Part shown: positions 1 through 64,000 of the stretch, piece after piece
Layout of the letters: every line of letters begins with the position of its first letter
Numbering within the stretch: the first letter of the stretch is position 1
Assembly: GCA_018650645.1 (NCBI GenBank)
Contig: JABIFP010000025.1
Coordinates: 7,976-71,975, forward strand
DNA length: 64,000 bases
Origin: Candidatus Magasanikiibacteriota bacterium
GTDB taxonomy: Bacteria > Patescibacteriota > Patescibacteriia > Magasanikbacterales > UBA922
Direction: 5' to 3'
Notes under the pieces: generated by a model
Told to the model about the DNA's origin: nothing
The model's input: only the letters and a program-made list of their open reading frames with translations
Databases searched by the model: none
Position numbers and translations under genes: made by a program

Positions 1-1518
1 TCTATAAAAGGTCTGCGCTTCATGAATTTCTTGATCTAGGATGGCGTCAACTTGCGCCAACTGCTCATCTACCGTAGGACCAATATCTTCTACTACCGGT
101 TCAGGAGCGACTTCTTCCGTTGTTGTTGCTGTTTCTTCGTCTTCATTTTCTTCAACCTGCGCTACTTCTGCAGTTGACGTAACAATACCACGCTCTTGTA
201 TTAATGCAGCTCTTCGCTGTTTTCTATACTCTTCAGCAGACAGTCTATCATATTTTTCGTCTAATAGCTCATTTGCTTTTACAATAGAATATGGTGTTGT
301 TGTAACCGATTCGGTATACCCAGGGAAGCCTGCCAAAATTGGCCCTTCAATAATTTCGCCTTCGCCTTGCAAACTTTCTCGTAAAATTCTGCGTTTATCA
401 ATGGCTAGCGCAAGTGCTTCTCTTAAATCGTCTTCTTCAAGAATCGATTGATGTGATGGGTTGAAAAAAAGTGCTGTATATTGTGGTAATTGCAACGTAT
501 GCACGGTAATATGTTTGCGTTCAACTTTTGAAGCAAGATGCGCTGGGACAAAATGAATCCCATCAACTTTTTGACTTCGGAGTGCCTGAATGGCCCCAAC
601 ATCTGGATCATCATACACGCCAAAAAACTGGAATATGACCTCGTCAATATATGGAGTACCCAAATGATACTGTTCGTTTTTTTCTAATTCATACCGAGAA
701 ATAAATCCTGTCTGATCTTTGATCAATTTTTTAAAGACGTATGGTCCAGAACCAACCGGTTGCAAATTACTTTGTGCTAATCGAATTCGTTCAGCTGGAA
801 TATTTTCCCAAATATGTGCAGGTAAAATACCCACAGTTAAAGAACTCAAAAATGGTTGGAACGGTTCCTGAAGAGTAAACGAAATGGTCTGCTCATCAAT
901 CACTTCTACCAGAACACCTTGGAAACTCACATACAAAGGACTTCCCACATCCTGATTTTGGATCAAATCAATGGTAAATGCAATATCGCTAGCAGTGATT
1001 GGAGGACCGACCTCTTTTTTTGTTCCGCTATGCCAAGAAATATCTTGCCGCAGTTTGAATGTGTATACTTTTTTGTCTTCACTCAATTCATACGAGTCGG
1101 CTAAATCCGCTACTAATTCCTGATTCGCATCAAATCGCATAAGCCCACTGTACATAAGACGAGCTAAATCCACATCTACATCATTCAGACTCGCAAAGAG
1201 CGGGTTAATAAGTTGTGGAGCACCCACAACAGCTTCTACATATCGTCCACCTTCTTTTGGCACCTGTACTCGATTCCCATCGATAACATTTACCCCCAGC
1301 CAAAGACATCCGGCCAGAAGCCCCCAAATAGCTAAAGTAAAGATTCGCCTTTCTTTATCACCAAGAACTTTTTTTACATGTCTGAGTTGGTGCCACGTTG
1401 GTCTTTTCTTCCCGTGGATACCACGAAGAACCGTAAGATCATGATTTGAACCAACTAAAGGCTTTGCTTTTTTTGTCGTTTTCGCAAGATGCTGCGAAAA
1501 AAATGATTTGAAGGACAC
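1..1518 (-). CDS. ABC transporter substrate-binding protein, family 5 (peptide/nickel, OppA/DppA-like). It is partial: the C-terminus lies beyond the window start.
   Basis: The minus-strand frame is open from the window edge up to ~1518. It is absent from the ORF track because there is no in-window stop. Hand translation gives an N-terminal cytoplasmic stretch, a TM anchor (IFTLAIWGLLAGCLWLG), then SBP_bac_5-like motifs (LQPVGSGPYVFKKLI...). The putative GTG start at 1518 is uncertain. Confidence 0.65.
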   Translation of the reverse strand, partial: MSFKSFFSQHLAKTTKKAKPLVGSNHDLTVLRGIHGKKRPTWHQLRHVKKVLGDKERRIFTLAIWGLLAGCLWLGVNVIDGNRVQVPKEGGRYVEAVVGAPQLINPLFASLNDVDVDLARLMYSGLMRFDANQELVADLADSYELSEDKKVYTFKLRQDISWHSGTKKEVGPPITASDIAFTIDLIQNQDVGSPLYVSFQGVLVEVIDEQTISFTLQEPFQPFLSSLTVGILPAHIWENIPAERIRLAQSNLQPVGSGPYVFKKLIKDQTGFISRYELEKNEQYHLGTPYIDEVIFQFFGVYDDPDVGAIQALRSQKVDGIHFVPAHLASKVERKHITVHTLQLPQYTALFFNPSHQSILEEDDLREALALAIDKRRILRESLQGEGEIIEGPILAGFPGYTESVTTTPYSIVKANELLDEKYDRLSAEEYRKQRRAALIQERGIVTSTAEVAQVEENEDEETATTTEEVAPEPVVEDIGPTVDEQLAQVDAILDQEIHEAQTFYR

Positions 1519-1558
1519 AAGAATTGCTCAAGAGTTAATCTCCCCTGAGAATAACAGA

Positions 1559-1777
1559 CTAGATGAAGAAACTTGATGCAGCAAGGGCAAAAAAGATAAT
1601 CGCCAATGCAATAGTTACTTTGTGAAGAAAAAGGTCTACCCCTCTTCTTGTTGAAACTACTTGCCCACCAGATCCACCGAATCCAGCACCAAGCCCAGCT
1701 CCTTTTTGTTGAATCAAAATTACCGCAACCAATGCGACAGATACAATCATTTGTACAATATTCAATATAGCTTCCAT
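1559..1777 (-). CDS. secG: preprotein translocase subunit SecG
   Basis: The 72-aa product MEAILNIVQMIVSVALVAVILIQQKGAGLGAGFGG has the typical SecG TM-G-rich-TM layout. Confidence 0.85.
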   Translation of the reverse strand: MEAILNIVQMIVSVALVAVILIQQKGAGLGAGFGGSGGQVVSTRRGVDLFLHKVTIALAIIFFALAASSFFI

Positions 1778-1958
1778 ACTAACATTAAGGAAAATAAATC
1801 TTTCGTGAGGAAAGTATAGGCAATAACCCTAAATTAATCAAGAGAAAACCCTTATACTTGGCTTATTTTAGCAAAATATTAGGGGCATCCGGTTGATTTC
1901 TTTACACTTCAGAATATATGACCTCCATTTTCCACAGTACTCCTGTCCCCTCATTCTA

Positions 1959-1987
1959 TTGACATCCCCACATTCTTTTGGTATATT
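1959..1987 (+). promoter_or_regulatory. sigma70-type promoter (TTGACA-N17-TATATT) upstream of rpmE
   Basis: An exact TTGACA at 1959-1964, a 17-nt spacer, then TATATT at 1982-1987, about 30 nt upstream of the rpmE ATG. Confidence 0.5.
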
Positions 1988-2017
1988 TTGCCCACTTTAG
2001 AAACTGATTTCATTGAT

Positions 2018-2500
2018 ATGAAAAGCGACATCCACCCACAAGTAAATAATGTAGTATTTGTTGACACCTCTTGCGGTGCTGAATTTATTACTACTTCAAC
2101 CCTCAAAAGCGACGAAACTCGCGTTGTTGATGGTGTTGAGCACATGGTTATCAATGTAGAAATTTCATCTGCATCTCACCCGTTCTATACTGGTAAGCAA
2201 GTACTTCTTGATACTGCTCGTCGTGTAGAGAAATTTGAAAAACGTGCAGCAAAGCAAGCAGAAGCAGCAGAAGTAAGAAAAGGAAAGAGAGCAAAGGCTG
2301 CTAAGCGCGCAGAAGACACGGCTGAAGAAACTACTGAAGCGCCAAAGGCTAAAAAGAAAAAAGCTCCAGCTGCAGAAGTTGCAACTGAGGAGGCTCCTGT
2401 AGTGGAAGAAGCAAAAGTAGAAGAAGCGCCAGCTGAAACTACTGAAGCAGAAACTCCAGCAGTAGAAGAACCTAAGGCTGAGGAAGAAAAGCAAGCGTAG
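2018..2500 (+). CDS. rpmE: 50S ribosomal protein L31 with a long A/E/K/P-rich C-terminal extension
   Basis: MKSDIHPQ...C..C...HPFYTGKQ is the L31 core (the first ~70 aa). An ~85-aa low-complexity tail (AAEVRKGKRAKAAK...EEPKAEEEKQA) follows. The ATG at 2018 is preferred over the TTG at 1988. Confidence 0.85.
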   Translation: MKSDIHPQVNNVVFVDTSCGAEFITTSTLKSDETRVVDGVEHMVINVEISSASHPFYTGKQVLLDTARRVEKFEKRAAKQAEAAEVRKGKRAKAAKRAEDTAEETTEAPKAKKKKAPAAEVATEEAPVVEEAKVEEAPAETTEAETPAVEEPKAEEEKQA

Positions 2501-2514
2501 CGACGCACATATAA

Positions 2515-2545
2515 AGGCAGTCCTCATTTGGGCTGTTTTTATTTA
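2515..2545 (+). terminator. rho-independent terminator after rpmE
   Basis: A hairpin ggcagtcc/tcattt/gggctg (one G-U wobble) followed by tttttattt. Confidence 0.45.
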
Positions 2546-2588
2546 CTCTTGCCGATTACCAGAATACTTAGTACACTGACAGCATCAT

Positions 2589-3647
2589 ATGCTTCCAAAA
2601 TATTCAAACATTTTAGAAATATTTCGCCAATTCGAAGCTGATTTACAAAATCCAGCTATTATTAGTGATGTAAAAAAATTGACCAAGATATCTCAAGACT
2701 ATGCAGAGATGAAAGATACCGCGGCACATATCATGCAGCTTGAAAAAGCAGAAAAGAATCTTGCAGAAACAACTGAAATGCTCGCAAGCGATATTGATGA
2801 TGAGATGAAAGCAATGGCAAAAGAAGAATTGCAAACATTGAAAACGCATATTGAGAAACTCGAAGAAGTGCTTCGCCTTCAGACAAGACCTACAGATCCT
2901 CTGGACAAAAAAGATGTCATTATTGAGATTAGAGCAGGTGCCGGTGGAGATGAGGCAGCCCTTTTTGCAGGAGATCTGATGCGCATGTACATGAAGTACG
3001 CGGAATCACAAAAATGGAAGACTGAATTGATGAGTGAAAATCAAATTGGTATTGGTGGCTATAAAGAAGTCATTTTTGCTGTACGCGGACGCAATGTATA
3101 TAAGGATTATAAGTATGAATCTGGAGTACACAGAGTACAACGTGTGCCAGAAACTGAAAAACAAGGACGTATTCATACGTCAACAGCAAGTGTGGCTATC
3201 ATGCCAGAGGTTGAGGAAGAAGAAATAGAGATTAGACAGCAAGACCTGCGCGTTGATACATACTGCGCGAGTGGAAATGGTGGGCAAAGTGTAAACACCA
3301 CATATTCAGCGGTGCGCATTACGCATACCCCAACAGGAGTAGTAGCACAATGCCAAGATGAAAAATCCCAAATCCAAAATCGTATTAAAGCCATGAGTGT
3401 GCTGCGCGCAAGAATTTTTGAAGCGCAAGAAGCAAAAAGAAAAGCTGAAGAATCTGAAATGAGAAACAGCCAAATCGGATCAGGAGACAGAAGTGAAAAA
3501 ATTAGAACTTATAACTATCCGCAAGATCGTATTACGGATCATCGGATTAAACAAAGCTGGAATAATATCCCCGATATCCTGAGTGGAAACTTGGAGCCAC
3601 TTATTACGGCAATTAGAAATGAAGATTACGCAAAGATGGATGCATAA
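2589..3647 (+). CDS. prfA: peptide chain release factor 1
   Basis: The 352-aa product has a GGQ motif (SGNGGQSVN), an RF1-type PxT region ([14 protein letters not shown]) and full-length RF1 similarity. Confidence 0.95.
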
Positions 3648-3649
3648 AA

Positions 3650-3678
3650 AAACGGACCAATTGGTCCGTTTTTTTATT
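3650..3678. terminator. bidirectional rho-independent terminator between prfA (+) and the histidine kinase (-)
   Basis: aaaaacggaccaattggtccgttttttt is a perfect 7-bp stem with an AATT loop, flanked by A-run and T-run. Confidence 0.8.
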
Positions 3679-6151
3679 ACTCGTGTGTATCAGTTTCTGC
3701 ATTCAGTTTTTTACTCCCCTTTCTTTTTTTCATCCCAGCCTTTGGAATCTGCACATGAAACGAAGTACCCTTGTTTATAACGGACTCAAACCAAATTTTT
3801 CCACCAATCTGTTCCACAATTTCTTTAATAATATACAGCCCAAGGCCTGTTCCTTCAGTATCCTTTTCTCGCACATTATCTGCTCGGAATAGTTTTTCAA
3901 ATACCCGTTCATGCTGGCGCTTTGGAATTCCATATCCTGTATCGGTGATATCAAACTGCAACATATCCTTATTCATTTGCAGCAAGATCATAACACTCCC
4001 TTTAGCTGGCGTGTATTTAACTGCGTTATTCACCAAATTATGCAGTATAATTCGTAGTAAGGTTGGATCAGCTTGAATACTTGCCTTATGCTTAAACAAC
4101 GTTTTGACTAATAATTTCTTTGCCTTTATTTGTGGCGCCATTTCTTTTATTACCATCTTTATTTCTTCAACTACATCCATAAGCTTTGGATCGACAGAGA
4201 ATGTTCCCAATTCTAACCTTGATACATTAAGCAGAGAATTTACAAGCGATACCATACGCTGATTTCCTGCATATATTTCTTCAATATATACTTTTTGATC
4301 TTTAGACAACTTTCCAACGTCCCCGGCCAGCAGCATTTCGGTATACCAATTAATGGTAGACAGGGGTGTTCTAAGCTGATGAGAAGCAAGTGAAACAAAT
4401 TCCGTTTTCACCTTATCAACTTCTTTTTCTTTCGTAATATCACGAAGGACAATAATGCCACCAACAACTCCATTCTCTAATACAACAGGCGATGCAGTTA
4501 CGGCACCAGGGAACGTAGACTTGTCTTTACGTACAAATCTACTCACAAGCGAAACTCGTTCTTGCTTTATTAATGCTTGTGCCAATGCAGATTTGTTTTT
4601 TGGTACACGGACTCCCTTTTCGTCTATAGATACAAGTACATTAGACCAAGCCTTCCCTACTAATGAGGCTGTCTTATACCCCAAAATTTGCCTTGCCGCA
4701 TCATTTGCTAGAATAATACCCCCTTTCATATCAATAGCCAGTAACCCATCACCAATACTGCTTAAAATTGCTTCATCTTTTGCTTTCGCAGATGCTAAAC
4801 GATTTTTTTCCTCTTCTAAATCGTCCATAATATTGATGGTAGCAGAACGCGCCTGACGAAGCGATGCCGTTTGTACCTGTGTATCTTCTAAAATATTTAG
4901 CACCGCAAGTTTTGTTTGTTTTGCCAGTTGAAGTTGCTGATCGAGCTCTTTCGTTTTATGTTCTACCTGTTCTTCTAAAGAAGACTGTGCACCAATTATT
5001 GTATCTGCCAAGCTATTAAACGCCTGTGCTAGCGCTCCCACTTCATCTTTTGATGTAATTTTTGCGCGCGCTAGGTAATTTCCATTTTGAAGCGCTAATG
5101 CCATTTGTTTTAATCGAACAATTGGGTGTGCTAAACTTTCTGATATAAATAAGGCAACAATAATTGCGATAATACCAAATATGAGGATGAAAATAATAAG
5201 CTGATTTCTCGTACTGGTCACAACACCCAAGGCCTCATCTTCAGGAACTATTTCAAAAAACACCCATCGACGCTGTTGCTCACCTGCATCAACTTCCACT
5301 GATTGATATGCTATCGCGGCATTAATTTCTGGAACAAACTGTGCCCCTCCATTATTATTCTTAAATAGATCAGTTACGTCCTTTGAAAATTCTTTATGCA
5401 CAGAAAAACCCGTGTTTAAATCTGACTGTCCACCCCACTGTTTTGAGATATCTGGATGCAAAAAATAATATCCATCTTCGCTTATAAAATAATGCTTTCC
5501 TTTTTTGAGATTTGTATCATCAGTCTCCGATATAAACTGCAATAATATATCTGCTCGAATGTTAAGCACAATCAATCCAATTTGTTCACCGCTACCCTCG
5601 TCAAATACTGATGTACCATACCTAATGACGGGCTGCAGCGGAATTTGTAGTGTGGGTGGCACCCCTTCTTTGTTTAGGTCTAACTGTGATATATATAATT
5701 CTCCCTTTGCTTTTAAAAGAGTATCCTCAACATAGTACCTATCCCCCTTATACTGCAACTCTTGTTTATTAACGATATGCACGGACTCCCCATCAGAATC
5801 AACACGCACTACTTCATTTCCCTCTAGATCAATGAACCGAATCTGCGCATAGGCCTCATTAATCTCTGCGAGTGCAACAAACTGCTGTTCGAGAAGCTGC
5901 GTCCAGACGTCTACTTCCTCGGTAGTACTCTCAGCATTGCTATTGGAGCGAGCCTTATACAGTTCTTGCACTGCAGGATTTGAAGCAAGGTACAACGTAT
6001 CATGTTCAAACCCCATAAGAATTTGTTCAACTTCAAATTTATGAGAAGCCGTTTCAACCATCAAGTCTGAAAGTATAGATTCGAGCACAAGACCCTTTGT
6101 TATTCGAAATCCAAAAAAACCCGAGACCATCAAAGGCACAATCGTGATCAA
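3677..6151 (-). CDS. multi-domain sensor histidine kinase (TM, periplasmic dCache-like domain, TM, HAMP, coiled coil, PAS, HisKA, HATPase_c)
   Basis: H-box LASHQLRTPLSTINWYTEML. ATPase motifs NLVNNAVKYT, DTGYGIP and GTGLGLYI. A HAMP-like segment after the second TM. The start is ambiguous: TTG at 6151, or ATG at 6130. Confidence 0.9.
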   Translation of the reverse strand: MITIVPLMVSGFFGFRITKGLVLESILSDLMVETASHKFEVEQILMGFEHDTLYLASNPAVQELYKARSNSNAESTTEEVDVWTQLLEQQFVALAEINEAYAQIRFIDLEGNEVVRVDSDGESVHIVNKQELQYKGDRYYVEDTLLKAKGELYISQLDLNKEGVPPTLQIPLQPVIRYGTSVFDEGSGEQIGLIVLNIRADILLQFISETDDTNLKKGKHYFISEDGYYFLHPDISKQWGGQSDLNTGFSVHKEFSKDVTDLFKNNNGGAQFVPEINAAIAYQSVEVDAGEQQRRWVFFEIVPEDEALGVVTSTRNQLIIFILIFGIIAIIVALFISESLAHPIVRLKQMALALQNGNYLARAKITSKDEVGALAQAFNSLADTIIGAQSSLEEQVEHKTKELDQQLQLAKQTKLAVLNILEDTQVQTASLRQARSATINIMDDLEEEKNRLASAKAKDEAILSSIGDGLLAIDMKGGIILANDAARQILGYKTASLVGKAWSNVLVSIDEKGVRVPKNKSALAQALIKQERVSLVSRFVRKDKSTFPGAVTASPVVLENGVVGGIIVLRDITKEKEVDKVKTEFVSLASHQLRTPLSTINWYTEMLLAGDVGKLSKDQKVYIEEIYAGNQRMVSLVNSLLNVSRLELGTFSVDPKLMDVVEEIKMVIKEMAPQIKAKKLLVKTLFKHKASIQADPTLLRIILHNLVNNAVKYTPAKGSVMILLQMNKDMLQFDITDTGYGIPKRQHERVFEKLFRADNVREKDTEGTGLGLYIIKEIVEQIGGKIWFESVINKGTSFHVQIPKAGMKKRKGSKKLNAETDTHE

Positions 6152-6220
6152 AAAAATGATAACTGAAATTTTCGTTGATATCTTTCGAGAGAAAATCTGA
6201 GTCTCACCTTTTTTTGTGTC

Positions 6221-7543
6221 TTATGTTTTTTTATCATCTTTTTTACGTTTAACTGAAGATTTTTTCTTTATCTTAAGATCCTGGTTCTCCTTCTTCAGCT
6301 GAATCATACGAAGCTCTCTCTCAATCATAGTATCATTTAGCAATTCTGCTTCTTTCAATGCTTTCTGCGTTTTTTTCCTTTCTTCAACAAGTGTTTTTGT
6401 TTGCTGCTCTACCTTTGCGTCAATATTTACTCTTGCCTGGAACAATGCTTCAGTAAAACTATCTAATAAGTTACCTAGCCCTTCAATTTCATGTTCATTA
6501 TCATTATCAGATACCGGATGTGTTCCTCCACTCAAAATGTTTTTTCCTGTATGAATGATTTGTCGCAAATCTTTTCCAAGCAGTGTTCCTACAACATAGG
6601 AAACCCCTCCAAAAAAGAATATGATAAGCAAAGCCACAAGCAGAAGCTGAGAAATAAGAAATTGCGCTTGCTGGCTTATCTCATCCTTATTATATTCTGC
6701 CAAAAGACACCAGTCCATAGACGCAACATATGAATGCACACCGACAACAGGCACACCTCGATAACCTAAAAAGGTTTGTAATTTTGAATGTTGTTGTTCA
6801 AAATTATTTCTTTTAGAAAAGCAATCTTTTGCATTTTTAGTGGCTGATTCTTGAGACAAAATTGTAAGCTGATCGGGTTGAAATCTAGACGGACTAATCA
6901 TTAATAAACTGCTATTCACCAAATATGTTTCCCCTGTCACCCCCCATCCTTTACGCTCTTCAAGAATATCAAATAACTCCTGCTCTTTTAATTTTCCAAC
7001 AAGTACACCGACCACTTCATTATTACTATATATAGGCGTAGAGGCAAAAAGTGCTATATCAGCATCAAATTGCGTTTCTGAAATAGTATGTATATATGTG
7101 TTTTTTATCCCGTTTTCAAAAAGCTTTGTGTCAGCAAAGTCTCCTCCAAGGCTACCTACCACCGTCCCTGCAATCATTTGACCATCAGTGCTTAAAACAT
7201 ATAGTTCCTCGGCCAATGAAAATGTTGCAATTTTTTCTCGCCGTAAATAAGTTGATAATGCCCCTGAAGCACAATCCTCATTTTTGCTCGTTTCATCTAG
7301 TAAACACGATACTATTTTTGCATCTGCCGCTTGATCACCCATGCGCCCACGCACCAATGAAAAAAATGTTTGAATATGTTCATTTTTTACATGTGCCCCA
7401 AATGATAATTGTTCAAACGTTTTTCCTTCTATGTAATCCATCACTAATGTATAAAAAATTCCAGCACCACCAATAGTGAACACAGCCGTAAGTAAAACAA
7501 ACGGAATCATTATTTTTGCGCGAACACTGAACCCTCTTTTCAT
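6221..7543 (-). CDS. membrane sensor-like protein (TM, periplasmic Cache-like domain, TM, HAMP-like, coiled-coil tail). No output domain.
   Basis: N-terminal TM, then a Cache-like segment (GETYLVNSSLLMISP), a second TM and a HAMP-like linker. A C-terminal coiled coil ends in LNDTMIERELRMIQLKKENQ, then a K-rich tail. No kinase, GGDEF or MCP domain is present. Confidence 0.7.
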   Translation of the reverse strand: MKRGFSVRAKIMIPFVLLTAVFTIGGAGIFYTLVMDYIEGKTFEQLSFGAHVKNEHIQTFFSLVRGRMGDQAADAKIVSCLLDETSKNEDCASGALSTYLRREKIATFSLAEELYVLSTDGQMIAGTVVGSLGGDFADTKLFENGIKNTYIHTISETQFDADIALFASTPIYSNNEVVGVLVGKLKEQELFDILEERKGWGVTGETYLVNSSLLMISPSRFQPDQLTILSQESATKNAKDCFSKRNNFEQQHSKLQTFLGYRGVPVVGVHSYVASMDWCLLAEYNKDEISQQAQFLISQLLLVALLIIFFFGGVSYVVGTLLGKDLRQIIHTGKNILSGGTHPVSDNDNEHEIEGLGNLLDSFTEALFQARVNIDAKVEQQTKTLVEERKKTQKALKEAELLNDTMIERELRMIQLKKENQDLKIKKKSSVKRKKDDKKT

Positions 7544-7547
7544 ACAA

Positions 7548-8864
7548 TCACTTCTTTATATTTTTTTTGAAATCGGACAATCGTTTTTTCAACTCAATCA
7601 TTTTCAGCTCACGGCCAACCATAGTTTCATTAAGCCGTTCTGTCTCAAGTGATTTCTCTTCAATAACATGTCGATCCTTATCAGCTCTTTTCAATGCACG
7701 CTCTAATCGTTCTTTGTGCCCTTCCGCTTCCCTACGCAAATGATCCGCCTCTTCTTTGGCATGCTCAAGATCAAGTGTTTTAATTCTAAGTTCTGCAGTA
7801 ATATCACCCGCAAGTAACACAGCATTTGCCTTTGTTCTTGTAAATATATATAGAATACTCCCCACCAAAGATGCTACAAGCATTCCTGCTATAAATAACC
7901 ATATGGGTACCATTAATCCCTGTCTTCCTACCCAAAATTGCGGGGCCTCAAGAAATGTTATCTGCCATTCTCGTCCCCCCACATCGATTGACTGTTCGCT
8001 AACATATTGTGATACATATGCTCCATAATCTACAGAGGAATATACACTGCTATTAACAATAGCATCTAAACCTAAATCATTTACTTGCAACTTCAGCATT
8101 TTAGATACAGTATCTTGCTGCATCACTCCCTGAATAAATTCCTCCAAATGCACTATGAGTAACACATACCCATCTAATGCTTCTTTTCTTTGTTCAAGCG
8201 TATGTATTGACTTTTCTGATTGATAGACAGGAAGCGCAATCATCAGTTGCTGCTCTGAATTACCGTCTACCGAAGAAAGCATGGGCACTGTTGCTCTAGC
8301 GGTATTTGTGTCTCTTGCTTCTATAAGTGCCACTTTGCGCGCTTCATGTGTGGAAAGATCATATCCAAACTCTTCCTCCCGATTGTCTTCAGAAGAAATA
8401 TACGTCACCACATAATGAATATCGCTGCGAGATTCTGGATAAATTGAAAAATCTGGATATCCTTCTTCATGTAAACTGGTATCTTCTCTTACTGAAAGCT
8501 CAAACGCTTCTTTTTGTTCATTAGAAACAACTTGCACATACTCAATAGCCTGTATACCTTGTAGACGTTCATCAATAGCTAACGCTTCCACAAATGCATG
8601 CCACTCATCTCGTTCAACGGCCTCACTTGCGGCAAATAATCCCCGCAAGTTATATAACACATCCACATAATCCCCTGCCACGTTTTCTACGTGAACACGC
8701 GCTTGTGTTGCCTGCTGCTGAAACTCAAGCTGTAATATTTCATCGGCTTGCTGTTGCGCAGCACTATATAACAAAGCACTCGCCAATGCGAGCACTAAAA
8801 ACGCACCAATGGCAAGCACGTTTCCAAGTACCACGGATTGCTTTGAAGCAATACGTTTTTTCAT
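7548..8864 (-). CDS. membrane sensor-like protein (TM, periplasmic CHASE-like domain, TM, coiled-coil tail). No output domain.
   Basis: The periplasmic region resembles CHASE (EWHAFVEAL...IQAIEYVQVV...EFGYDLSTHEARKVALIEARDT). The C-terminal coiled coil ends in LNETMVGRELKMIELKKRL, paralogous to the tail of the 6221-7543 product. Confidence 0.7.
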   Translation of the reverse strand: MKKRIASKQSVVLGNVLAIGAFLVLALASALLYSAAQQQADEILQLEFQQQATQARVHVENVAGDYVDVLYNLRGLFAASEAVERDEWHAFVEALAIDERLQGIQAIEYVQVVSNEQKEAFELSVREDTSLHEEGYPDFSIYPESRSDIHYVVTYISSEDNREEEFGYDLSTHEARKVALIEARDTNTARATVPMLSSVDGNSEQQLMIALPVYQSEKSIHTLEQRKEALDGYVLLIVHLEEFIQGVMQQDTVSKMLKLQVNDLGLDAIVNSSVYSSVDYGAYVSQYVSEQSIDVGGREWQITFLEAPQFWVGRQGLMVPIWLFIAGMLVASLVGSILYIFTRTKANAVLLAGDITAELRIKTLDLEHAKEEADHLRREAEGHKERLERALKRADKDRHVIEEKSLETERLNETMVGRELKMIELKKRLSDFKKNIKK

Positions 8865-8921
8865 AAAAAAATATACTACAGTTGTTAGCAGTATATCATT
8901 TTTTTGTCACCTCTGCATGCC

Positions 8922-9164
8922 TTAATTCTTTTCTTGGTCTGTTAGTTCAACAATATGTGTATCACCAAATGTCACTTTTGTATACCAATCCTTTTGGCAA
9001 TGCGGACACCGCGACTGAAATGCGATACTCCCATTTTTTTTACAATCAATATCCTTCATAATAAAGAGTACCCCTCTGCATGCTTTGCAATGCACAAGTG
9101 GATGCTCCGGATCTATTGTGGTATACGAATGATACATACTTCTTTTTTCTACGAAAAAGCCCAC
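8922..9164 (-). CDS. small zinc-ribbon-like protein (CxxC...CxxC), hypothetical
   Basis: An 80-aa ORF with CKAC...CPHC pairs. It sits between the receiver gene and the sensor genes on the same strand. The start may be the internal M at ~9137. Confidence 0.35.
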   Translation of the reverse strand: MGFFVEKRSMYHSYTTIDPEHPLVHCKACRGVLFIMKDIDCKKNGSIAFQSRCPHCQKDWYTKVTFGDTHIVELTDQEKN

Positions 9165-9216
9165 AAAGGAACCTTTAAAAAAGGGGTTCCTTTGCGGGCC
9201 GTAGAACCGCGGTTAA

Positions 9217-9624
9217 TTATACTTGCTGAATCCCGAGCGTCTGCTTCACATCATCAATAATTTGCTCGAGTTTATTTGTTGCCTTTACATAATACTCTAC
9301 AACTCCAAGTTTTAAGTATTGCTGCACTTTGTCATCACTTGCGGTATTTGATACCACAAATATTGGAATTGCCTGATACTGTGCTCCTGAACCCTTCAGT
9401 TTGACTACCAAATCAAGCCCACTCTCCTGCCCTAATAAATAATGATCCAGCCAAATGGCCTGGATGGTCGTGTCTTCACTCAAAGCAGTCTCAGCTTCTG
9501 CCACAGAGCGTACTCCGACAGCTGTGAGTCCTGATCTTTCAAGCTTTTGTGTAATTGCCTTTTGTAGTGGAATTTCATCTTCCACAACAAGGACCTTTGG
9601 CCCCGAATGTGATTGTGTACTCAT
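9217..9624 (-). CDS. single-domain response regulator (CheY-like receiver)
   Basis: VLVVEDE is the acidic pair. IWLDHYL carries the phospho-acceptor Asp, VVSNTAS the Thr and YYVKAT the Lys. There is no output domain. Confidence 0.85.
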   Translation of the reverse strand: MSTQSHSGPKVLVVEDEIPLQKAITQKLERSGLTAVGVRSVAEAETALSEDTTIQAIWLDHYLLGQESGLDLVVKLKGSGAQYQAIPIFVVSNTASDDKVQQYLKLGVVEYYVKATNKLEQIIDDVKQTLGIQQV

Positions 9625-9713
9625 AAGAGCATTTAGCGTACTAAATTATCAGTTCTCCCCCACATCGCCTAGTGTAACATACCAGTTTAGTGCCCGCAAA
9701 TCATTTTTCAATG

Positions 9714-10019
9714 CTACCGAGGCTGCTTGCGCTCACCAAGTAATTGTAACTTCTCAGTAATTTGTGCCTCAACATCCACTCCACTTAATCGCGCTAAAAT
9801 AAGTATATCAAAGAGCGCATCAATAATTTCTTCATGCAAATTTTGCTCACTATACTTTTCAGATCCGATTGATTCATTAAATAACTGCCGAGCTATTTCC
9901 CCAATTTCCTCTTGCAGATGAATAAAAGCATCTTCCTTACGAGGCCCCTCATTTGGTGAATGTGCCCATCGCTTGTTCACGATGACCATTACTTGATCTG
10001 TAATATTTGATATATCCAT
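9714..10019 (-). CDS. MazG-like nucleotide pyrophosphohydrolase family protein
   Basis: A ~100-aa all-helical product with EExxE-type motifs (LQEEIGEIARQL; LHEEIIDALFDILILA), typical of the MazG/NTP-PPase fold. Confidence 0.6.
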   Translation of the reverse strand: MDISNITDQVMVIVNKRWAHSPNEGPRKEDAFIHLQEEIGEIARQLFNESIGSEKYSEQNLHEEIIDALFDILILARLSGVDVEAQITEKLQLLGERKQPR

Positions 10020-10088
10020 ATGTATCTACCCTATCAAATTAATTATATATTGATAAGCGCTGCCGGTTTATGGTATACATGAGTGACT

Positions 10089-10928
10089 ATGAAACATACA
10101 ACCATTCTTTCCGTCCTAAAACACGCAACAATCCATATTTCACGCACAGATGCAGAAATCCTTCTTGCCACCATTCTCAAAAAGCCCCGAGAATGGATAA
10201 TGAGCCACCCCGATTCCTCCGCTAGCTTTGTAAATAGGCAAGTAATGAAACGAATGGTTAAAAGAAGAAAGAAAGGACTTCCACTTGCGTATCTTACGGG
10301 TAAAAAAGCATTTTATGGACGCGATTTTCTTGTCACAAAAGATACGCTCATTCCGCGCCCAGAAACTGAGCAATATGTACCACTCGTGCAATCGATTTGT
10401 ACGCCAGAAGCGATTATTGTGGATGTTGGAACAGGCACAGGCTGTATTCCTATTACATTAGAGCGCGAACAAATTGGTTCTGCACATATTGGTATCGATA
10501 TTTCTGCAGCAGCACTCACCATAGCTACAAAAAATGCGACGCGATTGTCTGCAAATGTCCTTTTTCTGCAAGGAAATCTATTAGAGCCGCTTGCCATGCA
10601 TGCTGCTTCTACCGATCACCTTATTATTACGGCAAATTTACCCTACTTAACAAAAGAAGAAATCCTTGCAGAGCCTACAATTGCGCATGAACCACGTTTA
10701 GCACTTGATGGCGGAGCAAATGGTGTTGCACTCTACGAGCACCTCCTTATGCAAGTAAAGCAATATAAAGAGCGGTCATCTGTCCGCATTGACGTCATTA
10801 TGGAAATAAATCCGCACCAGGTACAAAACATGCAAGCACTCTGCAAACGCATTATTTCTACTGGCCGCATTTCCATTCATCAAGACCTTCCAAAGAAAGA
10901 TCGATTTGTTATGCTCACGGTTGCATAA
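10089..10928 (+). CDS. prmC: release factor glutamine N5-methyltransferase
   Basis: LIPRPETE is the hallmark. The product also has an SAM-binding VDVGTGTGCI motif and an NPPY-like NLPY motif. ATG at 10089 (the track lists a GTG at 10083). Confidence 0.85.
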   Translation: MKHTTILSVLKHATIHISRTDAEILLATILKKPREWIMSHPDSSASFVNRQVMKRMVKRRKKGLPLAYLTGKKAFYGRDFLVTKDTLIPRPETEQYVPLVQSICTPEAIIVDVGTGTGCIPITLEREQIGSAHIGIDISAAALTIATKNATRLSANVLFLQGNLLEPLAMHAASTDHLIITANLPYLTKEEILAEPTIAHEPRLALDGGANGVALYEHLLMQVKQYKERSSVRIDVIMEINPHQVQNMQALCKRIISTGRISIHQDLPKKDRFVMLTVA

Positions 10929-10992
10929 CTATCCCCACTATTATTGTTAGCCAAAAGACGATACAATCTATAGACTATATTATTGCCTCATT

Positions 10993-12243
10993 ATGAAAAA
11001 GACTCGTATTGTTATTGTAGGTGGAGGGTTTGGCGGTATTAATACGCTTAAAGAACTTCACAAAACGTATCACGGTGATACAAATGTGGAAATTTCTTTG
11101 GTAAATAACACCAACTATTTTTTGTTTACCCCCCTACTGCATGAAGTTGCCACAGGAGGAATCAACCCAGGAAATATTGTAGAGCCAATTAGAAAAGTAC
11201 TCGGGTGCTGCCTAAAACAGTTCGTTGTAGGAGAAGTAACTCGCATTGATACTGAAAAACAAGAAGTACACACGACCCATCGTTCGCTTCCGTATGATAT
11301 TTTGGTACTTGCTCTTGGGTCTAAAACGGTTTTTTATGGCTGCCCCGGAGCAGAGGAACATTGCTATACATTAAAATCTCTTGATGATGCACTTGCACTG
11401 AAAAGACGATTTATTTCTCAGGTAGAATGTGCAATTCATGAAAAAGACGAAGCTAAACGTAAAGCAATGCTCCATTTTTGTATTATTGGAGGCGGACCAA
11501 CAGGCGTAGAACTTGCAGCGGAAGCACAAGAACTTTTCTTCAAGACGCTTACTAGCTATTATCCGTATCACAAGGATATTATTTCTGAAATTCGCATCAG
11601 TTTAATTCAAAAAGGCAGCGCGTTACTCCCGGTGTTGTCTGAAAAAATTCAACAAAAGGCATTTTCCGTACTTACAAAAAAAGGTATTGATGTAAAACTG
11701 AGTACTGGTGTTGTGGGCGTCACAAAAGATTCAGTCGAGTTAGACTCAGGTGAAAAACTCCTCACGCAAACACCCATTTGGGTAGCTGGTGTTGGCCCAC
11801 AAACAGTAGCCTGGGACAAAGAACCCGAACTCTCTACCCGAGGAAAGATACTGGTACACCCAACACTGCAAACCAAATCGCATAAAAATATTTTTGTGAT
11901 TGGAGACATGGCCCATTGCAGTATTACGCAAGATGGCACTCCCCTGCCGGCGCTTGCCCAAGTTGCGCATAAAGAAGGAATAGCCGCAGCAAAAAATATT
12001 CATAGAATCCTGAGCGGCAAAAAAACAGAGCCAATTCGATACGTTCATTCCGGAAATTTGGTCTCCCTTGGGAGCTGGATGGCTGCCGGAGAGATCAAGG
12101 GCAGAAGTTTTTCTGGCCACCTCACTTGGTGGTTCTGGAGAACAGTATATTTGACCAAGTTGATTTCTTGGCAGAAAAAAGTTAAAGTAGCTATTGATTG
12201 GACAGTAAACCTCCTATCCCCTAGAGATATTAGTCATTTTTAA
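10993..12243 (+). CDS. ndh: type II NADH dehydrogenase (NDH-2), FAD-dependent pyridine nucleotide-disulfide oxidoreductase
   Basis: An N-terminal IVIVGGGFGG Rossmann motif, a second GGGPTG motif, and a length and architecture matching NDH-2. Confidence 0.9.
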   Translation: MKKTRIVIVGGGFGGINTLKELHKTYHGDTNVEISLVNNTNYFLFTPLLHEVATGGINPGNIVEPIRKVLGCCLKQFVVGEVTRIDTEKQEVHTTHRSLPYDILVLALGSKTVFYGCPGAEEHCYTLKSLDDALALKRRFISQVECAIHEKDEAKRKAMLHFCIIGGGPTGVELAAEAQELFFKTLTSYYPYHKDIISEIRISLIQKGSALLPVLSEKIQQKAFSVLTKKGIDVKLSTGVVGVTKDSVELDSGEKLLTQTPIWVAGVGPQTVAWDKEPELSTRGKILVHPTLQTKSHKNIFVIGDMAHCSITQDGTPLPALAQVAHKEGIAAAKNIHRILSGKKTEPIRYVHSGNLVSLGSWMAAGEIKGRSFSGHLTWWFWRTVYLTKLISWQKKVKVAIDWTVNLLSPRDISHF

Positions 12244-12253
12244 TTGCCTTTAT

Positions 12254-13039
12254 ATGAAAGCAAGACAAACACTCCTGTCACTAAGCCTCCCCTTCCTCGC
12301 AGCAGCGCTTCTGCTGAGCGGTTGTGGGAATAAAACAGCCGATACACCAGAACCTACCCCAGCAGCAGATGCTGAGCAAGCAATGGAAGCAGCGCCAGAA
12401 GATCAAGCACCACTCACATTTACACACGCAATTGTCCTCAATGAAAGCTCTCTTACATGGGCTGGTGAAAAAATTGTAGGTGGTGCACATAATGGAACAG
12501 TAGAGTTTTTGAGCGGAGGACTGTATCTTGAAGACGGCAACATTGTTGGTGGTGAGTTTGAAGTAGACATGAATACGATTACGGATCTTGACCTTACTAA
12601 AGAAGGATCAAAACTTTCTTTAGAAAATCATCTCAAAGGAACAGATTTCTTTGATGTAGAAAATTTCCCAACAGCAAAAGTTGTGATTACTTCTGCTGAA
12701 CCAACGGGAGAAGCCCCTCCAGCAGCAACTCACAATATTGTTGCAGACCTCACAATTAAGGGTGTTACTAACGAAATTACTTTCCCAGCGAACATTACAT
12801 TTGATGATGAACAAGGAGTCATTGAGTATAGCGCTGAAGCTGATATGGTACTCGACAGAACAAAATGGAACCTTACCTATGGTTCAGGAAGCTTCTTTAA
12901 AGAACTTGGCGATGGCGCGATTAGAGATGAGATGAAACTCGGATTTGATCTGCTTGTAAGACAAGGTGCTTGGCCTGATGCAAAAGCAGGCGAAGAAGCT
13001 AACGCAGATGCTGAAGAAGATGCAGAAATGAAAGGATAA
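12254..13039 (+). CDS. YceI-like family lipoprotein
   Basis: A lipobox LLLSGC, followed by YceI-like signatures (LKGTDFFDVENFPTAKV; DLTIKGVTNEITFP). Confidence 0.7.
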   Translation: MKARQTLLSLSLPFLAAALLLSGCGNKTADTPEPTPAADAEQAMEAAPEDQAPLTFTHAIVLNESSLTWAGEKIVGGAHNGTVEFLSGGLYLEDGNIVGGEFEVDMNTITDLDLTKEGSKLSLENHLKGTDFFDVENFPTAKVVITSAEPTGEAPPAATHNIVADLTIKGVTNEITFPANITFDDEQGVIEYSAEADMVLDRTKWNLTYGSGSFFKELGDGAIRDEMKLGFDLLVRQGAWPDAKAGEEANADAEEDAEMKG

Positions 13040-13054
13040 TACGTTATCCATTAA

Positions 13055-13083
13055 AAAGAACGCCAATACGGCGTTCTTTTTTT
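13055..13083. terminator. rho-independent terminator after the YceI-like gene
   Basis: gaacgcc aatac ggcgttc followed by ttttttt, preceded by an A-run, so it is bidirectional. Confidence 0.75.
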
Positions 13084-13153
13084 CATGATGCAAATGTACA
13101 ATAATACACTTGCATCATGGACCGTTCAACTCCTTTTTCCCCATGATGAACGG

Positions 13154-13549
13154 TCAGGCAACGCGCTTTACTTGCGCGCGGACAATTGTTGTACCTTCTG
13201 ATGCCTGCAGCAGATCCGTTCCGCTCGGCGCAATGAAGTACACTGCACCATTGTCGAATTGAATCTTCACAGCAGCCACCCCCCGATCAAGAAGCACCGG
13301 CCCGTGTGCAGGATTGTCTTCCTTTCTGTGAGCCTCCCAACTCACGGTGAGACAATGTACCCCCGCATCCGCCCTGAAATTAGGCATCGTGCCAAGCAGG
13401 TGATCGGGTCCCGACACGCAGACAGCGTTGAATGCCCTTGGACTGTCAGTCAACATCAGAATCCGCGCACTGACAGCAAGGTAAATTCCAGAGAACCCAC
13501 TTGCCGTAAACATGCGTCCGCTGCTGCGAATGAGCTCTGCATACGTCAT
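13154..13549 (-). CDS. hypothetical protein encoded in a GC-rich island
   Basis: A 131-aa ORF. Local GC is ~55% against ~40% in the flanks. A strong RBS aaaggagaacacaATG precedes the ATG at 13549. No recognisable domain. Confidence 0.5.
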   Translation of the reverse strand: MTYAELIRSSGRMFTASGFSGIYLAVSARILMLTDSPRAFNAVCVSGPDHLLGTMPNFRADAGVHCLTVSWEAHRKEDNPAHGPVLLDRGVAAVKIQFDNGAVYFIAPSGTDLLQASEGTTIVRAQVKRVA

Positions 13550-13677
13550 TGTGTTCTCCTTTCCCATGCATATAAGCATATATATGCCCCTACGTCAATC
13601 TGCTGAACACCAAAACTATTCACAATTGTTCAATAAAATGGTCAAGTGGTATACTCATTCCACTTAATCAATTTCTT

Positions 13678-14538
13678 ATGCCAAGACCCGAAACGCTCCA
13701 GTCGCTTATCTATGTAGATGGCAGCGATCTATCAGAAACAGCACAGATGATGGATGCCCTTGGATTTGTTGATGGTCAAACAACCAACCCAAGTAATTTT
13801 GTAAAAGCGCTGAAAAAAGAGCTTGGAACAGAAGATATTACCTTTTCTAAGGAAGAACTACTGGCTACATACAAAACTCGCGTAGAAGAAATTTCAAAGG
13901 CGCTGCCAAACGGCTCAGTATCTGTTGAAGTGTATGCAGATAAAGATACAACGGCGGCAGACATGATTACCCAAGGAACAGAAATGTATAGTTGGATTCC
14001 AAACGCACATATTAAGCTCCCCATTACCGCAGCAGGATTGGAAGCGGCAGAACATTTTGTGGCAAACGGCATGCGTGTAAATATGACACTTTGCTTTACC
14101 CAAGAACAAGCTGCAGCCGTATTTGCAGCAACAAAAGGCGCAAAACGCGGTGACGTCTATATTTCTCCTTTTATTGGCAGAGTAAATGATAAAGGGCTGA
14201 ATGGTATGGATATTGTAAGTAACATTGTCCGCATGTATAAACAGGCCGATGATCATGTCATGATTTTAGCAGCGAGTATTAGAGACGCTAACCAGCTGGC
14301 AGAGGCAATAGCAGTAGGATCTGACATTACAACAAGCTATCTGAAAGCAATATTAGAATGGAATGAGCAAGGCATGCCCGTAAATGACCCATCTACCTAT
14401 TCACATCCTGATTTAGCGCCTATTGCGTATAAAGAAATCGATCTATCTGAAGACTGGCGAAGTTATGACATCTCTCACCCAATGACGGATGATGGATTAG
14501 TGCGATTTGCGCAGGACTGGAACGCGCTCATAGCATAA
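13678..14538 (+). CDS. tal: transaldolase
   Basis: A DGQTTNPS motif and a Schiff-base Lys in HIKLPIT, on a TIM-barrel transaldolase/Fsa-family layout. Confidence 0.85.
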   Translation: MPRPETLQSLIYVDGSDLSETAQMMDALGFVDGQTTNPSNFVKALKKELGTEDITFSKEELLATYKTRVEEISKALPNGSVSVEVYADKDTTAADMITQGTEMYSWIPNAHIKLPITAAGLEAAEHFVANGMRVNMTLCFTQEQAAAVFAATKGAKRGDVYISPFIGRVNDKGLNGMDIVSNIVRMYKQADDHVMILAASIRDANQLAEAIAVGSDITTSYLKAILEWNEQGMPVNDPSTYSHPDLAPIAYKEIDLSEDWRSYDISHPMTDDGLVRFAQDWNALIA

Positions 14539-14593
14539 AGGGATACTTCTCTGCAGCTGGCACACGCAAGCTGCATAATAATTTTCTCTTTAT

Positions 14594-15286
14594 ATGAAAA
14601 CCTGGATTGTTTATATTTTTGCGTTTATTGGAGCCGCTCTTATTCTTACATCAATTGGAAATGCGATAAGTATTCAGCTGTTTAATCAAGATGCCGTTCC
14701 CGCGACAGGAGAAGTCGTGGAACTTCTTGAAACAGAAGGCGAAGAATACTACCTGTACGCGCCGGTAATTGAATACACGACCGCTGAAGGAGAACTAATC
14801 ACCTATTCACATAGCAGCTACACATATCCATCAAGCTATGCCATTGGAGAAACGGTACCAATGCTCTATAAAGCCAGTAAGCCGAGTAAAGCTCGTATAG
14901 ATAGTCCGACTGAAGAATGGTTTCTGGTTGGATTCATGTTTTTTATGGGCCTCCTCTTTGCCGTATTTGGATTTGCACTTCCAGTGTATAAACGATACAG
15001 AAAACGAGTTGGACAAAAGCTTAAAGAGACAGGAACTTCTGTGCAAGCAAAAATTATTGGCCTAGAAAAAAATCGAGCCATTGTTATTCAAGGCAAAAGT
15101 CCATTCCGTATTTTGGCGCAATACCACAACACACAAACAAATACTGTTTATGATTATACGAGCGACAACATTTGGTGGGACCCTACCGAATTTGTAAAAG
15201 AAGGAGCGCTTGTAACTGTATATGTAGACAGAAATAATCCAAAAAAACATTCTATGGATCTATCATTTTTACCTAAGCATAGCTAA
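14594..15286 (+). CDS. membrane protein, DUF3592-like (hypothetical)
   Basis: An N-terminal TM and a central TM flank a predicted beta-rich segment. No catalytic motifs. Confidence 0.45.
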   Translation: MKTWIVYIFAFIGAALILTSIGNAISIQLFNQDAVPATGEVVELLETEGEEYYLYAPVIEYTTAEGELITYSHSSYTYPSSYAIGETVPMLYKASKPSKARIDSPTEEWFLVGFMFFMGLLFAVFGFALPVYKRYRKRVGQKLKETGTSVQAKIIGLEKNRAIVIQGKSPFRILAQYHNTQTNTVYDYTSDNIWWDPTEFVKEGALVTVYVDRNNPKKHSMDLSFLPKHS

Positions 15287-15303
15287 TAATTAATAGCACT
15301 CGT

Positions 15304-15558
15304 ATGAAAAAAGTTACTATCTACACTAAACAATCATGTCCGTACTGTGTCCATGCTAAAGAATTGCTTCAAAGCATTGGCGCTGAGTATGAAGAAATTG
15401 ATGTGCTGCAGCACCCAGAGAAGCGAGCTGAGGCGGCAGAAAAATATAACTGGATGAGCGTACCCATGATTCTTATTGGTGAAGAATTTATTGGTGGCTA
15501 CGATGACATGGCAGCACTTCACCAAAAAGGCGAACTTATGCCAAAACTTGCTGACTAA
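15304..15558 (+). CDS. grxC: glutaredoxin
   Basis: An 84-aa thioredoxin fold with a CPYC active site (KQSCPYCVHAK) and the GGYDD motif. Confidence 0.85.
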   Translation: MKKVTIYTKQSCPYCVHAKELLQSIGAEYEEIDVLQHPEKRAEAAEKYNWMSVPMILIGEEFIGGYDDMAALHQKGELMPKLAD

Positions 15559-15566
15559 TTTTGTAT

Positions 15567-16868
15567 ATGATTACCCTATTAACCAAACAATTACACAAAG
15601 TGCAAGCAGCTCACGGTCTTTCTAAAAAGGAACTTGCTGTATCAAAAAAAATATTGCAAAAACATATTGCAGGAGCACTTGCGCGTGACCAACACTTTCA
15701 TAACATTGTAGATGATACTGAAACGGTTCGTATTATTGAGCAGTATGCAGCAAGTGTGAAAGGAAGTTATGACCATGTTGTCCTTTGCGGCATTGGTGGA
15801 TCTGCACTTGGTCCGATTTGTCTGAAAGAAGCGCTCACTCACCTGTACGCTGCTGAGCAAAAAGAGAGAAATCACCCAATACTTCATGTTATTGATAATG
15901 TAGACCCTGCAATGATCGCAGAGGTTGAAAGCATTCTGAATTTCAAGCGAACACTGTTCCTCTTTATTTCAAAATCTGGAAATACTGCAGAAGTACTCAG
16001 CATGTATTTATATTTCAAAGCACGCTGTATTAAAGAAGGAGTTCCCTTTTCTGATCATGCACTCATGGTTACGCATGCAGGAAAAGGAAAACTCTATGAA
16101 CTTGGAACAAAAGACGAGCTACCTATTATTGAACATGGGCCAGTTGGAGGTCGATTTGCGGTGCTCAGCTCTGTTGGACTACTACCAGCTGCGCTCCTTG
16201 GCATAAATATCAAAAAACTTCTCAAGGGAGCAAAGCAAATGCGAGACAAATTCCTCTCAATAGATCCAAAACAAAATCTCCCCTTCCAAATGGCCAACAT
16301 GCAGTATTTGCTCACAAAAAAAGGCAAACATATTCATGTCATGATGCCGTATTCTCAAAAACTTTTCCGATTTGCAGACTGGTACAGACAACTTCTTGCT
16401 GAAAGTATTGGAAAAGAAGTAAATGATAAGGGAAAAAAAGTGAATATTGGAATTACCCCCGTCAAAGCGCTTGGAACAACCGATCAACACTCACAATCAC
16501 AACTCTATAATGAAGGACCGAACAATAAATTCATCATGCTTGTGCATGCAAAGTCACTCCATAAGACTATCCGAATTCCTTCATTATATAAAGGTGACAA
16601 ATCGCTTGCCTACTTGCAAGGAGCAACCTTTAATCAGCTTATTGATGCAGAAAGAGAAGGTACAGCTGATTCGTATACGGCTTATAACAAACCAAACATA
16701 ACTATTCAAATAGATAAAGTAGATGAGGTGCATCTTGGTGGACTGTTCATGCTATTTGAAGGAGCTACCGCATTCCTTGGGGAGCTCTTTGGCATCAATG
16801 CCTATAACCAACCAGGGGTTGAACTTGCAAAAAAACGCACAGTAACGTATTTAAAGAAAAAGAGATAA
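15567..16868 (+). CDS. pgi: glucose-6-phosphate isomerase
   Basis: A SIS-domain motif VLCGIGGSALG, ISKSGNTAE, and full-length PGI architecture. ATG at 15567. Confidence 0.85.
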   Translation: MITLLTKQLHKVQAAHGLSKKELAVSKKILQKHIAGALARDQHFHNIVDDTETVRIIEQYAASVKGSYDHVVLCGIGGSALGPICLKEALTHLYAAEQKERNHPILHVIDNVDPAMIAEVESILNFKRTLFLFISKSGNTAEVLSMYLYFKARCIKEGVPFSDHALMVTHAGKGKLYELGTKDELPIIEHGPVGGRFAVLSSVGLLPAALLGINIKKLLKGAKQMRDKFLSIDPKQNLPFQMANMQYLLTKKGKHIHVMMPYSQKLFRFADWYRQLLAESIGKEVNDKGKKVNIGITPVKALGTTDQHSQSQLYNEGPNNKFIMLVHAKSLHKTIRIPSLYKGDKSLAYLQGATFNQLIDAEREGTADSYTAYNKPNITIQIDKVDEVHLGGLFMLFEGATAFLGELFGINAYNQPGVELAKKRTVTYLKKKR

Positions 16869-16872
16869 GCAT

Positions 16873-18285
16873 ATGCAGCAATCACTATCGCAGTTTGGAA
16901 TGATTGGCCTTGGTGTCATGGGAGCAGCGCTCGCAAAAAATGTAGAGAGCCGCGGGTATCAGGTCAGTGTCTATAACAGAAGCAAAGATAAGCGAGATGC
17001 CTTCATGAAAACTTATGGTGATGGTAATTTTGTATGCACAGAATCGATTGAAAAATTTACAGCTTCACTTGAACGACCCAGAAAATTCATGCTGCTAGTG
17101 CAAGCTGGAAAAGCTGTTGATGCCGTCATTGAATCACTTCTCCCCCATCTAGAAGAAGGAGACATTATTATTGATGGAGGAAATTCTTTTTACAAAGATA
17201 CACAGCGAAGAGAACTCGCTTTAAAAGAAAAAGGTATTCATTTTGTAGGCTGCGGTGTAAGTGGCGGAGAAGAAGGAGCGCTAAAAGGGCCAAGTATCAT
17301 GCCTGGCGGATCGGCTGAATCATGGAAACAAATTCAACCAATTTTAGAAGCAATTGCTGCAAAAGATTTTTCTGGAGGCCCCTGTGTTACCCATGTAGGT
17401 GAAAACGGTGCAGGACATTACGTAAAAATGGTGCACAACGGTATTGAATACGGCATCATGCAACTCATTGCTGAATCCTACGACATTTTGCGAACAGGAT
17501 ACGGCATGCAAGCGTCAGAAATTGCCGATGTGTTTGCTGGATTCACCAAAGGAAAACTCAGTTCATACTTATTTGATATCGCAGTACCAGTACTACGAAA
17601 ACAAGATGACCAAGACGGTAAAACCGGAGCACTTATTGATGCAATTTTAGATCAAGCAAGCAATAAAGGAACCGGTAAATGGACATCCGTTGATGCACTG
17701 GACCGCGGGCAAGCAATTCCTACCATTACGGCAGCTGTGTACGCAAGATACACCTCCACAAATAAAGATGTGCGGACAGCCCTCTCTTCAGTATATCCAA
17801 AATCAGAATATTCACCAGCACTTGATCAAAGCGACATGATAGCAGCGCTTGAAGATGCGCTTTATGCTGGAGTACTCAGCTGTTTTGCGCAAGGATATGA
17901 TCTTATTGTGCAAGTAGCAGAAGCAGAAAAGTGGGATATCGATCTTGCTGAGGTTTCTAGAATATGGGAAGGCGGTTGTATCATTAGAGCAACACTGCTT
18001 TCTGAATTCCAAGAAGGATTCAAGGAATCTTCAGCACACCTGCTGAGTCACTCACACATTGTTGAAAAAATCACTACATCTGTACCACACCTGCGAGCGC
18101 TTATTGCACAAACTGTGCAGCTTGGTATTGCCCTTCCAGCATTTTATAGTGCCCTTGGGTATATCGATGCAATGACGACAGCAAACAGTAGTGCAAACAT
18201 GATTCAAGGACTCCGAGATTATTTTGGAGCACATACATACAAACGCAATGATATGGAGGGAACCTTCCATTCTCATTGGGATTAA
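16873..18285 (+). CDS. gnd: 6-phosphogluconate dehydrogenase, decarboxylating
   Basis: An N-terminal GMIGLGVMG NADP-binding motif, a conserved 6PGD core and C-terminal domain, 470 aa. Confidence 0.95.
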   Translation: MQQSLSQFGMIGLGVMGAALAKNVESRGYQVSVYNRSKDKRDAFMKTYGDGNFVCTESIEKFTASLERPRKFMLLVQAGKAVDAVIESLLPHLEEGDIIIDGGNSFYKDTQRRELALKEKGIHFVGCGVSGGEEGALKGPSIMPGGSAESWKQIQPILEAIAAKDFSGGPCVTHVGENGAGHYVKMVHNGIEYGIMQLIAESYDILRTGYGMQASEIADVFAGFTKGKLSSYLFDIAVPVLRKQDDQDGKTGALIDAILDQASNKGTGKWTSVDALDRGQAIPTITAAVYARYTSTNKDVRTALSSVYPKSEYSPALDQSDMIAALEDALYAGVLSCFAQGYDLIVQVAEAEKWDIDLAEVSRIWEGGCIIRATLLSEFQEGFKESSAHLLSHSHIVEKITTSVPHLRALIAQTVQLGIALPAFYSALGYIDAMTTANSSANMIQGLRDYFGAHTYKRNDMEGTFHSHWD

Positions 18286-18295
18286 TCATATACCT

Positions 18296-19747
18296 ATGGT
18301 AGAAACCATTGAGACCTCATTCATCATTTCCATTTTCGGCGCATCTGGAGATTTGGCAAAGATAAAAATCTTTCCGTCACTTTATGCTCTCGCAAAACAA
18401 AACAGACTGCCCAAAGATTACTTAATGGTTGGTTTTGCGCGTACACAGATGTCGCATGATGAATTCAAAAAAACCGTGCGGCAAGCGGTAAAAAAATATT
18501 CTAAATTGTCAGTCGATGAAACCATTCTTAATAAAATGCTAAAGCATGTATTTTATTTTTCAGGACAATATAGTTCTTTAGAAGATTTTGTATCGTATCG
18601 TCAATTCTTAAAAGATACATTTACTTCTCACTGCGGAGCGCCACTGCGATTACAAAAAATACCGCATATCGCTTATTTTTCCATTCCTCCTGTTGTGTTT
18701 AAGGATGTGGTAAAAAATCTTGGTGAATCAAGAACAAATAAGCATGAAGACCTGCGTTTGGTAATAGAAAAACCATTTGGTGATTGTGAAAAAAGTGCAA
18801 AAGCACTCTTTCACTTTATTTCTCAGCATTTTCACGAAGACCAATTCTACCTCCTGGATCATTATCTTGGAAAAGCTTCCGTCCAAAGTATCTTAAACAT
18901 GCGACAGAGTAATCGTGTACTGAATAATATTATTAGAGGCTCTGAAATAGCAAATATTCAGATTACCGCAGCTGAATCGGTTGGTGTTGGTCACCGAATT
19001 GGGTATTTTGAACAAGTTGGTATTGTAAAAGACATTATCCAATCACATTTATTGCAGGTACTAGCACTGGTAACTATGAATATTCCAAATCATAGAAATG
19101 CAGCGAGTTTGCAAAGAGAAAAAGGAAATATTTTGGAGGCTATTGACTGCCCATGTGATGCCCCAAATGTTGTGTTAGGCCAATACGAGTCTTATAAAAA
19201 GGCCAAAGGTGTGGCACCAAAGAGTAGAACAGAAACGTATGCTGCCGTTCGCCTGTTTCTTGACTCACAGCAATGGTATAACGTGCCTATATATTTGCGC
19301 ACAGGAAAACGCCTGAGTAAAAAACATACGTACGCAGTAATTGAACTTAAAAAATTCCCTTTTCAAGGAAAAGATGAAGCGCCAAATAGAATAGTTATTG
19401 AATTTCACCCAGAACCGCGCATTGGGATTTCACTGATTAATTTTCAGGAAGGTGCGCAGCGCTATCAAACGGTAAGCACCTCAGCATCAATCGCCTGTAA
19501 TATTGAAGGATGTCTTCCTGAACACGGAGAACTCCTCCTTGATGTACTCAAAAAGGAACGTATGCACTTCCTTAGCTTTAACGAGATACTCGCGTCATGG
19601 AAAATTGTAGATCGGATTACGCAAAACATGAAGGAAAAGAAAATTAAGCTCAATATCTATAAAGATGGAAGCCGCGGACCTGAATCGCAACATTCTCTAC
19701 CTAAAAAAGATGGATACACCTGGTTTGATCCAAATGAAATTAGATAA
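18296..19747 (+). CDS. zwf: glucose-6-phosphate 1-dehydrogenase
   Basis: IFGASGDLAKIKIFPSLY NADP motif, an EKPFG motif and a DHYLGK motif. ATG at 18296, in the track ORF frame. Confidence 0.9.
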   Translation: MVETIETSFIISIFGASGDLAKIKIFPSLYALAKQNRLPKDYLMVGFARTQMSHDEFKKTVRQAVKKYSKLSVDETILNKMLKHVFYFSGQYSSLEDFVSYRQFLKDTFTSHCGAPLRLQKIPHIAYFSIPPVVFKDVVKNLGESRTNKHEDLRLVIEKPFGDCEKSAKALFHFISQHFHEDQFYLLDHYLGKASVQSILNMRQSNRVLNNIIRGSEIANIQITAAESVGVGHRIGYFEQVGIVKDIIQSHLLQVLALVTMNIPNHRNAASLQREKGNILEAIDCPCDAPNVVLGQYESYKKAKGVAPKSRTETYAAVRLFLDSQQWYNVPIYLRTGKRLSKKHTYAVIELKKFPFQGKDEAPNRIVIEFHPEPRIGISLINFQEGAQRYQTVSTSASIACNIEGCLPEHGELLLDVLKKERMHFLSFNEILASWKIVDRITQNMKEKKIKLNIYKDGSRGPESQHSLPKKDGYTWFDPNEIR

Positions 19748-19748
19748 T

Positions 19749-20423
19749 ATGACACACGTGCAGCAATTTGAATCAATGGATGAGCTAGTTTCTGCCCTCT
19801 TACCCGCGTTTAAAGCTGATAAGGAACTTCATATAGGTCTTTCGGGTGGAAACTCCCCTGTGGCACTCTACAAAGCTATCGCACAATTTCAGACATCACA
19901 TCAATCACAATTTTTTTATCAGGTTGATGAGAGATACGTACCAGCAGAGAGTGATGAATCAAATCAACGAATGATCCGGGAAACACTTATTGACCCAATC
20001 CGCCATAATTTAGGTGGATTCTTCTCTATAGACACATCCCTTCCGATTAATGAAGCAGTATACAAATATTCACAGGCCATTGAAACGATTCCTAATCAAT
20101 CATTTGATATTATTGTGCTAGGGCTTGGAACTGATGGTCACACAGCATCACTTTTTAGAGGCGATACAACACTTGGTGACTCTAATGCGTTGGTTCGCCA
20201 TACCATTAACCCTACGGCGCCAAACCCTCCAGTAAAAGATCGAATCACCTTAAGCTTGCATACTATTATGCGTGCAAAAAAAATAGTGCTACTGGTCACT
20301 AGTGCAGCTAAATGGCAACTAGTTGAATCCATGTTAAACGACCAGCCCAATACCACCACCCTACCAATCCACGCACTCCTTCCTCATCCAAATCTAGAGA
20401 TTATGTATGCCAAAACCGTATAG
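19749..20423 (+). CDS. pgl: 6-phosphogluconolactonase
   Basis: GLSGGNSP, LGLGTDGHTASLF and a 1-nt gap after the zwf stop. ATG at 19749. Confidence 0.8.
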   Translation: MTHVQQFESMDELVSALLPAFKADKELHIGLSGGNSPVALYKAIAQFQTSHQSQFFYQVDERYVPAESDESNQRMIRETLIDPIRHNLGGFFSIDTSLPINEAVYKYSQAIETIPNQSFDIIVLGLGTDGHTASLFRGDTTLGDSNALVRHTINPTAPNPPVKDRITLSLHTIMRAKKIVLLVTSAAKWQLVESMLNDQPNTTTLPIHALLPHPNLEIMYAKTV

Positions 20424-21057
20424 TTCAACAGACACACCCAGCCACAAAAGGCTCATAATTTTAGATTTTGATCATACTGTTTTTAATACCACCGCGTTTG
20501 TTGCCGCACAGCAGCAGCAATTAGAAAAAAAATTTAATATTGATAAAGAAACATTCACATCTGTAAGAAAATCCGTGAAAGACTGCTGCACCGTAATTGA
20601 TATCGATACGTTTGTGGCCTCACTACCACATGAAGATAAATCCGGACTCCATGCCGCAATTCATGAAACTGCTAAGCGTGCAGCCGAGTGGATTTTTTCT
20701 GATGTAGAAGCGTTTTTGTCAGCACACGCATCGCATTTTGACATACTTATTCAGACTCATGGCGATAAAGAACTCCAGACTGAAAAAATAATGCATGCAA
20801 ACCTGCCTGATGATATCCGTTTTCTCATTTCTACTAAACCAAAGGAAAAAGTCATTGCGGATTTTGTTCATCAATATGAACACATCTATATAATAGAGGA
20901 TAAACAAACTAATATTGATGCCATAAAGCAGACATTTCCAGAAGTGACCGCCTATTTCATTGCAAGAAAGGAAGACCATCCATATAAAGATGATTGCCCC
21001 GTCTGCAAAGGAGAAGATCATGCAATTGAATCACTGAACTTCACCATTCCACAATAA
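20407..21057 (+). CDS. HAD-superfamily hydrolase
   Basis: Motif I DFDHT (ILDFDHTVF); overlaps the pgl stop. Confidence 0.6.
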   Translation: MPKPYSSTDTPSHKRLIILDFDHTVFNTTAFVAAQQQQLEKKFNIDKETFTSVRKSVKDCCTVIDIDTFVASLPHEDKSGLHAAIHETAKRAAEWIFSDVEAFLSAHASHFDILIQTHGDKELQTEKIMHANLPDDIRFLISTKPKEKVIADFVHQYEHIYIIEDKQTNIDAIKQTFPEVTAYFIARKEDHPYKDDCPVCKGEDHAIESLNFTIPQ

Positions 21058-21059
21058 AA

Positions 21060-21091
21060 CAAAAAAATCGACTGCATAAGTCGATTTTTTA
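21060..21091. terminator. bidirectional rho-independent terminator
   Basis: aaaaaaatcgact gcata agtcgatttttt lies between the HAD gene (+) and the pilus-gene operon (-). Confidence 0.75.
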
Positions 21092-21490
21092 TAGTGATGA
21101 AACGATTTGCCAGTTTGTAATGCTCACACCACTGCTTACATCCGCAGTAATTTGTAACCGCCTATATGTACTGTTTACATTTCCTTCCACATTAAGCTGC
21201 CTACTATTGCCACCAAGATCCGTCACAACCACTGAGCACGTTCCTCCGTTTAATGAAACATTTTCTGTCCCAGTATAGCCAGTATCGAGTCTGAGTTGCT
21301 CCATTCCCTCTTCCGCACACGCATCAGCAAGAGCAATAAGTGTTCCTTCATCATTCCAAGCCCCCGTCATGCGGGAAGCATCAATACTGAGTAGCGCAAG
21401 CGAAACCGTTACAGCAACACCAACACCCGCAAGAGCAAATACTGCCAGCAGTGTCATGTATCCTTTTTTATTTAACGCTTTAACACGCAT
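21089..21490 (-). CDS. type IV pilus minor pilin / PilX-like protein (putative)
   Basis: The N-terminus MRVKALNKKGYMTLLAVFALAGVGVAV resembles the PilX_N/pseudopilin hydrophobic segment. It is the last gene of the pilus operon. The start ATG at 21490 is 1 nt after the upstream stop. Confidence 0.45.
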   Translation of the reverse strand: MRVKALNKKGYMTLLAVFALAGVGVAVTVSLALLSIDASRMTGAWNDEGTLIALADACAEEGMEQLRLDTGYTGTENVSLNGGTCSVVVTDLGGNSRQLNVEGNVNSTYRRLQITADVSSGVSITNWQIVSSL

Positions 21491-21491
21491 A

Positions 21492-21986
21492 TTATCTGTG
21501 TGTAATGGTTGAAGTAAAATCTTGCGTTGCAAACTGCTGTGGTCCATCTTCTATTGATTCCCTCTCTAACGTAAATGTCATTTCTGTAGAGCTGCTTCCC
21601 CAATCTGAAATGTCTGTGGCAATAAATGAAGTAGCAATGAGTCTTCCTGTTAGTAGCGGTACCGTGTTCCCAGCAACTTCCTTTTGTACAGAATTCCCAA
21701 CAAGCGAAAATGTTGTTGTCACATTGTCATACGAGACAACTTGCAGTACAGATGTTGCCACTCCGCCTGTAGGCACCGTAATTACTGATGCTCCATGAAC
21801 TGCATTACGCATTTCGTTCATTAAATTTCCTCCCTGAAAAGATACATCACTCACCACCTCGTGTTTTCCTCTGGACTGTAAAATCTGGATGAACATACTA
21901 CTAAGCGCAAGCAAAAATACTCCAGAAATTCCAATATAGAGAATGAGTTCTACCAATGTAAATCCTTTTTTTGAAGTAGTATTCAT
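21492..21986 (-). CDS. type IV pilin-like protein (prepilin N-terminal methylation motif)
   Basis: KKGFTLVELILYIGI is a class III signal with Glu at +5. Confidence 0.8.
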   Translation of the reverse strand: MNTTSKKGFTLVELILYIGISGVFLLALSSMFIQILQSRGKHEVVSDVSFQGGNLMNEMRNAVHGASVITVPTGGVATSVLQVVSYDNVTTTFSLVGNSVQKEVAGNTVPLLTGRLIATSFIATDISDWGSSSTEMTFTLERESIEDGPQQFATQDFTSTITHR

Positions 21987-21987
21987 A

Positions 21988-24921
21988 CTATTGGTAATTA
22001 ATCGTCACATCTTGAAGGACCGGTGTGTGATCTCCATCTGAACTTAATGTGGCACGGTATTGCAGCCACTGCGATTGGTTCAAATCGGTATCAAGTAATT
22101 GCAAGGCATTGTCACTAAACGTTGTTGCAGCTCCTCCACTTCCATACCATGCAGACCAAACTCCAGGGCTTCCACCACTATCGTCAGCAGTTCGTAACTC
22201 AATTTCTATGTCACAGGCTGGTGCGCAACTCGGAATCGATTCGTTCCATGAAATCATCTGCACAGCAGCATTTTTTCCCATATCAAATGCAGAACTTGTT
22301 AGTGTTCCAGATACTTCATATCCACCAGCTACCTGCTCTCCATTTCCCCACTCAATAGACACACTATCTAGCTGTACTTGTACCGTTCCATCACTTTCCA
22401 AATTTGCGCGGAACAAAAATTGCCCACTAGAGGTTGGGAATGATGAAAAATTATCGTGAATATCTGTGGCTATTGAATAATCAGACGCCCCAGCTGCGGC
22501 CCAGGCTGCACCAGTCCAGTAATACCACGATGTACCATTATTATCTGATACCTGATAGTAAATTTCACCTGTATTTTTTGTTGCTACTTCTGTAAAGCCA
22601 ACATAGTTTCCTAATCCGCTGACAGCTAAAAATGATGACGGGGTAATTGTTGGTACCGTATCAGGATATGACGCAGCTCCAGCAGAAACGCCAATTGTAG
22701 TCACATACCCATCATTCCCCGTTCCACTATATACAATGGCAATCATACTATTAGAAAGAATATATGCCATTGGATCAATTCCCTGCGTAGCATCAAACTC
22801 CTCTGAATCGATAAATGCCGCAGGTAGTGTTCCGTTATCTTCAATTGTGAGTAGTGCCAAAATACCATTATTAGTAGCATCCTCATACACTAAGGCATAA
22901 GTGGTTCCATCAAACGGGTACAGCTTCATCTCATATGCGCCACTCGTCTCAAACTCCCAAGAATCTACAATCGCATTAGTAATATCTCCCGCGGCATCAA
23001 TTTCAACTGTAGTTATAGTTCCATCATTTCCGGCCCCTTCATATGAAATTGCATAAATATCGCCACTAATTGGAATAAGATTAGGCGTATTAGCTGAGCT
23101 TGTATCAAATTCTAATGAATCGATAATACTATTCGTAATATTTCCACTTGTATCGATATCAACGGTTACTAGCCAGCCATCACTTCCAGCCCCTTGATAC
23201 GCAATTGCATATATGTCTCCTGAAATTGCTGTAATTGATGGATATTTTCCACTTGCGGTATCATATTCATATGAATCTACCTCTGTGATGGCTCCCGCAC
23301 CATTAACCGAAAATGTTTGTATAAATCCATCGCTCTTGTTTCCTTCATAAACGACTGCAAATACTCCATTGGCCAGCTCAATAAGAGAAGAAAATCGTCC
23401 ACTCTTATTATCAAATTCTGTTGAATCAATCACTGCCCCAATATTCCCAGCAGCATCAATATCTACGGTGACTGCATACCCGTCATTTTTATCTCCCGAA
23501 TAGGTGATCAAGTAGTTGTCTCCGGAAACATGTATTATCTCTACCTCTTTTCCCTGCTTTGTATCAAATTCATAAGTATCAATCACAGCACCACCAATAT
23601 CTCCCGCAGCGTCAACTGATACTGTTTTAATAAAACCATCGTTTCCTGATCCTGTGTATGCAATCGCAAAAATGTCATTTCCCAATGACAAAACATATGG
23701 CATGGTGGTGTTACTTGTATCAAATTCAAATGTTTCTGTTACTGCACCATTGATATCTGAGCCGCCACCACCTGCTGATACGAGTTGTGCCTGACCACCA
23801 GTCACTTCAATATCCGCTGCATTAAAGGTGTAACTTGTTGATGCAGAAAATGGCCACTGATACTGATTTCCACATCGAATACTGATCTCATCAAGAAGCA
23901 CATCATGCGTTCCGTCACTGGAAAGGAATGCCTGAAAAGAAATCCGCCCACTTGAAGTTGTAAATGACCCGATATTTGTATTTATATCTGCCGCTGTATT
24001 ATAGTCTGCTCCGCCAGCGGCTCCCCAAGCAGCTCCCGTCCAATATTCCCAGTTGGATCCATTATCACTTGAAATTTGATAATAAATTTCTCCGGCATTT
24101 TTTGTAGCAGTTTCAGAAAACTGCGTCCACTCATCTACATCTCCAGTTACAATAAAATCTACTAATGGTGCAATTGCAGGCTCATCATTTGGATAATTTG
24201 TGTCCCCTGGCCCAGCAGGAATAAGTACAGCTTCCCCTCCAGTTATTTCAATATCATCACTATCAAATGAGTAGCTTGTTGAAGCCGTAAAGCTCCATGA
24301 TTTTGTTCCACACTGTTCATTTAGTCGATTTAATTGCAATTGCCCTCCGGTAGTTACATCTACATCTCCTGAATCGCTATCATACGCTGCCGTGTCAGCC
24401 CAAATTGCTTGCCCGTCGCCGCTAGACCAATCTGTTTGCGTCCAATTGTCTGACTGCCAATTTGTGAGTAGTACTGATCTGTTTACTGCAAGCGATCTTC
24501 CTGCAATTGTCGTTCTTGTCACCGCAATCGTAGCCATGTGTGATGACATATCAACCGTTCCCGCAGGGCAGGTCACAATCACATCGGTTCCATCTCTACA
24601 TACATCAGTAAACGTAATTGTCCTTGTAAATTCTCCGATTGTTTCACTTGTTCCCTCTCCGCTTAGCGTCCACGCTCCTGTTGAAGAAGTGACCGCAGAC
24701 TGAGAATACGTAAATTCATTTACCGCCCTATCACGAATTGCTCTTACAGCCTCAACGCCTTCTTGAGCGAGATGTTCAGCAGTGATTCTATGCTTAGCCA
24801 CAATACTCGATTCATGCGCAAGGCTAATTGTGCTTATAAACATAAGCGCAAAGATAGCAAAAAGAGCCACAGCGAGTATGATCTCCATTATGCTAAATCC
24901 TTCCTTGCGCAACCTTTGCAT
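21988..24921 (-). CDS. giant pilin-like protein (977 aa): prepilin-type N-terminus, ~7-blade beta-propeller repeat region and three Asp-box-containing modules. Putative pilus-tip adhesin.
   Basis: N-terminus KEGFSIMEIILAVALFAIFAL. About seven tandem ~50-aa repeats with the pattern (I/V)DSxEFDT..G.....ISGD.YAI.Y.G.GNDG...TV.ID..G. Three ~80-aa modules with S-x-D-x-G-x-x-W (e.g. ISSDNGSNWEYWTGAAW). Confidence 0.85.
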   Translation of the reverse strand: MQRLRKEGFSIMEIILAVALFAIFALMFISTISLAHESSIVAKHRITAEHLAQEGVEAVRAIRDRAVNEFTYSQSAVTSSTGAWTLSGEGTSETIGEFTRTITFTDVCRDGTDVIVTCPAGTVDMSSHMATIAVTRTTIAGRSLAVNRSVLLTNWQSDNWTQTDWSSGDGQAIWADTAAYDSDSGDVDVTTGGQLQLNRLNEQCGTKSWSFTASTSYSFDSDDIEITGGEAVLIPAGPGDTNYPNDEPAIAPLVDFIVTGDVDEWTQFSETATKNAGEIYYQISSDNGSNWEYWTGAAWGAAGGADYNTAADINTNIGSFTTSSGRISFQAFLSSDGTHDVLLDEISIRCGNQYQWPFSASTSYTFNAADIEVTGGQAQLVSAGGGGSDINGAVTETFEFDTSNTTMPYVLSLGNDIFAIAYTGSGNDGFIKTVSVDAAGDIGGAVIDTYEFDTKQGKEVEIIHVSGDNYLITYSGDKNDGYAVTVDIDAAGNIGAVIDSTEFDNKSGRFSSLIELANGVFAVVYEGNKSDGFIQTFSVNGAGAITEVDSYEYDTASGKYPSITAISGDIYAIAYQGAGSDGWLVTVDIDTSGNITNSIIDSLEFDTSSANTPNLIPISGDIYAISYEGAGNDGTITTVEIDAAGDITNAIVDSWEFETSGAYEMKLYPFDGTTYALVYEDATNNGILALLTIEDNGTLPAAFIDSEEFDATQGIDPMAYILSNSMIAIVYSGTGNDGYVTTIGVSAGAASYPDTVPTITPSSFLAVSGLGNYVGFTEVATKNTGEIYYQVSDNNGTSWYYWTGAAWAAAGASDYSIATDIHDNFSSFPTSSGQFLFRANLESDGTVQVQLDSVSIEWGNGEQVAGGYEVSGTLTSSAFDMGKNAAVQMISWNESIPSCAPACDIEIELRTADDSGGSPGVWSAWYGSGGAATTFSDNALQLLDTDLNQSQWLQYRATLSSDGDHTPVLQDVTINYQ
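22700..23790 (-). repeat. coding tandem repeats (~7 x ~150 nt) encoding propeller-blade-like units inside the giant pilin gene
   Basis: Periodicity seen in the translated protein (aa ~380-740). The repeats have diverged at nucleotide level. Confidence 0.55.
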
Positions 24922-24922
24922 A

Positions 24923-25354
24923 TTACTGGTAGCTTATCGTTGAACTTGATATTAATACGGTTTGCGGATCATGTCCTGCTTTGGTTATACGAATTGTTCC
25001 ACTTACTGAAGACGCTCCTGTACTTTTACTAAAAATCACGTCTGACTCTCCGGTAATAATGAGCTGTTCATCTAATATAATAATTTCATCATATGAAGCA
25101 TCTCGTAATGCGTAATCATTTCCTCTAAAAAGTGTCATATTTGTATCAGCCATATGCACCCCCCAATCGGTATCGTATTTCATGGTGTGTGCGTATACCT
25201 TTGCAAGCCGCAATGTAGAAACAACATGTTGCCGCGCTACAATAGTAGAGCTTTTTTCTTGTATTGATGTAAAAAGAGGTAACGTAAATGCCGAAACAAG
25301 GGCAATGATAGCAATCACCAGAATGAGTTCTACTAATGTAAACCCTTTTTTCAT
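24923..25354 (-). CDS. type IV pilin-like protein (prepilin N-terminal motif)
   Basis: KKGFTLVELILVIAIIALVSA. It ends 1 nt before the start of the giant pilin-like gene. Confidence 0.8.
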   Translation of the reverse strand: MKKGFTLVELILVIAIIALVSAFTLPLFTSIQEKSSTIVARQHVVSTLRLAKVYAHTMKYDTDWGVHMADTNMTLFRGNDYALRDASYDEIIILDEQLIITGESDVIFSKSTGASSVSGTIRITKAGHDPQTVLISSSTISYQ

Positions 25355-25366
25355 ATGTACCCGGTA

Positions 25367-26617
25367 TTACCCAACACTTCCAACCAGTGTATAGATTGGG
25401 AGAATGATTCCAATCGCTAACCCCGCAACAATAAGTGAAACAAAGAGAAGTAATAACGGTTCAAGTACAACCGAAATATTTTTTGCAGAGACTTCTGTTC
25501 TTTCTTCATACCGCTGACCAATTTGTACCAAAATAGAAGATAATTTTCCGGTTCGTTCACCCGTAACAATAAGCTGCTGCACTGCGCCAGGAATAAGAAA
25601 GGATGATTTCTTTTTGTTTTCTGCAAAGGCATCTGAAAATGACTGTCCTCTTCCTATTTGCATCTCTAAATCGGCATATAGCCTTCCGTATTGCCGTACA
25701 AGTGTGGCTTCAGAGAGTGATTTAAGTGCTTGCAAAATTGGTAACCCTGCACCGAGCAGCGTTCCCAAAATAAATCCAAATCGAGCGAGTTCTACTTCTT
25801 GAATCAATTTTTTTAGTAGCGGTGTATGTAAAATGATCCACTGTCCCATGAATTTTGTTTTTCTGCTCAGGAAAAGTACATAAACAGTTGTAATAATCGA
25901 AGCGACAATAGTTGGGATGAGCCAGTGACCGTACGCTTTTACCACCATACCTATCCACATGAGTACGCGAGTAATCCATGGTAAATCAACATCTAAAGAA
26001 ACAAACAAGTTGGTAATTTTAGGAAGAATGAACCATGTTAATCCAAGACCAATGATTGATGCCAGAGACAATACCAATACAGGATACATCATGGCACTAC
26101 GGAGCCTATCTTTAAATGCTCGTTCCTTTTCTTGCTGCTGCAATACAATAATTAAATTCTCTCCGAGGCGTCCTGATTGCTCCCCCACATCAATGAGCGT
26201 AATGACATGATCTTTAAAGAGCTTCGTTTTCCTCAGCGCTTCAGTCAAAGAAGACCCATCCTGAATATCATCTCTCATTTGCATCAGCAAGGCCTTCATA
26301 GAAGCCCCTTTTAGCTCAGAATGGACCGCTTCAAGTGCGGCAACAACATCCATTCCAGAAGAAAGTAGCAGTGCTAGTTGATCAATAACAAAATCTCTTT
26401 CTTTTCCAACAAAAAGGTACCCAAACCGAGAATGAAAAGATTGCTTTTCAGCCTTTGGTGCAGGTTCTTTTTTTGCGCGAGGTGCCGGAGAGGGTGCAGT
26501 CTTTTCTTTTTTTGGTTTAGAAACCTTTTTTGCGGCAGGCTTCTTTTTTTCTTGCGTATGTGCAAGTACCTCTGCTGCCTCATGCGCATTTGTTGTTTTT
26601 TTCTTTGCAGGAGGCAT
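25367..26617 (-). CDS. pilC: type IV pilus assembly platform protein PilC (GspF family) with a K/P/A-rich N-terminal extension
   Basis: Two GspF-like repeats with three TM segments. The N-terminal ~60 aa is low-complexity (PAKKKTTNAHEAAE...KKEPAPKAEK). Confidence 0.9.
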   Translation of the reverse strand: MPPAKKKTTNAHEAAEVLAHTQEKKKPAAKKVSKPKKEKTAPSPAPRAKKEPAPKAEKQSFHSRFGYLFVGKERDFVIDQLALLLSSGMDVVAALEAVHSELKGASMKALLMQMRDDIQDGSSLTEALRKTKLFKDHVITLIDVGEQSGRLGENLIIVLQQQEKERAFKDRLRSAMMYPVLVLSLASIIGLGLTWFILPKITNLFVSLDVDLPWITRVLMWIGMVVKAYGHWLIPTIVASIITTVYVLFLSRKTKFMGQWIILHTPLLKKLIQEVELARFGFILGTLLGAGLPILQALKSLSEATLVRQYGRLYADLEMQIGRGQSFSDAFAENKKKSSFLIPGAVQQLIVTGERTGKLSSILVQIGQRYEERTEVSAKNISVVLEPLLLLFVSLIVAGLAIGIILPIYTLVGSVG

Positions 26618-26620
26618 AGA

Positions 26621-28300
26621 TTATGATTTTTTCTTTTTACTTTTTGTTCGAACTGGCTTCACAGGTGGGGTAGCTATACGCATAAGTTCTTGCAAGGTGG
26701 TGACACCCTGCGTTACTTTTGAAAGACCATCTTCAAACAGTGTATGCGCACCCTCTTTCATTGCAAGTGCCCAAATTTCTTGTGCTGAAGGATTCGTCAT
26801 AACGAGTTCCCTCATCGCAGATGTCATTGAAATGAATTCAAAAATCGCAACTCGCCCTTTATAACCTGTTCCCCCGCAATTACCACAACCAGTTCCATGA
26901 TAAAGTGTTATTTTCTTTTTTCCGAGTAGCGGCTTTACATTAGCTGGAATTTGTTTTACTGCTTGAGCGGCAGGAATCGATGTTCTACAACTTTCGCAAA
27001 TCTTTCTTACCAGTCGCTGCGCCATAATCAATTCAAGAGTGGAAGCAAGTAAAAATGGTTCTGCTCCCATATCAAGAAGACGCGGAATGGCCGTTGCTGC
27101 ATCGTTTGCATGGAATGTAGAGAACAAAAGATGACCCGTAAGTGCCGCATTCACTGCAATTTCTACTGTTTCTGTATCACGAATTTCTCCTACTAAAATC
27201 ACATCCGGATCCTGCCTAACAATTGATCTGAGTCCTTTAGAAAACGTAATCCCCTTTTCTTCATTAACCTGAATCTGATTAAGCCCAGAAATGCGATACT
27301 CAACAGGATCTTCAATAGTTGTGATGTTTACATCTGGGTTATTTAAAATGCGCAACAGTGAATACAGTGTTGTTGATTTTCCAGACCCCGTTGGCCCCAC
27401 AACAAGCACCATTCCAAATGGTTTTTTAGAAGCGGCCATGAGCAGTTCCTGATCATGATCATCTAATCCCAAATCTCCTAACCCGAATCCTTCAATATAA
27501 CTAGAGAGTAAACGAATAACAATCTTTTCTCCTGAAATTACTGGCGCAATAGAGACACGCATATCAATATGCACGCGCTCGTTTTTAAATCTAATTGCTC
27601 CATCTTGCGTAGCAAAGTGTTCATCAATTCTAAGATGCGCCATGACTTTAATCAGGTTCACCATGTGCTGATAATTCACTGTCGGAATTCTTCCTGCTTC
27701 TTGCAACACCCCATCAACCCTGAAACGAACAATCGCTTCGTCTTCATGTGGTTCAAAGTGAATGTCAGATGATTTATGCACTAAAGCATCTTCAAAAATG
27801 GCATCAATAATCGTTGGTGCAACGTGTTTTTCTTTTTCTAAAATTTTCTGAAAGCGCGTATTCAGTGTTTGCCTATACTGATTGAGTACTTTATCAATAT
27901 CTTCAGTAAGACCATATGCCACAATCGCTTTTTTCTTCTTTGCTAAAGATTTTGTAAGCGTTTTCAGTGATGCATTTTTAGGCGTATCAGTTGCAAATAC
28001 AATCTCCTTGTCTGTTTCTTTATACGCAATCAAGCGATGCTTTTTTGCTGAAGCAGCAGGAACAAGTGCCCGTAAATCGGCACCAGGCATGTTTGAATTG
28101 ATGTCTGCATAGGTTAGCTTAAACGATTCAGCAAGTGCCTGACCAATCAAATCAGCTGACACTTCCCCACTTTCTTTCAGCATGGCTAACACGGTCTTTT
28201 TACTTTTCTTTGCTTTCGCTTGTGCCGCCTTAACATCAGAAGCATCAACATACGCTCCATCGATGAGCGCGGTTAATATATTTGCTTCGCTGACAGGCAT
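26621..28300 (-). CDS. pilB: type IV pilus assembly ATPase PilB (GspE family)
   Basis: Walker A GPTGSGKST, Asp/His boxes, and a tetracysteine CESC...CGNCGGTGYKGR. Confidence 0.95.
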   Translation of the reverse strand: MPVSEANILTALIDGAYVDASDVKAAQAKAKKSKKTVLAMLKESGEVSADLIGQALAESFKLTYADINSNMPGADLRALVPAASAKKHRLIAYKETDKEIVFATDTPKNASLKTLTKSLAKKKKAIVAYGLTEDIDKVLNQYRQTLNTRFQKILEKEKHVAPTIIDAIFEDALVHKSSDIHFEPHEDEAIVRFRVDGVLQEAGRIPTVNYQHMVNLIKVMAHLRIDEHFATQDGAIRFKNERVHIDMRVSIAPVISGEKIVIRLLSSYIEGFGLGDLGLDDHDQELLMAASKKPFGMVLVVGPTGSGKSTTLYSLLRILNNPDVNITTIEDPVEYRISGLNQIQVNEEKGITFSKGLRSIVRQDPDVILVGEIRDTETVEIAVNAALTGHLLFSTFHANDAATAIPRLLDMGAEPFLLASTLELIMAQRLVRKICESCRTSIPAAQAVKQIPANVKPLLGKKKITLYHGTGCGNCGGTGYKGRVAIFEFISMTSAMRELVMTNPSAQEIWALAMKEGAHTLFEDGLSKVTQGVTTLQELMRIATPPVKPVRTKSKKKKS

Positions 28301-28314
28301 AGCGGTTGGTTAGA

Positions 28315-28686
28315 CTATTTCTTAAGTGCTTTTTCTACATGTACGATTACTTCCGTAATTGGCGTGTTAGATTTTACAAAATAATCTACAGCTCCCAATT
28401 TTTTACACTTATCTTGATCTTCTGTTTGGCTCAAATTTGTAGACACAATAACGGGTGTTTTGTCACCACGTTTTTGTTTTTCTTCTAGTACGCCAAATCC
28501 ATCTACTTTCGGCATCATTAAATCAAGCAATACTAAATCGAATTTTCCATTTTTTAAATATACCAAAGCTTCTTCTCCGTCGTATGCATTCTCTACTGCA
28601 TACCCAGCTTTTGATAGCTTCAGCGCGAGCGCTTTTGCCATTGGTTTTTCGTCTTCAGCAATAAGGATTTTCTTTTTTGCGGCCAT
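28315..28686 (-). CDS. single-domain response regulator (CheY/PilH-like receiver) leading the pilus operon
   Basis: ILIAEDE, LVLLDLMMPKVDG, VIVSTNLS and DYFVKS receiver signatures in a 123-aa product. Confidence 0.85.
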   Translation of the reverse strand: MAAKKKILIAEDEKPMAKALALKLSKAGYAVENAYDGEEALVYLKNGKFDLVLLDLMMPKVDGFGVLEEKQKRGDKTPVIVSTNLSQTEDQDKCKKLGAVDYFVKSNTPITEVIVHVEKALKK

Positions 28687-28760
28687 AACAAAAAGGTCAA
28701 GAAAAAAATAGTTCTCTTTAGGTGCAGTATAGCATAAGAGTTTCTCTCAACCAAGCATTT

Positions 28761-29825
28761 TTATTCAAAAATCACATCACCATTTTGCGGCACAACTTCT
28801 ATCCAAATAGTTCCGCCTTGAATATGCATCGGTTGCCCATCTTTTGCTGTGAAAACAGTTGGTGTATCCTTTGCCGTTTTACTCCACGTTCCCTCTTGTA
28901 TGTTCCCTGCTGCAAAGATATATGCGTCGCCAGTACCAATGGTTTCCATGCCTAACCTTCCTTTATTATCTAACACTTGTGTTTGTACTTTTTGCACCAC
29001 AATGGTATCTGCTTCATACCGCGGCCCAGACGCATCAATATGTGGCCGCGAGAATTGATCACGCTCATACTTGTTGGTGCTACTCACGTAATACCAATCT
29101 GGTGCGTAAATTCCTTGAGAAAAAATAATTTCAAGATGTGTTATGCACTCTTCTGTACACGGTTCACTTGCCTGCACACTCCACCGTGGTTGCAGCTCTG
29201 ATATTTCTTTTGGTGCGTATTTTTCATGTGCACTCCTAAAAAGTTCTGCAGAAGTATATGCATTGTGCGGGGCAAATCGCCCCTGATCTCTCCAAAAATA
29301 CCATCCTCTAGAAAACTCGTTCATATCAAAGACATCTTCCGCTGCAATTCTCTCTAGCGCATCAGGCGAGCCGCCAACATGCATGTACATTGTCCCCGGG
29401 TATTCAGCAAGCCAGTCTAAATAGTATGGACGAGCAGACCGAATAGGGCCAATCTTTTTTACATCAGTATCAAGCGGAAAAAGTGCCATAAACCGTGGGA
29501 TATTCCCTTCTACCGGCGCTTCATACACCACAGCTGCCTTATTTAATCCAGAAAGTGGATTTGCCTCAATATGATTTTCAATCATGACTGCAACAAGTGG
29601 TTGTTCTTGATGCTCTCCATCATCCAAACACACACCATCAAACGACCTTGTCACCGCGCAATCACCATTATGTGCATATTGATCTTCTACCTGCACTATT
29701 TCTCCCGGCACAGGCGCACTGCCGCGTGGAATAAAAAACCATCCGGCAAGGATAAGTGCTACAGCTATGGTAATTACTGAAATATGCTGCATTGTTTTGG
29801 GTAAATCGATGTTGTATTTTGGCAT
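28761..29825 (-). CDS. DUF3048 (YerB-like) family membrane-anchored/lipoprotein
   Basis: PLVAVMIENH...SGL..A.VVYEAPVEG...RFMALF...IGPIRSARPYY...GGSP...APHNAYTS matches the DUF3048 N- and C-domain pattern. An N-terminal TM follows the probable start MPKYN (29825). Confidence 0.7.
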   Translation of the reverse strand: MPKYNIDLPKTMQHISVITIAVALILAGWFFIPRGSAPVPGEIVQVEDQYAHNGDCAVTRSFDGVCLDDGEHQEQPLVAVMIENHIEANPLSGLNKAAVVYEAPVEGNIPRFMALFPLDTDVKKIGPIRSARPYYLDWLAEYPGTMYMHVGGSPDALERIAAEDVFDMNEFSRGWYFWRDQGRFAPHNAYTSAELFRSAHEKYAPKEISELQPRWSVQASEPCTEECITHLEIIFSQGIYAPDWYYVSSTNKYERDQFSRPHIDASGPRYEADTIVVQKVQTQVLDNKGRLGMETIGTGDAYIFAAGNIQEGTWSKTAKDTPTVFTAKDGQPMHIQGGTIWIEVVPQNGDVIFE

Positions 29826-29973
29826 ACACGAGGTTCTTTTTGAAATATACGATGACTCAAGTATACCTTGGCTGGGCAAAAAAAAGAACTCGCGCATATT
29901 GACAGAGAGCAAAAGCTATGCTACGTTGCGTGAAGAACACTAACTGCCGCAACGCGGCTAAGGGAGGACGGCC

Positions 29974-30579
29974 ATGGGAAGGCCAAAGAAGAAGGATGCG
30001 TGGTGCAAGACCCGGTACGGGCGGATTGGCCGCCTGATGGCCGATCCGGAAACTACTCATGACCAGAGACTGTTCCTGTTGCAGCTCGAAGAGTACCTGT
30101 CGATGAACGTCGATCAGGCACTCGATATCCTCGAGTGGCGCGGTGAAGCGCACGTCATCACCTCGCGACTTCACGGCATGGTCGACGGCATCGACCCGAT
30201 CGCTGCCAGGCATGGGCTGAAGCTGCCGTTCACTGCGGAGGGCGAGGGCGTGAACACCACCTGGACGTGGATCGAGTGGCAGATGATCACGCCGATGGAC
30301 CTGTTCTGGCGGAGAACGGGGAAAGGGAACGCCCCTCTACTCCTTCAGCTACAGGAGGGAGGCAACCCCGAACAAATTGCGTGCGCGCTCTACAAATATC
30401 CCAAAGGTACCAAAATGGTGGGTTGGACACCGACTGATCTGCGCGAAGCTGCCGCAGATGCAATCGAGGCACTTTTGCAGACGGCCGAACGTGCGGGTCT
30501 CGGCAACGTCATTCAGACATCGACTGCCGACGGCGAACCCTACTACCGCTGGGTCGGCCCCCAGATCCCGCCCGCCTAG
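29974..30579 (+). CDS. hypothetical protein encoded in a GC-rich island
   Basis: A 201-aa ORF in a ~60% GC segment. A strong RBS taagggaggacggccATG precedes it. No recognisable domain. Confidence 0.5.
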   Translation: MGRPKKKDAWCKTRYGRIGRLMADPETTHDQRLFLLQLEEYLSMNVDQALDILEWRGEAHVITSRLHGMVDGIDPIAARHGLKLPFTAEGEGVNTTWTWIEWQMITPMDLFWRRTGKGNAPLLLQLQEGGNPEQIACALYKYPKGTKMVGWTPTDLREAAADAIEALLQTAERAGLGNVIQTSTADGEPYYRWVGPQIPPA

Positions 30580-30702
30580 CCCACACTCAAAGGGCGCGAC
30601 AAGAGACTACCGAGTAGCCCGGTTCCTGGCTACAACCGATTGCGGGGCGCACGTCGCCCCCAATCACTTTACTACGGCATATACTGCCTTTTTATTTTAC
30701 AA

Positions 30703-30740
30703 AAAAAGAACCCGCGTTCACGGATTCTTTTTTCTTCTGC
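30703..30740. terminator. rho-independent terminator downstream of rplY (minus strand), usable in both directions
   Basis: Plus strand: aaaaaaagaacccgcg ttcac ggattctttttt. The stem pairs with one G-U wobble. Confidence 0.5.
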
Positions 30741-30744
30741 GCTA

Positions 30745-31383
30745 TTACGCTGCAGCTTCTTCTTCAGTTTTTCCTTTCTTTTCAACTTCAATGTCTTCAA
30801 TACTTGGAGCTGCTGTTTCTTCTTCATCTTCTTCAACAGCAATTCGAGGAGCATTCACTTTTGCGACAAGAATTTCCTTGTCTTCCGTTGTTACCATTCC
30901 TTCTGGAAGTGGAATATCTTTTACATGGATTGAATCTTCAAATGTTGCAAGAACAGAAATGTCTACATCGAGTTGGTCAACCAAATCTTTTGGAAGTGAT
31001 TGTACACCAATCGAATCTAACATGCTCATAAGTGTACCACCGAGTTTCACTGCGTGAGATTCACCAATGAAGTTGAGGTGTACAGTTGAATCAACCATTT
31101 GACCGGCAACAACTTGGTAAAAATCGAGGTGTGAAAATCTGTGTGATGTTGGCACAAGTTGCCAATCTTTGATAAGTACATCATATTTCTCGCCTCCTTC
31201 AATAGAAAGCTCAATAATTGATGATGTTCCCGCTGCTTTATACAACTTTTCAAATTGGTTGTAATCAACTGAAAGTGTTACAGGAGCTAACTCTCTTCCG
31301 TAAATCACTGCTGGGATACGACCGCTCTCTCGGATAGCGTCTGGCTTTCCTTCTCGGGCAGTTGCTGAAATTGAATGCGACAT
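30745..31383 (-). CDS. rplY: 50S ribosomal protein L25 / general stress protein Ctc, with an acidic C-terminal tail
   Basis: The N-terminus AREGKPDAIRESGRIPAVIYG matches the L25 signature. The C-terminal tail is EEDEEETAAPSIEDIEVEKKGKTEEEAAA. Confidence 0.85.
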   Translation of the reverse strand: MSHSISATAREGKPDAIRESGRIPAVIYGRELAPVTLSVDYNQFEKLYKAAGTSSIIELSIEGGEKYDVLIKDWQLVPTSHRFSHLDFYQVVAGQMVDSTVHLNFIGESHAVKLGGTLMSMLDSIGVQSLPKDLVDQLDVDISVLATFEDSIHVKDIPLPEGMVTTEDKEILVAKVNAPRIAVEEDEEETAAPSIEDIEVEKKGKTEEEAAA

Positions 31384-31392
31384 ATTTGGGTA

Positions 31393-31752
31393 TTACTGCA
31401 ATATATGTTGAATAAATTGTGATGATTCTTGACGGAGCATTCTAGAAAACGACAGTAATGTGTCTTCTGTGATTGGTTCAGCTGCCCGCAAACGCTCTGC
31501 GTCTGATAAGTTCAGGTCTGTGACCATCCCTATGGAGCTGATACTCCCTCTTGATTTCACCACTAAGGCAAAAATAGCTTGATGACAACCACCACACGTG
31601 ACGTGCAGAAGCTGTGTCCCTTCTTCTTCCTCTAAAACGGCCACATGTTCTCCCTCATAAGAGGCGTCACATATTGGACATTCTTGAAGAAGCTGTTTTT
31701 GGGTTAACTGCTCATCTGAAGATGGCAATTTTGGACTCTTTTTGCTCTTCAT
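31393..31752 (-). CDS. small zinc-ribbon-containing hypothetical protein
   Basis: CPIC...CGGC motifs; probable start MKSKKSPK. No homology recognised. Confidence 0.4.
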   Translation of the reverse strand: MKSKKSPKLPSSDEQLTQKQLLQECPICDASYEGEHVAVLEEEEGTQLLHVTCGGCHQAIFALVVKSRGSISSIGMVTDLNLSDAERLRAAEPITEDTLLSFSRMLRQESSQFIQHILQ

Positions 31753-31845
31753 ATTAGCGGTGGCTATTGTAGTAAATAAGAGGAGGTTTGTCAAGGGCAG
31801 TTATGCTTCATAAACGAGACCTATCCCTATGGTAAAAGTATACCA

Positions 31846-32949
31846 CTAATACTGGTGATGCGCATGTCTATAGACACTTTGGACCACACCCAAAAGGAAC
31901 ATATTGATGATAAGAGAAGATCCACCATAACTCACAAAGGGTAGGGTTACCCCTGTAACAGGGAGCATTCCCGTGGCCCCTCCTACGTTAATGAGCAAAT
32001 GCACCGCAAACAAGAGGGCTATCCCTAACACCACATAGGCATCAAAATCGTCTTTTGCCAGCTTTGCCGTGGCTATCAGCCGCCAACACATCAGCACATA
32101 CAGTACCAAAAGGAGCGAAGTCCCTATAAACCCTAATTCTTCCCCAATAACCGCAAAAATAAAGTCCGTCTGGGCCTCTGGCAAAAAATGGAGCTGGCTT
32201 TGCGAACCAAACCCAAGTCCCCTACCATAGAACTGCCCGGCTCCAATAGCAATAATCGACTGGCGCACATTATATCCATATTCACTAGTTTCTGGGTCCA
32301 AAAAGGCCATAAACCGACCACGCTGATAATCTTGAAAAAAGAACATCCACCCAAGCACTAAAAGCGTTATAAACACCATCACCAGTCCTAATAAATACCG
32401 TTTTTTGGCACCCGTTAAATACAATAATCCAAACCAAATGGCAAATAAAATTGCAGCCGATCCAAGATCTGGTTGCAGCAAAATAAGCCCACCCAAAAAG
32501 GCCGTGGCAAGACCGCTAGAGACTACAAATTGCCATTCATCAAATCGCCTACCCTGCCGGGCAATAAGCCACCCCATTAAAAAAATCAGTGATACTTTTG
32601 CAAATTCTGCGGGCTGAAAAGAAAACCCGGCAAGCCGGAACCACCCTCTGGTACCGTTCACCGTCACACCAAAGATGAGTACCCCAACAAGCGCCAGTAG
32701 TGATCCTAAATACGCAATACGCGCAAGCGATTCATATCGCGAAACATGAATCGATCCGGCAATAAAAAAAACTGCAAGCGCAATGGCCGCAGACATGAGT
32801 TGTCTTGGTACAAACGTCAGCTCGGTTCCTTTAGACAAATCCACGCTATACACCGCAGAAAGTCCAATCATCATCAAAATTAAAACAACGATTGTAAGAA
32901 ACCAATCGTATGAACGAAGGACAGTAAATATTCTCCGCAAAAAGTTCAT
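31846..32949 (-). CDS. rodA: SEDS-family peptidoglycan glycosyltransferase (RodA/FtsW)
   Basis: A polytopic membrane protein, 367 aa. It carries a conserved SEDS motif (AEFAK) and a second SEDS signature (PFVSYGGSS). Confidence 0.85.
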   Translation of the reverse strand: MNFLRRIFTVLRSYDWFLTIVVLILMMIGLSAVYSVDLSKGTELTFVPRQLMSAAIALAVFFIAGSIHVSRYESLARIAYLGSLLALVGVLIFGVTVNGTRGWFRLAGFSFQPAEFAKVSLIFLMGWLIARQGRRFDEWQFVVSSGLATAFLGGLILLQPDLGSAAILFAIWFGLLYLTGAKKRYLLGLVMVFITLLVLGWMFFFQDYQRGRFMAFLDPETSEYGYNVRQSIIAIGAGQFYGRGLGFGSQSQLHFLPEAQTDFIFAVIGEELGFIGTSLLLVLYVLMCWRLIATAKLAKDDFDAYVVLGIALLFAVHLLINVGGATGMLPVTGVTLPFVSYGGSSLIINMFLLGVVQSVYRHAHHQY

Positions 32950-32958
32950 AGCCAGCTA

Positions 32959-33840
32959 TTACGATCCCACTGGCATGTAGATACTTCTATCAAATACATC
33001 CATTGCAGGAATCAATCGAATATTAGTCACCCTATCAAGGTTCACAAATGGACGCAAGTCAATGGCACGCTCTTCTTGTGCGCGCAGTGTTGGTACAGAC
33101 AATGGAAATACGCCAACAATGGCCTTCCCTCTTCTCATTTCAACAAGAAAATCTGCATGCCAATAATCAAATACAGTTTCATTTGTTAAGGTAAATGTGA
33201 TTTTAGAGGTTCCTTCTTCTGTCTCTGCCCCAATGGCAGTATCGGCTGTCATAAAATCGAGTCGATCAGCTACATATGCAGGCACATCTGATACAAAATG
33301 AGCATTAATACGTTCCCAACGAATTCTATCTATTGCAAGCTTCACTGAAGACGGTCGTTTAGGCGATTCAATACCAAGAATACTCACCGCAGCACGTTGC
33401 CCAGGCAAAACTACCACCTCTTTCATTTCAGTTGGCCCAGTTGAAGCTTCATAATGATATGTCACATACGCCACATACCATGCATTTTCATTGGTAAACG
33501 CAGAATGGATGTCATACTTTCCTGGAGAACTCGCAAATACTTGAATTTTTTCTTCTTGAAGCGGGTCTGCCGCAAAAAGCTGCGTTGCTGTTGGAGAAGA
33601 AAGGTCTGCTACTTGCCGCAGTCGCGTATCTTTATCTTGCCAAAGCCCTCTAAACAGATATTCCCCAATCACAAACGTACTAAACGCGATGGTAATAACA
33701 CCCCACGCAATGAGCAGCCCAAAAGAAAGCCGTCGCAAAAATATTTTGTGCCGTACAAACCAATCTCCAACAGCGAGTTCTTTGTTTGTGAACTCCCCCG
33801 TTGGATCAATGTATTGTTCAAAACCGCTTTTCTTTGTCAT
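32959..33840 (-). CDS. membrane-anchored hypothetical protein (single TM)
   Basis: A TM segment LSFGLLIAWGVITIAFSTFVIG, then a soluble domain with no recognised motifs. Probable start MTKKSG (33840). It lies immediately upstream of rodA on the same strand. Confidence 0.45.
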   Translation of the reverse strand: MTKKSGFEQYIDPTGEFTNKELAVGDWFVRHKIFLRRLSFGLLIAWGVITIAFSTFVIGEYLFRGLWQDKDTRLRQVADLSSPTATQLFAADPLQEEKIQVFASSPGKYDIHSAFTNENAWYVAYVTYHYEASTGPTEMKEVVVLPGQRAAVSILGIESPKRPSSVKLAIDRIRWERINAHFVSDVPAYVADRLDFMTADTAIGAETEEGTSKITFTLTNETVFDYWHADFLVEMRRGKAIVGVFPLSVPTLRAQEERAIDLRPFVNLDRVTNIRLIPAMDVFDRSIYMPVGS

Positions 33841-34018
33841 ACTGATAATAGTGAGAATAGTATACACTATTTTTTAGAAAAATTCTTCTTATCCATGAGC
33901 AAAAAACATAAAAAAAGAATCATAATTGCGCTGATTGTGATTGCCCTACTTCTTTTGTGGGGAGAAATGGGTGTTGGGCTTTTTGGTTCACCTATTGCGG
34001 GGGATTAATAAAAAAACA

Positions 34019-34514
34019 TATGCAAAAGAAAAGTGAAATAACCGATATTAACGGTACAAAAAAAGATATTGCTTGTCTTTCTTGTGCCATCGTTAATAGA
34101 AACGTCACTCCGCCAGGAGCATTACCCGTTTCAGATTTTTTTGATGCGCATCAAGACTATGAGGTTCCAATCCCGGGATTTATTATTCTTGCATCAAAAC
34201 GACACATTCAAAGTGTTGATGAATTCACAAAAGAAGAACAACAAGACTTCATACAATTTCTTTCCCGCCTGCGTAAGGCTATGAGAGAATCATTAGGGAT
34301 AGAAAAAGTAGAACTTATCCAAGATGAAGATACGCGACACCACTTTCATATGTGGCTTTTTCCTCGATACGATTGGATGGAAGAAAAATTTGGAAGAAAA
34401 ATTGAGTCCATCCGCCCTGCCATGAAATATGCCCAAGAAAATATGAAGACTGAAGAAAATCTTGCAACAATTAAAGAATCTGTACAAAAATTAAAGACAT
34501 TTTTAGAACAATAG
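34019..34514 (+). CDS. HIT-family (histidine triad-like) nucleotide hydrolase/transferase
   Basis: An N-terminal CxxC (CLSCAI) and a degenerate His-triad (RHHFHMWLF). ATG at ~34019; the track lists an earlier TTG at 33957. Confidence 0.6.
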
Positions 34515-34524
34515 CCCTCAATCC

Positions 34525-35052
34525 ATGAAAAAAGCTGGAACAATAAAAAAATTGGCTGTATATCGCCTCACTCAAGAACTTGCCAAAGAACATGCTACAG
34601 CTCTAGCGGCAATAGCCAATCAGATTCCTCTGATAGATTATTCTGCAGCTGACATCCTTGCCGAGCATAAGGGTGACCGAATCTTTCATGGAAAATGGGA
34701 GCACAGTTTACTAGTACTGGATGAAAATATCCCTGTCAGCTTTATCATGGCATATGAACGCGAAGCAGAAAGAAATGAGCAATACCTTAAACATTCCTTG
34801 TACATCAGCGAGCTTCTTGTTGCTGAGCAGTACCAGCGTCAGGGTATAGGCAGTGCCTTGATTACAAAATTTCTTGAAATAAACAAGTCATTTCACCACC
34901 TTGAAGGCACGCTTTTATACAGCACACAGACAAATTCAGCCGCCTGGAATCAACATGTCCAAAATCTATATATATCGCATGGTTTTAAGCACACGGGGAA
35001 TAAAATTTACCCCAATAGAAACGATATTATTTTAACCAAAACCTCTGACTGA
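34525..35052 (+). CDS. GNAT-family N-acetyltransferase
   Basis: Motif A QRQGIGSAL; 175 aa. Confidence 0.7.
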   Translation: MKKAGTIKKLAVYRLTQELAKEHATALAAIANQIPLIDYSAADILAEHKGDRIFHGKWEHSLLVLDENIPVSFIMAYEREAERNEQYLKHSLYISELLVAEQYQRQGIGSALITKFLEINKSFHHLEGTLLYSTQTNSAAWNQHVQNLYISHGFKHTGNKIYPNRNDIILTKTSD

Positions 35053-35054
35053 TC

Positions 35055-35100
35055 ATTCGTCTCCCCCTTCCCCTCTCCCTTGCTCCCCCTCTCTCCCCAT
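35055..35100 (+). repeat. polypyrimidine (C/T-only) tract
   Basis: tctcccccttcccctctcccttgctccccctctctcccc is ~45 nt with almost no purines, immediately upstream of a TACAAT box (35104-35109) and gyrB. Confidence 0.6.
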
Positions 35101-35130
35101 GCTACAATGGATCCGTACTTATAGCACTGA

Positions 35131-37194
<2,064 letters not shown>

Positions 37195-37210
37195 AAAGCA
37201 ACAATAAAAA

Positions 37211-37238
37211 AAGACCCTACGCAAGGGTCTTTTTTTAT
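37211..37238. terminator. bidirectional rho-independent terminator
   Basis: aaaaaaagaccct acgca agggtcttttttt lies between gyrB (+) and the TrmB-like gene (-). Confidence 0.8.
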
Positions 37239-37999
37239 TTATCAAGCTGCTGCCACAAGTTCTTCCACAAAATCATTTGCGACTGTGCAAAGTCGAAACT
37301 TTTTATGCGCATGCCGTAAAGCTCTGGTAAAAATGAAATAATGTATACCGTATCCCCAATTATTTCAATTGAAGATTTCATTGCACCAAACTTTGCAACT
37401 GGTGCATACCGCAATTCACGGTTAAGTGCTTTGTGATCAGAAAGCGATGTGTCTTTGGGATCATCTTGCCAAATAGTATATGTTTGAATACCACGTTTTG
37501 CTCGCTCATTCAAATATGTTTCCCCATACCCCGCATCTAAAAATTGCTCCACAACAGCAAATGATGGCGTAATTCCATACAACTTTTTGCTGTTACTCAT
37601 CAATATTTTTTCAGCAACGGTTTTTATTCCGTCCTTTCCTTTAAAGAATTCCACCTGTGGCATTCCTTTATGCACCGAATCTTCTTGAATAGGAAAAAAT
37701 GGAAGTGCTTTATCTAATGTTTTGCTCATGGTACTGAGCTCCCGTTGCTTTCTTTCAATAATATTCTTTAACTGCGCAGGCGGCTCTGCTCTATATCTTG
37801 CCACACGAGTTGATCCGGTGAGATGAACAATTCCCTTTTGCTGAAGCGTTTCGAGTGCATGATATACGGTTGGACGCTTGATCTGCGTTTTTTTAGCAAG
37901 CTCTGAACCGCTAAAATGAGTTCCGCTAAGAAGGGCCAGGTACACCAGCACTTCATTTTCTGTAAAACCAAATTGTTTTAACAATGCCGATATATTCAT
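37235..37999 (-). CDS. TrmB-family transcriptional regulator
   Basis: An N-terminal winged HTH (LKQFGFTENEVLVYLALLSGTHFSGSELAKKTQIKRPTVYHALETLQQKGIV) and a TrmB-like C-terminal domain. Probable start MNISALL. Confidence 0.65.
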   Translation of the reverse strand: MNISALLKQFGFTENEVLVYLALLSGTHFSGSELAKKTQIKRPTVYHALETLQQKGIVHLTGSTRVARYRAEPPAQLKNIIERKQRELSTMSKTLDKALPFFPIQEDSVHKGMPQVEFFKGKDGIKTVAEKILMSNSKKLYGITPSFAVVEQFLDAGYGETYLNERAKRGIQTYTIWQDDPKDTSLSDHKALNRELRYAPVAKFGAMKSSIEIIGDTVYIISFLPELYGMRIKSFDFAQSQMILWKNLWQQLDK

Positions 38000-38108
38000 A
38001 TATATGTATAGTACCCTGTGCATTGACTGTTGTCAACACTGTCTTGACAGACTACTTATTTAACTCTATTTAGCTATTTTACATAAGGAAGATACTGTCT
38101 ACACCATA

Positions 38109-38137
38109 TTGACAAAATGCTTTTTCTATGCTATAGA
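38109..38137 (+). promoter_or_regulatory. putative sigma70-type promoter (TTGACA-N17-TATAGA)
   Basis: catATTGACAaaat, then a 17-nt spacer, then TATAGA. The same catattgacaaaat motif recurs at 46380. Confidence 0.35.
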
Positions 38138-38169
38138 TAGTGTAGTTCTTTCACAAAGAAAGAGGTCCC

Positions 38170-39210
38170 ATGAGCTCTATTTCACTTTCCACAGAATTCC
38201 GTCTGGCGCGCGAGTACCCTGGTAAAACTCTCCGAGACCTTGCCTTGCACGGCTTTCGTTTGGAGCAGCTTGAAAAATTTGAAGCTGGCGAAATGAATGA
38301 GGACGGCAATCCCTTGATCCAAGGTGCTCACCTACTACGCCTTGAAAAGCACCTCGGTAGTGCGCTGTACCACTTTGCTCCAGACAGTACCCGTTCCAGC
38401 CGATTGCTCCATGAAGTGTACCTCGCGCTGGCGCAGTTGAGTACGACGCCTCTTAAGTTGGCAGACATAGCAACCACACTGCAGCTGAAGACTGAAGACC
38501 TCTACGACGTCTGGAGAGGAAAACGAGCACTTGACCTTGAGGCGGGTAAGGCACTGCTCGGTTTGATCTCTCGTCTGCAAAACTGCGAATTTGCACTACC
38601 TGCGGCATACGGAAGGAGGATCTCCGCCGCAAGAAAGCGAGAAGGCCTTTCTCGAGAGGAACTTGCTCAAGCCGTACGAACACACCACTCCGTTGTGGAA
38701 ATGTGGGAGACTGATGAACTCTACCTAGCCGACGACCAGCATGCCGCGCTTGAATCGGTGTTAGGGCCGATGGAGAAAAGCCCAGCACACTGCAACGTGG
38801 ATCTCACGGCGCTCCTCAAGTCGCAGAGACATCTCAAGTCGAGGAGGCTCCAATTTTGGATCAGCGCAGCAAAGACAATCCGCATCGTGCGAGATGAAGG
38901 AGCCCCGCAGAGTGCTGACTGCCTTACGTGCACAACAGGTGACCCCATCAGAAAGTCTCCCCGCATAGGTAGGCCTCCAAAGATAGAACCTCCAAAAGAA
39001 CCCTGCAATTGGCCCCACATGCGTGATTGCACGCACCAACCAGCGGAAAGCCTCGCCATTCTCAGTAGCGACGAATCACAGCGACTGATGGTGGTATCCG
39101 AACCCAGCGGAGAATTGTGGGCACAGTACCTTTTTGAGAATCTGCACGCAACCGATTCCTACACACAATCCCTTCAATCCTTCCTCCGTGATTTCAAACC
39201 GCTCCGTTGA
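38170..39210 (+). CDS. XRE-type helix-turn-helix protein encoded in a GC-rich island (hypothetical regulator)
   Basis: Cro/C1-type HTH (RRISAARKREGLSREELAQAVRTHHSVVEMWE). ~60% GC. RBS aagaggtcccATG. Confidence 0.55.
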   Translation: MSSISLSTEFRLAREYPGKTLRDLALHGFRLEQLEKFEAGEMNEDGNPLIQGAHLLRLEKHLGSALYHFAPDSTRSSRLLHEVYLALAQLSTTPLKLADIATTLQLKTEDLYDVWRGKRALDLEAGKALLGLISRLQNCEFALPAAYGRRISAARKREGLSREELAQAVRTHHSVVEMWETDELYLADDQHAALESVLGPMEKSPAHCNVDLTALLKSQRHLKSRRLQFWISAAKTIRIVRDEGAPQSADCLTCTTGDPIRKSPRIGRPPKIEPPKEPCNWPHMRDCTHQPAESLAILSSDESQRLMVVSEPSGELWAQYLFENLHATDSYTQSLQSFLRDFKPLR

Positions 39211-39349
39211 GCCCAGCTCCGGAGCACCCCCCTTTTTTTAAAGGGATTTTTTTATAGAAAAAACTGCATACCAATTGATATGCAGTTTCCTATGGTGGAG
39301 CCATAACAGCTCCACCGGTCATGCCGCATTACTGCGGCGCTCCTTATGT

Positions 39350-40036
39350 TCAGTCAGGACTCAGGCGCACCAGCCGGAAGCCCACCGTCGGCGTGAGTGT
39401 GTTCGGGTCGAAGCATGAGAAGTCCTTGAACCCATGCCCCGGCATCGTCATGAAGTTCCGTTGCCCGTGCACGTAGTTGCAGCGGCCCTCGCCATCCGCA
39501 CTCCACTCAGAGACGTTCCCCCAGGGGCCGCGAATGCGACCCGCAGCAAGCTGCGGTACCGGCGTTGGCTTGTTCTTCAAGCAACGTGGGACCTCCCTCC
39601 ACGGACATCCCACCGCCCCATCAGGACCGTCCGTCAGGTGGATGGCAGCCGCCGCCCACTGCACGCGTGAAGCCATGGCGTAGGTACCCTTGTGTGTCCG
39701 CGAGTACCACTCTGCGTAGATCTTCGCATCGTACCAGCTGAGCCGCATCGGTGCGTCGAGCACCTGGTTCAGCTGAGTGAGATGACGCGGATACGGCCGG
39801 CTCGAACTGTTCACGAACTGCGCGTACTCACGCACCGTGACTGGATCACGCGCGATGGCGAAGGCCTTCTTGACCTCCACACGCTGATACCCGTCTGGCA
39901 ACCACCTATCGGTGGACGTTCCCATCTGCGCCTTATAGACGCCGGCCGGAACCGTTTCAAACCGCGGGAGTTCTTCAACTCCCGCCAGTGCGCTGCCGCC
40001 AAGCAGCACACTACATATCGTCATCCAAAAGCGCAT
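39350..40036 (-). CDS. secreted FGE-sulfatase (SUMF1/formylglycine-generating-enzyme-like) domain protein, GC-rich island
   Basis: A signal peptide, then WGNVSEWSADGEG, GHGFKDFSCFDP and GFRLVR signatures of PF03781. RBS gggaggaaagccATG. Confidence 0.7.
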   Translation of the reverse strand: MRFWMTICSVLLGGSALAGVEELPRFETVPAGVYKAQMGTSTDRWLPDGYQRVEVKKAFAIARDPVTVREYAQFVNSSSRPYPRHLTQLNQVLDAPMRLSWYDAKIYAEWYSRTHKGTYAMASRVQWAAAAIHLTDGPDGAVGCPWREVPRCLKNKPTPVPQLAAGRIRGPWGNVSEWSADGEGRCNYVHGQRNFMTMPGHGFKDFSCFDPNTLTPTVGFRLVRLSPD

Positions 40037-40158
40037 GGCTTTCCTCCCTGTTGAGTCTCAAGAAAACATGTATTCTGATATGCTATAGATATCAGATTTG
40101 TGCGGTTTCGTCAATGGGAGGGTTGAAAAAAAGCATGTTTTACGCTACACTCATGCAT

Positions 40159-40440
40159 ATGAAAAAAATACTAGATCAAAAACGACAATCACTCGCCAAT
40201 GTAGATGCAGGACTCCTTGCACTCCTTGAACGGCGTGTTGAACTTGCCAGAGAGTTTGCAACTATCAAAAAAGAACTCGACCTCTCTACTTTTTTACCAG
40301 GAGTTGAACAACAAAAGATTGCTTCGCTCAAAGAAAAGACCCATGATCCGTTTGTAAAAAATGCAATCGAAATTTTATGGCCGGTACTTTTTGGTGTCTC
40401 AAAAAAACTACAAGACGAGGTACGCGCAGAACATAAGTAA
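40159..40440 (+). CDS. chorismate mutase (AroQ class, ~93 aa)
   Basis: LDQKRQSLANVDAGLLALLERRVELAREFATIKKE matches the AroQ helix-1 pattern. The start is ambiguous (ATG at 40135, 40153 or 40159). Confidence 0.6.
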   Translation: MKKILDQKRQSLANVDAGLLALLERRVELAREFATIKKELDLSTFLPGVEQQKIASLKEKTHDPFVKNAIEILWPVLFGVSKKLQDEVRAEHK

Positions 40441-40476
40441 AAAAAAGCGGCCAACCCAAGGGTTGGCGCGCAAAGG
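40441..40476 (-). terminator. rho-independent terminator for the minus-strand GC-rich lipoprotein gene
   Basis: On the minus strand: gccaaccc tt gggttggc, then cgcttttttttac. Confidence 0.5.
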
Positions 40477-40493
40477 TCATGAGGCGTCAGCCC

Positions 40494-40928
40494 CTACTGC
40501 GAAGCGCAGTACAAGAGCCGAACGGCGTAGCGCTGAGGTGCGAAGCCGATGTCGACGACCTGACGGTTGTCATAGTCGCCCTCCGGCATCTCTTCCTCAG
40601 TCTTCATGACGTCGTGGTCGTCCATGGCGATGAACTCAGCGTCGTCGCGTTCCCCCAGCAGCAAGTCCACAGAGGACCCGTTCTGAGAGAGCAGGTGAAA
40701 CTGCAGCGGCTGACTGACATGAATCCGGAGATTCGTGCTACCCCCCGCCGGAACGCTGAGCAGATCACCCCCATCGAGGACGATGATCAGCGGCTCACTA
40801 CCGGCCTGCAGCCTGAGATCAGTGCTTTCGCACGCCCCCTCGCCGCCGTTGACTTCTTCTTCAGCGCCAGGATCACACCCGGCAACCCCGCCAGCCAAGA
40901 TAGCCAGCACCAACACATATCGTTTCAT
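40494..40928 (-). CDS. putative lipoprotein, GC-rich island (hypothetical)
   Basis: MKRYVLVLAILAGGVAGC has a lipobox. RBS ttggaggggaccATG. ~62% GC. Confidence 0.5.
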   Translation of the reverse strand: MKRYVLVLAILAGGVAGCDPGAEEEVNGGEGACESTDLRLQAGSEPLIIVLDGGDLLSVPAGGSTNLRIHVSQPLQFHLLSQNGSSVDLLLGERDDAEFIAMDDHDVMKTEEEMPEGDYDNRQVVDIGFAPQRYAVRLLYCASQ

Positions 40929-41307
40929 GGTCCCCTCCAAGGATCATTTTTGTTATGCAGCATTTGGCCGCATCTGAACAGTGTAGGGTCAAATGAGCAA
41001 TTTGTCAATGATGATATAGGCATTTTTCAGGAGGCCACCCTATTGACAAAAGCCCATTTTTATGGTATAGTTCTGCGTCGAATTGGTGACCTGATTTCAG
41101 CCTAGTTGAGATGAGTTCATCAGTGGTATTTGGCTAATTTTAGCGAAATATCCAATTGACTCACCAGTAGAGACGGAGCTGAGAAGCCACTCTTGTTACC
41201 TCTGTGACAACAGCGGTTTCTCAGTTCCATACATCAACCACCTCTCCTTCACACCTACCTTTGGAGAGGTATTGCTTCCCGCCAATGGCGGGTGATCGGA
41301 GAGCCGC

Positions 41308-42123
41308 ATGGCTCGCCTTTTCGTTCTGTTCCTGCTCGCCGCCCTGTCCACCGCCTGCGGCGGGAGCTGGGAGAACAGCTACGCCACCAAGAACTACGCG
41401 TGGGGTGAGAGCGATGTCACCCCGAAGCTGAACCCCAAGCAGCTCCAGACCTGGAGCAGCCTGACGGGGAAGATCTCCCGGTCCTACTACCCGGACGGCG
41501 TGGCGTTCTCGAAGTACCAGAACGTCGACACCTGGGATGCCAACCCGAATAAGGAAGGATATCACCCGCCCAAGCGGATCTCTTCCAGTACGGACATGCA
41601 GACAACGGAGAAGGCGCTTCTGACCAAAAAGATCCTCAGGATCTGTATGCCGAGCGCCCCGAAGAAGTGCAACAGGTCCACGACCATTCGCCTCTTCGTT
41701 CCCTTCGAGCAGCCGGACTGGAAGGTACACCCGGAGGGCCTCGTCGCCCATCATCTGATGGGCGACGTGCTCACGCAGCAGGATACCTACACGCTGCTGC
41801 TCCACATCGCCACTCAAATCCGGCAGATTCGCCAACGTAGGTTCCAGCAGTCCTGCAACGAGCAGGGCACGCCTGAGAACCTGCGACGAGTGTGCACGTC
41901 AAACATGAAAGAACATGGCTTCCTCCGCGACTTGAAGCCGCAGATCAACCGGTTGAAGAAGTCCCTATCCATCGGAAGGACGATCTCTGGCCCCTACCTG
42001 CCAATCCAGGAACTCCGAAAGGCGGACAGCGCTCTTGGCGACTACCTGGCCTACCAAAAGGGCGGCACCAAGCTGCACAACCACAAGGAGATGATGGCCC
42101 TCGCCGAGAGCCTCCTCCGTTAA
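41308..42123 (+). CDS. putative lipoprotein, GC-rich island (hypothetical)
   Basis: MARLFVLFLLAALSTACGG carries a lipobox and an upstream GGAGAG RBS. It is preferred over the antisense ORF 41221..41835. Confidence 0.5.
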   Translation: MARLFVLFLLAALSTACGGSWENSYATKNYAWGESDVTPKLNPKQLQTWSSLTGKISRSYYPDGVAFSKYQNVDTWDANPNKEGYHPPKRISSSTDMQTTEKALLTKKILRICMPSAPKKCNRSTTIRLFVPFEQPDWKVHPEGLVAHHLMGDVLTQQDTYTLLLHIATQIRQIRQRRFQQSCNEQGTPENLRRVCTSNMKEHGFLRDLKPQINRLKKSLSIGRTISGPYLPIQELRKADSALGDYLAYQKGGTKLHNHKEMMALAESLLR

Positions 42124-42142
42124 TCACTCTCTACTGGCATCA

Positions 42143-42168
42143 GGCCCGCTCCGGCGGGCCTTTGTCTT
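42143..42168 (+). terminator. GC-rich rho-independent terminator ending island 4
   Basis: ggcccgc tccg gcgggcc followed by tttgtctt. Confidence 0.6.
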
Positions 42169-42226
42169 ATACGCAATATCCGCCAAAGCCATAGCGTAGG
42201 AGGACCCAAAGATATCCCCAATCCTC

Positions 42227-42255
42227 TTGACAAAACCACCAAAATTCGGTATATT
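42227..42255 (+). promoter_or_regulatory. sigma70-type promoter (TTGACA-N17-TATATT) for secE-nusG
   Basis: An exact -35 TTGACA at 42227-42232, a 17-nt spacer, TATATT at 42250-42255, ~40 nt upstream of secE. Confidence 0.55.
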
Positions 42256-42295
42256 CTGAATACATCGGCCTAGGGCCGTTTTTAAATACATTCGT

Positions 42296-42475
42296 ATGAA
42301 TGCTTTGGCAAATTACTTCAAAGAAGCCATCAGCGAACTCAAGAAAGTCGTGTGGCCAACGAAGACGCAAACCAAGAACTATTCACTGATTGTGATCGCC
42401 ATGAGTATTGGTGTTGCCCTCTTTTTCGGAATTTTAGACTTCATCTTAAAACAAGGAGTGACTGCACTTATCTAA
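42296..42475 (+). CDS. secE: preprotein translocase subunit SecE (59 aa, below the ORF-track length cutoff)
   Basis: Hand translation: MNALANYFKEAISELKKVVWPTKTQTKNYSLIVIAMSIGVALFFGILDFILKQGVTALI. It has the canonical KV.WP motif and a single TM, and lies immediately upstream of nusG. Confidence 0.7.
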   Translation: MNALANYFKEAISELKKVVWPTKTQTKNYSLIVIAMSIGVALFFGILDFILKQGVTALI

Positions 42476-42509
42476 GTGCTCCACTCGCCTGTCTCCTTAT
42501 CTTACTTCT

Positions 42510-43055
42510 ATGGCTAAACAGACCCTCGACCTTGGAAAACGTTGGTACGTCCTCCACACATATAGTGGATATGAAGAAAACGTAAAGCGAAATCTGGAAC
42601 AACGTATTGATACCTTCGACATGCATGACAAGATTTGTGCTGTTATGGTGCCCAAAGAAAAGAAAATTAAAATCAAAGCAGGAAAGCGTGTCACTGTTGA
42701 AGAAAAAGTTTTTCCAGGATATGTACTTGTAGAAATGGTAGTAACAGATGATTCTTGGTACGTAGTACGTAATACACCAAACGTAACAGGATTTGTAGGA
42801 GCAGGAACAACACCAGTACCAATCGATCCAAAAGAAATGCTTTCACTCCAAAAACGTGTAAGCGATGATGAACCACTGCACAAAATCGACCTTGATGTTA
42901 ACGATTCGATTCAAATCATTGATGGACCATTTAAAGGATTTGAAGGAAAAGTTAGCGACGTGGATGATGCACGTGGAAAGATCAAGGTACTTGTGAGCAT
43001 GTTCGGAAGAGAAACTCCGGTAGAACTCGATGCACTCCAAGTAAAAAAAGTATAA
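42510..43055 (+). CDS. nusG: transcription termination/antitermination factor NusG
   Basis: NGN domain WYVLHTYSGYEENV and a KOW domain with FKGFEGKV. Confidence 0.95.
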   Translation: MAKQTLDLGKRWYVLHTYSGYEENVKRNLEQRIDTFDMHDKICAVMVPKEKKIKIKAGKRVTVEEKVFPGYVLVEMVVTDDSWYVVRNTPNVTGFVGAGTTPVPIDPKEMLSLQKRVSDDEPLHKIDLDVNDSIQIIDGPFKGFEGKVSDVDDARGKIKVLVSMFGRETPVELDALQVKKV

Positions 43056-43166
43056 CCCACTCCCCTGTGTGGGGAGCCTAGTACATGCATGTGTGCTGCG
43101 CTCACCACATACGGTGACAACATGCCTATCACTATAGGGCTTCTCATGTTACAAATTTGAATCTAT

Positions 43167-43592
43167 ATGGCAAAAGCAATTAAGGCTCAGATCAAATTGC
43201 AGATCAGAGGTGGCGCTGCTAACCCAGCACCTCCAGTTGGTCCAGCTCTTGGTCAACATGGGCTCAACATTCAAGACTTTTGTACGCAGTTCAACAATGC
43301 AACTGCAGACAAACGTGGAGAAGTAGTACCAGTTGTTATCGACGTGTACGACGACAGAACATTTACCTTCATCATGAAGGTTGCGCCAGCAAGCGCACTC
43401 ATCAAGTCTGCTCTTAACCTAAAGAGTGGATCTGGAAATCCTTTGAAAGAAAAAGTTGCAAAGCTTTCTAAAAAACAATTGCAAGAAATCGCAGAAAAGA
43501 AGATGCCAGACCTCAATGCAAATGACATTGAAGCAGCGATGAAAATTATTGCTGGAACAGCACGACAAATGGGAGTTACTATTGAAGAATAA
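43167..43592 (+). CDS. rplK: 50S ribosomal protein L11
   Basis: The N-terminal [11 protein letters not shown] motif is present, over 141 aa. Confidence 0.95.
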
Positions 43593-43608
43593 ACACTCCG
43601 CACATACA

Positions 43609-43637
43609 AAACTCGCCTCAATAGGCGAGTTTTGTTA
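43609..43637 (+). terminator. rho-independent terminator after rplK
   Basis: aaactcgcct caat aggcgagttttgtt. Confidence 0.75.
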
Positions 43638-43668
43638 TACTTGTGATATATTTTTCTTCGCATAGCAT

Positions 43669-44610
43669 ATGCCATCAGTAGTTTCTCGTATTCACTCGCC
43701 AACAGTCGCTATTATTGGCGCTGGTTTTGTTGGCTCTACCATTGCATATGCGCTCGCTATAAAAAATATCGCTTCAGAATTATTACTGATCGATATAAAT
43801 AAAGACAAACAAGAAGGAGAAGTCATGGACATTTCAGATGCCATGTGTTTTTTAGAAACAGGATGTGTCAGAAGCGCTACATATAAAGAAGCGCGCAAAG
43901 CAGATATCATTATTGTTACCGCTGGGGTCAATCAAAAACCTGGTGATACTCGATTAGATTTATTAGAAAAAAATGCCGGCATCATGCAATCGATTTTTTC
44001 TTCGATTGGAAAGCTGAGTAAAGATACAATTGTTATTGTCGTCTCAAATCCAGTAGATGTTTTAACGCAGCTTATTACCAAACTTACCAAGCTTCCAGCC
44101 GGACAAGTATTTGGTACAGGAACAACGCTTGATAGCGCACGACTCACATCGATTGTAGGACAGGAACTTGGAGTAAGTCCACAAAGTGTTCGTGGATTTG
44201 TATTAGGCGAACACGGCAACTCACAATTTGTTGCATGGAGCACGGTAACTATTGGCGGCGTACCTGCAAAAGATATTAAGGCGCTTAACGCTAAAGTAAA
44301 AAAGCGCATTGAAAAACGCGTGAAGCAAGAAGCCTATACTATTATTGAAAAAAAGGGAGCAACGTATTACGGCATCGGTCTTACTGTGGCAGACATTGTA
44401 GAAGCTGTCCTCTTTGATCAAAAAAAGATTATGCCAATTTCAGCGCCGCTAAAAAAATGGAATGGGGTGTCTGGAACATCGCTTGGATCCCCGCACGTGG
44501 TAGGAAGAAATGGGGCGGAAAGACAATGGCCAATGACACTTCCACCGCAAGAAAAAAAACAATTTGTGGCTTCAGCAAAATTGCTTCAATCAATGTATAA
44601 CTCGCTATGA
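43669..44610 (+). CDS. ldh: L-lactate dehydrogenase (LDH/MDH family)
   Basis: VAIIGAGFVGS NAD motif, a GEHGNS motif and a catalytic His region. Confidence 0.85.
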   Translation: MPSVVSRIHSPTVAIIGAGFVGSTIAYALAIKNIASELLLIDINKDKQEGEVMDISDAMCFLETGCVRSATYKEARKADIIIVTAGVNQKPGDTRLDLLEKNAGIMQSIFSSIGKLSKDTIVIVVSNPVDVLTQLITKLTKLPAGQVFGTGTTLDSARLTSIVGQELGVSPQSVRGFVLGEHGNSQFVAWSTVTIGGVPAKDIKALNAKVKKRIEKRVKQEAYTIIEKKGATYYGIGLTVADIVEAVLFDQKKIMPISAPLKKWNGVSGTSLGSPHVVGRNGAERQWPMTLPPQEKKQFVASAKLLQSMYNSL

Positions 44611-45470
44611 AATACCTGAAATACACCGCACTGTTTGCTAGTCTTTTGCTGGTGTTTGGATTTGGATGCTCATCAAAGACGCCCGCAGAAACACGCGTTG
44701 CGCAAAATGATGACATTGTTTCAAGCACGCCAATGCAAGAAGCATATTTGTTTTGTACAACACAAGGATACTCGGTTCACATTGAACGTTCTGCGGAATC
44801 TTTAAGTGGACATGTGTATTGTCAGTTTGACGAGGCGCGCAGTTGCCCAGCATTTGAATTCCTTTCTGGCGATTGTGATGTAGAAAATGCTGACGGTCAA
44901 TTACCAGCAGAAACAGCCGCAATTATTGATGAATCAGATCTTTCTATTTCTACTGGGCCAAGATTTTGCCCATCCGTTGCGGAACCGGTGTGTGGAGAAG
45001 ACAGCCGCACGTATGTAAATGATTGTGTAGCAGAACTGCAAGGCGTAGAAATTATTCATGAAGGTGCTTGTGAAAATCCGGTGATTTTAGACGACCCGGC
45101 ATCAGAAACTGACGCATCCGGAAGAAAAAGACGAACAGTTCGGAGTACAAATACATCCAGAAAGACTTCTAGCGGCAGTTCTTCATCAGGATCAACCAGC
45201 CAGTCTACTGACCGAGAGGTCACTCCTGAATCCCCAGATTGGATTGATAGCTTAATTGCTTTACTCCGAGCTGATGCGTCACTCAGCACGGCATCTATTG
45301 ATAGCTGCAAAGCTGGAAGCCGTACGTATTACCTGCAACGAGGAAATTTCTCTGCGCTGTACGATACACGAGGGCAAGTAATTTGTTACCCTGGTAGAGA
45401 CGTGCATGACACATGTCCGGAAAGTTACCGAGATGGCGAATTCAGGTGTCAGGAGATTTGGAAAAAATAG
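44607..45470 (+). CDS. lipoprotein with a DUF333 domain and a Kazal-type protease-inhibitor-like domain
   Basis: Lipobox VFGFGCSS. DUF333-like FCTTQGYS...YCQFDEARSC..EF.SGDC. Kazal signature EPVCGEDSRTYVNDC...EGAC. Translationally coupled to ldh (ATGA overlap). Confidence 0.6.
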   Translation: MKYLKYTALFASLLLVFGFGCSSKTPAETRVAQNDDIVSSTPMQEAYLFCTTQGYSVHIERSAESLSGHVYCQFDEARSCPAFEFLSGDCDVENADGQLPAETAAIIDESDLSISTGPRFCPSVAEPVCGEDSRTYVNDCVAELQGVEIIHEGACENPVILDDPASETDASGRKRRTVRSTNTSRKTSSGSSSSGSTSQSTDREVTPESPDWIDSLIALLRADASLSTASIDSCKAGSRTYYLQRGNFSALYDTRGQVICYPGRDVHDTCPESYRDGEFRCQEIWKK

Positions 45471-45482
45471 CATACAAAAGAA

Positions 45483-45512
45483 AAGAATCGCCAATGGCGA
45501 TTCTTTTTATAT
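45483..45512. terminator. bidirectional rho-independent terminator
   Basis: agaatcgcc aat ggcgattct then ttttat, with an A-rich stretch before it. Confidence 0.7.
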
Positions 45513-45601
45513 ACAAAAAAGCCGCACCAAGGTAACGAGCTTTCTCGTCCGCTTGTGTGCGGCGGTGCACGCGGTTGCATGCGTCCCTCCTTGTTGTGTG
45601 G

Positions 45602-45928
45602 TCAGCCCGGGGGGCCGATGATGATGATCTTGGGAGCAAAGCCGAACCTCTGTCCCGGGTGTCCCAGGATGACTCCACGACTGCCTTCCAAGGTGTCTTG
45701 GACAAACCAGCTCTTGGGGTCACGAAGCTCAAGCTCGCTGACACCCCAGTTCAAGATCAGACCGGTAGCCCCCTCTTCGACCCAATCAAGCCGCTGCTGG
45801 TGCCACGTACTCACATCCTCCGGCGGATAGTAGCGATTCGTGACAAGATCAATGCCAACATGTATCCCGCCATGACGGAAACATACCGTGCCCCCTACGA
45901 AGCGCTTCAACATCTCGAGTGTAACCAT
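45602..45928 (-). CDS. hypothetical protein, GC-rich island (strand assignment uncertain)
   Basis: A 108-aa ORF in tandem (12-nt gap) with the 45940-46299 ORF. The overlapping plus-strand ORF 45557..45958 cannot be excluded. Confidence 0.3.
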   Translation of the reverse strand: MVTLEMLKRFVGGTVCFRHGGIHVGIDLVTNRYYPPEDVSTWHQQRLDWVEEGATGLILNWGVSELELRDPKSWFVQDTLEGSRGVILGHPGQRFGFAPKIIIIGPPG

Positions 45929-45939
45929 CTACCCCTCCT

Positions 45940-46299
45940 CTACTGGTATTCGCACTGATCTCGCAGCGCTTGCCACTGAGTAAACGGCGGTTTCCAGATC
46001 TGGATACGCCGTACGACCAACCGTTTGAGATGGTCTGCGTCGTCCAGCTCGATTCTTCCGCCCTGCTCATGCAGCTTGCAAGAATCCATCAGGATATACG
46101 AGCCGTAGCGATCCGTGGCGACCCGCACAACTCGATACACCCGCACCTCAGCACTAAAAGCCTCTGTCCGAACCGAGACAAAATCCCCGATCTGGAGCAG
46201 GCTCAGCGCAGCGCTCAGTGCGGGCACCGAATCCGGCCGCTGCTGCGCAGAGGCGGTAACCGTCAGCAGAAGAGACACCAAAATCCACAGAACCTTCAT
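45940..46299 (-). CDS. secreted hypothetical protein, GC-rich island
   Basis: A signal peptide MKVLWILVSLLLTVTASAQQ. A strong RBS ctgggaggtcaatATG. Confidence 0.45.
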   Translation of the reverse strand: MKVLWILVSLLLTVTASAQQRPDSVPALSAALSLLQIGDFVSVRTEAFSAEVRVYRVVRVATDRYGSYILMDSCKLHEQGGRIELDDADHLKRLVVRRIQIWKPPFTQWQALRDQCEYQ

Positions 46300-46382
46300 A
46301 TTGACCTCCCAGTCAGTTTTTGCGATATCTGCTCTAGTTGTAGCATACATTCCCAAATATTTCAATACCAGCGCCCCTCATA

Positions 46383-46412
46383 TTGACAAAATCGCCATAA
46401 TATAATAGTATA
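46383..46412 (+). promoter_or_regulatory. putative promoter upstream of rplA (TTGACA ... TAGTAT / TATAAT)
   Basis: catATTGACAaaatcgccataaTATAATagtat. The spacing to TATAAT is short (12 nt), and 18 nt to TAGTAT. Confidence 0.3.
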
Positions 46413-46474
46413 CGCCCACTTAATACATGTGGGACTTCCGTCTAGGAAGGCTATCACCACGTAACCCTATTGCT

Positions 46475-47155
46475 ATGAGCAAGAGAATGAACGAAGCAAA
46501 CGCACAAGTTGAAGCAATTCGCGTATACTCACTTACTGAAGCTGTAGAACTTGTAAAGAAAACAAGCACAGTAAAGTTTGATGCTTCTGTAGAAGTACAT
46601 GTACGACTTGGAATCAACACCAAAAAAGGTGACCAACAAGTACGATCAACTGTGGTTCTTCCACACGGAACAGGAAAAACGAAACGCGTTGCAGCATTTG
46701 TTGCACCGAATGATGAAGAAGCTGCAAAAGCAGCAGGAGCGGACTTGGTACTTGGAGAAGAAGAAATCAAGACATTAAAAACAACAGGAAAAATCGATTT
46801 TGATGTAGCCGTTGCTACACCAGAAATGATGCCAAAGATTGCAGTAGCAGCAAGAGTGCTTGGACCCCGTGGTCTTATGCCAAATCCAAAAACTGATACT
46901 GTAGGAAAAGATTTTGCAAAAATGATTGGTGACCTGAAAAAAGGAAAAGCTGCATTTAAAAATGATGACACAGCAAATGTGCATCAGCTCGTTGGAAAAG
47001 TAAGTTTTTCTGAAGAGCAACTTGTAGAAAACATCACCGCATTCATGGATGCACTGAAAAAAGTAAAACCAGCAACAATGAAAGGAGTTTACTTCAAGTC
47101 ACTCACACTTACGAGTGCTATGGGACCTGGAGTAAAATTCTCTGTAGACGCGTAA
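46475..47155 (+). CDS. rplA: 50S ribosomal protein L1
   Basis: N-terminal MSKRMNEANAQVEAIRVYSLTEAVELVK..., a central DFDVAVATPEMMPKI segment and C-terminal GVYFKSLTLTSAMGPGVKF match L1 over 226 aa. ATG at 46475 in the track ORF frame. Confidence 0.95.
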   Translation: MSKRMNEANAQVEAIRVYSLTEAVELVKKTSTVKFDASVEVHVRLGINTKKGDQQVRSTVVLPHGTGKTKRVAAFVAPNDEEAAKAAGADLVLGEEEIKTLKTTGKIDFDVAVATPEMMPKIAVAARVLGPRGLMPNPKTDTVGKDFAKMIGDLKKGKAAFKNDDTANVHQLVGKVSFSEEQLVENITAFMDALKKVKPATMKGVYFKSLTLTSAMGPGVKFSVDA

Positions 47156-47170
47156 TACCGTTTACAAACA

Positions 47171-47200
47171 AAAACAGCGCATACATGCGCTGTTTTTGTT
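47171..47200. terminator. rho-independent terminator after rplA (copy 1 of a duplicated hairpin)
   Basis: aaaaacagcgcat acat gcgctgtttttgttttt. Confidence 0.8.
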
Positions 47201-47263
47201 TTTCTCCAACGCAGCTAAGAAGCGTTGTTGGGGTTTGTGGTGCCTCTACCCGATCTGACTCCT

Positions 47264-47554
47264 TCAGGTCTCTGCGTCTTGAGGCGAGATAGAATACACG
47301 GAAACACCAATTCCCTCTTTCTGAATCTTCTGCGCGTCCACCAACTCCTCAAGCGCAAACCTGACAGCTGCCAAATTACATGCTGGCAGCGCAGCAAGAA
47401 TTGCTGCGGAAGCAAGAGGCCTCTCACTGCGCTCGAGAACCCTGAGTACGCGTTGACGCACCCTATGCCCAGCCCAGCTTGTCATGGCACCAAACAGCAA
47501 GAACAGCAGCATGACCCCAGCCATCACATACATGATCATGAATATCCCACCCAT
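47264..47554 (-). CDS. small hypothetical membrane / winged-helix-like protein, GC-rich island
   Basis: An N-terminal TM (MGGIFMIMYVMAGVMLLFLLFGAM) followed by a helical segment. The start is ambiguous (ATG at 47554 or TTG at 47596) and there is no clear RBS. Confidence 0.3.
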   Translation of the reverse strand: MGGIFMIMYVMAGVMLLFLLFGAMTSWAGHRVRQRVLRVLERSERPLASAAILAALPACNLAAVRFALEELVDAQKIQKEGIGVSVYSISPQDAET

Positions 47555-47632
47555 TTTGTACTGGCTGAAATTACCAAATGCAGAAGGTATTGTCAATGCT
47601 ACCCACTATCCCGAGTGAATCTAACGAAAACA

Positions 47633-47664
47633 AAAACAGCGCATGTATGCGCTGTTTTTGTTTT
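47633..47664. terminator. rho-independent terminator after rpsA (minus strand; copy 2, inverted, of the same hairpin)
   Basis: aaaaacagcgcat gtat gcgctgtttttgtttt is the exact reverse complement of the 47171-47200 element. Confidence 0.75.
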
Positions 47665-47672
47665 CTGCATGA

Positions 47673-48950
47673 TTACTCAGCAGCTTCTTCTTTTGCCTCT
47701 TCTTCCTTAGGAGCCTCCTCTACCTTTGGCGCTTCTTCCGCCTTAGGTGATTCTTCTTCCTTAGGTTCTTCTTCAACTTTTGGCTCCTCTTCTTTTGGTG
47801 CCTCTTCTACCTTAGGTTCTTCTGCTTTTGGCGCTTCTTCAGTAGACTTTTCAGCCTTCTTCTTAAGTCCACCAAGGCGAAGTCCCAATCGGTGCTCTGC
47901 AGCATCAATGTTGAGAATTTCAAATGTTGTTTTTTGTCCAAGAGTGAACATATCTTCAAGTTCTTTCACGTCGCGAATTGCTCGGTTTGAAACTTCAGAA
48001 ATGTGCGCAAGCCCATGAATATCTTCATCAAGCTTTACCATCAAACCAAATGGTTCGATTTTGTGGATTTCTCCTTCCACTTCTTGTCCAATTTTGTATG
48101 TTTCTTTCACACTCTTCCATGGATCGTCTACAAGACGCTTCATTGAAAGATAGATTTTTGATTTGTTGAGATCAATAATTTGCGCTTTTACGTTGTCACC
48201 AACCTTGAGCACATCTTTTGGATGATCAATTCGTTGCCAAACAATCTCTGAGATATGGATAAGTCCTTCAAGACCTTGTCCAAATTTCATGAACGCACCA
48301 AAACTGGTAAGCGCACTGATTTGTCCTTCAACAATATCTCCAATAGAGTATGAGTCAAGTACCGCTTTTTGATCGTCTTCCCAAACAGCCTTTTCTGACA
48401 CAATCAATTTTTCATCTTGTTCGTTGAGGTCAAGAACTTTTACATCCATTCCCATTCCAACAAAACTGCGGAGGTGTTCTAAAATACGATTTTTGTCACC
48501 ACCTTGTACACGAGGGTAATGTTCTGGAGCAAGTTGACTTACTGGCATAAATCCTACCAATGCGTCTACCTTGATCATCAAACCACCCTTGTTGGCAGCA
48601 ATAACTTTTCCTTTCACAACAAGTTCATCATCACAATACTTTTGCATTGTTTTCCAAACGCGTTGTTGTCCAGCAATACGGAATGATAATTCCATTTCAC
48701 CAGTTTCGTTTTCTTGTTCAACTACTGTTGCTTCAACAGCGTCTCCAACGTTAATGTCAGAATATTCACTTGATTCTGAAAACAGTTCATATCCACGGAC
48801 AAGTCCAGTGATAAGTCCATTTACATCAAGTCGAACGGCTCCGTTATCAATAGAGATAACTGTTCCGCTTACCAACTCTCCAACCTTTGGAAGTTGTGCA
48901 AAATAATCTTCTAACAGCGTTGCAAAGTCGCTTTGTGTTGTATTTGCCAT
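47673..48950 (-). CDS. rpsA: 30S ribosomal protein S1 (four S1 domains) with a C-terminal (E/A/P/K) repeat tail
   Basis: Four S1 repeats (e.g. GQEVEGEIHKIEPFGLMVKL). The tail is EEAPKAEEPKVEEAPKEEEPKVEEEPKEEESPKAEEAPKVEEAPKEEEAKEEAAE. Confidence 0.9.
   Translation of the reverse strand: MANTTQSDFATLLEDYFAQLPKVGELVSGTVISIDNGAVRLDVNGLITGLVRGYELFSESSEYSDINVGDAVEATVVEQENETGEMELSFRIAGQQRVWKTMQKYCDDELVVKGKVIAANKGGLMIKVDALVGFMPVSQLAPEHYPRVQGGDKNRILEHLRSFVGMGMDVKVLDLNEQDEKLIVSEKAVWEDDQKAVLDSYSIGDIVEGQISALTSFGAFMKFGQGLEGLIHISEIVWQRIDHPKDVLKVGDNVKAQIIDLNKSKIYLSMKRLVDDPWKSVKETYKIGQEVEGEIHKIEPFGLMVKLDEDIHGLAHISEVSNRAIRDVKELEDMFTLGQKTTFEILNIDAAEHRLGLRLGGLKKKAEKSTEEAPKAEEPKVEEAPKEEEPKVEEEPKEEESPKAEEAPKVEEAPKEEEAKEEAAE
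47690..47860 (-). repeat. in-frame nucleotide tandem repeats (~15-27 nt units) encoding the EAPK/EEPKV tail of S1
   Basis: Recurring cttcttc..ttagg..cttcttc..cctttgg units on the plus strand. Confidence 0.5.
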
Positions 48951-49215
48951 AAGCAATTACGATTTAACCCAGTTTTTTAGCTGAGCCTGGCCAAAAAGCC
49001 AGTTATTTAACGTGGGCGCATTATATCAGCAGCTTCTGAAAAAAGCAAGCCCCCCGCTGGGGATTGCCGGACCCTCCATTTTTAGCTTGAAATAGCACTA
49101 AATGAGGGTGATTTGCCCTCTATAAATCCCTTGCGCACCCCATCGTAATACGCTATAATAGCTTGGCAACGAATGCATTTCAGATGCACCGTATTAATCT
49201 TGTTATAACGCGAAT

Positions 49216-49830
49216 ATGCATATCTCATGGCTCGGAAACACGGCTGTAAAGATTCAAGAAAAGATTGGAGGAAAGGACGTCACCCTAGTCATCGATCCGT
49301 ATAAACCAGAGGTTGGGACCTTTCCACGGAGTTTAACAGCAGATATTGCTCTCTATACCCGCGGATCTAAAGGATCTGTCACTATCTCAGGGAACCCATT
49401 TACCCTAGACCACGCCGGAGAATGTGAGACACACGGCATCCTTATCACCGCTCCTCCTGCAGAAGCAAAGGGAGAGGCGCTTCTACGTATAGATGTAGAC
49501 CGTCTTTCGGTTGGGCATCTTGGAATGAGTAACACGCCGCTTACAGACCAGCAAATCGATATGCTTGGTAATATTGATATTCTGCTAGTACCAACGGGAG
49601 GCACCGATTGCTACGCGCCTGATCAGGCAAAGAAAGCAATACAACTCATTGAGCCTTCGATTGTTATCCCAATGGCCTATAAATGCGACACAGATCCAAA
49701 AGCAATGCCGGTTGAAGACTTCCTAAAAGTCATTGGTACGGTCCCAGAACAACACGAAAAGAAAGTTATCATCAAGAAAAAGGATATAAATGCTGAAGAA
49801 ATGAAAGTGTTTGTCCTCTCAAAAGAGTAA
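49216..49830 (+). CDS. MBL-fold metal-dependent hydrolase (UPF0173-like)
   Basis: MHISWLGNTAVKIQ...VIDPY with downstream His/Asp clusters, typical of the small beta-lactamase-fold hydrolases. Confidence 0.65.
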   Translation: MHISWLGNTAVKIQEKIGGKDVTLVIDPYKPEVGTFPRSLTADIALYTRGSKGSVTISGNPFTLDHAGECETHGILITAPPAEAKGEALLRIDVDRLSVGHLGMSNTPLTDQQIDMLGNIDILLVPTGGTDCYAPDQAKKAIQLIEPSIVIPMAYKCDTDPKAMPVEDFLKVIGTVPEQHEKKVIIKKKDINAEEMKVFVLSKE

Positions 49831-49839
49831 TCACCCCCT

Positions 49840-50331
49840 ATGGCAAAAAAGCGCCTTTCAAAACAAGACAAAGAGCATATTCGAGCTGCGGCTGCGAATA
49901 TTCCTGACCTTCTTGCAAAAGAAACGCGCGCACACACGCACAAAAAAGTGCCATATCACTCTGCACACTACCAAAAAAGAAAAAAACTTATGCTGTTTGC
50001 TGTACTTATTCTCAGTATTGGCCTTCTCGGTATTTGGGGATTAAGCATGCAATCAAAGTTTTACGATTATAAAACGGCAGACAAAACAGAAAAGGCAATG
50101 TTTGATGAAGCACGCAAAGATATTGGAGAAATTTTTGCAACGCTCCAAGAACAAGATGCTGCAAAAGAGGCAGCCGCAGCGGCGGCGAGTAGTTCTGTGC
50201 AAGCAGTCGTTACATCAACACCAGCAACCTCCACTAAAAATATTTCATCGTTTTTTTCTGATGTTGCAGCGGCTATTACATCAACAACCGCAACAAGCAC
50301 AAAAAAAACAAGTACAACCACCGTTGAGTAA
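49840..50331 (+). CDS. hypothetical membrane protein with a Thr/Ser/Ala-rich tail
   Basis: A single TM (LMLFAVLILSIGLLGIWGL) and an internal repeat VVTSTPATSTK / ITSTTATSTKK. It lies immediately upstream of gyrA. Confidence 0.45.
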   Translation: MAKKRLSKQDKEHIRAAAANIPDLLAKETRAHTHKKVPYHSAHYQKRKKLMLFAVLILSIGLLGIWGLSMQSKFYDYKTADKTEKAMFDEARKDIGEIFATLQEQDAAKEAAAAAASSSVQAVVTSTPATSTKNISSFFSDVAAAITSTTATSTKKTSTTTVE

Positions 50332-50411
50332 TAATGTAGCGGCCATTCGCGTGGCTGTCCATTACTTCTGAACAAGAAGCATAGAATTATTTGTCAGTAT
50401 TTATTGAACGT

Positions 50412-52889
50412 ATGCCAACAAGCACCAAGCAAGGAAAGCTGATTGAAAATCCAGGAGATAAAAATCTTATACCAATTCAGTTGGTTGATGAAATGAAAGC
50501 GTCGTATCTTGATTATGCCATGAGTGTTATCGTTGCTCGTGCTCTTCCCGATGTTCGCGACGGACTCAAGCCCGTACATAGAAGAATTTTGTACGCGATG
50601 TGGAAAATTGGACTAAAGCACAACGCAAAGTTTAGAAAATCAGCCCACGTGGTTGGTGAAGTGATGGCAAAATACCATCCGCACGGAGACAGCGCAATTT
50701 ACGACTCTATGGTACGTATGGCGCAAGACTTCGCCATGAGAAATCCACTTGTAAAAGGACAAGGAAACTTCGGTTCCATGGATGGAGACAATGCCGCTGC
50801 GATGCGTTATACGGAAGCGAAACTGCAAGCGATTACAGAAGAATTACTCTCTGATATTGAAAAAAATACCGTTGATTTTGTAGCCAACTACGACGGGTCT
50901 TCTCATGAGCCGCGTGTACTACCAAGTAAACTCCCTAACCTTCTCTTAAACGGAAGTATGGGTATTGCGGTTGGTATGGCAACAAACATTCCACCACATA
51001 ATCTTGGAGAACTGTGTGATGGGATTATTCATCTTATTGAAAATCCAAAAGCAGAGACTGAGGACTTAATGGAATTCATTAAAGGACCTGACTTCCCTAC
51101 CGGAGGGCTTGTTTACAACAAACAAGACATTGCTACAGCATTTGCAACAGGACGCGGTGGAATGGTGATGCGTGGAAAAGCAACTATTGAAGAAGTGAAC
51201 AATAAATATCGTATTGTTATTACGGAAGTTCCGTATCAAGTAAACAAAGCAACGTTTATTGAAAAAATTGCTCGACTTGTACAAGAAAAAAAGATTGTTG
51301 GTATCCGCGATTTACGTGATGAGTCTAATAAAGATGGTGTACGCGTAGTTGCAGAACTAAAAAAAGATGCGTACCCACAAAAGGTACTCAACAAATTGTA
51401 CAAACTTACGGATTTACAAAAAACGTTCCATGTAAATTTGATTGCGCTTATTGATGGTATTCAACCACGACTTCTAAATCTAAAAATTGTTTTAGAAGAG
51501 CACGTCAAACACAGAAAAGAAGTTATTCGCAGAAGAACACAATTCGATTTAGATAAAGCTGCAGAGCGCGCGCACATTTTGGAAGGATTAAAGATGGCGC
51601 TTGATAAAATCGATTTAGTTATTGCAACAATTAGAAAATCAAAAGATAAAGAAGAAGCAAAAGCGAACTTGATGAAACAATTCAAGTTCACAGAAAGACA
51701 AACCGTGGCAATTTTAGAAATGAAGTTGCAACAACTTGCGAATTTGGAAAGAAAGAAAATTGAAAACGAACTTGCAGCACTGGTTACGCTCATTAAAGAG
51801 TTAAAAGCGATTCTTGCAAGTGACAAAAAGATTCTAGAAATTATTAAAACAGAAATTGCAGAAACAAAAGCAAAGTATGCTGAACCGCGAAGAACAAAAG
51901 TGATTGCCCGCGGTGTAAAAGATTTCTCTTTGGAAGATTTGATTCCAAACGAGCCAACAATTATCATGGCAACAAAGGGTGGATATATTAAACGACTCCC
52001 AATCGATACATTCAAAGCCCAAGCACGCGGAGGAAAGGGTGTTATTGGACTCACCACCAAACAAGAAGATGTGGTAGAGCATTTGCGTTCTACAAATACA
52101 CATGACAACATGCTCTTCTTCACAAATCGTGGACGAGTATTCCAATTACGCGCGTATGACATTCCAGAAGCAAGTCGCACCAGTAAAGGACAGGCGCTTG
52201 TGAACTTCTTGCAACTCGCGCCAAATGAACAAGTAAATGCCATTCTTTCTATGGCTGATATGGGCAAATATGAATACTTGGTCATGGTTACCAATAAAGG
52301 AACCATTAAAAAGACCAAGATTGAAGACTTTAAGAACGTTCGTCGTTCAGGACTCATTGCCCTTAAACTGAAGAGTGATGACAACTTGCAATGGGTGCGC
52401 CCATCAACAGGAAAGGACCACATTATGTTGGTTACTTCCCTTGGGCAAGCTATCCGCTTTAAAGAAGAAGGTGTGCGAGCAATGGGTAGAACAGCAGCAG
52501 GTGTTCGTGGAATAAAACTCAAGAGTAGCGACGAAATTGTTGGTATGGGTATTGTTCAACCAAAACTGCTTAAGCAAAAAGTATTAGAACTCCTCGTCAT
52601 TTCTGAAAAAGGACTTGGAAAACGAACTGATGTAATTGAATACAAAGTGCAAGGAAGAGGTGGAAGTGGTATTAAAACCATGAACATCACTGATAAAACT
52701 GGAAAAATTATCAATGCACGAATTGTGAACAATTCAGAAGAGCGTGATGTACTACTGATCTCAAAAAATGGGCAGGTAGTGCGCACATCTATCAAGTCTG
52801 TTTCAAGACTTGGCCGAGCAACGCAAGGTGTTCGCGTTATGCGGTTCAAAAAAGATAATGATTCTGTTGTAAGTATTGCAATCATGTAA
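50412..52889 (+). CDS. gyrA: DNA gyrase subunit A
   Basis: An active-site Tyr region, a QRRGGKG-like GyrA box ([10 protein letters not shown]) and C-terminal beta-pinwheel repeats. ATG at 50412 (the track lists a TTG at 50391). Confidence 0.95.
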
Positions 52890-52911
52890 TGCGAGCAACA
52901 ATAGACAAACA

Positions 52912-52938
52912 AAAAAAGCGCGTTATGCGCTTTTTTTG
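52912..52938. terminator. bidirectional rho-independent terminator
   Basis: aaaaaaagcgcg ttat gcgctttttttg. Confidence 0.75.
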
Positions 52939-52950
52939 TTTGGTATGGGT

Positions 52951-54198
52951 TTATGCTCCTTTTTCAATTATATCTGCAACTTTATGCACATGCGGAATCA
53001 CATCATCCTTTGCATACTTACTTCCTCCGGCTAAATTATCTGCATACGCGCGAAGCCCCGTAACAACCTCTTCCTTTTGCACTGCTGGCAGTGTCCAAAG
53101 TGTCTCATAATCTGCCGTAAGCTCTCCCATCTGGCGATAGAGTTCCGCGTCATCAGAGTCTACGTTCCGAGTAAACGCACCTCGCTCTACCCACCTATCC
53201 ATTGCCTGTTCTTGCTGTTCTGAAAGTTCTTGAGGTGCTTCACGTGCAGATTCTTTATCAGCAACACGTTCTGTTATTTTTGCAGGTTTTGTTTCTCTTG
53301 GTATTTCAGATACTTTTTTTGATTGCTCTACAAGAGCCGGTGATTCGCTGCGAATATCTTCTGTCAAACGATTTGCTTTGTCCACTAAGTCTAGCGGATC
53401 ATAGGAACCAGAATCCACATAATTATTAATTCCCTGAGCTCTTCTCACAACATCTTCCGAATACCCCTTTGCTTGCAGTTGTTCCGCAAGCTCTTGCCAA
53501 TATGTAGCATCTTCTAGCCTACCACTCTCTGCAGGTAATACCACCTCTATAGATGCGTGCACTAATTTCAACTCCAGTTTTGCCCCTTTTTCCGCCCCAA
53601 TGGCAGGATTTACCTCCTGCGCCGCAGCATGACGCTCACGTGATTCACGCTTTTTCTCTGCTCGCTCCATTGCTGCAGCATCACCAATTGCCTCAACATC
53701 CCTATCAAGCGCCAATTCTCTTGCATCCATCGTTGTTTCATACCGACTCTTTCCAATTCCTTCTACCCCTCTGTCCGCTTGCAGCCGGGCAACTTCCGTT
53801 TTGAACTGTGCAAGTGCGTCAGTATACGCTTCAATATGCTGATGACTATCATTTTCAGCAGGACGATCAACTCCCCTCGCTAACAACTCCTGCCGAACAC
53901 CTTTTGCTACGTCAGCCGCAGTCATTTTTCCTTTCAGCGCTGCTGCGACGGCTTCCGCATGTTCTTTGGCTGCGCTCATTTCCGGAAAATCCAAAGTCTG
54001 AGCAATTTCTTCCCACCCTTGAAGCAATTGTGCATCAGAGCCTCCTTCACTCGTTGGCAATTTTGCCTCCATCACACGTCCAATAAGCATTTTTCCATCT
54101 AAAAACTGTTCTTTTGCAGCACTCGCAATATCTTGCTCTGAACGTTCCGGAACACTCTGCAATTCAAATGATTCTGATTGTGTAGGTTCCATAACCAT
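52951..54198 (-). CDS. hypothetical acidic soluble protein (415 aa), co-directional with and abutting ruvA
   Basis: No recognisable domain. Native-like composition with no SD. Its start lies 1 nt after the ruvA stop. Confidence 0.5.
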   Translation of the reverse strand: MVMEPTQSESFELQSVPERSEQDIASAAKEQFLDGKMLIGRVMEAKLPTSEGGSDAQLLQGWEEIAQTLDFPEMSAAKEHAEAVAAALKGKMTAADVAKGVRQELLARGVDRPAENDSHQHIEAYTDALAQFKTEVARLQADRGVEGIGKSRYETTMDARELALDRDVEAIGDAAAMERAEKKRESRERHAAAQEVNPAIGAEKGAKLELKLVHASIEVVLPAESGRLEDATYWQELAEQLQAKGYSEDVVRRAQGINNYVDSGSYDPLDLVDKANRLTEDIRSESPALVEQSKKVSEIPRETKPAKITERVADKESAREAPQELSEQQEQAMDRWVERGAFTRNVDSDDAELYRQMGELTADYETLWTLPAVQKEEVVTGLRAYADNLAGGSKYAKDDVIPHVHKVADIIEKGA

Positions 54199-54199
54199 A

Positions 54200-54778
54200 T
54201 TATTTGGAAGATAAAAATTGAAGTGATTGTTTTAATACATCTTCTACTGAGGCTCCTTCAACATATGCGTGCTGCACTGCGGCAAATGCATCCTGCTCAG
54301 AATATCCCATACTCACAAGTGCACCAACAACATCGCCAGAAACACCTGTTTGCTGCATTTGCGCTGACGCTTGCACACTTCCAACCTTACTTTTTAATTC
54401 TACCACCAATCGATCTGCAGTTTTTTTTCCTAAACCTGGCACGCTTCGCAAATATGCAGCATCTCCGCGCCCAATGGCTTCTTGAATCTGATCTAAACTT
54501 CCAAGCCCTAAAATATTTAAAGCTCCTTTGGGTCCAACTCCTTTTACCGTAAGCAGTAGCTCAAAAAAAGCTCTGTCGCTACTTTCAGTAAACCCATACA
54601 AATCTAACGCTGAATCGCTTACCTTTAAATACGTCATCAGTGTAACCGTAGTCCCTTCTGGCAATGCCGTAAGATCTTTTACGCTTACTCGCACATCATA
54701 CCCAACACCACCGCTTGTCATTAACACAATCGATCCGGCAGTTCTATGTGCAACGGTTCCTTTTAATAATGCAATCAT
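54200..54778 (-). CDS. ruvA: Holliday junction DNA helicase subunit RuvA
   Basis: MIALLKGTV...GVGYDV, then HhH motifs (LLTVKGVGPKGAL; LRSVPGLGKKTADR) and a C-terminal domain III. Confidence 0.9.
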   Translation of the reverse strand: MIALLKGTVAHRTAGSIVLMTSGGVGYDVRVSVKDLTALPEGTTVTLMTYLKVSDSALDLYGFTESSDRAFFELLLTVKGVGPKGALNILGLGSLDQIQEAIGRGDAAYLRSVPGLGKKTADRLVVELKSKVGSVQASAQMQQTGVSGDVVGALVSMGYSEQDAFAAVQHAYVEGASVEDVLKQSLQFLSSK

Positions 54779-54781
54779 AAC

Positions 54782-56269
54782 CTATCGGAGTAAATCAACA
54801 AATGTTTGAATACCAAATCCGTTGGCTCCACTTTTAATGTAGCTTTTTGCCTTGCCATAATACGAGCAAGACAAATCAATATGTGCCCATGGGTACGCCG
54901 GTTCATCTTCTTTATCTTTTGTAAAAAATTCTAAAAATGCAGCAGCCGTACTTGCGCCACCATATCTTGATCCATTTACTCCACCAATATTTTTTATATC
55001 AGCGATATCACTTTTCATAGCTTCACTATACTCTTCTCCCACGGGTAGTCGCCATAAACGCTCTCCACTTTTTTCAGTGGCCGATACAATCGTGTTTACA
55101 AGTGAATCTACCGGAGAAAAGAGTCCGGATCGTTCTTCCCCAAGAGCAACAAGACAAGCACCTGTCAGTGTGGCAAAGTCAATTACCTGTTTTGGAGATA
55201 ATGATTGTGCATACACAAGTGCATCAGCCAAAATGAGTCGTCCTTCCGCATCAGTATTCTTAATAAGTACTGTTTTTCCATTGCTTGCCGTTAAAATATC
55301 ATCGGGTCTATATGATTGACCACTTGGCATGTTTTCACACGTCGGGATAAGTCCCACAACATGCACAGGTGCATCAAGCGCTGCAAGCGCCTGAACAATA
55401 CCAATGACCGTTGCGCCACCCAGCATGTCGAATTTCATGTCACACATGTAATCCCCTGTTTTAATAGAAAGACCACCTGAGTCAAACGTAATACCTTTTC
55501 CAACAAGTACTGTTGGCGCACCTTCAGCCCCTTTATACTCCATAACAATAAAGCGCGGATCCTGCTCAGATCCTTGTGCCACTCCCAAAAAGCATCCCAT
55601 TTTTTCTGACTCGATTTTTTCTCTCTCCCACACAGCCACTGTCAGCTTATCACTTACTGAAGCCACAGCCTGTGCCTCTTCTGCGAGTAATTTGGGTGTC
55701 ATAATGCTCGGTGGCGTATTACCTAAACGTCGAGCGTTGTTTATTGCCTGCGCAATCAGACTTCCCGCTTGTGCACCCTGCTGCACCTCTTCATTTTTGT
55801 TTGTCACGAGCGTGATCATGTGCATAGGCGTAACTTTTGCTTTTTCTTCTTTATGCTCCTCAAAAGTATATACCGCCATTTCTGCCGCAATCACTGTCTC
55901 CTGTGCGATTCTATCAGCTCCCCACTTTGTAATAAGCGGCTCTAACATATGCACGCTGGGTGAATTGACTTTTTTCTTTTGCGCAACCATAACTCCCGCA
56001 CCAATTGCATGCTTGTACTGCCGAATAGTTACGGTTTTTTCTTTTCCAAGCCCAACTAATACCACACGCTGTAGACGTTCACTCCCAGTTACAAGCATAA
56101 GCACCTCCCCGGCTTTTCCTTCAAAATCTTTTAGCTCTTTTGCCTTTGTAATAAGGCCTTGCACCTCTTCATCAATTTTTTTCACTGAGTCAGATAGTTC
56201 TCCATCTTTAAATAACGGAATAATGTGACAAGCGGAAACGTCAATCTGCTGCTTTATTGTGATCTTCAT
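54782..56269 (-). CDS. pepA: leucyl aminopeptidase (M17 family)
   Basis: NTDAEGRL signature and the metal-binding residues. Probable start MMKITIK (56269-56272), inside a longer track ORF. Confidence 0.9.
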   Translation of the reverse strand: MKITIKQQIDVSACHIIPLFKDGELSDSVKKIDEEVQGLITKAKELKDFEGKAGEVLMLVTGSERLQRVVLVGLGKEKTVTIRQYKHAIGAGVMVAQKKKVNSPSVHMLEPLITKWGADRIAQETVIAAEMAVYTFEEHKEEKAKVTPMHMITLVTNKNEEVQQGAQAGSLIAQAINNARRLGNTPPSIMTPKLLAEEAQAVASVSDKLTVAVWEREKIESEKMGCFLGVAQGSEQDPRFIVMEYKGAEGAPTVLVGKGITFDSGGLSIKTGDYMCDMKFDMLGGATVIGIVQALAALDAPVHVVGLIPTCENMPSGQSYRPDDILTASNGKTVLIKNTDAEGRLILADALVYAQSLSPKQVIDFATLTGACLVALGEERSGLFSPVDSLVNTIVSATEKSGERLWRLPVGEEYSEAMKSDIADIKNIGGVNGSRYGGASTAAAFLEFFTKDKEDEPAYPWAHIDLSCSYYGKAKSYIKSGANGFGIQTFVDLLR

Positions 56270-56366
56270 CATATACATATCATTACAAACAATATATCCA
56301 TTGTACTCAATCGCTGCGGCCTGGTCAATTTGCTGCTTTTTTATAGCTTTGATACAATGCGGACGT

Positions 56367-56909
56367 ATGAAAATTGCAATCATAGGAACACATTCTACAG
56401 GAAAAACCACGCTGTGTAAGCTGCTCCATGCAAAACTCACACTGCAACAAAAGGAAGCCTATTTAATGCCCGAATATGTCCGCATGTGCCCGTTTCCTAT
56501 TAACGAAGGAACCACGTTAGAGGCGCAGCAGTGGATTTTAAATCAGCAAATGATGCAAGAAGGCATGTATCATACGAATGATGATAAGATTATCATCTGC
56601 GACAGGGCGACTATAGATAATTTTGCCTACATGCATACGGCCTTTGCGGATTCAGAGCACGACATTGCTCCGCATGAAGCTGACGCCGTACGATTTATGC
56701 AGACGTACGACTACGTTTTTAAAACACATCGATTACCTATTGCGGCAAAGGCGGACGGCATACGCACAACAAATGAAGCGTTCCGCGAAACAATCGATAC
56801 TAATTTACAGAAGCTTTTACAAAAACATTCTATTGCTACTGTCCCCCTGCAAAAGACCATTGACTACGATATACACCTCAAAGACATCCTCGCTCTCATA
56901 AGCGCTTAA
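56367..56909 (+). CDS. P-loop NTPase, AAA_28-like (putative nucleoside/nucleotide kinase)
   Basis: MKIAIIGTHSTGKTTLCKLL Walker A; ~180 aa. Confidence 0.55.
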   Translation: MKIAIIGTHSTGKTTLCKLLHAKLTLQQKEAYLMPEYVRMCPFPINEGTTLEAQQWILNQQMMQEGMYHTNDDKIIICDRATIDNFAYMHTAFADSEHDIAPHEADAVRFMQTYDYVFKTHRLPIAAKADGIRTTNEAFRETIDTNLQKLLQKHSIATVPLQKTIDYDIHLKDILALISA

Positions 56910-56912
56910 AAA

Positions 56913-56937
56913 TACGGAAACGTATTTTTTTGTTTGG
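56913..56937 (+). terminator. rho-independent terminator
   Basis: aaaatacg gaaa cgtattttttt. Confidence 0.55.
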
Positions 56938-56996
56938 CGTATTGACGAGAGGCCCTATGTGTGGTTGTATGACCAGGAATCAAAAGGGGTACATTC

Positions 56997-57839
56997 ATGA
57001 AAATACGATTTGATGCAGGAGTCAGCCGAATTGTTGGCTGGAAGGTTGATCCGAGAGGGGAGAAAATTCCCCAATCTCAGCAAGACAGCTTCATTGTCAG
57101 CGAGAAGCTCGGTCTGTTCGTTGTCTTTGACGGCGTGGGTGGGCATGCAGGCGGAGAAGTTGCCAGCGCCATGGCGGCGACGCTTTTGGAAGAGAGCTTC
57201 ACGCTGCTGATACAAGTACTTGAGGTGGAAGCAGCACAGCGCGAACCCTACCGAATCCAATCGGAGATAGAAGCTGCGCTCAGGCGGGCCAGTAGAGCAA
57301 TCTACCACGCCGGCCGCAGAGATCCTGCGCTTGATTACATGGCCACCACAGTCAGCGGCGTCTTCTTCTACGAAGGAACCGCCTACTACTTCAACGTCGG
57401 CGACAGCCGCTGCTACAGGGAGCAAAACGGCGAGTTTGAGCAGATGACGCGGGATCACTCCTATGTGGCTGACCAGCTCTATGAGGGACTCATCACCGCA
57501 GAAGAGGCGCGAAACCACCCAGATCGAGGTGGGATGCACGCGGCACTTGGATTCCGCGACATTTCCGATTATGTCGATGTCCGCTACACACCCTCGCAGC
57601 CCGGCGACGGCTGGATCATCTGCACGGACGGCCTGGTGGACTACGCCGACCCGGACCGATGGGAAGTTGTAGCGTCTTCCCAACTACGCCGTGGCATCTG
57701 CACCGACGAGATCGCTACGACGCTGACCAACCTGACCACCGCAGAAGCCGGTATTCCACTGGGGTCTTTCCCCGGCGAGTACTACGACTACAACAGGTGC
57801 GACAACACCACGGTGATTGCACTGCGCATTTGCCGATGA
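56997..57839 (+). CDS. PP2C-family (PPM) serine/threonine protein phosphatase, GC-rich island
   Basis: VVFDGVGGHAGGEVAS, NVGDSR, TDGL and DNTTV motifs. ~62% GC. RBS aaaaggggtacattcATG. Confidence 0.8.
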   Translation: MKIRFDAGVSRIVGWKVDPRGEKIPQSQQDSFIVSEKLGLFVVFDGVGGHAGGEVASAMAATLLEESFTLLIQVLEVEAAQREPYRIQSEIEAALRRASRAIYHAGRRDPALDYMATTVSGVFFYEGTAYYFNVGDSRCYREQNGEFEQMTRDHSYVADQLYEGLITAEEARNHPDRGGMHAALGFRDISDYVDVRYTPSQPGDGWIICTDGLVDYADPDRWEVVASSQLRRGICTDEIATTLTNLTTAEAGIPLGSFPGEYYDYNRCDNTTVIALRICR

Positions 57840-57865
57840 ACAACCGAGGAGACGACAAAAAAACG

Positions 57866-57897
57866 ACCGGGGCTAGGGGCCCGGTCGTATTTTTTTT
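57866..57897. terminator. GC-rich rho-independent terminator after the PP2C gene; also downstream of valS
   Basis: acgaccgggg ctagggg cccggtcgt then attttttttg. Confidence 0.7.
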
Positions 57898-57899
57898 GC

Positions 57900-60794
57900 T
57901 TACTTTGTGACACTAATGTGCAATCTTTCTCCATTCAATACTTCTTCTTCAGCATCTGCGTCACCAAGCGTAATACTGTCTGCTAATACCGCAGAGGCAA
58001 AAGCATCTTTATATGTATCTACAACCTCTTGCACCATTGCGCTTTCCGTTTGCACCGTCACGTGCACACGCGCGTCTCTTGTTAATCCCTGCGCTTTTCT
58101 TTTTCCATTCACACTTCTAATTAACTCCCGGAGTAGTCCCTCTTTTTTCAATTCTTCAGTCATAGTAAGGTCGAGAGCAACATGCATATCAACTTCTTCG
58201 CGGATTTCCCAACCTGATTGCAATTCAGTAGCATGCGCTACTTTTTTTACATTTAACTCCTCAGCAATAATCGATTCGTAGGCAGTATCAAGCGCTTCCC
58301 CTGTGTATACAAATTGCCCAAGCGGCTGACGCACTTTTACTTTTGCATCTTTTCTTAATGACAATCCATACTCAACCATTTTTCTAACACGAGTCATCTG
58401 CAGTAATGCCGCAGAATCGACTTTTGGCATTTCGTTAGGCCAACGTTCCAAATGGACGCTTTCCGCTTCATCTTCGGCATGCACTTTCTGCCATACTTGC
58501 TCAGCAATAAAGGGTGTGAATGGCGCCATGAGTACGGCAAGTCGTTTCAATACTGTTTCAAGTGTCCCTAAACATGCTGCAGCATCTGCTTTATCACTTC
58601 CCTTCATGCGGTCTCTACTTCTTCGCACATACCACTGAGAAAGATCTAAAATGAAATCCATAATTGGCCGACTCGCTTCCGCCAAGCGGTACGCATCCAT
58701 CTCTGTTGTTACAGTAACCGTAAGCTCATCAAGTCGCGTAATAATCCATGCATCTAACACATGCGTAGAATCTGCTGCCGGAGTAATCTCTCCTGCAAAC
58801 AGTTCATAAAACACAACAACATTGGAAAGTGTATTCACTACTTTGTTAAATACTTCTCGTACTCCAACCTCAGAAAAACTCAAGTTTTCTGCAGAAACAA
58901 TCGGAGAAGACATCAAATAATAACGCAGTGCATCTGCTCCATATTTTTCTAGTACTCCCATTGGGTCTGGATAGTTTCGCAATTTTTTACTCATCTTTTT
59001 TCCATCTTCCGCCAAAGCAATACCGTTAACAATCACGTTTTCATATGCCGGCGTTCCTTTGATGGCCGTAGAAAGGACATGCAAGTAGTAAAACCACGCA
59101 CGTGTTTGATCATCTCCCTCTGCAATAAACTTAGCCGGAAATCCAGCTTCAAATTTTTCTTCATTTTCAAATGGATAATGCACCTGTGCATATGGCATGG
59201 ATCCAGAATCGAACCAAGTATCCAATACATCTGGAATACGTTTCATTTCTCCACCACAATCACATGCAAATACTACCTCATCTACAATATGTTTATGCAA
59301 GTCATCCACTTTTACTCCAGAAGCTGCTTCAAGCTCTGCAATAGATCCCATGACTTTACGTTCACACTTTTCAGGATTCTCTGTGCACTCCCAAACAGGC
59401 ATCACAGATGCCCAAAATCGCTGTCTTGAAATTGACCAGTCGCGTGCACCTGCTAACCAATTACCAAACCGTCCTTCTTTCATGTGTGAAGGAGACCAAT
59501 TGATTTTTTTTGCTTGTTCTAACGCATCTGCTTTTACTTTCGTCACCGCAACAAACCAACTACTCGTTGCGTAGTTTATAAGTGGCGTATCACAACGCCA
59601 ACAATGCGGATAACTATGTTCGTATTTCTTTTTGCTAAATAATTTTCCGTTATGTGCTAGCCATTTAATGATTTCAATATCCGTTTTCATGTGATCATCT
59701 TGCGGCTTCACATGCATGCCAGCAAAATCCGTTACATCATCTGTAAATCTTCCATTCATTTTTACATGCTGAATAAATGGCACGTTTTCTTGTTTGAAAA
59801 CTTCGTAATCATCCGTTCCAAATGCCGGTGCAAGATGTACCAGTCCAGTTCCGTCTTCTGTAGTGACAAAATCAGCTGTCACCACGCGAAATGAATTTTC
59901 TGAGTCTGCAAAATATGGGAACAGTGGTTCATACACCATACCAACCAAATCTGATCCGCTCGCATGCCCCATAACTTCAAATTCTTTTCCTTCAAAATTT
60001 TTCATTACCAAATCTTTGGCAACAATATAATGTGCATCTTCTAATTTCACCACCGCATATTCAACATCTGCCCCAACGGCTATGAGCACATTCCCCGGAA
60101 GCGTCCACGGTGTCGTTGTCCACGCTAAAAAGTAAATATCACCCTCAATATCTTGCAGTGCTTCTTTTTTATCAACCACTTTAAACTGCGCCGTTACAGA
60201 TAAATCTTTTACATCTTTATATCCTTCAGAAACTTCCTGCTGAGAAAGCGTGGTCTCACACCGCGGACAGATATGCATTGGCTTATAGCCTTTGTAAATC
60301 AAATCTTTTTCCCAAAGCTGCTTAAACACCCACCAAATCGATTCCATATATGGTGTATCCATGGTTCGGTAAGCGTTTTTCATATCCACCCAACGCCCAA
60401 GTCGAGTTACGACTTTTTCCCAATCATCAACATAACTCAAAATTTTTGTTCGGCACTTTTCATTAAAAACATCCACACCAAGTTCTTCAATTTCTTGTTT
60501 ACTTTTTGTGCCGAGTTCTTTTTCTACAATATTTTCAATTGGTAATCCGTGACAATCCCAACCCCAAACACGTTCAACTCTGTGTCCTTTCATTGTTTGG
60601 TATCTTGGCACCACATCTTTCATCACAGACCCAACAATGTGGCCATAATGTGGCAATCCTGTCGCAAACGGTGGCCCATCATAAAAAACATACGGTTTAT
60701 CTGCTGGCCGCTCACTTACTGATCTATTAAATACATCTTTGTCCTTCCAATATTTTAGGACATCGAGTTCATGTTCTTGAGGATTGTATGGCAT
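57900..60794 (-). CDS. valS: valine--tRNA ligase
   Basis: HIGH-region PFATGLPHYGH, KMSKKLRN, an editing domain and a C-terminal coiled coil. Probable start MPYNPQEHE at 60794; the track ORF extends to 60899 through the leader. Confidence 0.95.
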   Translation of the reverse strand: MPYNPQEHELDVLKYWKDKDVFNRSVSERPADKPYVFYDGPPFATGLPHYGHIVGSVMKDVVPRYQTMKGHRVERVWGWDCHGLPIENIVEKELGTKSKQEIEELGVDVFNEKCRTKILSYVDDWEKVVTRLGRWVDMKNAYRTMDTPYMESIWWVFKQLWEKDLIYKGYKPMHICPRCETTLSQQEVSEGYKDVKDLSVTAQFKVVDKKEALQDIEGDIYFLAWTTTPWTLPGNVLIAVGADVEYAVVKLEDAHYIVAKDLVMKNFEGKEFEVMGHASGSDLVGMVYEPLFPYFADSENSFRVVTADFVTTEDGTGLVHLAPAFGTDDYEVFKQENVPFIQHVKMNGRFTDDVTDFAGMHVKPQDDHMKTDIEIIKWLAHNGKLFSKKKYEHSYPHCWRCDTPLINYATSSWFVAVTKVKADALEQAKKINWSPSHMKEGRFGNWLAGARDWSISRQRFWASVMPVWECTENPEKCERKVMGSIAELEAASGVKVDDLHKHIVDEVVFACDCGGEMKRIPDVLDTWFDSGSMPYAQVHYPFENEEKFEAGFPAKFIAEGDDQTRAWFYYLHVLSTAIKGTPAYENVIVNGIALAEDGKKMSKKLRNYPDPMGVLEKYGADALRYYLMSSPIVSAENLSFSEVGVREVFNKVVNTLSNVVVFYELFAGEITPAADSTHVLDAWIITRLDELTVTVTTEMDAYRLAEASRPIMDFILDLSQWYVRRSRDRMKGSDKADAAACLGTLETVLKRLAVLMAPFTPFIAEQVWQKVHAEDEAESVHLERWPNEMPKVDSAALLQMTRVRKMVEYGLSLRKDAKVKVRQPLGQFVYTGEALDTAYESIIAEELNVKKVAHATELQSGWEIREEVDMHVALDLTMTEELKKEGLLRELIRSVNGKRKAQGLTRDARVHVTVQTESAMVQEVVDTYKDAFASAVLADSITLGDADAEEEVLNGERLHISVTK

Positions 60795-61000
60795 AGGAAA
60801 AATAAAAAAAACACCTGTAAAATGAGGACTCCATTGGAGCGGTACCACCTCAATTCCACACGTGTGGCGCTTGATTACAGCTGTACTGGGCTTACCCATG
60901 GGATTCTACTTGGCTGTTTGCCGTTCTTTCCCTTGCGCATCGATTCGATTCCCGGTTGATTGCCGGTATGGCGCTTGTTTTTATTGTGGATTTACTATAG
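60795..61000 (-). promoter_or_regulatory. putative T-box riboswitch leader of valS
   Basis: The minus strand reads AATTGAGGTGGTACCGCT, ~45 nt upstream of the start (T-box consensus AATTAGGGTGGNACCGCG). Downstream is ...ACAGGTGTTTTTTTT. Upstream is a TTGACT-N16-TATAGT promoter. Confidence 0.5.
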
Positions 61001-61054
61001 CAGATGCAAGTTATTAGTCAAGAACAAACACCTCTATATATAGTATGTATTAAA

Positions 61055-61098
61055 AAAGGCGCCGCCGGGTGATCCCCGGTCGACGCCATGTTCTTGGT
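61055..61098 (-). terminator. GC-rich rho-independent terminator for the minus-strand island gene
   Basis: Minus strand: ggcgtcgaccgggg atcac cccggcggcgcc then ttttttaat. Confidence 0.5.
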
Positions 61099-61111
61099 TC
61101 CCCCCGAATGG

Positions 61112-61888
61112 TCAGCTCAGATGACCTGCTTGCTGAAGCAGCGTCACTAGAGCCTTGGGATCCACGGCAAGCTTGGCAAGCTCGCTCTCTGCGCGAAGCC
61201 GCTGCACTTGTAGCTCACCAGCCTCAATAGCGGTGGCGAGCGCCTCTTTCCTGGCATGCGAGAGGGCCTTCTCCGCCTGACGCTCCCCTTCCGTCCGCTT
61301 CATGGACTGCAGTTCATCATAGGCGCGACCACACTCAGCCTGAGCAGCCTCATACGCGGTGACAGCGCTCTGAAGAGTACGCTGGAGCTGACGCACCTCA
61401 CCAGCGTGAATCTCCACACCCGCCTGATGAGCCAATAGAAGTTGTTCAGCCTCAGCCATCGGTGTCATGCCGCCGACGAGTAGTCCGCTGACCATGCCGA
61501 TCTCACTCTCGACCTGCGCTCGCTCTGTTTGGTGCCCGCGTAGGTTCTTCTTCGCCACCGCCAGCTCGTACCCGTCCCCCACAACGGCGGCCAGCCTGTC
61601 GCGAAGCGCTGATGGCTTCATCCCTTTCAGCGATAGCTTGAGCTCCGTTCGCGTGGAGTTGTTGCCCGGCTGCACCGTGACCGTCACGCCGCTCGAGTCG
61701 ATATCCCCGATCTTGGCGTTCTGGAGACCCTTGGTGTGTCCCGTACCTCTCGGCATCCCGCTCGTAAGCTTCACCGATAGCTCCCCTGCGAGCTGAGCAA
61801 GCTCGGCCCACTCGCGAAGAATCCTCTCCAAGAGCCTCTTGAGCTTTGAGTCGGGATCATGCCCCTTAAACTCAATTTGCAAACTCAT
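61112..61888 (-). CDS. hypothetical coiled-coil protein, GC-rich island
   Basis: A 258-aa ORF, ~62% GC, whose C-terminal half is Ala/Glu/Gln-rich heptad-like sequence. No recognisable domain. Confidence 0.5.
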   Translation of the reverse strand: MSLQIEFKGHDPDSKLKRLLERILREWAELAQLAGELSVKLTSGMPRGTGHTKGLQNAKIGDIDSSGVTVTVQPGNNSTRTELKLSLKGMKPSALRDRLAAVVGDGYELAVAKKNLRGHQTERAQVESEIGMVSGLLVGGMTPMAEAEQLLLAHQAGVEIHAGEVRQLQRTLQSAVTAYEAAQAECGRAYDELQSMKRTEGERQAEKALSHARKEALATAIEAGELQVQRLRAESELAKLAVDPKALVTLLQQAGHLS

Positions 61889-62021
61889 CCTTTACTCTAC
61901 TTTCAACCACGGTAGTAAAGATGTGGTCCCTCACTAATACCACTTTTATTACCAAATAGTCAAGCCTCCTTGCCCCTCCGCGCCTACCTGCTATAATGGC
62001 TACACATATATAAAAGACTCT

Positions 62022-62492
62022 ATGACAACACAGCAACTGTTTATCGCGTCAGATCACGGCGGGTATCAACTTAAAAAGCGCCTCATTCGCTATATTGAAA
62101 ATGAACTCAAACTCAGCATTACAGACATGGGGCCAAAAGAATATGATGAAACGGATGATTACCCTGACTACGTCATTCCGCTAACAAAAAAAGTGTTAGA
62201 AACAAAAGGGCGCGGTATTGTTATTTGTAAAAATGGGATTGGCGTCTGTATTGATGCCAATAAAGTTGCTGGTATTCGTTGTGGTATCGGCTACAACTTA
62301 ATGGCTGCAGAAACTATGATGAAGGATGACAACACCAATGTCCTTGCTCTTGCGGCAAAAACACTCAGTGACGATCACGCAATGGCCGTAACCGAAAAAT
62401 GGCTAGAGACAAAATTTTCTGAAGCAAAGCGGCATGAACGCAGACTTAAAAAAATCGCGGCAATTGAATGTGATAACACTGATAAGCTATGA
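62022..62492 (+). CDS. rpiB: ribose-5-phosphate isomerase B
   Basis: LFIASDHGGYQLK, GIVICKNGIGVCI and RpiB/LacAB family length. Confidence 0.9.
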   Translation: MTTQQLFIASDHGGYQLKKRLIRYIENELKLSITDMGPKEYDETDDYPDYVIPLTKKVLETKGRGIVICKNGIGVCIDANKVAGIRCGIGYNLMAAETMMKDDNTNVLALAAKTLSDDHAMAVTEKWLETKFSEAKRHERRLKKIAAIECDNTDKL

Positions 62493-63133
62493 TTCGTATT
62501 ATTCCATCAGTACTCGTACATTCTGCTGAAGAATTTGATGCGCAAGTACAAACAATGAAAGAAGTGACAAATTTTGTCCAAATCGATATTGCTGACGGCG
62601 AATTTGTAGAAGGTAAAACGTGGATTGATGCTGCGTATGTTGCTGCAAATATGCCAATCGATTTTGAACTGCACATGATGGTGGCAAACCCACTAGAAGT
62701 AGCAGAGCAATGGAAAAACCAAGCACACCTCAAGCGATTTATTGTGCATTACGAATCACTCAAGAACCCAACCGAAGAATTAACAGCGCTCAAAGCACAT
62801 GGCAAAGAAGTGGCGCTCTGCATTAACCCAGAAACGCCCATTGCCGTAGTCAGCGATGTGGTTACTCTTATAGATGGGCTGCAGCTGATGAGTGTGCACC
62901 CAGGAAAACAAGGGCAAGCCTTTATTACGGATACAATTGATCGCGCGCACGCCCTGCATCAGCAATTTCCAGAACTTGAACTTGCTGCAGACGGGCATAT
63001 TAATGCAGAAACTATTCCCCCACTCGCAGCAGCTGGGGTAACTCGATTTGGCCCAGGTAGCGCTATTTGGAAAGGTGCGCCAAAAGATAATTATGAAGCG
63101 CTTGTGGCACTTACCCACACGTTGCCGCAATAG
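62489..63133 (+). CDS. rpe: ribulose-phosphate 3-epimerase
   Basis: Full-length Rpe-like TIM-barrel profile; it overlaps the rpiB stop (ATGA). Confidence 0.85.
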   Translation: MIRIIPSVLVHSAEEFDAQVQTMKEVTNFVQIDIADGEFVEGKTWIDAAYVAANMPIDFELHMMVANPLEVAEQWKNQAHLKRFIVHYESLKNPTEELTALKAHGKEVALCINPETPIAVVSDVVTLIDGLQLMSVHPGKQGQAFITDTIDRAHALHQQFPELELAADGHINAETIPPLAAAGVTRFGPGSAIWKGAPKDNYEALVALTHTLPQ

Positions 63134-63174
63134 TGCATCACTGTTATAGTGCAATCACATTAACCAATATTTAT

Positions 63175-64000
63175 ATGGATGAACAATGTTACGACGTAGT
63201 CATCATTGGAGCAGCTGCGGCTGGTTCTGCAGCAGGCGTATACTGTGCAAGAAGAAATCTGAACACGATTATTGTCAGCATGGACATTGGAGGAGAGGTT
63301 GCCCTCTCTGGTGAAGTAGAAAACTGGCCAGGAATTATCAACATTACTGGATTTGAGTTGGCGCAAAATTTCAATAAACATGTACTCAGTTACAATGTGC
63401 CAATTGATCAAGGATTTAAAGTAGAAGCAATCAAGCAAGAAAAAAATTACCATATTGTTGAAGCAAAAAATCTTTCAGGAGAAGAAAGATCGTATAAAAC
63501 AAAAGCAGTTATTATTGCGAGCGGTATCCACCCAAGAGAACTCGGATTACCTGGAGAAAAAGAACTCAAAGGACGCGGTGTCACCTATTGTACCGTTTGT
63601 GACGGACCCCTTTTTAAAGGAAAAACAACCATTACCATTGGAGCGGGTAGTGCAGCGCTAGAATCAGCACTCATGATGGGAGAGATTGCAGAAAAAGTGT
63701 ACTTAGTCACTAAATATGGACCAGAAGATGGCAAAGACGGCTTTCCAAAAGGTGAAGATGTCCTTATTGAGAAAGTAAAAGCAAATGCCAAAATTGAAAT
63801 CATCCATAATGCTATCACCACAAAGATTAATGGTGAACAAAAGGTTGCTGGTATTACGTATAAAGATAAAAAAACAGATGCAGAAAGCACTATTGAAGCC
63901 GATGGAGTGATGGTACACATTGGTGCCATTCCAAATTCTGACTATATTGAGTGCGCAAGCAAAAATGCAGCAGGAGAAGTTGAGGTTGATATGCTCTGCA
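63175..64000 (+). CDS. trxB: thioredoxin-disulfide reductase, partial (3' end beyond the window)
   Basis: Hand translation: MDEQCYDVVIIGAAAAGSAAGVYCARRNL...CTVCDGP...GAGSAALE. FAD and NADPH Rossmann motifs and a CxxC redox centre. Not in the ORF track because there is no in-window stop. Confidence 0.85.
   Translation, partial: MDEQCYDVVIIGAAAAGSAAGVYCARRNLNTIIVSMDIGGEVALSGEVENWPGIINITGFELAQNFNKHVLSYNVPIDQGFKVEAIKQEKNYHIVEAKNLSGEERSYKTKAVIIASGIHPRELGLPGEKELKGRGVTYCTVCDGPLFKGKTTITIGAGSAALESALMMGEIAEKVYLVTKYGPEDGKDGFPKGEDVLIEKVKANAKIEIIHNAITTKINGEQKVAGITYKDKKTDAESTIEADGVMVHIGAIPNSDYIECASKNAAGEVEVDMLC

Follow-up and report, generated by a model that had tools for sequence, protein, structure and literature searches.

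The 977-aa protein studied here, encoded in the window (the whole 64,000-nucleotide stretch of DNA that was analysed), is best read as a modular type IV minor pilin that would stand at the pilus tip and serve as a probably glycan-binding adhesin tethering the Candidatus Magasanikbacteria cell to a partner, a reading to which we assign a probability of roughly 0.6. The propeller and three sugar-binding-like jelly rolls that the pilin carries make a pilus-tip adhesin its probable role, judged from gene position, fold and analogy. The genome of origin belongs to the Patescibacteria (CPR).

Results

The pilin operon

The gene is the second of four pilin-like genes placed directly after pilB-pilC in an operon of the order RR-PilB-PilC-H-I-J-K, which comprises the following features:

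28315..28686, minus strand: response regulator, single-domain, at the operon head (PF00072, E 8e-24)
26621..28300, minus strand: PilB/GspE assembly ATPase (PF00437, E 4e-121, and MshEN domain)
25367..26617, minus strand: PilC/GspF platform protein (PF00482, E 9e-47)
24923..25354, minus strand: upstream pilin, 143 aa, MKKG/FTLVE, GspH/ComGD-like (PF07963 27 bits, above the cut-off)
21988..24921, minus strand: ORF of the 977-aa protein
21492..21986, minus strand: downstream pilin, 164 aa, TSKKG/FTLVE, in the GspJ/ComGF/PilW slot (PF07963 24 bits, above the cut-off)
21089..21490, minus strand: fourth pilin-like gene, 133 aa from Met20, MRVKALNKKG/YMTLLAV (TAA-T-ATG junction, the same as the other two)

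The position between two pilin genes downstream of PilB and PilC, as first described, was confirmed; the strand, not given in that description, is minus. TAx-T-ATG junctions join all four pilin-like genes, and the whole order recurs in two distant homologous loci; a response regulator gene also precedes pilB in the homologous locus L002. The upstream pilin matches ComGD (E 1.3e-7), GspH (E 1.8e-7) and the N-termini of pilins in the PDB (E 2.5e-6), and could alternatively be the major subunit. The downstream pilin has weak ComGF and PpdC-like matches. The fourth gene lacks Glu+5, a GspK/PilX-like trait from which we infer a K-type subunit; it gave no Pfam or PDB match, and a gene of 126-130 aa occupies its position in the homologous loci. 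The start of its longest ORF (152 aa) was dropped in favour of Met20 because of the junction pattern.

PilB is the sole T2SSE ATPase in the 64-kb window (a single Walker A match). Among the ORFs scanned in the window there was no prepilin peptidase (PilD), PilT, PilM or further pilin, no clear major pilin was found there, and the operon contains no PilY1 gene. The window also has an island of 60% GC at 29.9-30.65 kb, in which structured RNA was looked for and none was found.

A protein identical to ours is already on record for Candidatus Magasanikbacteria, under the name hypothetical protein. One public gene call begins at Met12, a start that removes the prepilin signal.

The pilin module and its class

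The chain was divided as follows:

24898..24921, minus strand: prepilin leader peptide, aa 1-8, MQRLRKEG, predicted cleavage after Gly8 (read from the sequence; G8 invariant in 18 homologues)
24457..24897, minus strand: pilin module, aa 9-155, with Phe+1, Glu+5, alpha1 helix and beta-sheet head (AlphaFold2)
24196..24456, minus strand: conserved neck, aa 156-242, with the QTDWSGGxGQ motif and the first 'CG...WxF...YxFD..IExTGGxAxL' strand set (homologue alignment)
23878..24195, minus strand: jelly-roll module A1, aa 243-348, with Asp-box SSDNGSNW and YWTGAAW (HMM E 6e-41)
23761..23877, minus strand: second linker strand set, aa 349-387, CGNQYQWPFSASTSYTFNAADIEVTGGQAQL, repeating the neck motif (self-BLAST)
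22672..23760, minus strand: seven-bladed beta-propeller, aa 388-750, very acidic (seven repeats of 50-52 aa)
22342..22671, minus strand: jelly-roll module A2, aa 751-860, with Asp-box variant SDNNGTSW and YWTGAAW
21991..22341, minus strand: C-terminal jelly-roll module A3, aa 861-977, with a degenerate Asp-box (C-terminal HMM E 2.5e-42, A-model HMM E 4e-25)

The N-terminus reads MQRLRKEG/FSIMEIILAVALFAIFALMFI, that is, a basic leader of 8 residues with Gly at its end, followed by Phe+1, Glu+5 and a hydrophobic stretch. The predicted cleavage site is conserved: G8 (Gly-1), like E13 (Glu+5), is invariant across 18 diverse homologues, in which the +1 position is taken by F, Q, Y, A, V, M or L. 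AlphaFold2 models a lollipop-type pilin with a 52-residue helix (11-62) and strands at 77-153, and the pair Cys108/Cys118 is invariant in the homologue alignment. The proposal that the protein is anchored by a pilin carrying a class III prepilin signal is thus borne out by leader, Gly-1, Phe+1, Glu+5 and the modelled helix and head.

The pilin motif scores fall under the curated cut-offs, with 14.2 vs 21.2 bits for PF07963 and, for TIGR02532, 13.2 bits on the whole protein and 15.9 bits on the N-terminal 175 aa vs a cut-off of 16.3; the latter model matches at E <= 0.01 in 6 of the 18 family members. The leader and alpha1 of the family N-terminal profile align with Geopilin, PilA and MshA (E 0.004-0.02), several homologues have precomputed PF07963 hits, and NCBI and JGI call some of them prepilin or PilV. 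Among the NCBIfam class models the protein matches PilV (E 4e-4, 20.9 bits vs a cut-off of 52.2) and ComGE (E 4e-3). I-type models are the recurrent best, weak matches across the 18 family members (ComGE in 12, PilV in 6, GspI in 5, XpsI in 3, all below equivalog cut-offs). The neighbours place the gene in the second slot of an H-I-J-K set, after a GspH/ComGD-like gene and before a ComGF/PpdC-like (weak) gene and a K-type one without Glu+5. From sequence comparison, the carrier therefore appears to be a GspI/PilV/ComGE-like member of the H-I-J-K minor-pilin set.

Neck and jelly-roll modules

In the neck, Q162, W165, G168 and W174 are invariant in the homologue alignment, and AlphaFold2 predicts short beta strands at pLDDT 57-85. 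The strand set of the neck returns after A1: self-BLAST aligned 179-242 with 331-389 (41% identity, E 4e-13).

Fragment BLAST and HMM searches delimited homologous modules of the galactose-binding-like jelly-roll fold at 243-348, 752-856 and 886-974, which resemble CBM32, discoidin and galactose-binding domains. The original prediction had described three modules of ~80 aa, each with an Asp-box and a YWTGAAW motif. The three modules are indeed homologous, but they measure about 105-115 aa each and only the first two have the canonical motifs (SSDNGSNW at 284 and SDNNGTSW at 792, YWTGAAW at 293 and 801). A1 and A2 share 55-61% identity. A3, a copy that has diverged (28% identity, E 3e-7), lacks YWTGAAW and has a stretched loop, ADDSGGSPGVW. 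It forms a conserved C-terminal cap, with which the chain ends in nearly all homologues. Across 36 module instances no significant match to Pfam (F5_F8_type_C and CBM families) was obtained. A Reelin_subrepeat-B hit is precomputed for two distant homologues, and the jelly-roll profile found among PDB sequences only sialidase B, at the Asp-box itself (E 0.07).

The propeller

The tandem repeats, put originally at about seven of ~50 aa, number exactly seven of 50-52 aa (396-447, 448-498, 499-548, 549-600, 601-652, 653-704 and 705-755). They are not an artefact of alignment by eye: off-diagonal matches in fragment BLAST reach E 1e-26 (whole-protein self-BLAST gave the diagonal alone), and each repeat matches the blade HMM at E 1e-13 to 1e-25. 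Pairwise identity between blades is 20-58%. The propeller fold itself, foreseen in the original prediction, is supported by AlphaFold2, which models seven blades with confidence, and the homologues have blades in sets of 7 or 14. The propeller contains 56 D+E vs 9 K+R.

The top solved-fold matches are PLL/CV39L-type lectins at 5-11% identity. Scores about equal to those of the lectins are also reached by WD40s, integrin alpha, YncE and the enzyme CylK, so that the fold match is generic and does not specifically indicate glycan binding. No significant family was found in Pfam, NCBIfam or PHROGs for the propeller, for ten propeller relatives or for the jelly rolls, and searches of PDB sequences returned nothing meaningful either with the propeller profile (ricin B, E 0.08) or with the full protein sequence. 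A BNR/Asp-box sialidase-type propeller was rejected (PF02012 13.3 bits vs 27, Asp-boxes outside the blades), as was an RCC1 propeller (no PF00415 match in the protein or in ten propeller relatives). The propeller family comprises about 1,700 clusters at 50% identity without a Pfam model or a solved structure. In other PilB-PilC operons, members of the family are joined to different pilin carriers; members also stand alone, with 380 aa, on virus- or plasmid-like contigs and lie inside giant Omnitrophota surface proteins.

Distribution of the family

The pattern QTDWxGGxGQ retrieved at least 230 related loci or genomes at species level, and the titles of the best 80 of these at least 230 relatives are almost entirely those of Patescibacteria lineages. 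The family layout is pilin-[cargo-jelly roll]n-jelly roll, and on the same scaffold homologues carry LamG/ConA-like, H-type lectin, pentraxin and LVIVD cargo. The composition of our protein (41% Gly/Ala/Ser/Thr, pI 4.05) fits an extracellular protein.

Discussion

Under the reading that we prefer, a prepilin peptidase would cut after Gly8, and the hydrophobic alpha1 of the GspI/PilV/ComGE-type module would assemble with its H-, J- and K-type neighbours into a priming complex; PilB and PilC would build the pilus, and the complex would come to lie at its tip. The remaining ~820 residues, that is, the neck, a jelly roll, the seven-bladed propeller and two further jelly rolls, would then project from the tip as a beta-rich chain, whose modules may recognise a ligand carried by another cell or surface. 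The likeliest ligand would be a repeated cell-wall glycan, bound multivalently by the repetitive blades and the CBM-like jelly rolls, and the pilus may thus tether the ultrasmall cell to its partner. The repetitive blades suggest multivalent sites as in the PLL-family lectins (Photorhabdus PLL/PLL2/PHL, Chromobacterium CV39L, Burkholderia BP39L), which likewise have seven blades in ~350 residues with ~50-aa repeats; at 5-11% identity, PDB searches with the single sequence and with the profile reveal no sequence-level relationship to them.

A close parallel was described in 2024 in Nanosynbacter lyticus TM7x, whose large minor pilins PilX1 and PilX2 comprise a jelly-roll and a PLL-lectin-like seven-bladed propeller, respectively; host binding requires PilX2 and is blocked by rhamnose (PMC11623550). 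Like our protein, PilX2 is a Patescibacteria minor pilin from a type IV pilus locus with a C-terminal seven-bladed propeller whose closest folds are PLL/CV39L-type lectins, and PilX1 has a CBM-like jelly roll; there as here a tip adhesin is proposed, host binding in TM7x being sensitive to added sugars. The PilX2 propeller consists of RCC1 repeats, whereas ours has neither an RCC1 nor any other Pfam match; PilX1 and PilX2 have no predicted PilD signal, while the Magasanikbacteria family keeps Gly-1 and Glu+5 and looks I-type; and the jelly rolls and propeller are here united in one five-module chain. Type IV pili have also been found essential in an epibiotic Saccharibacterium (PMC10633639).

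In a broader sense the protein is a modular pilin as defined in an earlier census (PMC8179133), the pilin module (aa 9-155) being continued by the neck, a jelly roll, the propeller and two jelly rolls. That census, by Raynaud in 2021, put the modular pilins at more than 1,200, with CPR phyla, Magasanikbacteria among them, contributing many (PMC8179133), and in Streptococcus sanguinis PilB (vWA) and PilC (ConA-like lectin) are modular pilin adhesins (PMC8179133, PMC9934059). In such proteins, too, a small pilin module displays a binding module on the filament in a monoderm setting, and LamG (PF13385) is a common cargo, as it is among the homologues of our protein. Most described modular pilins, however, are bimodular with cargo recognisable by InterPro, whereas Pfam and NCBIfam recognise none in the 977-aa chain. 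A census of this type would miss the protein, since its pilin motif is sub-threshold and its cargo unrecognised.

A tip-presented seven-bladed propeller with an adhesion role, associated with FimU-PilVWX (H-I-J-K), is also known from PilY1/PilC of Gram-negative type IVa pili, but PilY1 is not a pilin and docks non-covalently on the minor pilins, whereas the propeller here is fused covalently to a PilV-type subunit. Membership in the PilY1 family was rejected on account of the pilin N-terminus and the lack of any PF05567 (IPR008707) match even at E <= 1. The likeness to GspI/PilV/ComGE lies in the second position of the H-I-J-K set after the ATPase and platform genes; the canonical proteins have ~100-140 aa against 977 here, and the scores stay far under the equivalog cut-offs. 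The kind of protein is already known from the modular pilins and from PilX1/PilX2, and the suggestion that the architecture may be undescribed was overstated to that extent, although the exact family and the propeller type are unannotated. What is new is the I-type carrier, together with the chain of several modules and a propeller family without a Pfam or PDB relative.

It is unlikely, in our opinion, that the protein is a pilin-like membrane-anchored surface protein that is never polymerised, with its helix (cleaved or not) serving as a cytoplasmic-membrane anchor and the whole acting as a short-range adhesin, a wall-associated binder or part of a short pseudopilus. The sub-threshold pilin motif models and the TM7x PilX1/PilX2 precedent, likewise without predicted PilD signals (PMC11623550), agree with such an anchor. 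So do the bulk of the 102-kDa cargo for a filament subunit and the absence of a major pilin or PilM beside the operon within the window. Glu+5, however, serves pilin-pilin packing and not mere anchoring, and it is invariant together with Gly-1 in the 18 homologues; the gene moreover keeps the I slot of a coupled H-I-J-K set after PilB-PilC in several lineages, and monoderm-like CPR cells would have no outer-membrane secretin to limit the size of the cargo.

The carrier might instead be a ComGE-like subunit of a competence-type pilus, the cargo serving the capture or uptake of DNA or another non-adhesive task. Its gene order and best HMMs do mirror comGA-GB-(GC)-GD-GE-GF-GG, with ComGD matched by the upstream pilin and ComGE by 12 of the 18 family members, and Patescibacteria are naturally competent (PMC10633639). 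Yet the extreme acidity of the cargo, seen in the pI of 4.05 and in the D+E excess of the propeller, makes DNA binding unfavourable, the cargo of homologues is of lectin type (LamG, H-lectin, pentraxin), and TM7x T4P-2 pilin mutants kept wild-type competence (PMC11623550), which leaves this function rather improbable. Still less credible is a pilus-borne enzyme, with a glycosidase, lyase or lactonase-type propeller and CBMs, that would degrade or remodel the cell wall of the partner. The combination of a propeller with CBM32 recalls the Micromonospora sialidase, and Asp-box motifs such as those found here are classically tied to sialidases. The sialidase-like reading of these motifs was nevertheless rejected because they lie in the jelly rolls rather than in the blades; no enzyme family HMM matched, identity to every enzyme hit is only 5-12%, and the repetitive blades are easier to reconcile with multivalent binding than with one asymmetric active site.

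A bolder and quite tentative extension of the adhesin reading is that the family may represent an undescribed host-recognition scaffold, widespread among Patescibacteria, in which an I-type minor pilin with a conserved QTDWSGGxGQ neck and a strict grammar would receive swapped cargo cassettes (the unmodelled seven-bladed propeller family, LamG, H-lectin and others) that set partner specificity, the propeller being a shared mobile receptor-binding module.

Apart from a few oral Saccharibacteria, little is known of the way in which ultrasmall, uncultivated Patescibacteria locate partner cells and stay attached to them. From this point of view, the locus provides the Magasanikbacteria, a lineage of groundwater or sediment type, with a concrete adhesin candidate that can be expressed. 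It also points to blind spots of annotation, namely a propeller family and a jelly-roll module without Pfam models or solved structures and a gene start placed at Met12. One pilin scaffold carries exchangeable lectin-like cargo across at least 230 species-level genomes, and if this cargo sets the partner range, metagenomes could be searched for the family in order to predict which hosts and symbionts pair.

Organisation of the pilus operon

The 977-codon ORF of the giant pilin fills positions 21988–24921 on the minus strand and belongs to a pilus operon with the following genes.

Genes of the pilus operon in the window
28315–28686, minus strand: single-domain response regulator, the operon's first gene, directly ahead of pilB
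26621–28300, minus strand: PilB (PF00437, E 4e-121)
25367–26617, minus strand: PilC (PF00482, E 9e-47)
24923–25354, minus strand: 143-aa pilin, GspH/ComGD-like (E about 1e-7)
21988–24921, minus strand: 977-aa giant pilin, I slot
21492–21986, minus strand: 164-aa pilin with weak ComGF/PpdC-like matches
21089–21490, minus strand: fourth pilin-like gene, 133 aa from Met20, junction TAA-T-ATG

The giant pilin ORF starts one base past the stop codon of the upstream pilin and ends one base ahead of the next start, and the pattern TAA/TAG-T-ATG is found at all three junctions among the four pilin-like genes. In its longest form (21089–21547, 152 aa) the ORF of the fourth gene shares 56 nt with the gene before it; this start was rejected in favour of Met20 (position 21490), which gives 133 aa and the same kind of junction as at the other two boundaries, and agrees with the 126–130-aa genes occupying this position in homologous loci. 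The fourth protein (MRVKALNKKG, then YMTLLAV) lacks Glu+5, a trait of GspK/PilX-type subunits, and we infer that it belongs to this K class. The four translationally coupled genes behind PilB-PilC make up an H-I-J-K minor-pilin set in which the giant protein takes the I slot. Two distant homologous loci keep the same gene order and continue with PilM and further pilins; in our window the fourth pilin-like gene is the last of the operon, and the ORFs scanned in the 64 kb included no PilM, PilT or PilD and no additional G-F-x-x-x-E ORF.

In the distant homologous locus L002 a response regulator gene (4235–4609) also lies immediately ahead of pilB, which suggests that this pairing is a conserved regulatory coupling of the pilus operon. 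The window also encodes an 817-aa PAS/HAMP histidine kinase (3677–6130). A convergent pentose-phosphate cluster on the plus strand (13678–20423) adjoins the pilus operon, in the order transaldolase, DUF3592 protein, glucose-6-phosphate isomerase, 6-phosphogluconate dehydrogenase, glucose-6-phosphate dehydrogenase and 6-phosphogluconolactonase.

Elsewhere in the window, between a DUF3048 gene and the gene of ribosomal protein L25, there is an island of about 700 nt (29900–30650) with 58–62% GC in a 43% GC window. Its 201-aa ORF (29974–30579, plus strand) matches nothing in Pfam; for the island, an Rfam search at E ≤ 1 came back empty, and the folding z-scores were just −1.1 and −1.9. A protein gene of foreign origin and high GC content is a likelier explanation than a structured RNA.

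The N-terminal pilin module

The N-terminus of the giant pilin consists of a basic 8-residue leader with a final Gly (MQRLRKEG), followed by FSIMEIILAVALFAIFALMFISTISLA with Phe+1, Glu+5 and a hydrophobic stretch. The motif models score it below threshold: PF07963 gives 14.2 bits against a cut-off of 21.2, and TIGR02532 gives 13.2 bits for the whole protein and 15.9 for its N-terminal 175 aa against 16.3. Despite these scores, the family evidence for a pilin module is strong. In an alignment of N-termini from 18 diverse homologues Gly-1 and Glu+5 are invariant, most relatives reading R-G-Q-S-L-L-E-V-I, and the N-terminal profile aligns the leader and alpha1 with the solved pilins Geopilin, PilA and MshA (E 0.004–0.02). 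Of the NCBIfam models, ComGE matched 12 of 18 family members, PilV six, GspI five and XpsI three, all of these models being "I" class minor pilins. The AlphaFold2 model (22-sequence alignment, mean pLDDT 85.5) predicts a helix at 11–62 followed by a beta-sheet at 77–153, that is, a pilin lollipop, and Cys108 and Cys118 are invariant among the aligned homologues. The class III prepilin signal originally read from the sequence is borne out by the conserved residues and by the predicted helix and beta head.

The full sequence is deposited as MBT4153749.1, a "hypothetical protein" of a Candidatus Magasanikbacteria MAG. One public gene call (protein P0001 versus P0235; window 24889–24921) starts at Met12 and gives 966 aa, losing the leader, Gly-1 and Phe+1; start calls of this type can hide pilins from motif-based censuses.

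Propeller, jelly rolls and connectors

Self-comparison of fragments by BLAST revealed off-diagonal matches spaced about 51 aa apart across residues 390–750 (E down to 1e-26). The original prediction spoke of about seven tandem repeats of ~50 aa; there are exactly seven units anchored on D-S-x-E-F-D (396–447, 448–498, 499–548, 549–600, 601–652, 653–704 and 705–755), every one scoring E 1e-13 to 1e-25 with the blade HMM. The propeller fold proposed for them is predicted by the full-length AlphaFold2 model as 28 strands in seven sets of four (residues 387–747, pLDDT mostly >90), and the top Foldseek matches in the PDB are the seven-bladed Photorhabdus lectins PLL2, PHL and PLL (TM 0.70–0.76, ~10% identity), followed by a Micromonospora sialidase (propeller plus CBM32). 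On these predictions the seven-bladed fold is therefore secure, and its likeness to lectins is not specific. The propeller has 56 acidic and 9 basic residues; the mature giant pilin (969 aa, 102.5 kDa) has a pI of 4.05 and consists of Gly, Ala, Ser and Thr to 41%.

The module at 243–348 (~105 aa) recurs at 751–856 (55–61% identity, E 1e-29) and, in a weaker match (E 3e-7), at 906–974. Three modules of about 80 aa, each with an Asp-box and a YWTGAAW motif, had been described. There are indeed three homologous modules, of ~105–115 aa; two of them carry the Asp-box S-x-[DN]-x-G-x-x-W (at 284 and 792) together with YWTGAAW (at 293 and 801), and the third has neither, a stretched ADDSGGSPGVW loop standing in their place. 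With module size, third-module motifs and the previously unstated strand corrected, the rest of that description (repeats, pilin start, operon context) is therefore correct. Residues 748–977 modelled separately form two predicted beta-sandwiches (pLDDT 91.2). A profile of 36 module instances retrieved from the PDB only the Asp-box of sialidase B (E 0.07) and found nothing significant in Pfam. The propeller is predicted with confidence, as are the three jelly rolls.

The linker at 179–242 comes back at 331–389, and the motif C-G-x(3,4)-W-x-F-x(5)-Y-x-[FY]-x(4,5)-I-E-[IV]-T-G-G-x-A-x-L precedes both the first jelly roll and the propeller.

Connector motif copies
24196–24456, minus strand: copy in the neck (aa 156–242)
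23761–23877, minus strand: copy in the second linker (aa 349–387)

The same motif opens several non-pilin homologues (P0093–P0095) and may serve these surface proteins as a conserved connector or as a strand-donor element.

Family and distribution

A word-indexed search gave 95 relatives, and scanning GTDB species representatives for the neck motif Q[TS][DN]WxGG[SAD]GQ gave 230 related loci, the best match being only 46% identical. The best 80 of the 230 loci come from Magasanik-, Uhr-, Falkow-, Buchanan-, Dojka-, Kerfeld-, Berkel-, Komeili-, Ryan-, Sung-, Parcu- and Paceibacteria, Saccharibacteria and Microgenomates MAGs, a few of the titles seeming to be mislabelled. Many contigs with clear relatives of this Patescibacteria-type pilin (loci L004, L012, L017, L023–L026 and others) bear the title "uncultured Gammaproteobacteria bacterium" in MAG assemblies made by third parties; these titles are probably taxonomic mislabels.

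Domain parsing of the 95 relatives yields the grammar pilin/neck-[cargo-A]n-A, where A is the jelly roll; the giant pilin reads N-A-B7-A-A. The cargo slot holds one or two propellers or unassigned domains of 165–450 aa, for which precomputed Pfam matches are mostly lectin-type (Laminin_G_3/LamG, H_lectin, pentaxin, clostridial toxin receptor-binding, DUF1080, LVIVD). Among 27 blade-bearing homologues the blade HMM finds seven blades in 17 besides the query, 14 in seven and 4–6 in the other three.

A search of 1.84 billion cluster representatives with the propeller alone gave 1,726 relatives, 622 of them at E ≤ 1e-30; they include giant proteins of 2,000–3,800 aa, with an Omnitrophota "DUF2341" protein in their number, as well as many stand-alone proteins of ~380 aa. 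Ten relatives tested gave no match to any propeller family of Pfam, nor did the propeller profile retrieve a sequence relative from the PDB. Protein P0113 (L086:7001–8554, 517 aa) bears the propeller on a K/PilX-like carrier without Glu+5, encoded third after PilB-PilC in a different pilin-PilB-PilC operon, and P0118 is a 943-aa Glu+5 pilin with the same propeller family and LamG-like sequence; the propeller thus turns up repeatedly as cargo of type IV pili.

Dozens of the stand-alone proteins (alignment A4) are just the propeller, beginning with MAEGDIGAVIDTLEFD, without signal peptide and with the tail HLLLMGIG. Two of them, P0219 (L083:6001–7137) and P0206 (L085:6001–7143), lie within a row of small ORFs read in the same direction, with conserved neighbours (121 aa, ~200–290 aa, propeller, 113–114 aa, 56 aa, 145 aa), with ParB upstream in one of the two contigs; Pfam and PHROG searches gave no matches. 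The stand-alone form may be a receptor-binding module carried by a virus or plasmid.

Proposed function

The GspI-J-K / PilV-W-X complex of type II secretion and type IVa pili primes assembly and ends at the filament tip, and Glu+5 serves subunit packing. The giant pilin would be cleaved at Gly8/Phe9 and incorporated into the tip complex with its ~820-residue chain pointing outward, where near-identical blades and CBM-like domains could bind a repeated surface ligand multivalently, a glycan being the likeliest candidate. No size limit on the tip cargo would apply, because monoderm-like cells have no outer-membrane secretin. Taken whole, this pilus-tip adhesin model has in our estimate a probability of about 0.6; glycans as the ligand are a more tentative part of it, at somewhat below even odds.

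A membrane-anchored surface protein that is never polymerised would agree with the sub-threshold motif scores and the bulky cargo, but it leaves the invariant Glu+5 and the conserved I-slot position unexplained, and we consider it unlikely. Still less probable is a subunit of a competence (Com-type) pilus: gene order and the ComGD/ComGE matches agree with it, yet an extremely acidic, lectin-like cargo would make a poor DNA binder. Propeller-plus-CBM enzymes among the structural matches bring to mind a pilus-borne enzyme, the least credible of these readings given that no enzyme HMM matched, the Asp-boxes lie outside the blades, and repetitive blades favour binding over catalysis.

The pilus-tip adhesin proposed here would have precedents. 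Modular pilins present binding modules (PMC8179133, PMC9934059), an epibiotic Saccharibacterium cannot do without its type IV pili (PMC10633639), and host binding by Nanosynbacter TM7x, which rhamnose blocks, requires PilX2, a minor pilin bearing a propeller with a fold like the PLL/CV39L lectins (PMC11623550). The architecture had been thought possibly undescribed; modular minor pilin adhesins are however a known kind, propeller- and jelly-roll-bearing ones in Patescibacteria included. The giant pilin differs from them in its I-type carrier with an intact Gly-1/Glu+5 motif, its five-module chain, its adherence to a family-wide cargo-jelly-roll grammar, and a propeller family that is neither RCC1, PilY1-type nor BNR and has no entry in Pfam or the PDB. 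It offers no conceptual surprise, but it lends itself well to experiments and reveals a gap in annotation.

Follow-up and report, generated by a model that had tools for sequence, protein, structure and literature searches.

Proteins that have the FGE fold and lack FGE activity are an already known class, one member of which is TvpA of Treponema denticola (PDB 2Y3C), which is thought to bind ligands (PMC5758913). FGE-sulfatase-type proteins are also the largest target category of diversity-generating retroelements (DGRs; PMC5758913), and in Patescibacteria up to 13% of the genome is made up of genomic islands and horizontally transferred genes (PMC12455944). The two genes described here, HTH346 and FGE228, are carried by a member of the Patescibacteria whose genome has about 40% GC and whose GyrB protein is 65-66% identical to those of Patescibacteria MAGs; NCBI lists the identical PP2C phosphatase under the name Ca. 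Magasanikbacteria. Both genes were studied in a window of 64 kb, which is the whole stretch of DNA analysed. Our best explanation, to which we assign a probability of about 0.6, is that they are unrelated, species-specific accessory genes that occupy a hypervariable gyrB-secE slot, probably of horizontal origin and each with its own expression unit, FGE228 encoding a non-catalytic exported protein and HTH346 a regulator. They would thus be ordinary accessory genes that belong neither to a sulfatase nor to a kinase system. The features of the region are as follows.

37195..42295, no strand: lineage-specific block of 5.1 kb that fills the gyrB-secE slot, with six genes in three divergent pairs
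38109..38139, + strand: HTH346 promoter-like site, with TTGACA at 38109-38114, a 17-nt spacer and a TG-extended TATAGA at 38132-38137; it holds the 13-mer TATGCTATAGATA at 38127-38139 (repeat family D1)
38170..39210, + strand: HTH346, a 346-aa cytoplasmic ORFan with a single XRE/Cro-C1-type HTH
38605..38766, + strand: HTH motif region of HTH346, aa ~146-199, YGRRISAARKREGLSREELAQAVRTHHSVVEMWETDE..., matched by Pfam, NCBIfam, PADLOC and PHROG
39211..39349, no strand: convergent spacer, 47% GC, with hairpins at 39230-39245 and 39294-39316 and a palindrome at 39261-39288 (inverted repeat I8)
39350..40036, - strand: FGE228, a 228-aa protein, predicted to be exported, with a shortened FGE-sulfatase/C-type-lectin-like domain without the FGE catalytic cysteines
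39980..40036, - strand: aa 1-19 of FGE228, MRFWMTICSVLLGGSALAG, a predicted signal peptide with an AxA cleavage motif
40037..40113, no strand: divergent control region of FGE228 and CM_2, with the Shine-Dalgarno sequence GGGAGG (complement of 40043-48), TTGACG-N17-TATCTA on the - strand, a palindrome and a second copy of TATGCTATAGATA

Both ORFs of the original prediction are present, with 346 aa on the forward and 228 aa on the reverse strand, and they do converge, on a 139-bp spacer with several hairpins that probably terminate both genes. Their Shine-Dalgarno sequences, which had been described as strong, are readily seen in the sequence, with GGGAGG 6 nt 5' of the FGE228 ATG and AAGAGG 4 nt 5' of the HTH346 ATG. 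A GC content of about 60% had been given for both genes, which is correct for FGE228 (62.2%, GC3 0.74) and too high for HTH346 (53.6%, GC3 0.55). The composition of both is foreign to this reduced genome of ~40% GC, and the flanking genes have 39-41% GC and GC3 values of about 0.31-0.36. The difference in GC3 between the two genes (0.55 vs 0.74, z = 4.8), taken together with the GC content of only 47% in the spacer, argues against their joint acquisition.

The GC steps at the gene boundaries are sharp, as they would be if contamination or mis-assembly had fused high-GC DNA to a low-GC genome, but we find such an artefact hardly credible. On 22 contigs of independent ENA, Logan and JGI assemblies (0.2-1 Mb size class) the gene calls include the exact FGE228 protein; the junctions recur in them and the neighbours are alike at the places shown, so that the GC-rich segment is no assembly chimera. 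ERZ27250158, ERZ27250239, ERZ27245997 and SRR7617886 are among the samples with the contig. The intergenic signals are moreover host-like, and similar islands are found in relatives.

The product of 39350-40036 matches PF03781, as predicted, with a score of 44.1 bits against a gathering threshold of 23.3 (E = 2.6e-11), the alignment covering aa 28-132 only, on profile positions 7-123 of 255. The motifs GNVSEW and GFRLVR, on which the original prediction was based, fall on invariant or near-invariant columns of the family, and Y107, W110, W127, G173, N174, E177, G219 and R221 occupy invariant columns in our alignment A1. The profile of this alignment matched ToxD, PvdO, FGE, PorK, EgtB and TvpA in the PDB, with E-values of 1e-44 for ToxD (7SPQ), 2e-40 for PvdO (5HHA) and 3e-26 for TvpA (2y3c). 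Foldseek searches with an AF2 model of moderate confidence (pLDDT 67, pTM 0.68) gave PvdO (3.5e-7) and ToxD (1.6e-6) as the best matches, followed by EgtB and FGE, at a probability of 1.00 and a TM of about 0.5. The FGE-type C-type-lectin-like fold was recovered for the domain in full, the C-terminal motifs GNVxEW and GFR included. Confidence in the model is low at residues 137-171 and 191-207, and it is in just these parts that one would expect a binding surface or an alternative active site.

In the original prediction the protein was called SUMF1-like, and its presence in a reduced genome without sulfatases was seen as an oddity. As a description of function the name does not apply, since the catalytic cysteine pair (human C336/C341; GGS[FY]xCxxxxC) has no counterpart in FGE228, which has VHGQRNFMTMPGHGFKDFSCFDP at this place. 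The catalytic-site alignment reads KGGSFLCHESYC in T. curvata, KGGSYM(C)HRSYC in human and VHGQRNFMTMPGH, with no Cys, in FGE228. Without this copper-binding pair no formylglycine is made, and the lack of sulfatases is therefore no paradox; the genes of the 64-kb window include no sulfatase substrate (PF00884, C/S-x-P-x-R motif). The missing pair makes FGE228 most likely an exported binding module and not a sulfatase maturase. The signal peptide noted in the original prediction is again predicted, from the translation, for aa 1-19 with cleavage at the AxA site MRFWMTICSVLLGGSALA/GV, and export would proceed via Sec. The mature protein would then fold as a trimmed FGE-sulfatase/C-type-lectin-like domain, in which the copper-binding cysteine pair was lost or never present, and would most likely bind ligands outside the cell or at its envelope, in the manner of TvpA and other non-catalytic members of the fold.

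Like TvpA, FGE228 is small, predicted to be exported and made up of one FGE-type C-type-lectin-fold domain; formylglycine-generating residues are lacking in both, and cell-surface ligand binding is presumed. The same likeness extends to other stand-alone FGE-sulfatase/C-type-lectin-fold surface proteins. FGE228 differs from TvpA in that no DGR (template repeat, reverse transcriptase, variable region) is detectable for it, in that its C-terminal half is shorter and the GGSW segment is missing, and in a sequence identity far below family level. With FGE itself (SUMF1; PDB 1Y1E, 6S07) it shares the Pfam domain, the overall fold, the N-terminal half, GNVxEW and the terminal GFR, but it lacks the catalytic copper-binding cysteine pair and the long insertions, and no sulfatase is located nearby. 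A PF03781 match in a reduced genome should hence not be taken as a sign of sulfatase maturation, and this correction of the annotation is the main value of the FGE228 result. FGE228 adds a further case in which the FGE/C-type-lectin fold appears as a small module predicted to be exported; as the host presumably lives in attachment to other cells, the protein is a candidate for surface interactions.

Other functions for FGE228 can be weighed on the same data. PvdO, which is periplasmic and has no catalytic cysteine pair, and ToxD are its best profile and structural matches and share with it an FGE fold without the FGE cysteines. FGE228 could accordingly be an enzyme of different chemistry, as are PvdO, ToxD and the C-domains of EgtB and OvoA, and oxidise or mature a substrate outside the cell, and the four cysteines and several His/Asp of the mature protein could make a site. 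That it is such an enzyme is nevertheless unlikely, given that the FGE copper ligands are missing, as is the N-terminal DinB-like iron domain that EgtB and OvoA require, FGE228 being a single domain of 228 aa. FGE228 is about 50 residues shorter than PvdO and ToxD. The NCBIfam models for PvdO, EgtB and OvoA, the cut-offs of which are 360-500 bits, give it scores of 15-20 bits (15 against 500 for PvdO). Furthermore, PvdO and ToxD belong to pyoverdine and toxoflavin gene clusters, whereas no such partners lie near FGE228 and the window contains no biosynthetic partner genes.

DGRs are numerous in CPR bacteria, and a GTAA-loop hairpin follows the FGE228 stop codon, both of which would suit a remote or former DGR target. 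The fold class and the small stand-alone architecture would likewise agree with targets of the TvpA type (2y3c match; PMC5758913). We consider this origin very improbable, because the window contains neither a reverse transcriptase nor a template repeat for the gene or any section of it (39301-40040 compared with the rest of the 64 kb), and because the C-terminal part is not hypervariable between strains. Five aligned contigs, among the 22 with the exact protein, show no difference in the gene, and the sole two variants, Q51K and L134R, both on one variant allele, lie outside the C-terminal region expected to vary; the absence of the usual GGSW segment points the same way. A kinase/FGE signalling module, which had also been proposed, found no support in that the 64 kb contain no Pkinase gene and FGE228 is a stand-alone protein with a single domain. 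The sole Ser/Thr-signalling gene of the window encodes a PP2C phosphatase and belongs to another island, at a distance of 17 kb. A fusion of a Ser/Thr kinase with an FGE domain was seen among the remote homologs of FGE228.

The Cro/C1-type HTH predicted for HTH346 was recovered consistently, in that four libraries recognised the same segment of ~40-50 residues, but its Pfam scores are below the gathering cut-offs (PF01381, PF13560). These scores were 19.6-22.5 bits for HTH_31, with a threshold of 27, and 19.3-21.3 for HTH_3, with a threshold of 23 (E 1e-4 to 1e-3). NCBIfam matched aa 143-199 to aMBF1 (5e-7) and also to DicA, RstR and PuuR, while the HTH stretch was matched to RmrA by PADLOC (4e-6) and to repressors and CII-like regulators by PHROG (5e-4). 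HTH346 resembles XRE/Cro-C1 regulators (PF01381/PF13560) in having one HTH with the typical G-LSxxELA...S...WE pattern, and differs from them in the position of the HTH in the middle of a protein of 346 aa, in the low scores, in having no relatives outside its own species and in its flanks, which matched no family over the first 140 and the last 150 aa. Among 5.8 billion protein clusters, relatives of HTH346 were found only in the same species. On these grounds HTH346 would be an XRE-type regulator that binds DNA in the cytoplasm and has large extensions outside the known families. A reading by eye of three tandem HTHs was discarded, since Pfam sees the third segment only and self-alignments were no better than those of shuffled sequences. 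A single-sequence AF2 model was uninformative (pLDDT 34), and PADLOC identified no defence system, giving generic HTH/wHTH matches only.

For FGE228 the nearest homolog other than itself is 32% identical (E = 1.7e-14), and an exhaustive phmmer search yielded nothing above this level. A word-indexed search with both proteins returned the same species only, and neither has close relatives outside this species. The original prediction depended on a PF03781 match and on best matches from outside the host lineage; the match is present, while the nearest relatives, at ≤32% identity, allow no lineage of origin to be named. Nor were GTDB relatives found in a search via the TrmB-like neighbour. Five contigs that encode the nearest FGE relatives were fetched, and these have 43-55% GC and are not Patescibacteria-like. 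Both genes would have been gained by this lineage after its split from the sampled relatives, probably by horizontal transfer from higher-GC sources and probably in separate events. Counting against this transfer are the lack of a donor that could be named, the identity of ≤32% to the FGE relatives and the GC content of only 43-55% in the contigs that encode them.

The location of the two genes is more informative than the pair. The order gyrB, secE, nusG is kept in 47 related loci, in which the distance from the end of gyrB to the start of nusG is 270-3936 bp, as compared to 5316 bp here. The block in this slot consists of the pairs TrmB-like (-)/HTH346 (+), FGE228 (-)/CM_2 (+) and lipoprotein-148 (-)/lipoprotein-271 (+), with shared hairpin or terminator regions between them. 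In tblastn searches of 80 relatives none of the six genes had a match below an E of 1e-4, except for a weak match to the TrmB-like gene in one of them. A closer relative, with a nusG/L11 variant of roughly 80% identity, was seen in ERZ27250245. Eight of the related loci have the slot filled by different, unrelated GC-rich ORFs (GC3 0.74-0.96), for which no orthologs were found among the relatives. A conserved slot is thus filled by different GC-rich genes without known relatives across members of the clade. The idea that GC-rich ORFs mostly encode secreted proteins was dropped, since a crude count of signal peptides and lipoboxes gave no enrichment in those of the clade (9/36 vs 197/816).

HTH346 and FGE228 each appear to have a host-type promoter, a Shine-Dalgarno sequence and a hairpin terminator of their own, which suggests that each would be expressed as a single-gene unit. 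The exact 13-nt motif common to both promoter regions hints at a regulatory link between them. Its 12-mer core ATGCTATAGATA (with the flanking T, the 13-mer TATGCTATAGATA) has exact copies in the 64 kb only at 38127-38139, in the HTH346 promoter, and at 40079-40091, in the FGE228/CM_2 control region, where it lies inside a 21-bp palindrome, CTGATAT-N7-ATATCAG (40075-40095). XRE regulators often autoregulate through operators that overlap their promoter, and HTH346 might bind TATGCTATAGATA or the palindrome and repress or activate both its own and the FGE228/CM_2 promoters, the two genes being one functional unit. We regard such a regulator-target pair as doubtful. The motif largely coincides with an extended -10 element (TGnTATAG) and lipoprotein-271 is preceded by a third, related copy, so it may be a mere promoter type; TGNTATAGNT occurs three times in the 64 kb, always within the block. 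Both exact copies are on the + strand and hence suit HTH346 and CM_2, which are + strand genes, better than FGE228. The GC3 values, which differ widely, argue against a joint origin, and a strain in which HTH346 is truncated by a frameshift at 38976 retains an intact FGE228. The strain variants amount to 6 sites, 4 of which are in island genes and all protein-altering (4/4), numbers too small for dN/dS.

The original prediction also saw the pair as possible cargo of a mobile element, and the pair or the whole 5.1-kb block could be derived from an integrative element or prophage remnant. The atypical composition, the absence of the region from related genomes and the recurrent variability of the slot agree with this, and the first two are characteristic of islands. 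We nevertheless hold it to be improbable, because the 64 kb contain no integrase, transposase, relaxase, reverse transcriptase or phage structural gene, and no tRNA or flanking direct repeats. No tRNA or Rfam family was detected in the window. As for a viral origin, a search of IMG/VR gave no match to FGE228 and PHROG gave generic HTH matches only. In the block, AT-rich genes (TrmB, CM_2) are furthermore mixed with GC-rich ones, and all of them have promoters and terminators of the host type. The atypical lineage-specific genes make up ~10% of the window, which is within the range reported for islands and individually transferred genes in Patescibacteria (PMC12455944). The locus differs from these in that each island consists of one gene and lacks mobility genes, in that the gyrB-secE slot has been refilled across the clade with different GC-rich ORFs, and in that one island gene, PP2C, has a high GC content across species.

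Separate acquisition of HTH346 and FGE228 from higher-GC sources remains the reading that we prefer, but the PP2C gene raises another. The GC-rich single-gene islands, this pair included, could, instead of being new imports bound to drift to the AT-rich composition of the host, form a class held at high GC3 by an unknown force and reinserted repeatedly at fixed slots like that between gyrB and secE, which we put forward tentatively as the less probable account. Such a force might be biased gene conversion, selection that acts on codon use or on the structure of the mRNA, or a constant renewal of the copies from an external pool. If persistently high GC were general, both GC-based island calling and the dating of gene transfer by 'amelioration' in these genomes would need rethinking. 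The basis for this is a single case, the PP2C gene next to IleRS, which has a syntenic ortholog with 55% amino acid identity in a diverged species. Four-fold sites between the two species are near saturation, with fractions of 0.41-0.45 identical compared to 0.30 expected. The PP2C gene in the diverged species still has 62% GC and a GC3 of 0.78, as compared to 0.34 for the adjoining IleRS gene, and simple recent transfer is thus no explanation for PP2C, so that high GC need not signal recent transfer.

The two convergent open reading frames of the original prediction were found exactly where it had placed them, in the 37195-42295 block of six genes between gyrB and secE, and the observation of the pair was confirmed overall, while the functional and mobile-element interpretations attached to it were supported only in part. 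The pair and the two lipoprotein genes beside it are as follows.

38170-39210, + strand: HTH346, a 346-aa protein with an XRE-type helix-turn-helix; GC 53.6%, GC3 0.55
39211-39349: convergent spacer; GC 47%
39350-40036, - strand: FGE228, a 228-aa protein with an FGE-sulfatase domain; GC 62.2%, GC3 0.74
40494-40940, - strand: lipoprotein-148, predicted lipoprotein
41308-42123, + strand: lipoprotein-271, predicted lipoprotein (for the two lipoproteins in this order: lipoboxes VAGC and STAC, GC3 0.73 and 0.83)

The neighbouring genes have a GC content of 39-41% and GC3 values of 0.31-0.36, and the two divergent promoter regions have GC contents of 34% and 40%. From base composition, the chance of a 346-codon reading frame at 54% GC was estimated to ~5e-7, and no competing long reading frame was present in the other frames of HTH346 or FGE228. 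The GC steps are real, since 22 contigs of independent assemblies (ENA, Logan and JGI) encode the exact FGE228 protein, with the same neighbours in the places shown, and the five contigs that were aligned match the window at 99.98-100% identity over the pair.

To place the block in its chromosomal context, we used NusG as an anchor and retrieved 80 related metagenomic loci with NusG identities of 67-86%. The gyrB-secE-nusG order was conserved in the 47 loci that also contained gyrB, with gyrB-nusG distances of 270-3936 bp compared to 5316 bp in the window; the two closest of these relatives (GyrB 80% identical) have distances of 374 and 865 bp. The 5316 bp are filled by genes for a TrmB-like protein, HTH346, FGE228, CM_2, lipoprotein-148 and lipoprotein-271, and tblastn searches with all six against the 80 relatives gave no match except in L090, whose slot has a weakly matching TrmB-like gene. 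Eight other loci (L089, L105, L110, L112, L114, L116, L117 and L120) contained their own GC-rich reading frame or frames in the same slot (GC3 0.74-0.96), unrelated to one another and to the window genes. Because several relatives thus hold different GC-rich genes there, the gyrB-secE slot is a recurrent insertion site for lineage-specific genes in this clade. Host-type promoters, Shine-Dalgarno sequences and hairpin terminators accompany every gene of the block. The suggestion that the pair was cargo of a mobile element was not borne out, as the window contained no integrase, transposase, block-bounding direct repeats or tRNA gene. In other bacteria, a tRNA gene is often located upstream of the secE-nusG region; neither tRNA genes nor Rfam families were detected anywhere in the 64 kb (1-64000).

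Public gene calls in several assemblies use the opposite strand at the two lipoprotein loci (a 208-aa reading frame on the + strand and a 177-aa one on the - strand), which are probably mis-annotations. About 240 untranslated nucleotides (41072-41307), without a match in Rfam, separate a strong promoter (TTGACA-17-TATAGT, 41043-41071) from the start of lipoprotein-271 and could represent a leader or a small RNA. The slot also contains a lone AT-rich gene for a type II chorismate mutase (CM_2, 40114-40440), and no aromatic amino-acid pathway genes to accompany it were found in the 64 kb. Contig k141_786800 (L004, ERZ27250245) does not differ from the window as far as 42677, within nusG; beyond this point its identity is much lower across nusG and L11, with about 250 differences over about 800 bp. 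It is a recombinant, or else the assembly switched there to another, closely related species from that sample.

The GC content of the window is ~43% against a background near 40%, and its housekeeping genes (gyrB, gyrA, secE-nusG-L11-L1, IleRS, type IV pilus and pentose-phosphate genes and a lactate dehydrogenase gene) are typical of Patescibacteria/CPR. The top GyrB matches were Patescibacteria MAGs, with a best identity of 65-66% to any GTDB species representative, and a protein identical to one of this genome carries the NCBI label 'Candidatus Magasanikbacteria bacterium'. GC-rich islands, mostly one gene long, make up ~10% of the window (at 13.2, 29.9-30.7, 38.3-40.0, 40.5-40.9, 41.2-42.2, 45.5-46.3, 57.1-57.8 and 60.9-61.8 kb), and their best frames encode two lipoproteins, a PP2C phosphatase, a coiled-coil protein and several products without a family match. 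In a diverged species represented by an NCBI metagenome contig (L172, 289-1125), an ortholog of the PP2C gene (56997-57839) with 55% amino-acid identity is likewise located between an AAA_28 gene and IleRS. IleRS is 67-69% identical between the two genomes, and four-fold sites at conserved residues are near saturation, since 41-45% of them match compared to 30% expected under independence. Simple decay to host composition should have removed any GC contrast at this divergence, and the L172 gene nevertheless has a GC content of 62% and a GC3 of 0.78, next to an IleRS gene with a GC3 of 0.34. Either this composition is being maintained, or the gene arrived at the same position in two separate acquisitions, and this one case weakens the automatic equation of high GC with recent transfer for HTH346 and FGE228. 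The finding is of modest value, chiefly for the variable slot and the persistently GC-rich composition.

The predicted PF03781 domain of FGE228 was recovered at 44.1 bits (cut-off 23.3), with only the N-terminal half covered. When 1.84 billion cluster representatives were searched exhaustively with phmmer, the best match beyond FGE228 itself had E = 1.7e-14 at 32% identity. An alignment with 15 remote relatives from this search contained the whole domain in FGE228, in shortened form, with the family-invariant positions Y107, W110, W127, G173-N174, E177, G219 and R221 retained and a short C-terminal pattern, GN[LV]xEWSAD..G.Y, common to FGE228 and the closest sub-group. The profile of this alignment strongly matched FGE-fold structures in the PDB (ToxD, E = 1e-44; PvdO, E = 2e-40; bacterial and human FGE, E about 1e-39; PorK and EgtB, both E about 1e-29; TvpA, E = 3e-26). 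PvdO, ToxD, EgtB and FGE were also the best Foldseek matches of an AlphaFold model built from it (pLDDT 67, pTM 0.68; residues 137-171 and 191-207 poorly defined). Real FGEs carry a copper-binding pair, GGS[FY]xCxxxxC, at a fixed place where FGE228 instead has VHGQRNFMTMPGH, and the FGE228 N-terminus, MRFWMTICSVLLGGSALA followed by G, can be read as a signal peptide for Sec export; for these reasons FGE228, judged from its sequence, is an exported FGE-fold protein that would be unable to work as an FGE. The mature protein has four cysteines. Analogy with TvpA and with further non-catalytic proteins of this fold (PMC5758913) makes ligand binding its most likely role. The proposed signalling module found no counterpart in the window, from which both Ser/Thr kinases and sulfatases are absent. 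A role as target of a diversity-generating retroelement (DGR) was rejected: there was no template repeat or RT in the window and no C-terminal variation among same-species contigs.

For HTH346, the proposed XRE-type helix-turn-helix was matched, although with Pfam scores just below the gathering cut-offs. The sole matching stretch, residues about 146-199, always aligned to the N-terminal HTH of XRE-type regulators, and the remaining ~290 residues yielded no match, internal repeat or usable structure prediction. No relatives outside its own species were found among 5.8 billion clusters. A phage or defence origin of the pair was also considered and rejected, the matches being to generic HTH domains only. 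A 4.4-kb contig from sample ERZ27245997 (L176) lacks a single nucleotide at 38976, which shortens HTH346 to 271 aa, and otherwise does not differ from the window.

We also considered whether the two genes form one unit linked by regulation. The 13-mer TATGCTATAGATA (12-mer core searched, flanking T read from the sequence) occurs exactly twice in the 64 kb, in the HTH346 promoter and, in the FGE228/CM_2 control region, within a palindrome of 21 bp, as such a link would suggest; part of it corresponds to an extended -10 element, and upstream of lipoprotein-271 there is a third copy, related in sequence. Against a link, FGE228 is intact in the population with the truncated HTH346, and GC3 differs by 0.19 between the genes (z = 4.8), pointing to different donors or to different ages. 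On this evidence, we regard regulatory linkage as unlikely. HTH346 is an XRE-type regulator and FGE228 a putative non-catalytic, exported protein of the FGE fold; both lie in a genomic island of the kind previously described for the Patescibacteria phylum (PMC12455944).

Of the six variable sites among same-species contigs, four were in island genes, each of them changing the protein, which suggests relaxed or diversifying selection, in numbers too small for a conclusion:

39886 and 39636 (L175): FGE228 Q51K and L134R
40859 (L005): lipoprotein-148 E28K
38976 (L176): HTH346 frameshift

The three amino-acid replacements were the only substitutions observed in the block among these contigs, all to basic residues and all in GC-rich genes. 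A crude test for enrichment of secreted proteins among the GC-rich reading frames of the clade was negative. Among the remote FGE-domain relatives, those that share the short C-terminus (L171, 1931-9381; L169; L170) adjoin very large uncharacterised proteins, in one case with three tandem FGE paralogs and a Tubulin_2 protein alongside, a neighbourhood reminiscent of conflict systems. The closest GTDB relative by GyrB (L008) also has a GC-rich island (17116-20448; 63% GC compared to 50%, over 3.2 kb), which encodes a 1110-aa DEAH/HrpA-like helicase.

Follow-up and report, generated by a model that had tools for sequence, protein, structure and literature searches.

L1 autoregulatory mRNA structures have been described in the leader of the Escherichia coli L11 operon and in the L1 operon of Methanococcus vannielii, and L1 sites directly upstream of rplA are known in Cyanobacteria, Actinobacteria and Chloroflexi (Fu et al. 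2013, PMC3616713). According to the same survey, archaeal rplK is unlinked, and the L1 site lies directly upstream of rplA in an rplA-rplJ-rplL operon. The locus described here resembles the archaeal arrangement in that rplK and rplA would belong to separate units and the predicted operator to rplA alone. It differs in that rplA stands by itself, rplK is located 2.9 kb upstream and the state is secondary within bacteria. The case is a tidy operon fission, neither recent nor exotic. It offers a natural example of what lets a near-universal ribosomal-protein operon break: because the putative L1 operator already lay between rplK and rplA, rplA would have needed only a promoter for autonomy. The junction would afterwards have offered a fermentation enzyme a stable place and, at a later stage, foreign genes a landing site.

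Gene order around rplK and rplA

The 64-kb stretch of DNA analysed (the window) belongs to a Candidatus Magasanikbacteria genome (Patescibacteria, candidate phyla radiation). In it, secE, nusG and rplK are followed by the L-ldh gene, a gene for a putative Kazal lipoprotein, a GC-rich island and then rplA (Table 1). The initial annotation had described the rplK-rplA pair as interrupted, and the gene identities and order bear this out, with 2.9 kb of other genes in between. The arrangement was 99.99–100% identical in contigs of six other samples (ENA, Logan, JGI), and it is not an assembly artefact. The secE-nusG-rplK transcription unit probably starts at the promoter-like site upstream of secE.

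Table 1. Features of the secE-rplA region (window coordinates).
Feature	Position	Strand	Evidence or remark
Promoter-like site TTGACA-17-TATATT upstream of secE	42227..42255	+	11/12 matches
secE	42296-42475	+	Pfam SecE
nusG	42510-43055	+	Pfam NusG, KOW
rplK (ribosomal protein L11)	43167-43592	+	Pfam Ribosomal_L11_N, Ribosomal_L11
Intrinsic-terminator-like hairpin after rplK	43606..43635	+	RNAfold of intergenic stretch, -22.6 kcal/mol
Extended -10-like element TGnTATACT directly downstream of the rplK terminator	43633..43641	+	read by eye
ldh, L-lactate dehydrogenase	43669-44610	+	Pfam Ldh_1_N/C
Gene for secreted/lipoprotein-like Cys-rich protein (Kazal domain)	44607-45470	+	Pfam
Bidirectional terminator-like palindrome AAAAGAATCGCCA-A-TGGCGATTCTTTT	45481..45507	.	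100% complementary
GC-rich island, foreign composition	45541..46286	-	746 bp, 58% GC vs 41% background
Orphan ORF, 108 aa	45602..45928	-	GC3 0.66; GGAGG 6 nt upstream of ATG
Orphan ORF, 119 aa	45940..46299	-	GGGAGG Shine-Dalgarno site; N-terminal signal peptide MKVLWILVSLLLTVTASA
rplA promoter-like site TTGACA-17-TAGTAT	46383..46411	+	17 nt upstream of L1 motif
L1-binding-type mRNA motif GUGG-GA-CUUCC-GUCUA-GGAAG-GCUAUCA-CCAC	46429..46460	+	covariance model 38.9 bits
rplA (ribosomal protein L1)	46475-47155	+	Pfam Ribosomal_L1, 186.7 bits
Terminator downstream of rplA, AAAAACAGCGCA-TACA-TGCGCTGTTTTT	about 47170-47204	.	sequence; terminator part of weak Leu_leader alignments
Convergent ORF, species-specific, GC-rich, transmembrane segment and winged-helix domain	47264..47596	-	HTH_20 weak

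The rplA start was placed at MSKR, in agreement with the relatives, where the tblastn alignments begin at residue 1. From this start L1 comprises 226 aa; public gene calls use a 242-aa start, and the public rplA call, which takes in the putative operator, is corrected here. A terminator follows rplA, which is therefore predicted to be the last and sole gene of its own unit. With distant queries, E. coli L10 and L7/L12, tblastn detected neither rplJ nor rplL, whether in the window or among the first 80 related loci (L007–L086), and in an outgroup locus convergent genes come after rplA, consistent with no rplJ/rplL.

A terminator of its own had also been ascribed to rplK, and a terminator-like hairpin is indeed present there, with a 13-bp stem and a U-run that begins within the 3′ arm and continues beyond it. 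Based on RNAfold of the intergenic regions, a similar hairpin is found downstream of rplK in about 20 of the 22 lineage loci. The extended −10-like element next to it is a putative promoter of the ldh-lipoprotein unit, and the GTTATACT/GTTATAAT element also follows the rplK terminator in about nine related loci, as read from their sequences.

The ldh product scored 353.8 bits against the NCBIfam L-LDH equivalog TIGR01771, above the cut-off of 303.55. Its translation carries an NQKPG loop, whose Gln, together with a GEHG motif, we take to indicate LDH rather than MDH. The next gene starts with an ATG that shares bases with the ldh stop (ATGA, 44607–44610). Its Cys-rich product passed the cut-offs of Kazal_1 (25.8 bits, cut-off 21) and Kazal_2 (25.5 bits, cut-off 22.8) and scored 18 bits with DUF333 against a cut-off of 25; the homologue in locus L018 reached 24.1 against the same cut-off and additionally has DUF6970. 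The N-terminus, MKYLKYTALFASLLLVFGFGC, contains by eye a lipobox-like Cys with a non-canonical −3 position. The palindrome behind this gene is a perfect 13-bp one, with A and T runs on either side, and 12 of its pairs were recovered in the scan.

Promoter and L1-binding-type motif of rplA

The promoter-like element that the initial annotation had assigned to rplA is kept across the lineage: an exact TTGACA followed by a 17-nt spacer (TTGACA-17-TAnnnT) was found in 27 of 33 related loci, 15–20 nt upstream of the L1 motif. A promoter score of at least 10/12 was reached in 28/33 lineage loci, compared with 2% of shuffles and 5/46 outgroup loci. The transcript boundaries at rplA and rplK are predicted from these sequence features. 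It could be argued that rplK and rplA still share a transcript, the hairpins being leaky attenuators and the promoter a chance match, since the U-run of the rplK hairpin lies partly within the stem and the Bacillus subtilis rplA transcripts include rplK (PMC3616713). However, such a transcript must in this species get past two hairpins of the terminator type as well as 0.7 kb of antisense genes, the conserved promoter at its fixed distance from the motif is far beyond chance, and in several relatives rplA lies in unrelated contexts without rplK. We therefore regard co-transcription as improbable and prefer to see present-day rplA as a free-standing module, which would consist of a promoter, a leader of ~55 nt, the gene and a terminator.

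A putative L1-binding motif was found on checking positions 46430–46470, where such a structure had been suspected. It ends 14 nt upstream of the rplA AUG and is the only match of the covariance model in the window; each Magasanikbacteria locus likewise gave one match, each time upstream of rplA. Among the 160 loci compared, nearly all (about 150) have the motif upstream of rplA, and it stays with rplA wherever the gene moves. In split genomes it lies just upstream of rplA, and in unsplit genomes within the rplK-rplA spacer. The architecture is GUGG-GA-stem-loop-stem-(6–7 nt ending in A)-CCAC, in which the G/A bases of the bulge are conserved. In alignments of 16 and 32 sequences, pairing was 100% and compensatory changes occurred in 5/5 hairpin pairs, a covariation score reached by none of 500 shuffles. 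The outer stem covaries too (GCGG/CCGC, GAGG/CCUC).

As in known L1 autoregulatory mRNAs, the motif has a short helix with an asymmetric internal loop and GGGA(G) on the 5′ strand, its stem covaries while the loop bases are fixed, and what may be a copy of the 23S L1-stalk site is placed in the leader directly upstream of rplA. In the E. coli 23S L1-stalk segment GGUGGGAG...GAAAUACCACC, the flanks are identical to its GUGGGAG and ACCAC; the 23S gene of the organism itself lies outside the window. Model R1, built from Magasanikbacteria sequences alone, gave its best match in the E. coli secE-rplA locus at GGGAGCCUCUCAGAGGCGUUAUUACC, 19 nt upstream of rplK. At 12.1 bits (E = 0.13 over 2.7 kb) this match is weak, but its position is that of the validated E. 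coli L1 site in PMC3616713. On the strength of this resemblance, the motif is predicted to bind L1. It differs from the known L1 RNAs in that, in Magasanikbacteria, it would stand at the head of an rplA-only transcript driven by a separate promoter instead of lying within a joint rplK-rplA transcript, and the AUG downstream has no Shine-Dalgarno site. Furthermore, it occurs in Patescibacteria, a group not named in the sections of the survey drawn on here.

We suggest the following mode of action. Free L1 would bind the leader helix, a putative mimic of its site on the 23S rRNA L1 stalk. As 14 nt separate the helix from an AUG without a Shine-Dalgarno site, bound L1 is proposed to block 30S loading, and L1 output would thereby be matched to rRNA supply. 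The motif stands farther away, 77–112 nt upstream of the AUG, in a subclade made up of L013, L015, L024, L025 and metagenome relatives, and simple occlusion is therefore not a universal mechanism.

This distance, together with the shortness of the motif and the lack of a matching Rfam family, could also speak for the GUGGGA...ACCAC hairpin being something other than an L1 operator, such as a stabilising 5′ hairpin, an RNase site or a target of another protein. At gathering score the whole window had no match to any Rfam 15 family, and at E ≤ 10 the stretch 42900–47400 gave only terminator look-alikes and no leader family; such L1 RNAs are typically absent from Rfam (PMC3616713). Nevertheless, the invariant GGGA(G/C) and ACCAC match both the 23S L1 stalk and the E. 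coli L11-leader site, the motif is tied to rplA across the loci, and a stabilising hairpin would not hold loop bases invariant while its stem covaries. A role unrelated to L1 thus appears unlikely, and we retain the L1 operator as the preferred reading. The predicted operator is thereby extended to Patescibacteria, and the covariance model is ready for use in annotation.

The initial annotation had concluded that rplA acquired independent transcription and regulation. This stands in part: the promoter and the rplK terminator are new, but L1 translational control would be inherited, because the L1 site is located directly upstream of rplA in unsplit Patescibacteria too.

Age of the split and the cargo slot

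The best relatives by L1 are Magasanikbacteria MAGs, and in all Magasanikbacteria-type loci retrieved rplK and rplA are either about 1.0–5.3 kb apart or unlinked. The distance ranged from 1.09 to 5.31 kb in 21 lineage loci from GTDB genomes, and five further loci with 6–8 kb of upstream sequence had no rplK there. In outgroup Patescibacteria the two genes were adjacent in 45/45 loci. The 80 metagenome loci gave the same picture, with 14 split and none adjacent at L1 identity of at least 61%, and 42 adjacent at 60% or below. The initial annotation had implied a recent event; the synteny check shows that every related lineage genome carries it, and it is therefore an ancestral Magasanikbacteria trait.

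The slot after rplK holds L-LDH in 6 loci and 2-Hacid_dh in 13, never both. The lipoprotein family is found downstream of the dehydrogenase in 11 loci (10 besides the window), and some loci encode a DUF5671 membrane protein; L040 and L041, which contain DUF5671 only, may represent a separate split. The slot resembles in-situ non-orthologous gene displacement, in that unrelated folds of NAD-dependent 2-oxoacid reductases occupy one position in a mutually exclusive manner and share a downstream partner gene. It should be noted that the D-2-hydroxyacid dehydrogenases of the slot exceeded no NCBIfam equivalog cut-off, so that treating them as LDH equivalents is an assumption. The distribution of the two enzymes was patchy on a rough NJ tree without support values.

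A recent species-specific insertion or rearrangement might still be proposed for the whole 2.9-kb interval, given that two parts of the region, the GC island and, beyond rplA, the GC-rich ORF, are species-specific and of foreign composition. However, ldh and the lipoprotein gene are native in composition (GC3 0.31–0.34), the slot with these genes is the same in relatives whose L1 is just 64–73% identical, and no lineage member has adjacent rplK and rplA. As an account of the whole interval, a recent insertion is thus very unlikely; it is refuted for the ldh-lipoprotein part and holds for 45541–46286 alone.

We consider the following history of ancestral fission, inherited L1 switch, new promoter and later GC island to be quite probable as a whole. 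Ancestral Patescibacteria would have had secE-nusG-rplK-rplA with the L1-binding RNA motif in the short spacer before rplA, the last gene. In the ancestor of Magasanikbacteria, an insertion of DNA would have separated the motif from the rplK stop codon. This junction would then have become a conserved cargo slot for L-LDH or a D-2-hydroxyacid dehydrogenase (pyruvate-reducing type), usually next to a Kazal/DUF333 secreted protein and at times with the DUF5671 membrane protein. The fission would have been stabilised by the rplK terminator, a cargo promoter and a strong sigma-70-type promoter 15–20 nt upstream of the motif. L11 would now be outside L1 control, and this was probably also true of ancestral L11, since its gene precedes the site. 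The GC island would be a later species-specific insertion, placed after the cargo terminator and before the rplA promoter, bringing two orphan genes of foreign composition, one of them predicted to be secreted. This history builds on computed gene identities, synteny and composition, on the conservation of motif and promoter, and on the covariation of the motif; from these we infer the transcript boundaries, L1 binding, the repression mechanism and the origin of the islets.

GC-rich island and other foreign-composition islets

The interval had been described as containing ~830 bp of 60% GC DNA between genes; the measured island is slightly shorter and less GC-rich (Table 1), and it holds two genes. 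These are tandem minus-strand ORFs with a GC3 of 0.66–0.68, compared with 0.25–0.38 in native genes; for the 119-aa ORF, public gene calls place the start at 46350 (136 aa). By sequence comparison, the island is the only species-specific part of the rplK-rplA interval: tblastn gave no counterpart in the related loci L007–L166. A metagenome scan for island-free strains revealed none with the lipoprotein as the query, and with L1 the closest relative had 73% identity.

The 108-aa ORF matched only itself among 5.8 billion proteins, as did the 119-aa ORF in an exhaustive phmmer search of 1.84 billion representatives. Neither had a match in Pfam, PHROG, PADLOC or IMG/VR, and an AlphaFold single-sequence model gave a pLDDT of 43. 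The protein of the FGE-sulfatase islet also matched only itself. With three island proteins searched and no homologue detectable in billions of proteins, no donor can therefore be named. The island ORFs have no recombinase domain, there is no tRNA gene anywhere in the window, and the island flanks showed only a weak inverted repeat (19 nt, 79%); the hallmarks of mobile islands (integrase or transposase, tRNA target, flanking direct repeats) are thus missing from the island.

Assembly chimerism or contaminant DNA might be suspected from the abrupt composition jump (41% to 58% GC) and the lack of homologues of the island proteins, but it is extremely unlikely, as the same junctions came from at least six samples assembled independently by different pipelines, each islet is a single gene set among native ones on a contig reaching 614 kb, and similar islets occur in many related MAGs.

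The window contains about nine foreign-composition islets, the GC island among them. Another islet, at 47279–47502, lies within the convergent ORF downstream of rplA, which is absent from the relatives. The islets had no sequence in common and no convincing flanking repeats. They resemble horizontally acquired genomic islets in their sharp composition contrast, single-gene size, position between transcription units and absence from relatives, and they differ in lacking an integrase, a tRNA gene and convincing repeats at their flanks.

Tentatively, the islets may represent a lineage-wide class in Magasanikbacteria: single-gene cassettes of 58–70% GC at operon boundaries, led by Shine-Dalgarno sites amid AT-rich core genes without them. 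On this doubtful but possible reading, sites immediately before the rplA promoter and others upstream of secE would be used repeatedly, and the products would be mostly secreted or cell-wall-active (M23 peptidase, SLT transglycosylase, CAP and many orphans). If true, the islets would form a fast-turnover, horizontally acquired secretome with translation signals unlike those of resident genes, possibly derived from an unsampled GC-rich host or the mobile elements of that host.

The presence of Shine-Dalgarno sites on the islet genes, amid native genes that have none, is the most unusual observation here and a further difference from horizontally acquired genomic islets. Such islets could serve to trace the gene flow, and perhaps the hosts, of uncultivated episymbionts.

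Interruption of the rplK–rplA pair in the window and its relatives

Based on the ORF listing and Pfam/NCBIfam scans, the genes from secE to the S1-domain protein gene were identified as listed in the table. The initial annotation had described the rplK–rplA pair as interrupted and rplK as ending at a terminator of its own; the genes, the hairpins and the promoter-like site at the locus bear out both points. The window has a GC content of about 41%, and its closest relatives, at an L1 identity of at most 73%, are MAGs of Candidatus Magasanikbacteria (Patescibacteria). The arrangement is regarded as real because the region is 99.99–100% identical in contigs of six other, independent samples (three pipelines). 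JGI sample 3300024259 and ENA samples (ERZ272...) are among those that contain the contig. Public gene calls place the rplA start at the ATG at 46427 (242 aa), whereby the putative L1 operator falls inside the CDS. We set the start at 46475 (226 aa), since both the relatives and the conserved RNA motif point there.

Coordinates of features in the window and in related loci (L-numbers) fetched around L1 homologues
Feature	Locus	Position	Strand	Remark
secE	window	42296-42475	+	
nusG	window	42510-43055	+	
rplK	window	43167-43592	+	
Hairpin terminator 3' of rplK	window	43606-43635		
L-lactate dehydrogenase (ldh)	window	43669-44610	+	TIGR01771 L-LDH equivalog, 353.8 vs cut-off 303.55; slot example
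Cys-rich secreted protein	window	44607-45470	+	Kazal domains above cut-off; DUF333 below cut-off
Hairpin terminator 3' of Kazal gene	window	45481-45507		perfect palindrome, serves both strands
GC island	window	45541-46286		58% GC
Island ORF 1	window	45602-45928	-	GGAGG-type ribosome-binding site upstream
Island ORF 2	window	45940-46299	-	GGAGG-type ribosome-binding site upstream; signal peptide
rplA promoter-like site	window	46383-46411		TTGACA-17-TAGTAT
L1 motif	window	46429-46460	+	GUGG-GA-CUUCC-GUCUA-GGAAG-GCUAUCA-CCAC, ends 14 nt 5' of AUG
rplA	window	46475-47155	+	
Hairpin terminator 3' of rplA	window	about 47170-47204		
Membrane/winged-helix ORF	window	47264-47596	-	
S1-domain protein	window	47673-48956	-	
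GC-rich islets	window	13179-13492; 29938-30655; 38258-40016; 40451-40921; 41227-42204; 45541-46286; 47279-47502; 57077-57847; 60892-61838		
GC-rich islets	L007	6657-7738		
GC-rich islets	L009	1-3170; 7357-7779		
GC-rich islet	L010	353-1643		
GC-rich islet	L016	278-2405		
GC-rich islets	L022	1-2585; 6572-7754		
GC-rich islet	L028	1-1621		
GC-rich islet	L029	7657-8869		further islets exist in other loci
Dehydrogenase slot	L009	4884-5897		
Dehydrogenase slot	L036	6867-7886		
Relocated rplA	L019	4412-5794		L1 motif retained
Relocated rplA	L021	6278-7701		L1 motif retained
Relocated rplA	L034	6260-7698		L1 motif retained
Relocated rplA	L038	6245-7736		L1 motif retained

For the synteny comparison, the window proteins were mapped by tblastn onto 80 loci that surround L1 homologues, each GTDB species being represented by one genome. 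All 45 loci of outgroup Patescibacteria (L1 identity 50–59%; among them Falkowbacteria and Moranbacteria) have rplK immediately before rplA. In 21 Magasanikbacteria-type loci (L1 identity 57–73%) rplK lies 1.09–5.31 kb upstream, and in five further loci of this type it is absent from the 6–8 kb upstream of rplA; tblastn placed the two genes side by side in none of the Magasanikbacteria-type loci. A further set of 80 loci, taken from metagenomes and partly from the same organisms as the first, gave 14 split and no adjacent pairs at an L1 identity of at least 61%, and 42 adjacent pairs at 60% or below. Because the split was found across the lineage in both samples, the interruption is ancestral to Magasanikbacteria, an ancient lineage-wide operon fission, and the idea of a recent event is abandoned.

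With E. coli queries, no rplJ or rplL turned up 3' of rplA, either in the window or in the first 80 loci (L007–L086), and the genes 3' of rplA are convergent in one outgroup genome. It should be noted that many GTDB representative records (L011–L014, L016, L018, L023, L028, L029 and others) are titled "uncultured Gammaproteobacteria" or "Bdellovibrionales". Their secE-nusG-rplK-rplA loci are clearly of the Patescibacteria type, and the titles are probably placeholder or wrong labels of deposited MAGs.

The putative L1 operator and the signals added at the fission

A search for an L1-binding structure upstream of rplA had been proposed, and it yielded a candidate in the window that recurs directly 5' of rplA in almost all loci and consists of GUGGGA(C/G), a hairpin, 6–7 nt ending in A, and CCAC. 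In a 16-sequence MAFFT alignment every cell pairs and compensatory changes occur in all five hairpin pairs; the covariation score was reached by none of 500 shuffles, and pairing in slid controls fell to 45–57%. A 32-sequence model-derived alignment gave the same outcome for pairing and covariation. Covariation extends to the outer stem in other lineages: L075 and L083 have GCGG/CCGC, and L040, L041, L122 and L123 have GAGG/CCUC. A covariance model derived from these 16 aligned sequences and run over 1.14 Mb returned one match per Magasanikbacteria locus, each upstream of rplA. The 64-kb window gave a single match (38.9 bits), with no second motif upstream of its rplK.

The motif and the L1-stalk segment of E. 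coli 23S rRNA, GGUGGGAG...GAAAUACCACC, have identical conserved flanks; this 23S sequence was checked against annotated 23S genes. At the E. coli secE-nusG-rplK-rplA locus the top match of the model was GGGAGCCUCUCAGAGGCGUUAUUACC, 19 nt upstream of rplK, and was weak (12.1 bits, E = 0.13). According to PMC3616713, the validated E. coli L1 operator sits at this very position, 5' of rplK; the same paper describes L1-interacting RNA directly 5' of rplA, typically in the rplK–rplA spacer, in Cyanobacteria, Actinobacteria and Chloroflexi. No Rfam family corresponds to the rplA-leader motif. Judging from sequence and covariation, we conclude that the motif is a putative L1 operator; its placement is of the known "before rplA" type, which is newly observed in Patescibacteria, and the predicted element joins a known family as a new member at the phylum level.

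In the unsplit outgroups the median distance is 12 nt from the rplK stop codon to the motif and 11 nt from the end of the motif to the AUG, too little to accommodate a terminator. The conserved promoter is also missing there, with 5/46 loci scoring at least 10 of 12. In the split lineage this score is reached by 28/33 loci (vs 2% of shuffles), and a perfect TTGACA, a 17-nt spacer and TAnnnT are present in 27/33, usually 15–20 nt upstream of the motif. A terminator-like hairpin stands right behind rplK in about 20 of 22 split-lineage loci. Since the unsplit outgroups carry the motif with neither room for a terminator nor a conserved promoter, the putative operator was inherited and only the promoter and terminator were added. 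The proposal that rplA had acquired independent transcription and regulation is thus half right, holding for the promoter and terminator and failing for the operator. An extended -10-like element, TGTTATACT, often lies between the rplK hairpin and the dehydrogenase gene; as our reading, and not a statistic, it is a putative promoter of the latter.

In the likely mechanism, free L1 would bind the 5'-proximal helix of the monocistronic rplA mRNA and, once bound, would hinder 30S loading at the rplA AUG, which has no Shine-Dalgarno site. Simple occlusion is not the whole story in the subclade of L013, L015, L024 and L025, because there and in relatives (L095, L097, L099, L104, L116) the motif lies 77–112 nt from the AUG, and direct occlusion would fail at such a distance; what parts the motif from the start codon in these loci is inserted AT-rich sequence that contains tgtatcttg-type repeats.

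In L019, L021, L034 and L038, which form one subclade, rplA is preceded by genes for a 23S-rRNA-intervening-sequence-type protein and a tyrosine recombinase, and rplK is absent within 6–8 kb; tandem gccttgtaagc-like repeats take the place of the sigma-70 promoter in L019, L034 and L038. In L031, rplA adjoins miaA. These unrelated contexts indicate that rplA behaves like a movable, free-standing gene. Falkowbacteria-type L1 (L042–L046, L049 and other outgroup loci) has a lysine-rich N-terminal extension in the first 20–40 codons of rplA, and the true AUG therefore lies about 11 nt after the L1 motif, well upstream of the start of L1 homology.

The cargo slot between rplK and rplA

The gap ORFs were clustered and then scanned against Pfam and NCBIfam. 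The gene after rplK encodes an L-LDH in six loci (window, L007, L012, L016, L025, L033) and a D-isomer-specific 2-hydroxyacid dehydrogenase in 13; the two occurred together in none of the loci whose gap ORFs were examined. Both types precede one common Kazal/DUF333(/DUF6970) secreted-protein family, found 3' of the dehydrogenase in 11 loci, where the stop codon of the one often overlaps or abuts the start codon of the other; in the window the ATG of the secreted-protein gene overlaps the ldh stop codon. A DUF5671 membrane protein follows rplK immediately in some loci and is the sole cargo in the divergent L040 and L041. Because L-LDH and 2-hydroxyacid dehydrogenase loci are interleaved on a rough NusG+L11+L1 NJ tree (without support values), these data suggest that the types may have been swapped in place by non-orthologous displacement. 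D-lactate dehydrogenase activity of the slot 2-hydroxyacid dehydrogenases is an assumption, since none passes an NCBIfam equivalog cut-off. We consider a slot with alternating dehydrogenase types modestly novel.

The GC island and other GC-rich islets

Upstream of the rplA promoter, the initial annotation had noted GC-rich DNA. The GC-rich stretch is present; as a correction, it codes for two tandem minus-strand ORFs, with a GC3 of 0.66–0.68 (vs 0.25–0.38 in native genes). The distance from the lipoprotein stop codon to rplA is 1004 nt in the window vs about 150–440 nt in related loci, and no related locus compared has counterparts of the island ORFs. A search of 5.8 billion proteins returned only self-matches, and phmmer, run exhaustively on 1.84 billion representatives, found no homologue; likewise, there was no Pfam, PHROG or PADLOC match and no viral relative. 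A single-sequence structure model (pLDDT 43) was of too low confidence to use. The island lacks an integrase, a tRNA gene and convincing flanking repeats. We take it to be a recent species-specific insertion that lies between the terminator of the cargo and the promoter of rplA. As a weak guess, it might carry one small secreted protein together with a partner. A 13-nt direct repeat, CCTTCATATTGAC / CCCTCATATTGAC (46293–46305 and 46375–46387), links the start of an island ORF with the rplA -35 box, and a 19-nt inverted repeat (79%; 45494–45512 and 46380–46398) brackets the island; these repeats could be insertion traces or chance matches.

About nine such islets make up around 11% of the window (58% GC vs 41% background), with roughly one gene each and a GC3 of 0.55–0.83. 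Their products include an FGE-sulfatase-like protein, a PP2C phosphatase, an HTH protein and several lipoproteins or secreted orphans. A GGAG-type site 4–20 nt upstream of the start codon was found for 7/10 islet genes vs 2/44 native genes (Fisher p = 2e-5); native genes, those for ribosomal proteins included, are essentially without a Shine-Dalgarno motif (e.g., 43147–43166, 43649–43668, 46455–46474). The 64-kb window contains no rRNA genes. The Shine-Dalgarno-bearing islets are modestly novel and the least ordinary feature seen; they lie outside the original claim, were partly explored, and would be of greater interest than the rplK–rplA split if the pattern holds genome-wide.

None of the 45 outgroup loci has islets, and the searches made identified no donor. 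Many related Magasanikbacteria loci contain comparable islets (59–70% GC, GC3 up to 0.96), often placed just ahead of the rplA promoter or 5' of secE. From species to species their products are mostly unrelated; many carry signal peptides or lipoboxes, and they include cell-wall hydrolases (M23 peptidase, SLT transglycosylase) and a CAP-domain protein.

Follow-up and report, generated by a model that had tools for sequence, protein, structure and literature searches.

A lineage-specific gene insertion flanked by two inverted copies of a putative bidirectional terminator, between rplA and rpsA of a Candidatus Magasanikiibacteriota bacterium

Introduction

Bidirectional intrinsic terminators between convergent bacterial genes are known from Term-seq and SEnd-seq work. 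MITEs include some that bear terminators, for example the Correia elements of Neisseria. Islets with direct repeats that restore the target are also known, and they include the att cores of tRNA-integrating islands and the IMEX elements at dif. Bidirectional intrinsic terminators are discussed in bioRxiv 10.1101/2022.10.23.513370, and up to 13% of the genome length of Patescibacteria has been ascribed to horizontal transfer (PMC12455944).

This report describes a locus in a 64,000-nucleotide stretch of DNA from a Candidatus Magasanikiibacteriota bacterium (the window), in which a GC-rich segment with a small ORF lies between the convergent genes rplA and rpsA, and each end of the segment carries one copy (H1 and H2) of the same hairpin, H. 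Like the bidirectional terminators, H has a GC-core hairpin with an A-tract on its 5' side and a T-tract on its 3' side and lies directly past the stop codons of convergent genes. Unlike them, it is present twice, in inverted orientation and with a new gene in between, and its termination is predicted here from the sequence. The locus resembles MITEs in being short and intergenic, in having terminal inverted repeats and in that it could affect transcription of its neighbors. However, it is single copy in the window, lacks a target-site duplication and a related transposase, and has its own promoter-like site and ORF; furthermore, each H copy, taken as a terminal inverted repeat, is by itself a complete palindromic terminator.

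As in the target-restoring islets, DNA of foreign composition lies between duplicated copies of the target and the terminator is kept, and this occurs twice in the window. The differences are that the inserts are only 0.4-0.8 kb, that there is no integrase, that the repeats are 37 and 16 nt, that a terminator takes the place of the tRNA gene or dif as the target, and that the rplA-rpsA repeat is inverted at its center. With integron gene cassettes the locus shares a unit of ~0.5 kb, a single ORF and an imperfectly symmetric hairpin-forming site, but it has no integrase, attC cores, extrahelical bases or array, and its ORF has a promoter-like site of its own. Finally, the islands described in PMC12455944 are likewise compositionally atypical DNA inserted in CPR genomes, whereas those of the window range from less than a kilobase to 2 kb, contain mostly orphan genes, lie 10-17 GC points over the core and in two cases are bracketed by duplicated terminator sequence. 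The word "terminator" has no occurrence in PMC12455944 (term search), and searches of the literature gave no described class in which an inserted gene is enclosed by a duplicated terminator.

Organization of the rplA-rpsA Junction

The rplA gene, which encodes ribosomal protein L1, is located at 46475..47155 on the plus strand (Pfam Ribosomal_L1, E=5.6e-55); in public assemblies its start is an alternative upstream ATG at 46427, which gives a protein of 242 aa. The L1 protein is 100% identical to P0002 and 82% identical to the orthologue in the closest relative discussed below. Together with L25, it assigns the organism to Candidatus Magasanikbacteria (Patescibacteria/CPR). The convergent neighbor is an rpsA-like gene with S1 domains at 47673..48950 on the minus strand (Pfam S1, E=4.9e-42; 425 aa in public assemblies). 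Its product has a repetitive, EEAPK-type C-terminal tail, with tandem 15/18-nt repeats at 47686-47840.

Hairpin H1 (47166..47202, AAACAAAAACAGCGCAT-AC-ATGCGCTGTTTTTGTTTT) is separated from the rplA stop codon by 10 nt, and hairpin H2 (47627..47664, AAAACAAAAACAGCGCAT-GT-ATGCGCTGTTTTTGTTTT) from the rpsA stop codon by 8 nt; neither is assigned to a strand. A preliminary description of this DNA had reported exact reverse-complement repeats of a 38-nt hairpin at 47171-47200 and 47633-47664, separated by ~430 bp of 58% GC with a small ORF. The exact complementarity is correct, with arms that lie a few bases away, at 47166-47202 and 47627-47663. The hairpin is real, but its length is 37 nt, and the segment between the arms, at 424 nt, is GC-rich relative to the neighboring genes but has an actual GC content of 51.4%. 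The small ORF is present as well, on the minus strand.

The two arms are 37 nt long, 100% complementary and 424 nt apart, and 100 dinucleotide-preserving shuffles of the window gave no match to an inverted repeat of this type. Each hairpin is also a near-perfect palindrome, with a stem of 17 bp in H1 and 19 bp in H2 and a 2-nt center. Consequently the pair can also be read as a direct repeat (47166-47202 versus 47628-47664), in which 35 of the 37 positions are identical and the sole difference is the central AC versus GT. The predicted RNA folding energies on the two strands are -24 and -25.2 kcal/mol for H1 and -28.2 and -28.8 kcal/mol for H2, with z-scores of -4.2 to -6.7 relative to shuffled sequences on both strands.

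The symmetry of the A-tract and T-tract places T-tracts 3' of the H stem on both strands, and in its perfectly paired A-tract/GC-stem/T-tract layout H resembles about ten other gene-end hairpins of the window. By their anatomy, H1 and H2 are bidirectional intrinsic terminators of a type that is common at the gene ends of this genome, which agrees with their earlier assignment as the terminators of rplA and rpsA, and they would presumably be active as such. H1 would stop transcription of rplA on the plus strand and of the inserted ORF, whose stop codon is 61 nt from H1, on the minus strand. H2 would stop rpsA transcription on the minus strand ahead of the promoter of the new ORF and thereby insulate that promoter from rpsA read-through. 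Two copies of one hairpin would thus keep three convergent or tandem units insulated from each other. The inverted orientation of the H copies also means that both ribosomal-protein mRNAs would end in an identical RNA hairpin, whose loop is UACA.

The Insert and Its Orphan ORF

The insert (47203..47626, no strand assigned; 424 nt) is lineage-specific and absent from the syntenic relative. Its GC content of 51.4% rises to 53.3% in the ORF and to 55.5% in the peak 200-nt window, as compared with 40.5% in each of rplA and rpsA. The ORF, at 47264..47539 on the minus strand, encodes 91 aa from the ATG at 47539 or 96 aa from the ATG at 47554, and it can also be extended to 47596. The 91-aa version is the one also picked by the gene callers in public assemblies; where the ORF is taken here as 110 aa or 96 aa, and rplA as 226 aa, the public gene calls start at other codons.

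A promoter-like site precedes the ORF on the minus strand (47568..47596). It consists of TTGACA (47596-47591), a 17-nt spacer that ends in TGg, and TAATTT (47573-47568). The site was read directly from the minus strand; the automatic promoter scan omitted it because its -10 hexamer is only a 3/6 match. A GGTGGG stretch is located between the promoter-like site and the ATG at 47539 on the same strand. The site presumably functions as a promoter, and the ORF would be translated.

The N-terminus of the predicted protein is a hydrophobic helix, with a mean Kyte-Doolittle value of 2.35 over residues 1-19. The C-terminal part is weakly winged-helix-like (Pfam HTH_20, E=1.4e-4; its 22.2 bits are under the cut-off of 27), and an AlphaFold model made from the single sequence is all-helical with two long helices, at low confidence (pLDDT 65). 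The protein itself was the only homologue in a word-indexed search that covered 5.8 billion proteins, and the same holds for full phmmer against 1.84 billion representative proteins; among 15 billion proteins the ORF is confined to this same locus. IMG/VR, PHROGs, PADLOC, NCBIfam and the PDB sequences gave no significant match, and the ORF has no similarity to the TrmB-like regulator encoded in the window. We also considered the insert as a known RNA and rejected it. Rfam reports nothing in the whole window at gathering thresholds, and at E<=1 it gives only sub-threshold hairpin noise in the region (miRNA and leader models). The insert DNA has no second copy within the 64-kb window or at the related loci.

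The arrangement is fixed in the contigs of the species that were compared. At least 24 contigs, the longest of 614 kb, carry the species' ORF and rplA, and 22 of them were fetched (L002, L003, L010-L019 and L024-L033); these come from different ENA/JGI samples and different assemblers. All 22 have the order rplA-H1-insert-H2-rpsA with the sequence of the window, save for one SNP in L002, and all have the AC and GT loops. None of the 22 has an empty site, an alternative site or a reversed insert. Thus neither an assembly artefact nor a chimera accounts for the arrangement, which is non-polymorphic at the assembly level.

Comparison with Related Bacteria

Among other genomes, GCA_041294365.1 (loci L004 and L034) is the closest, and it is the only relative that shares the rplA-rpsA junction. 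Its gene order is identical to that of the window over more than 30 kb, and around the junction (L004) it reads nusG-rplK-ldh-Kazal-rplA-rpsA(-)-lactamase_B-hypothetical-gyrA. In this genome rplA and rpsA are 122 nt apart and there is no insert, which agrees with the earlier proposal that the segment was inserted. We consider it nearly certain that the 424-nt segment is an insertion, and it probably arrived after the split from this nearest sequenced relative.

The spacer of the relative contains two hairpins, T1, 9 nt past the rplA stop codon (ACAAAAGAGCAGCC-gaaa-GGCTGTTTTTTTGT), and T2, 6 nt before the rpsA stop codon (AAAAAAAGAACCGC-ataac-GCGGTTCTTTTTTT). They are 40 nt apart and differ from each other in sequence. 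The suggestion in the preliminary description of one ancestral bidirectional terminator common to both genes is therefore not supported by the only comparable relative. Since this relative has two hairpins without an insert, a duplication is not needed to account for two terminators at the junction.

H1 and H2 are located where T1 and T2 are, yet they are not sequence orthologues of them. H matches T1 and T2 at 25 of 36 positions each, which is background, as the values across all terminators of both genomes are 19-25 of 36. The H copies are identical to each other and unlike the hairpins of the relative, and hence they must stem from a copying event. With one informative relative, the ancestral junction may have had a single hairpin or a pair that was either different or identical in sequence. 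In five more distant loci (L005-L009), whose L1 proteins are 74-77% identical, rplA is followed by a dCMP-deaminase operon or by other genes instead of rpsA, so that they cannot polarise the junction.

Origin of the Hairpin Sequence

The closest match to H in the window is G, the terminator of gyrA (52906..52942, no strand assigned), which is 5.3 kb away. G and H have 32 identities in 36 positions, and their arms, AAACAAAAAAAGCGCA in G and AAACAAAAACAGCGCA in H, differ by one compensated base-pair change. The pattern AAACAAAAANAGCGCA, with at most one mismatch allowed, is present in the window only at H1, H2 and G, as compared with 0.03 occurrences expected by chance. The G stem is identical in the relative (L004), and because it is kept there, G is the ancestral sequence and H the derived copy. 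The terminator stem of the Kazal gene is also conserved between the window and the relative. Because the gyrA and Kazal-gene stems are conserved in this way, the rplA and rpsA hairpins look as if they had been replaced rather than having drifted.

No exact copy of H other than H1 and H2 was found in the 64-kb window, which belongs to a genome of at least 614 kb, and no exact copy at all was found in 185,579 GTDB species genomes, the JGI metagenome collection or IMG/VR. The stem core was also scanned for with a free 2-nt center, using AAAACAGCGCATNNATGCGCTGTTTT in GTDB and the shorter AAACAGCGCATNNATGCGCTGTTT in JGI and IMG/VR. There was one match in the GTDB species genomes, four in the JGI metagenome collection and none in IMG/VR. 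The five matches are unrelated generic terminators on five unrelated contigs, with other loops and other flanks. As a counter to its own reading, the preliminary description had raised the possibility that the hairpin is a generic terminator found at many unrelated loci without a GC-rich insert. This applies to a small degree, in that there is one near-copy, G, with no accompanying insert at the 3' end of gyrA, and the stem core recurs in the five contigs.

Other GC-Rich Islands

The rplA-rpsA insert is not the only GC-rich island. Against a core GC content of ~41%, the window has nine islands of 0.4-2 kb with 52-58% GC. Their genes are mostly orphan ORFs, but genes for an FGE-sulfatase-like protein, a PP2C phosphatase and an HTH protein are also found. 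As no tRNA or tmRNA was detected in a scan of the window, the GC-rich islands are not such RNA genes.

Four islands can be compared with the relative, namely those at 13.1-13.6 kb, 29.9-30.7 kb and 45.5-46.4 kb and the rplA-rpsA insert. All four are missing from it (the one at 29.9-30.7 kb was checked in L034), and two of them have duplicated terminator sequence at both ends. The second case is the 29.9-30.7 kb island. Its left edge carries a terminator arm at 29878..29894 (AAAAAAAAGAACTCGCG), and its right edge is the L25 terminator at 30700..30732 (AAAAAAAGAACCCGCG-ttca-CGGATTCTTTTTT), neither being assigned to a strand. A 16-nt direct repeat, AAAAAAAGAAC[T/C]CGCG, is present on both sides of the island, at 29879-29894 and 30701-30716, and its second copy is formed by the left arm of the L25 terminator. 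The motif AAAAGAAYNCGC occurs in the window only at the two edges of this island (0.13 occurrences expected). This second island suggests that new DNA is inserted at terminators and that terminator sequence is duplicated in the process.

The islands at 13.1-13.6 kb and 45.5-46.4 kb are without a flanking duplication, and the latter entered cleanly between a terminator and a promoter. An inverted match (19 nt, 79%) between the terminator arm of the Kazal gene and the rplA promoter was considered as a possible duplication and rejected, because it is mostly ancestral promoter sequence that is present in the relative (L004). A flanking repeat around an island in L006 was also set aside; it lies inside the secE coding sequence and is a chance match. 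In another Magasanikbacteria lineage (L007 and L008), unrelated GC-rich islands are present on both flanks of rplA.

Mechanism and Alternative Explanations

The explanation that we favor, and consider probable, is a lineage-specific, non-transpositional insertion at terminators in which terminator sequence was duplicated. According to this explanation, the junction of the convergent rplA and rpsA genes would have gained a small gene unit of foreign composition once the lineage had separated from the nearest sequenced relative. On the minus strand, this unit would consist of a sigma-70-like promoter, a weak ribosome-binding site and the 91-aa orphan ORF with its N-terminal membrane-type helix. 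With the insertion, or at about that time, the hairpins at both gene ends would have been replaced or duplicated by one near-copy of the gyrA terminator. That the duplication of the terminator was tied to the insertion event itself is a part of the explanation toward which we lean only slightly.

Integration most likely took place at a terminator hairpin and could have proceeded by short-homology recombination or by template switching during replication. The differing repeat lengths at the two islands (37 versus 16 nt) fit either of these processes acting at hairpins, and because the lengths differ, they argue against a transposase with a fixed stagger. The loops add a further constraint. A staggered cut or a direct duplication gives identical loops, so the inverted loops need either an extra step or a crossover that is free of orientation. 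Cruciform-resolution and staggered-nick models, when worked out on paper, were rejected as explanations by themselves; they predict direct repeats with identical loops and not the AC/GT inversion. Since only 2 nt of the palindrome break its symmetry, copies could be joined in either orientation by a crossover inside a 17-nt arm, and this would give the AC/GT inversion. Alternatively, the inversion could come from a later flip of the loop by template switching.

A different order of events is that two terminators were already present in the ancestor, that GC-rich DNA landed between them by illegitimate recombination, and that the hairpins were homogenised later, by gene conversion or template switching among nearby hairpins, including the gyrA terminator. 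The two hairpins of the relative, at exactly the H1 and H2 positions, would be the expected starting state, and the 45.5-46.4 kb island indicates that DNA can be inserted without a duplication. Local copying of hairpin sequences is also evident from H itself, which is a near-copy of a third hairpin at a distance of 5.3 kb. However, gene conversion needs homology, and A/T tracts are all that T1 and T2 have in common with each other and with H, as reflected in the 25 of 36 identities. Furthermore, two positions would have to be converted independently to one sequence, and the duplicated arm exactly at the edges of the second island fits a duplication linked to insertion better. We therefore regard later homogenisation as unlikely.

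A mobile cassette with hairpin ends, which could be MITE-, PATE- or integron-cassette-like, would have the 37-nt palindromes as its recombination sites. In one version, a 462-nt unit made up of one hairpin and the insert would be excised in circular form and inserted at terminator hairpins that match its own, for example that of gyrA. The perfect 37-nt terminal inverted repeats, the cassette-sized unit with one ORF and the related hairpin nearby at gyrA are all what such a cassette would show. The duplicated terminator arm that brackets the second island is reminiscent of att-type cores, and the GC-rich islands on both rplA flanks in L007 and L008 can be seen in the same way. The signs of mobility, however, are missing. 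The window has one copy of the unit, GTDB, the JGI metagenomes and IMG/VR lack the exact hairpin, and the ORF is present nowhere else among the 15 billion proteins; nor is there an empty-site or alternative-site variant in the 22 contigs. The flanks, CCGTTTAC before H1 and CTGCATGA after H2, have no bases in common, and thus there is no target-site duplication. Transposase, integrase, invertase, TnpA (Y1) and TnpB domains are absent from the window ORFs of at least 100 aa, and RuvA is the only recombination protein detected in the window. Overall, we find a mobile cassette of this general kind quite improbable.

The specific forms of such an element were also considered individually. The preliminary description had called the segment MITE-like, and a search for other copies of the hairpin or the insert gave no exact one in the 64-kb window. 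We reject the MITE reading with great confidence, as the unit is single copy in the window, has neither a target-site duplication nor a transposase, and is coding, with a promoter-like site and an ORF in the insert. An integron cassette with an attC site was rejected because the hairpin is perfectly paired, GTTRRRY-type/RYYYAAC core sites are absent from the hairpin and its flanks, and the window has no integrase. A PATE derived from IS200/IS605 was rejected on the grounds of the perfect A/T-tract hairpins, the single copy in the window and the lack of a Y1 transposase or TnpB in the window.

Finally, although 37-bp perfect inverted repeats around a 424-bp segment with a promoter-like site are what an invertible, phase-variable segment flipped by a site-specific recombinase would have, this can be put aside as extremely improbable, since inversion would turn the promoter and its ORF as one block that stays enclosed by terminators, with no obvious change, all 22 contigs have one orientation at the assembly level and the window has no invertase or recombinase gene.

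Conclusions

The rplA-rpsA case is an instance of known phenomena, that is, a lineage-specific islet, bidirectional terminators and a flanking duplication, and it is not a new kind of element. Taken alone, an insertion with duplicated terminators is ordinary genome flux. The comparison with the relative nevertheless gives a before and after view of it, in which a streamlined CPR genome would have gained a foreign orphan gene between highly expressed ribosomal-protein genes and left these undisturbed, with a terminator at the end of each transcription unit.

Together with the second island, the case hints that terminator hairpins may be preferred, self-repairing insertion points. A more far-reaching idea, which we consider improbable, is that terminator hairpins are landing or attachment sites for integrase-less mini gene cassettes, each of which would bring its own promoter and terminator copy along with an orphan ORF. 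The idea draws on two cases in 64 kb, which are two of the four comparable islands. If it is true, integration would duplicate the hairpin wholly or partly, the resident genes would keep their terminator and the newcomer would arrive insulated; terminator sequences of the gyrA/H family would then spread along with the cassettes. If the pattern were to hold genome-wide, it would provide a testable rule on the sites and the manner of entry of orphan genes into reduced genomes.

GC-rich islands in the window

Nine islands of 52-58% GC are present in the window, the core of which has a GC content of about 41%. They lie at 13104-13567, 29863-30730, 38183-40091, 40376-40996, 41152-42279, 45466-46361, 47204-47577, 57002-57922 and 60817-61913. 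Most of the genes in these nine islands are orphan ORFs, alongside one FGE-sulfatase-like, one PP2C and one HTH_3-like gene. None of the nine contains an rRNA or tRNA gene.

Several of the islands can be compared with the corresponding positions in the nearest relative with matching gene order (GCA_041294365.1, loci L004 and L034). Compared with L004, the window has a GC-rich insertion of 864 nt upstream of rplA (45515-46378), between the terminator of the Kazal-like gene and the rplA promoter. The inserted DNA has two orphan ORFs, both on the minus strand, and one of them has a signal-peptide-like N-terminus. No terminator duplication accompanies this insertion. Another GC-rich insertion (13040-13680) separates the YceI and transaldolase genes, which are only 26 nt apart in the relative; it has a minus-strand orphan ORF of 141 aa and its own hairpin at 13053-13081. 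The island at 29.9-30.7 kb consists of a promoter and an orphan ORF of 201 aa, and a 16-nt direct repeat that corresponds to one arm of the L25 terminator is present at both of its edges (at 29878-29894, and within the L25 terminator at 30700-30732). The relative lacks this island, and in L034 the L25 gene and the DUF3048 gene are separated by 114 nt with a single hairpin.

Divergence and gene order

The core of the window genome is about 75-85% identical to that of the relative at the nucleotide level, and some genes are far more diverged. The GC-rich FGE-sulfatase-like gene at 39350-40036 (minus strand) has 43% amino-acid identity to its counterpart at L004 5433-6167 (minus strand). The hypothetical gene downstream of gyrA (52951-54198, minus strand) is 46% identical to the one at L004 15934-17163 (minus strand).

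The window also has an 8.5-kb type IV pilus/type II secretion-like gene block (20282-28761), including pilin-type N_methyl proteins, T2SSF, T2SSE and a response regulator, which is flanked by the 6-phosphogluconolactonase and DUF3048 genes. These two flanking genes are adjacent in the relative, and so, the block is missing at that position.

At its 3' end the rpsA-like gene has tandem repeats of 15/18 nt (47686-47840), and the tail encoded there is acidic, proline-rich and of the EEAPK type. The whole protein is 425 aa in the window and 385 aa in the relative, where the tail of this type is shorter.

The surroundings of rplA

As a rule, rplK and rplA are adjacent. In this clade the two are split by genes for a lactate/malate dehydrogenase and a Kazal-domain protein (43167-47155; L004 7550-10669). 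A promoter-like motif, CA(C/T)(A/C)(T)ATTGACAAAA...TA(T/G)(G/T)(C/A)T, is repeated 5' of island genes and of rplA, with copies at 38102-38136, 41036-41070 and 46375-46410; the rplA copy is kept in L004.

In another Magasanikbacteria lineage (loci L007 and L008, with L1 74% identical), rplA is likewise flanked by GC-rich islands on both sides, at 5483-5993 and 6730-7791 in L007 and at 1786-2231 and 3013-4050 in L008. None of the ORFs of these islands is related to the window's ORFs. The regions on either side of rplA seem to be recurrent landing sites.
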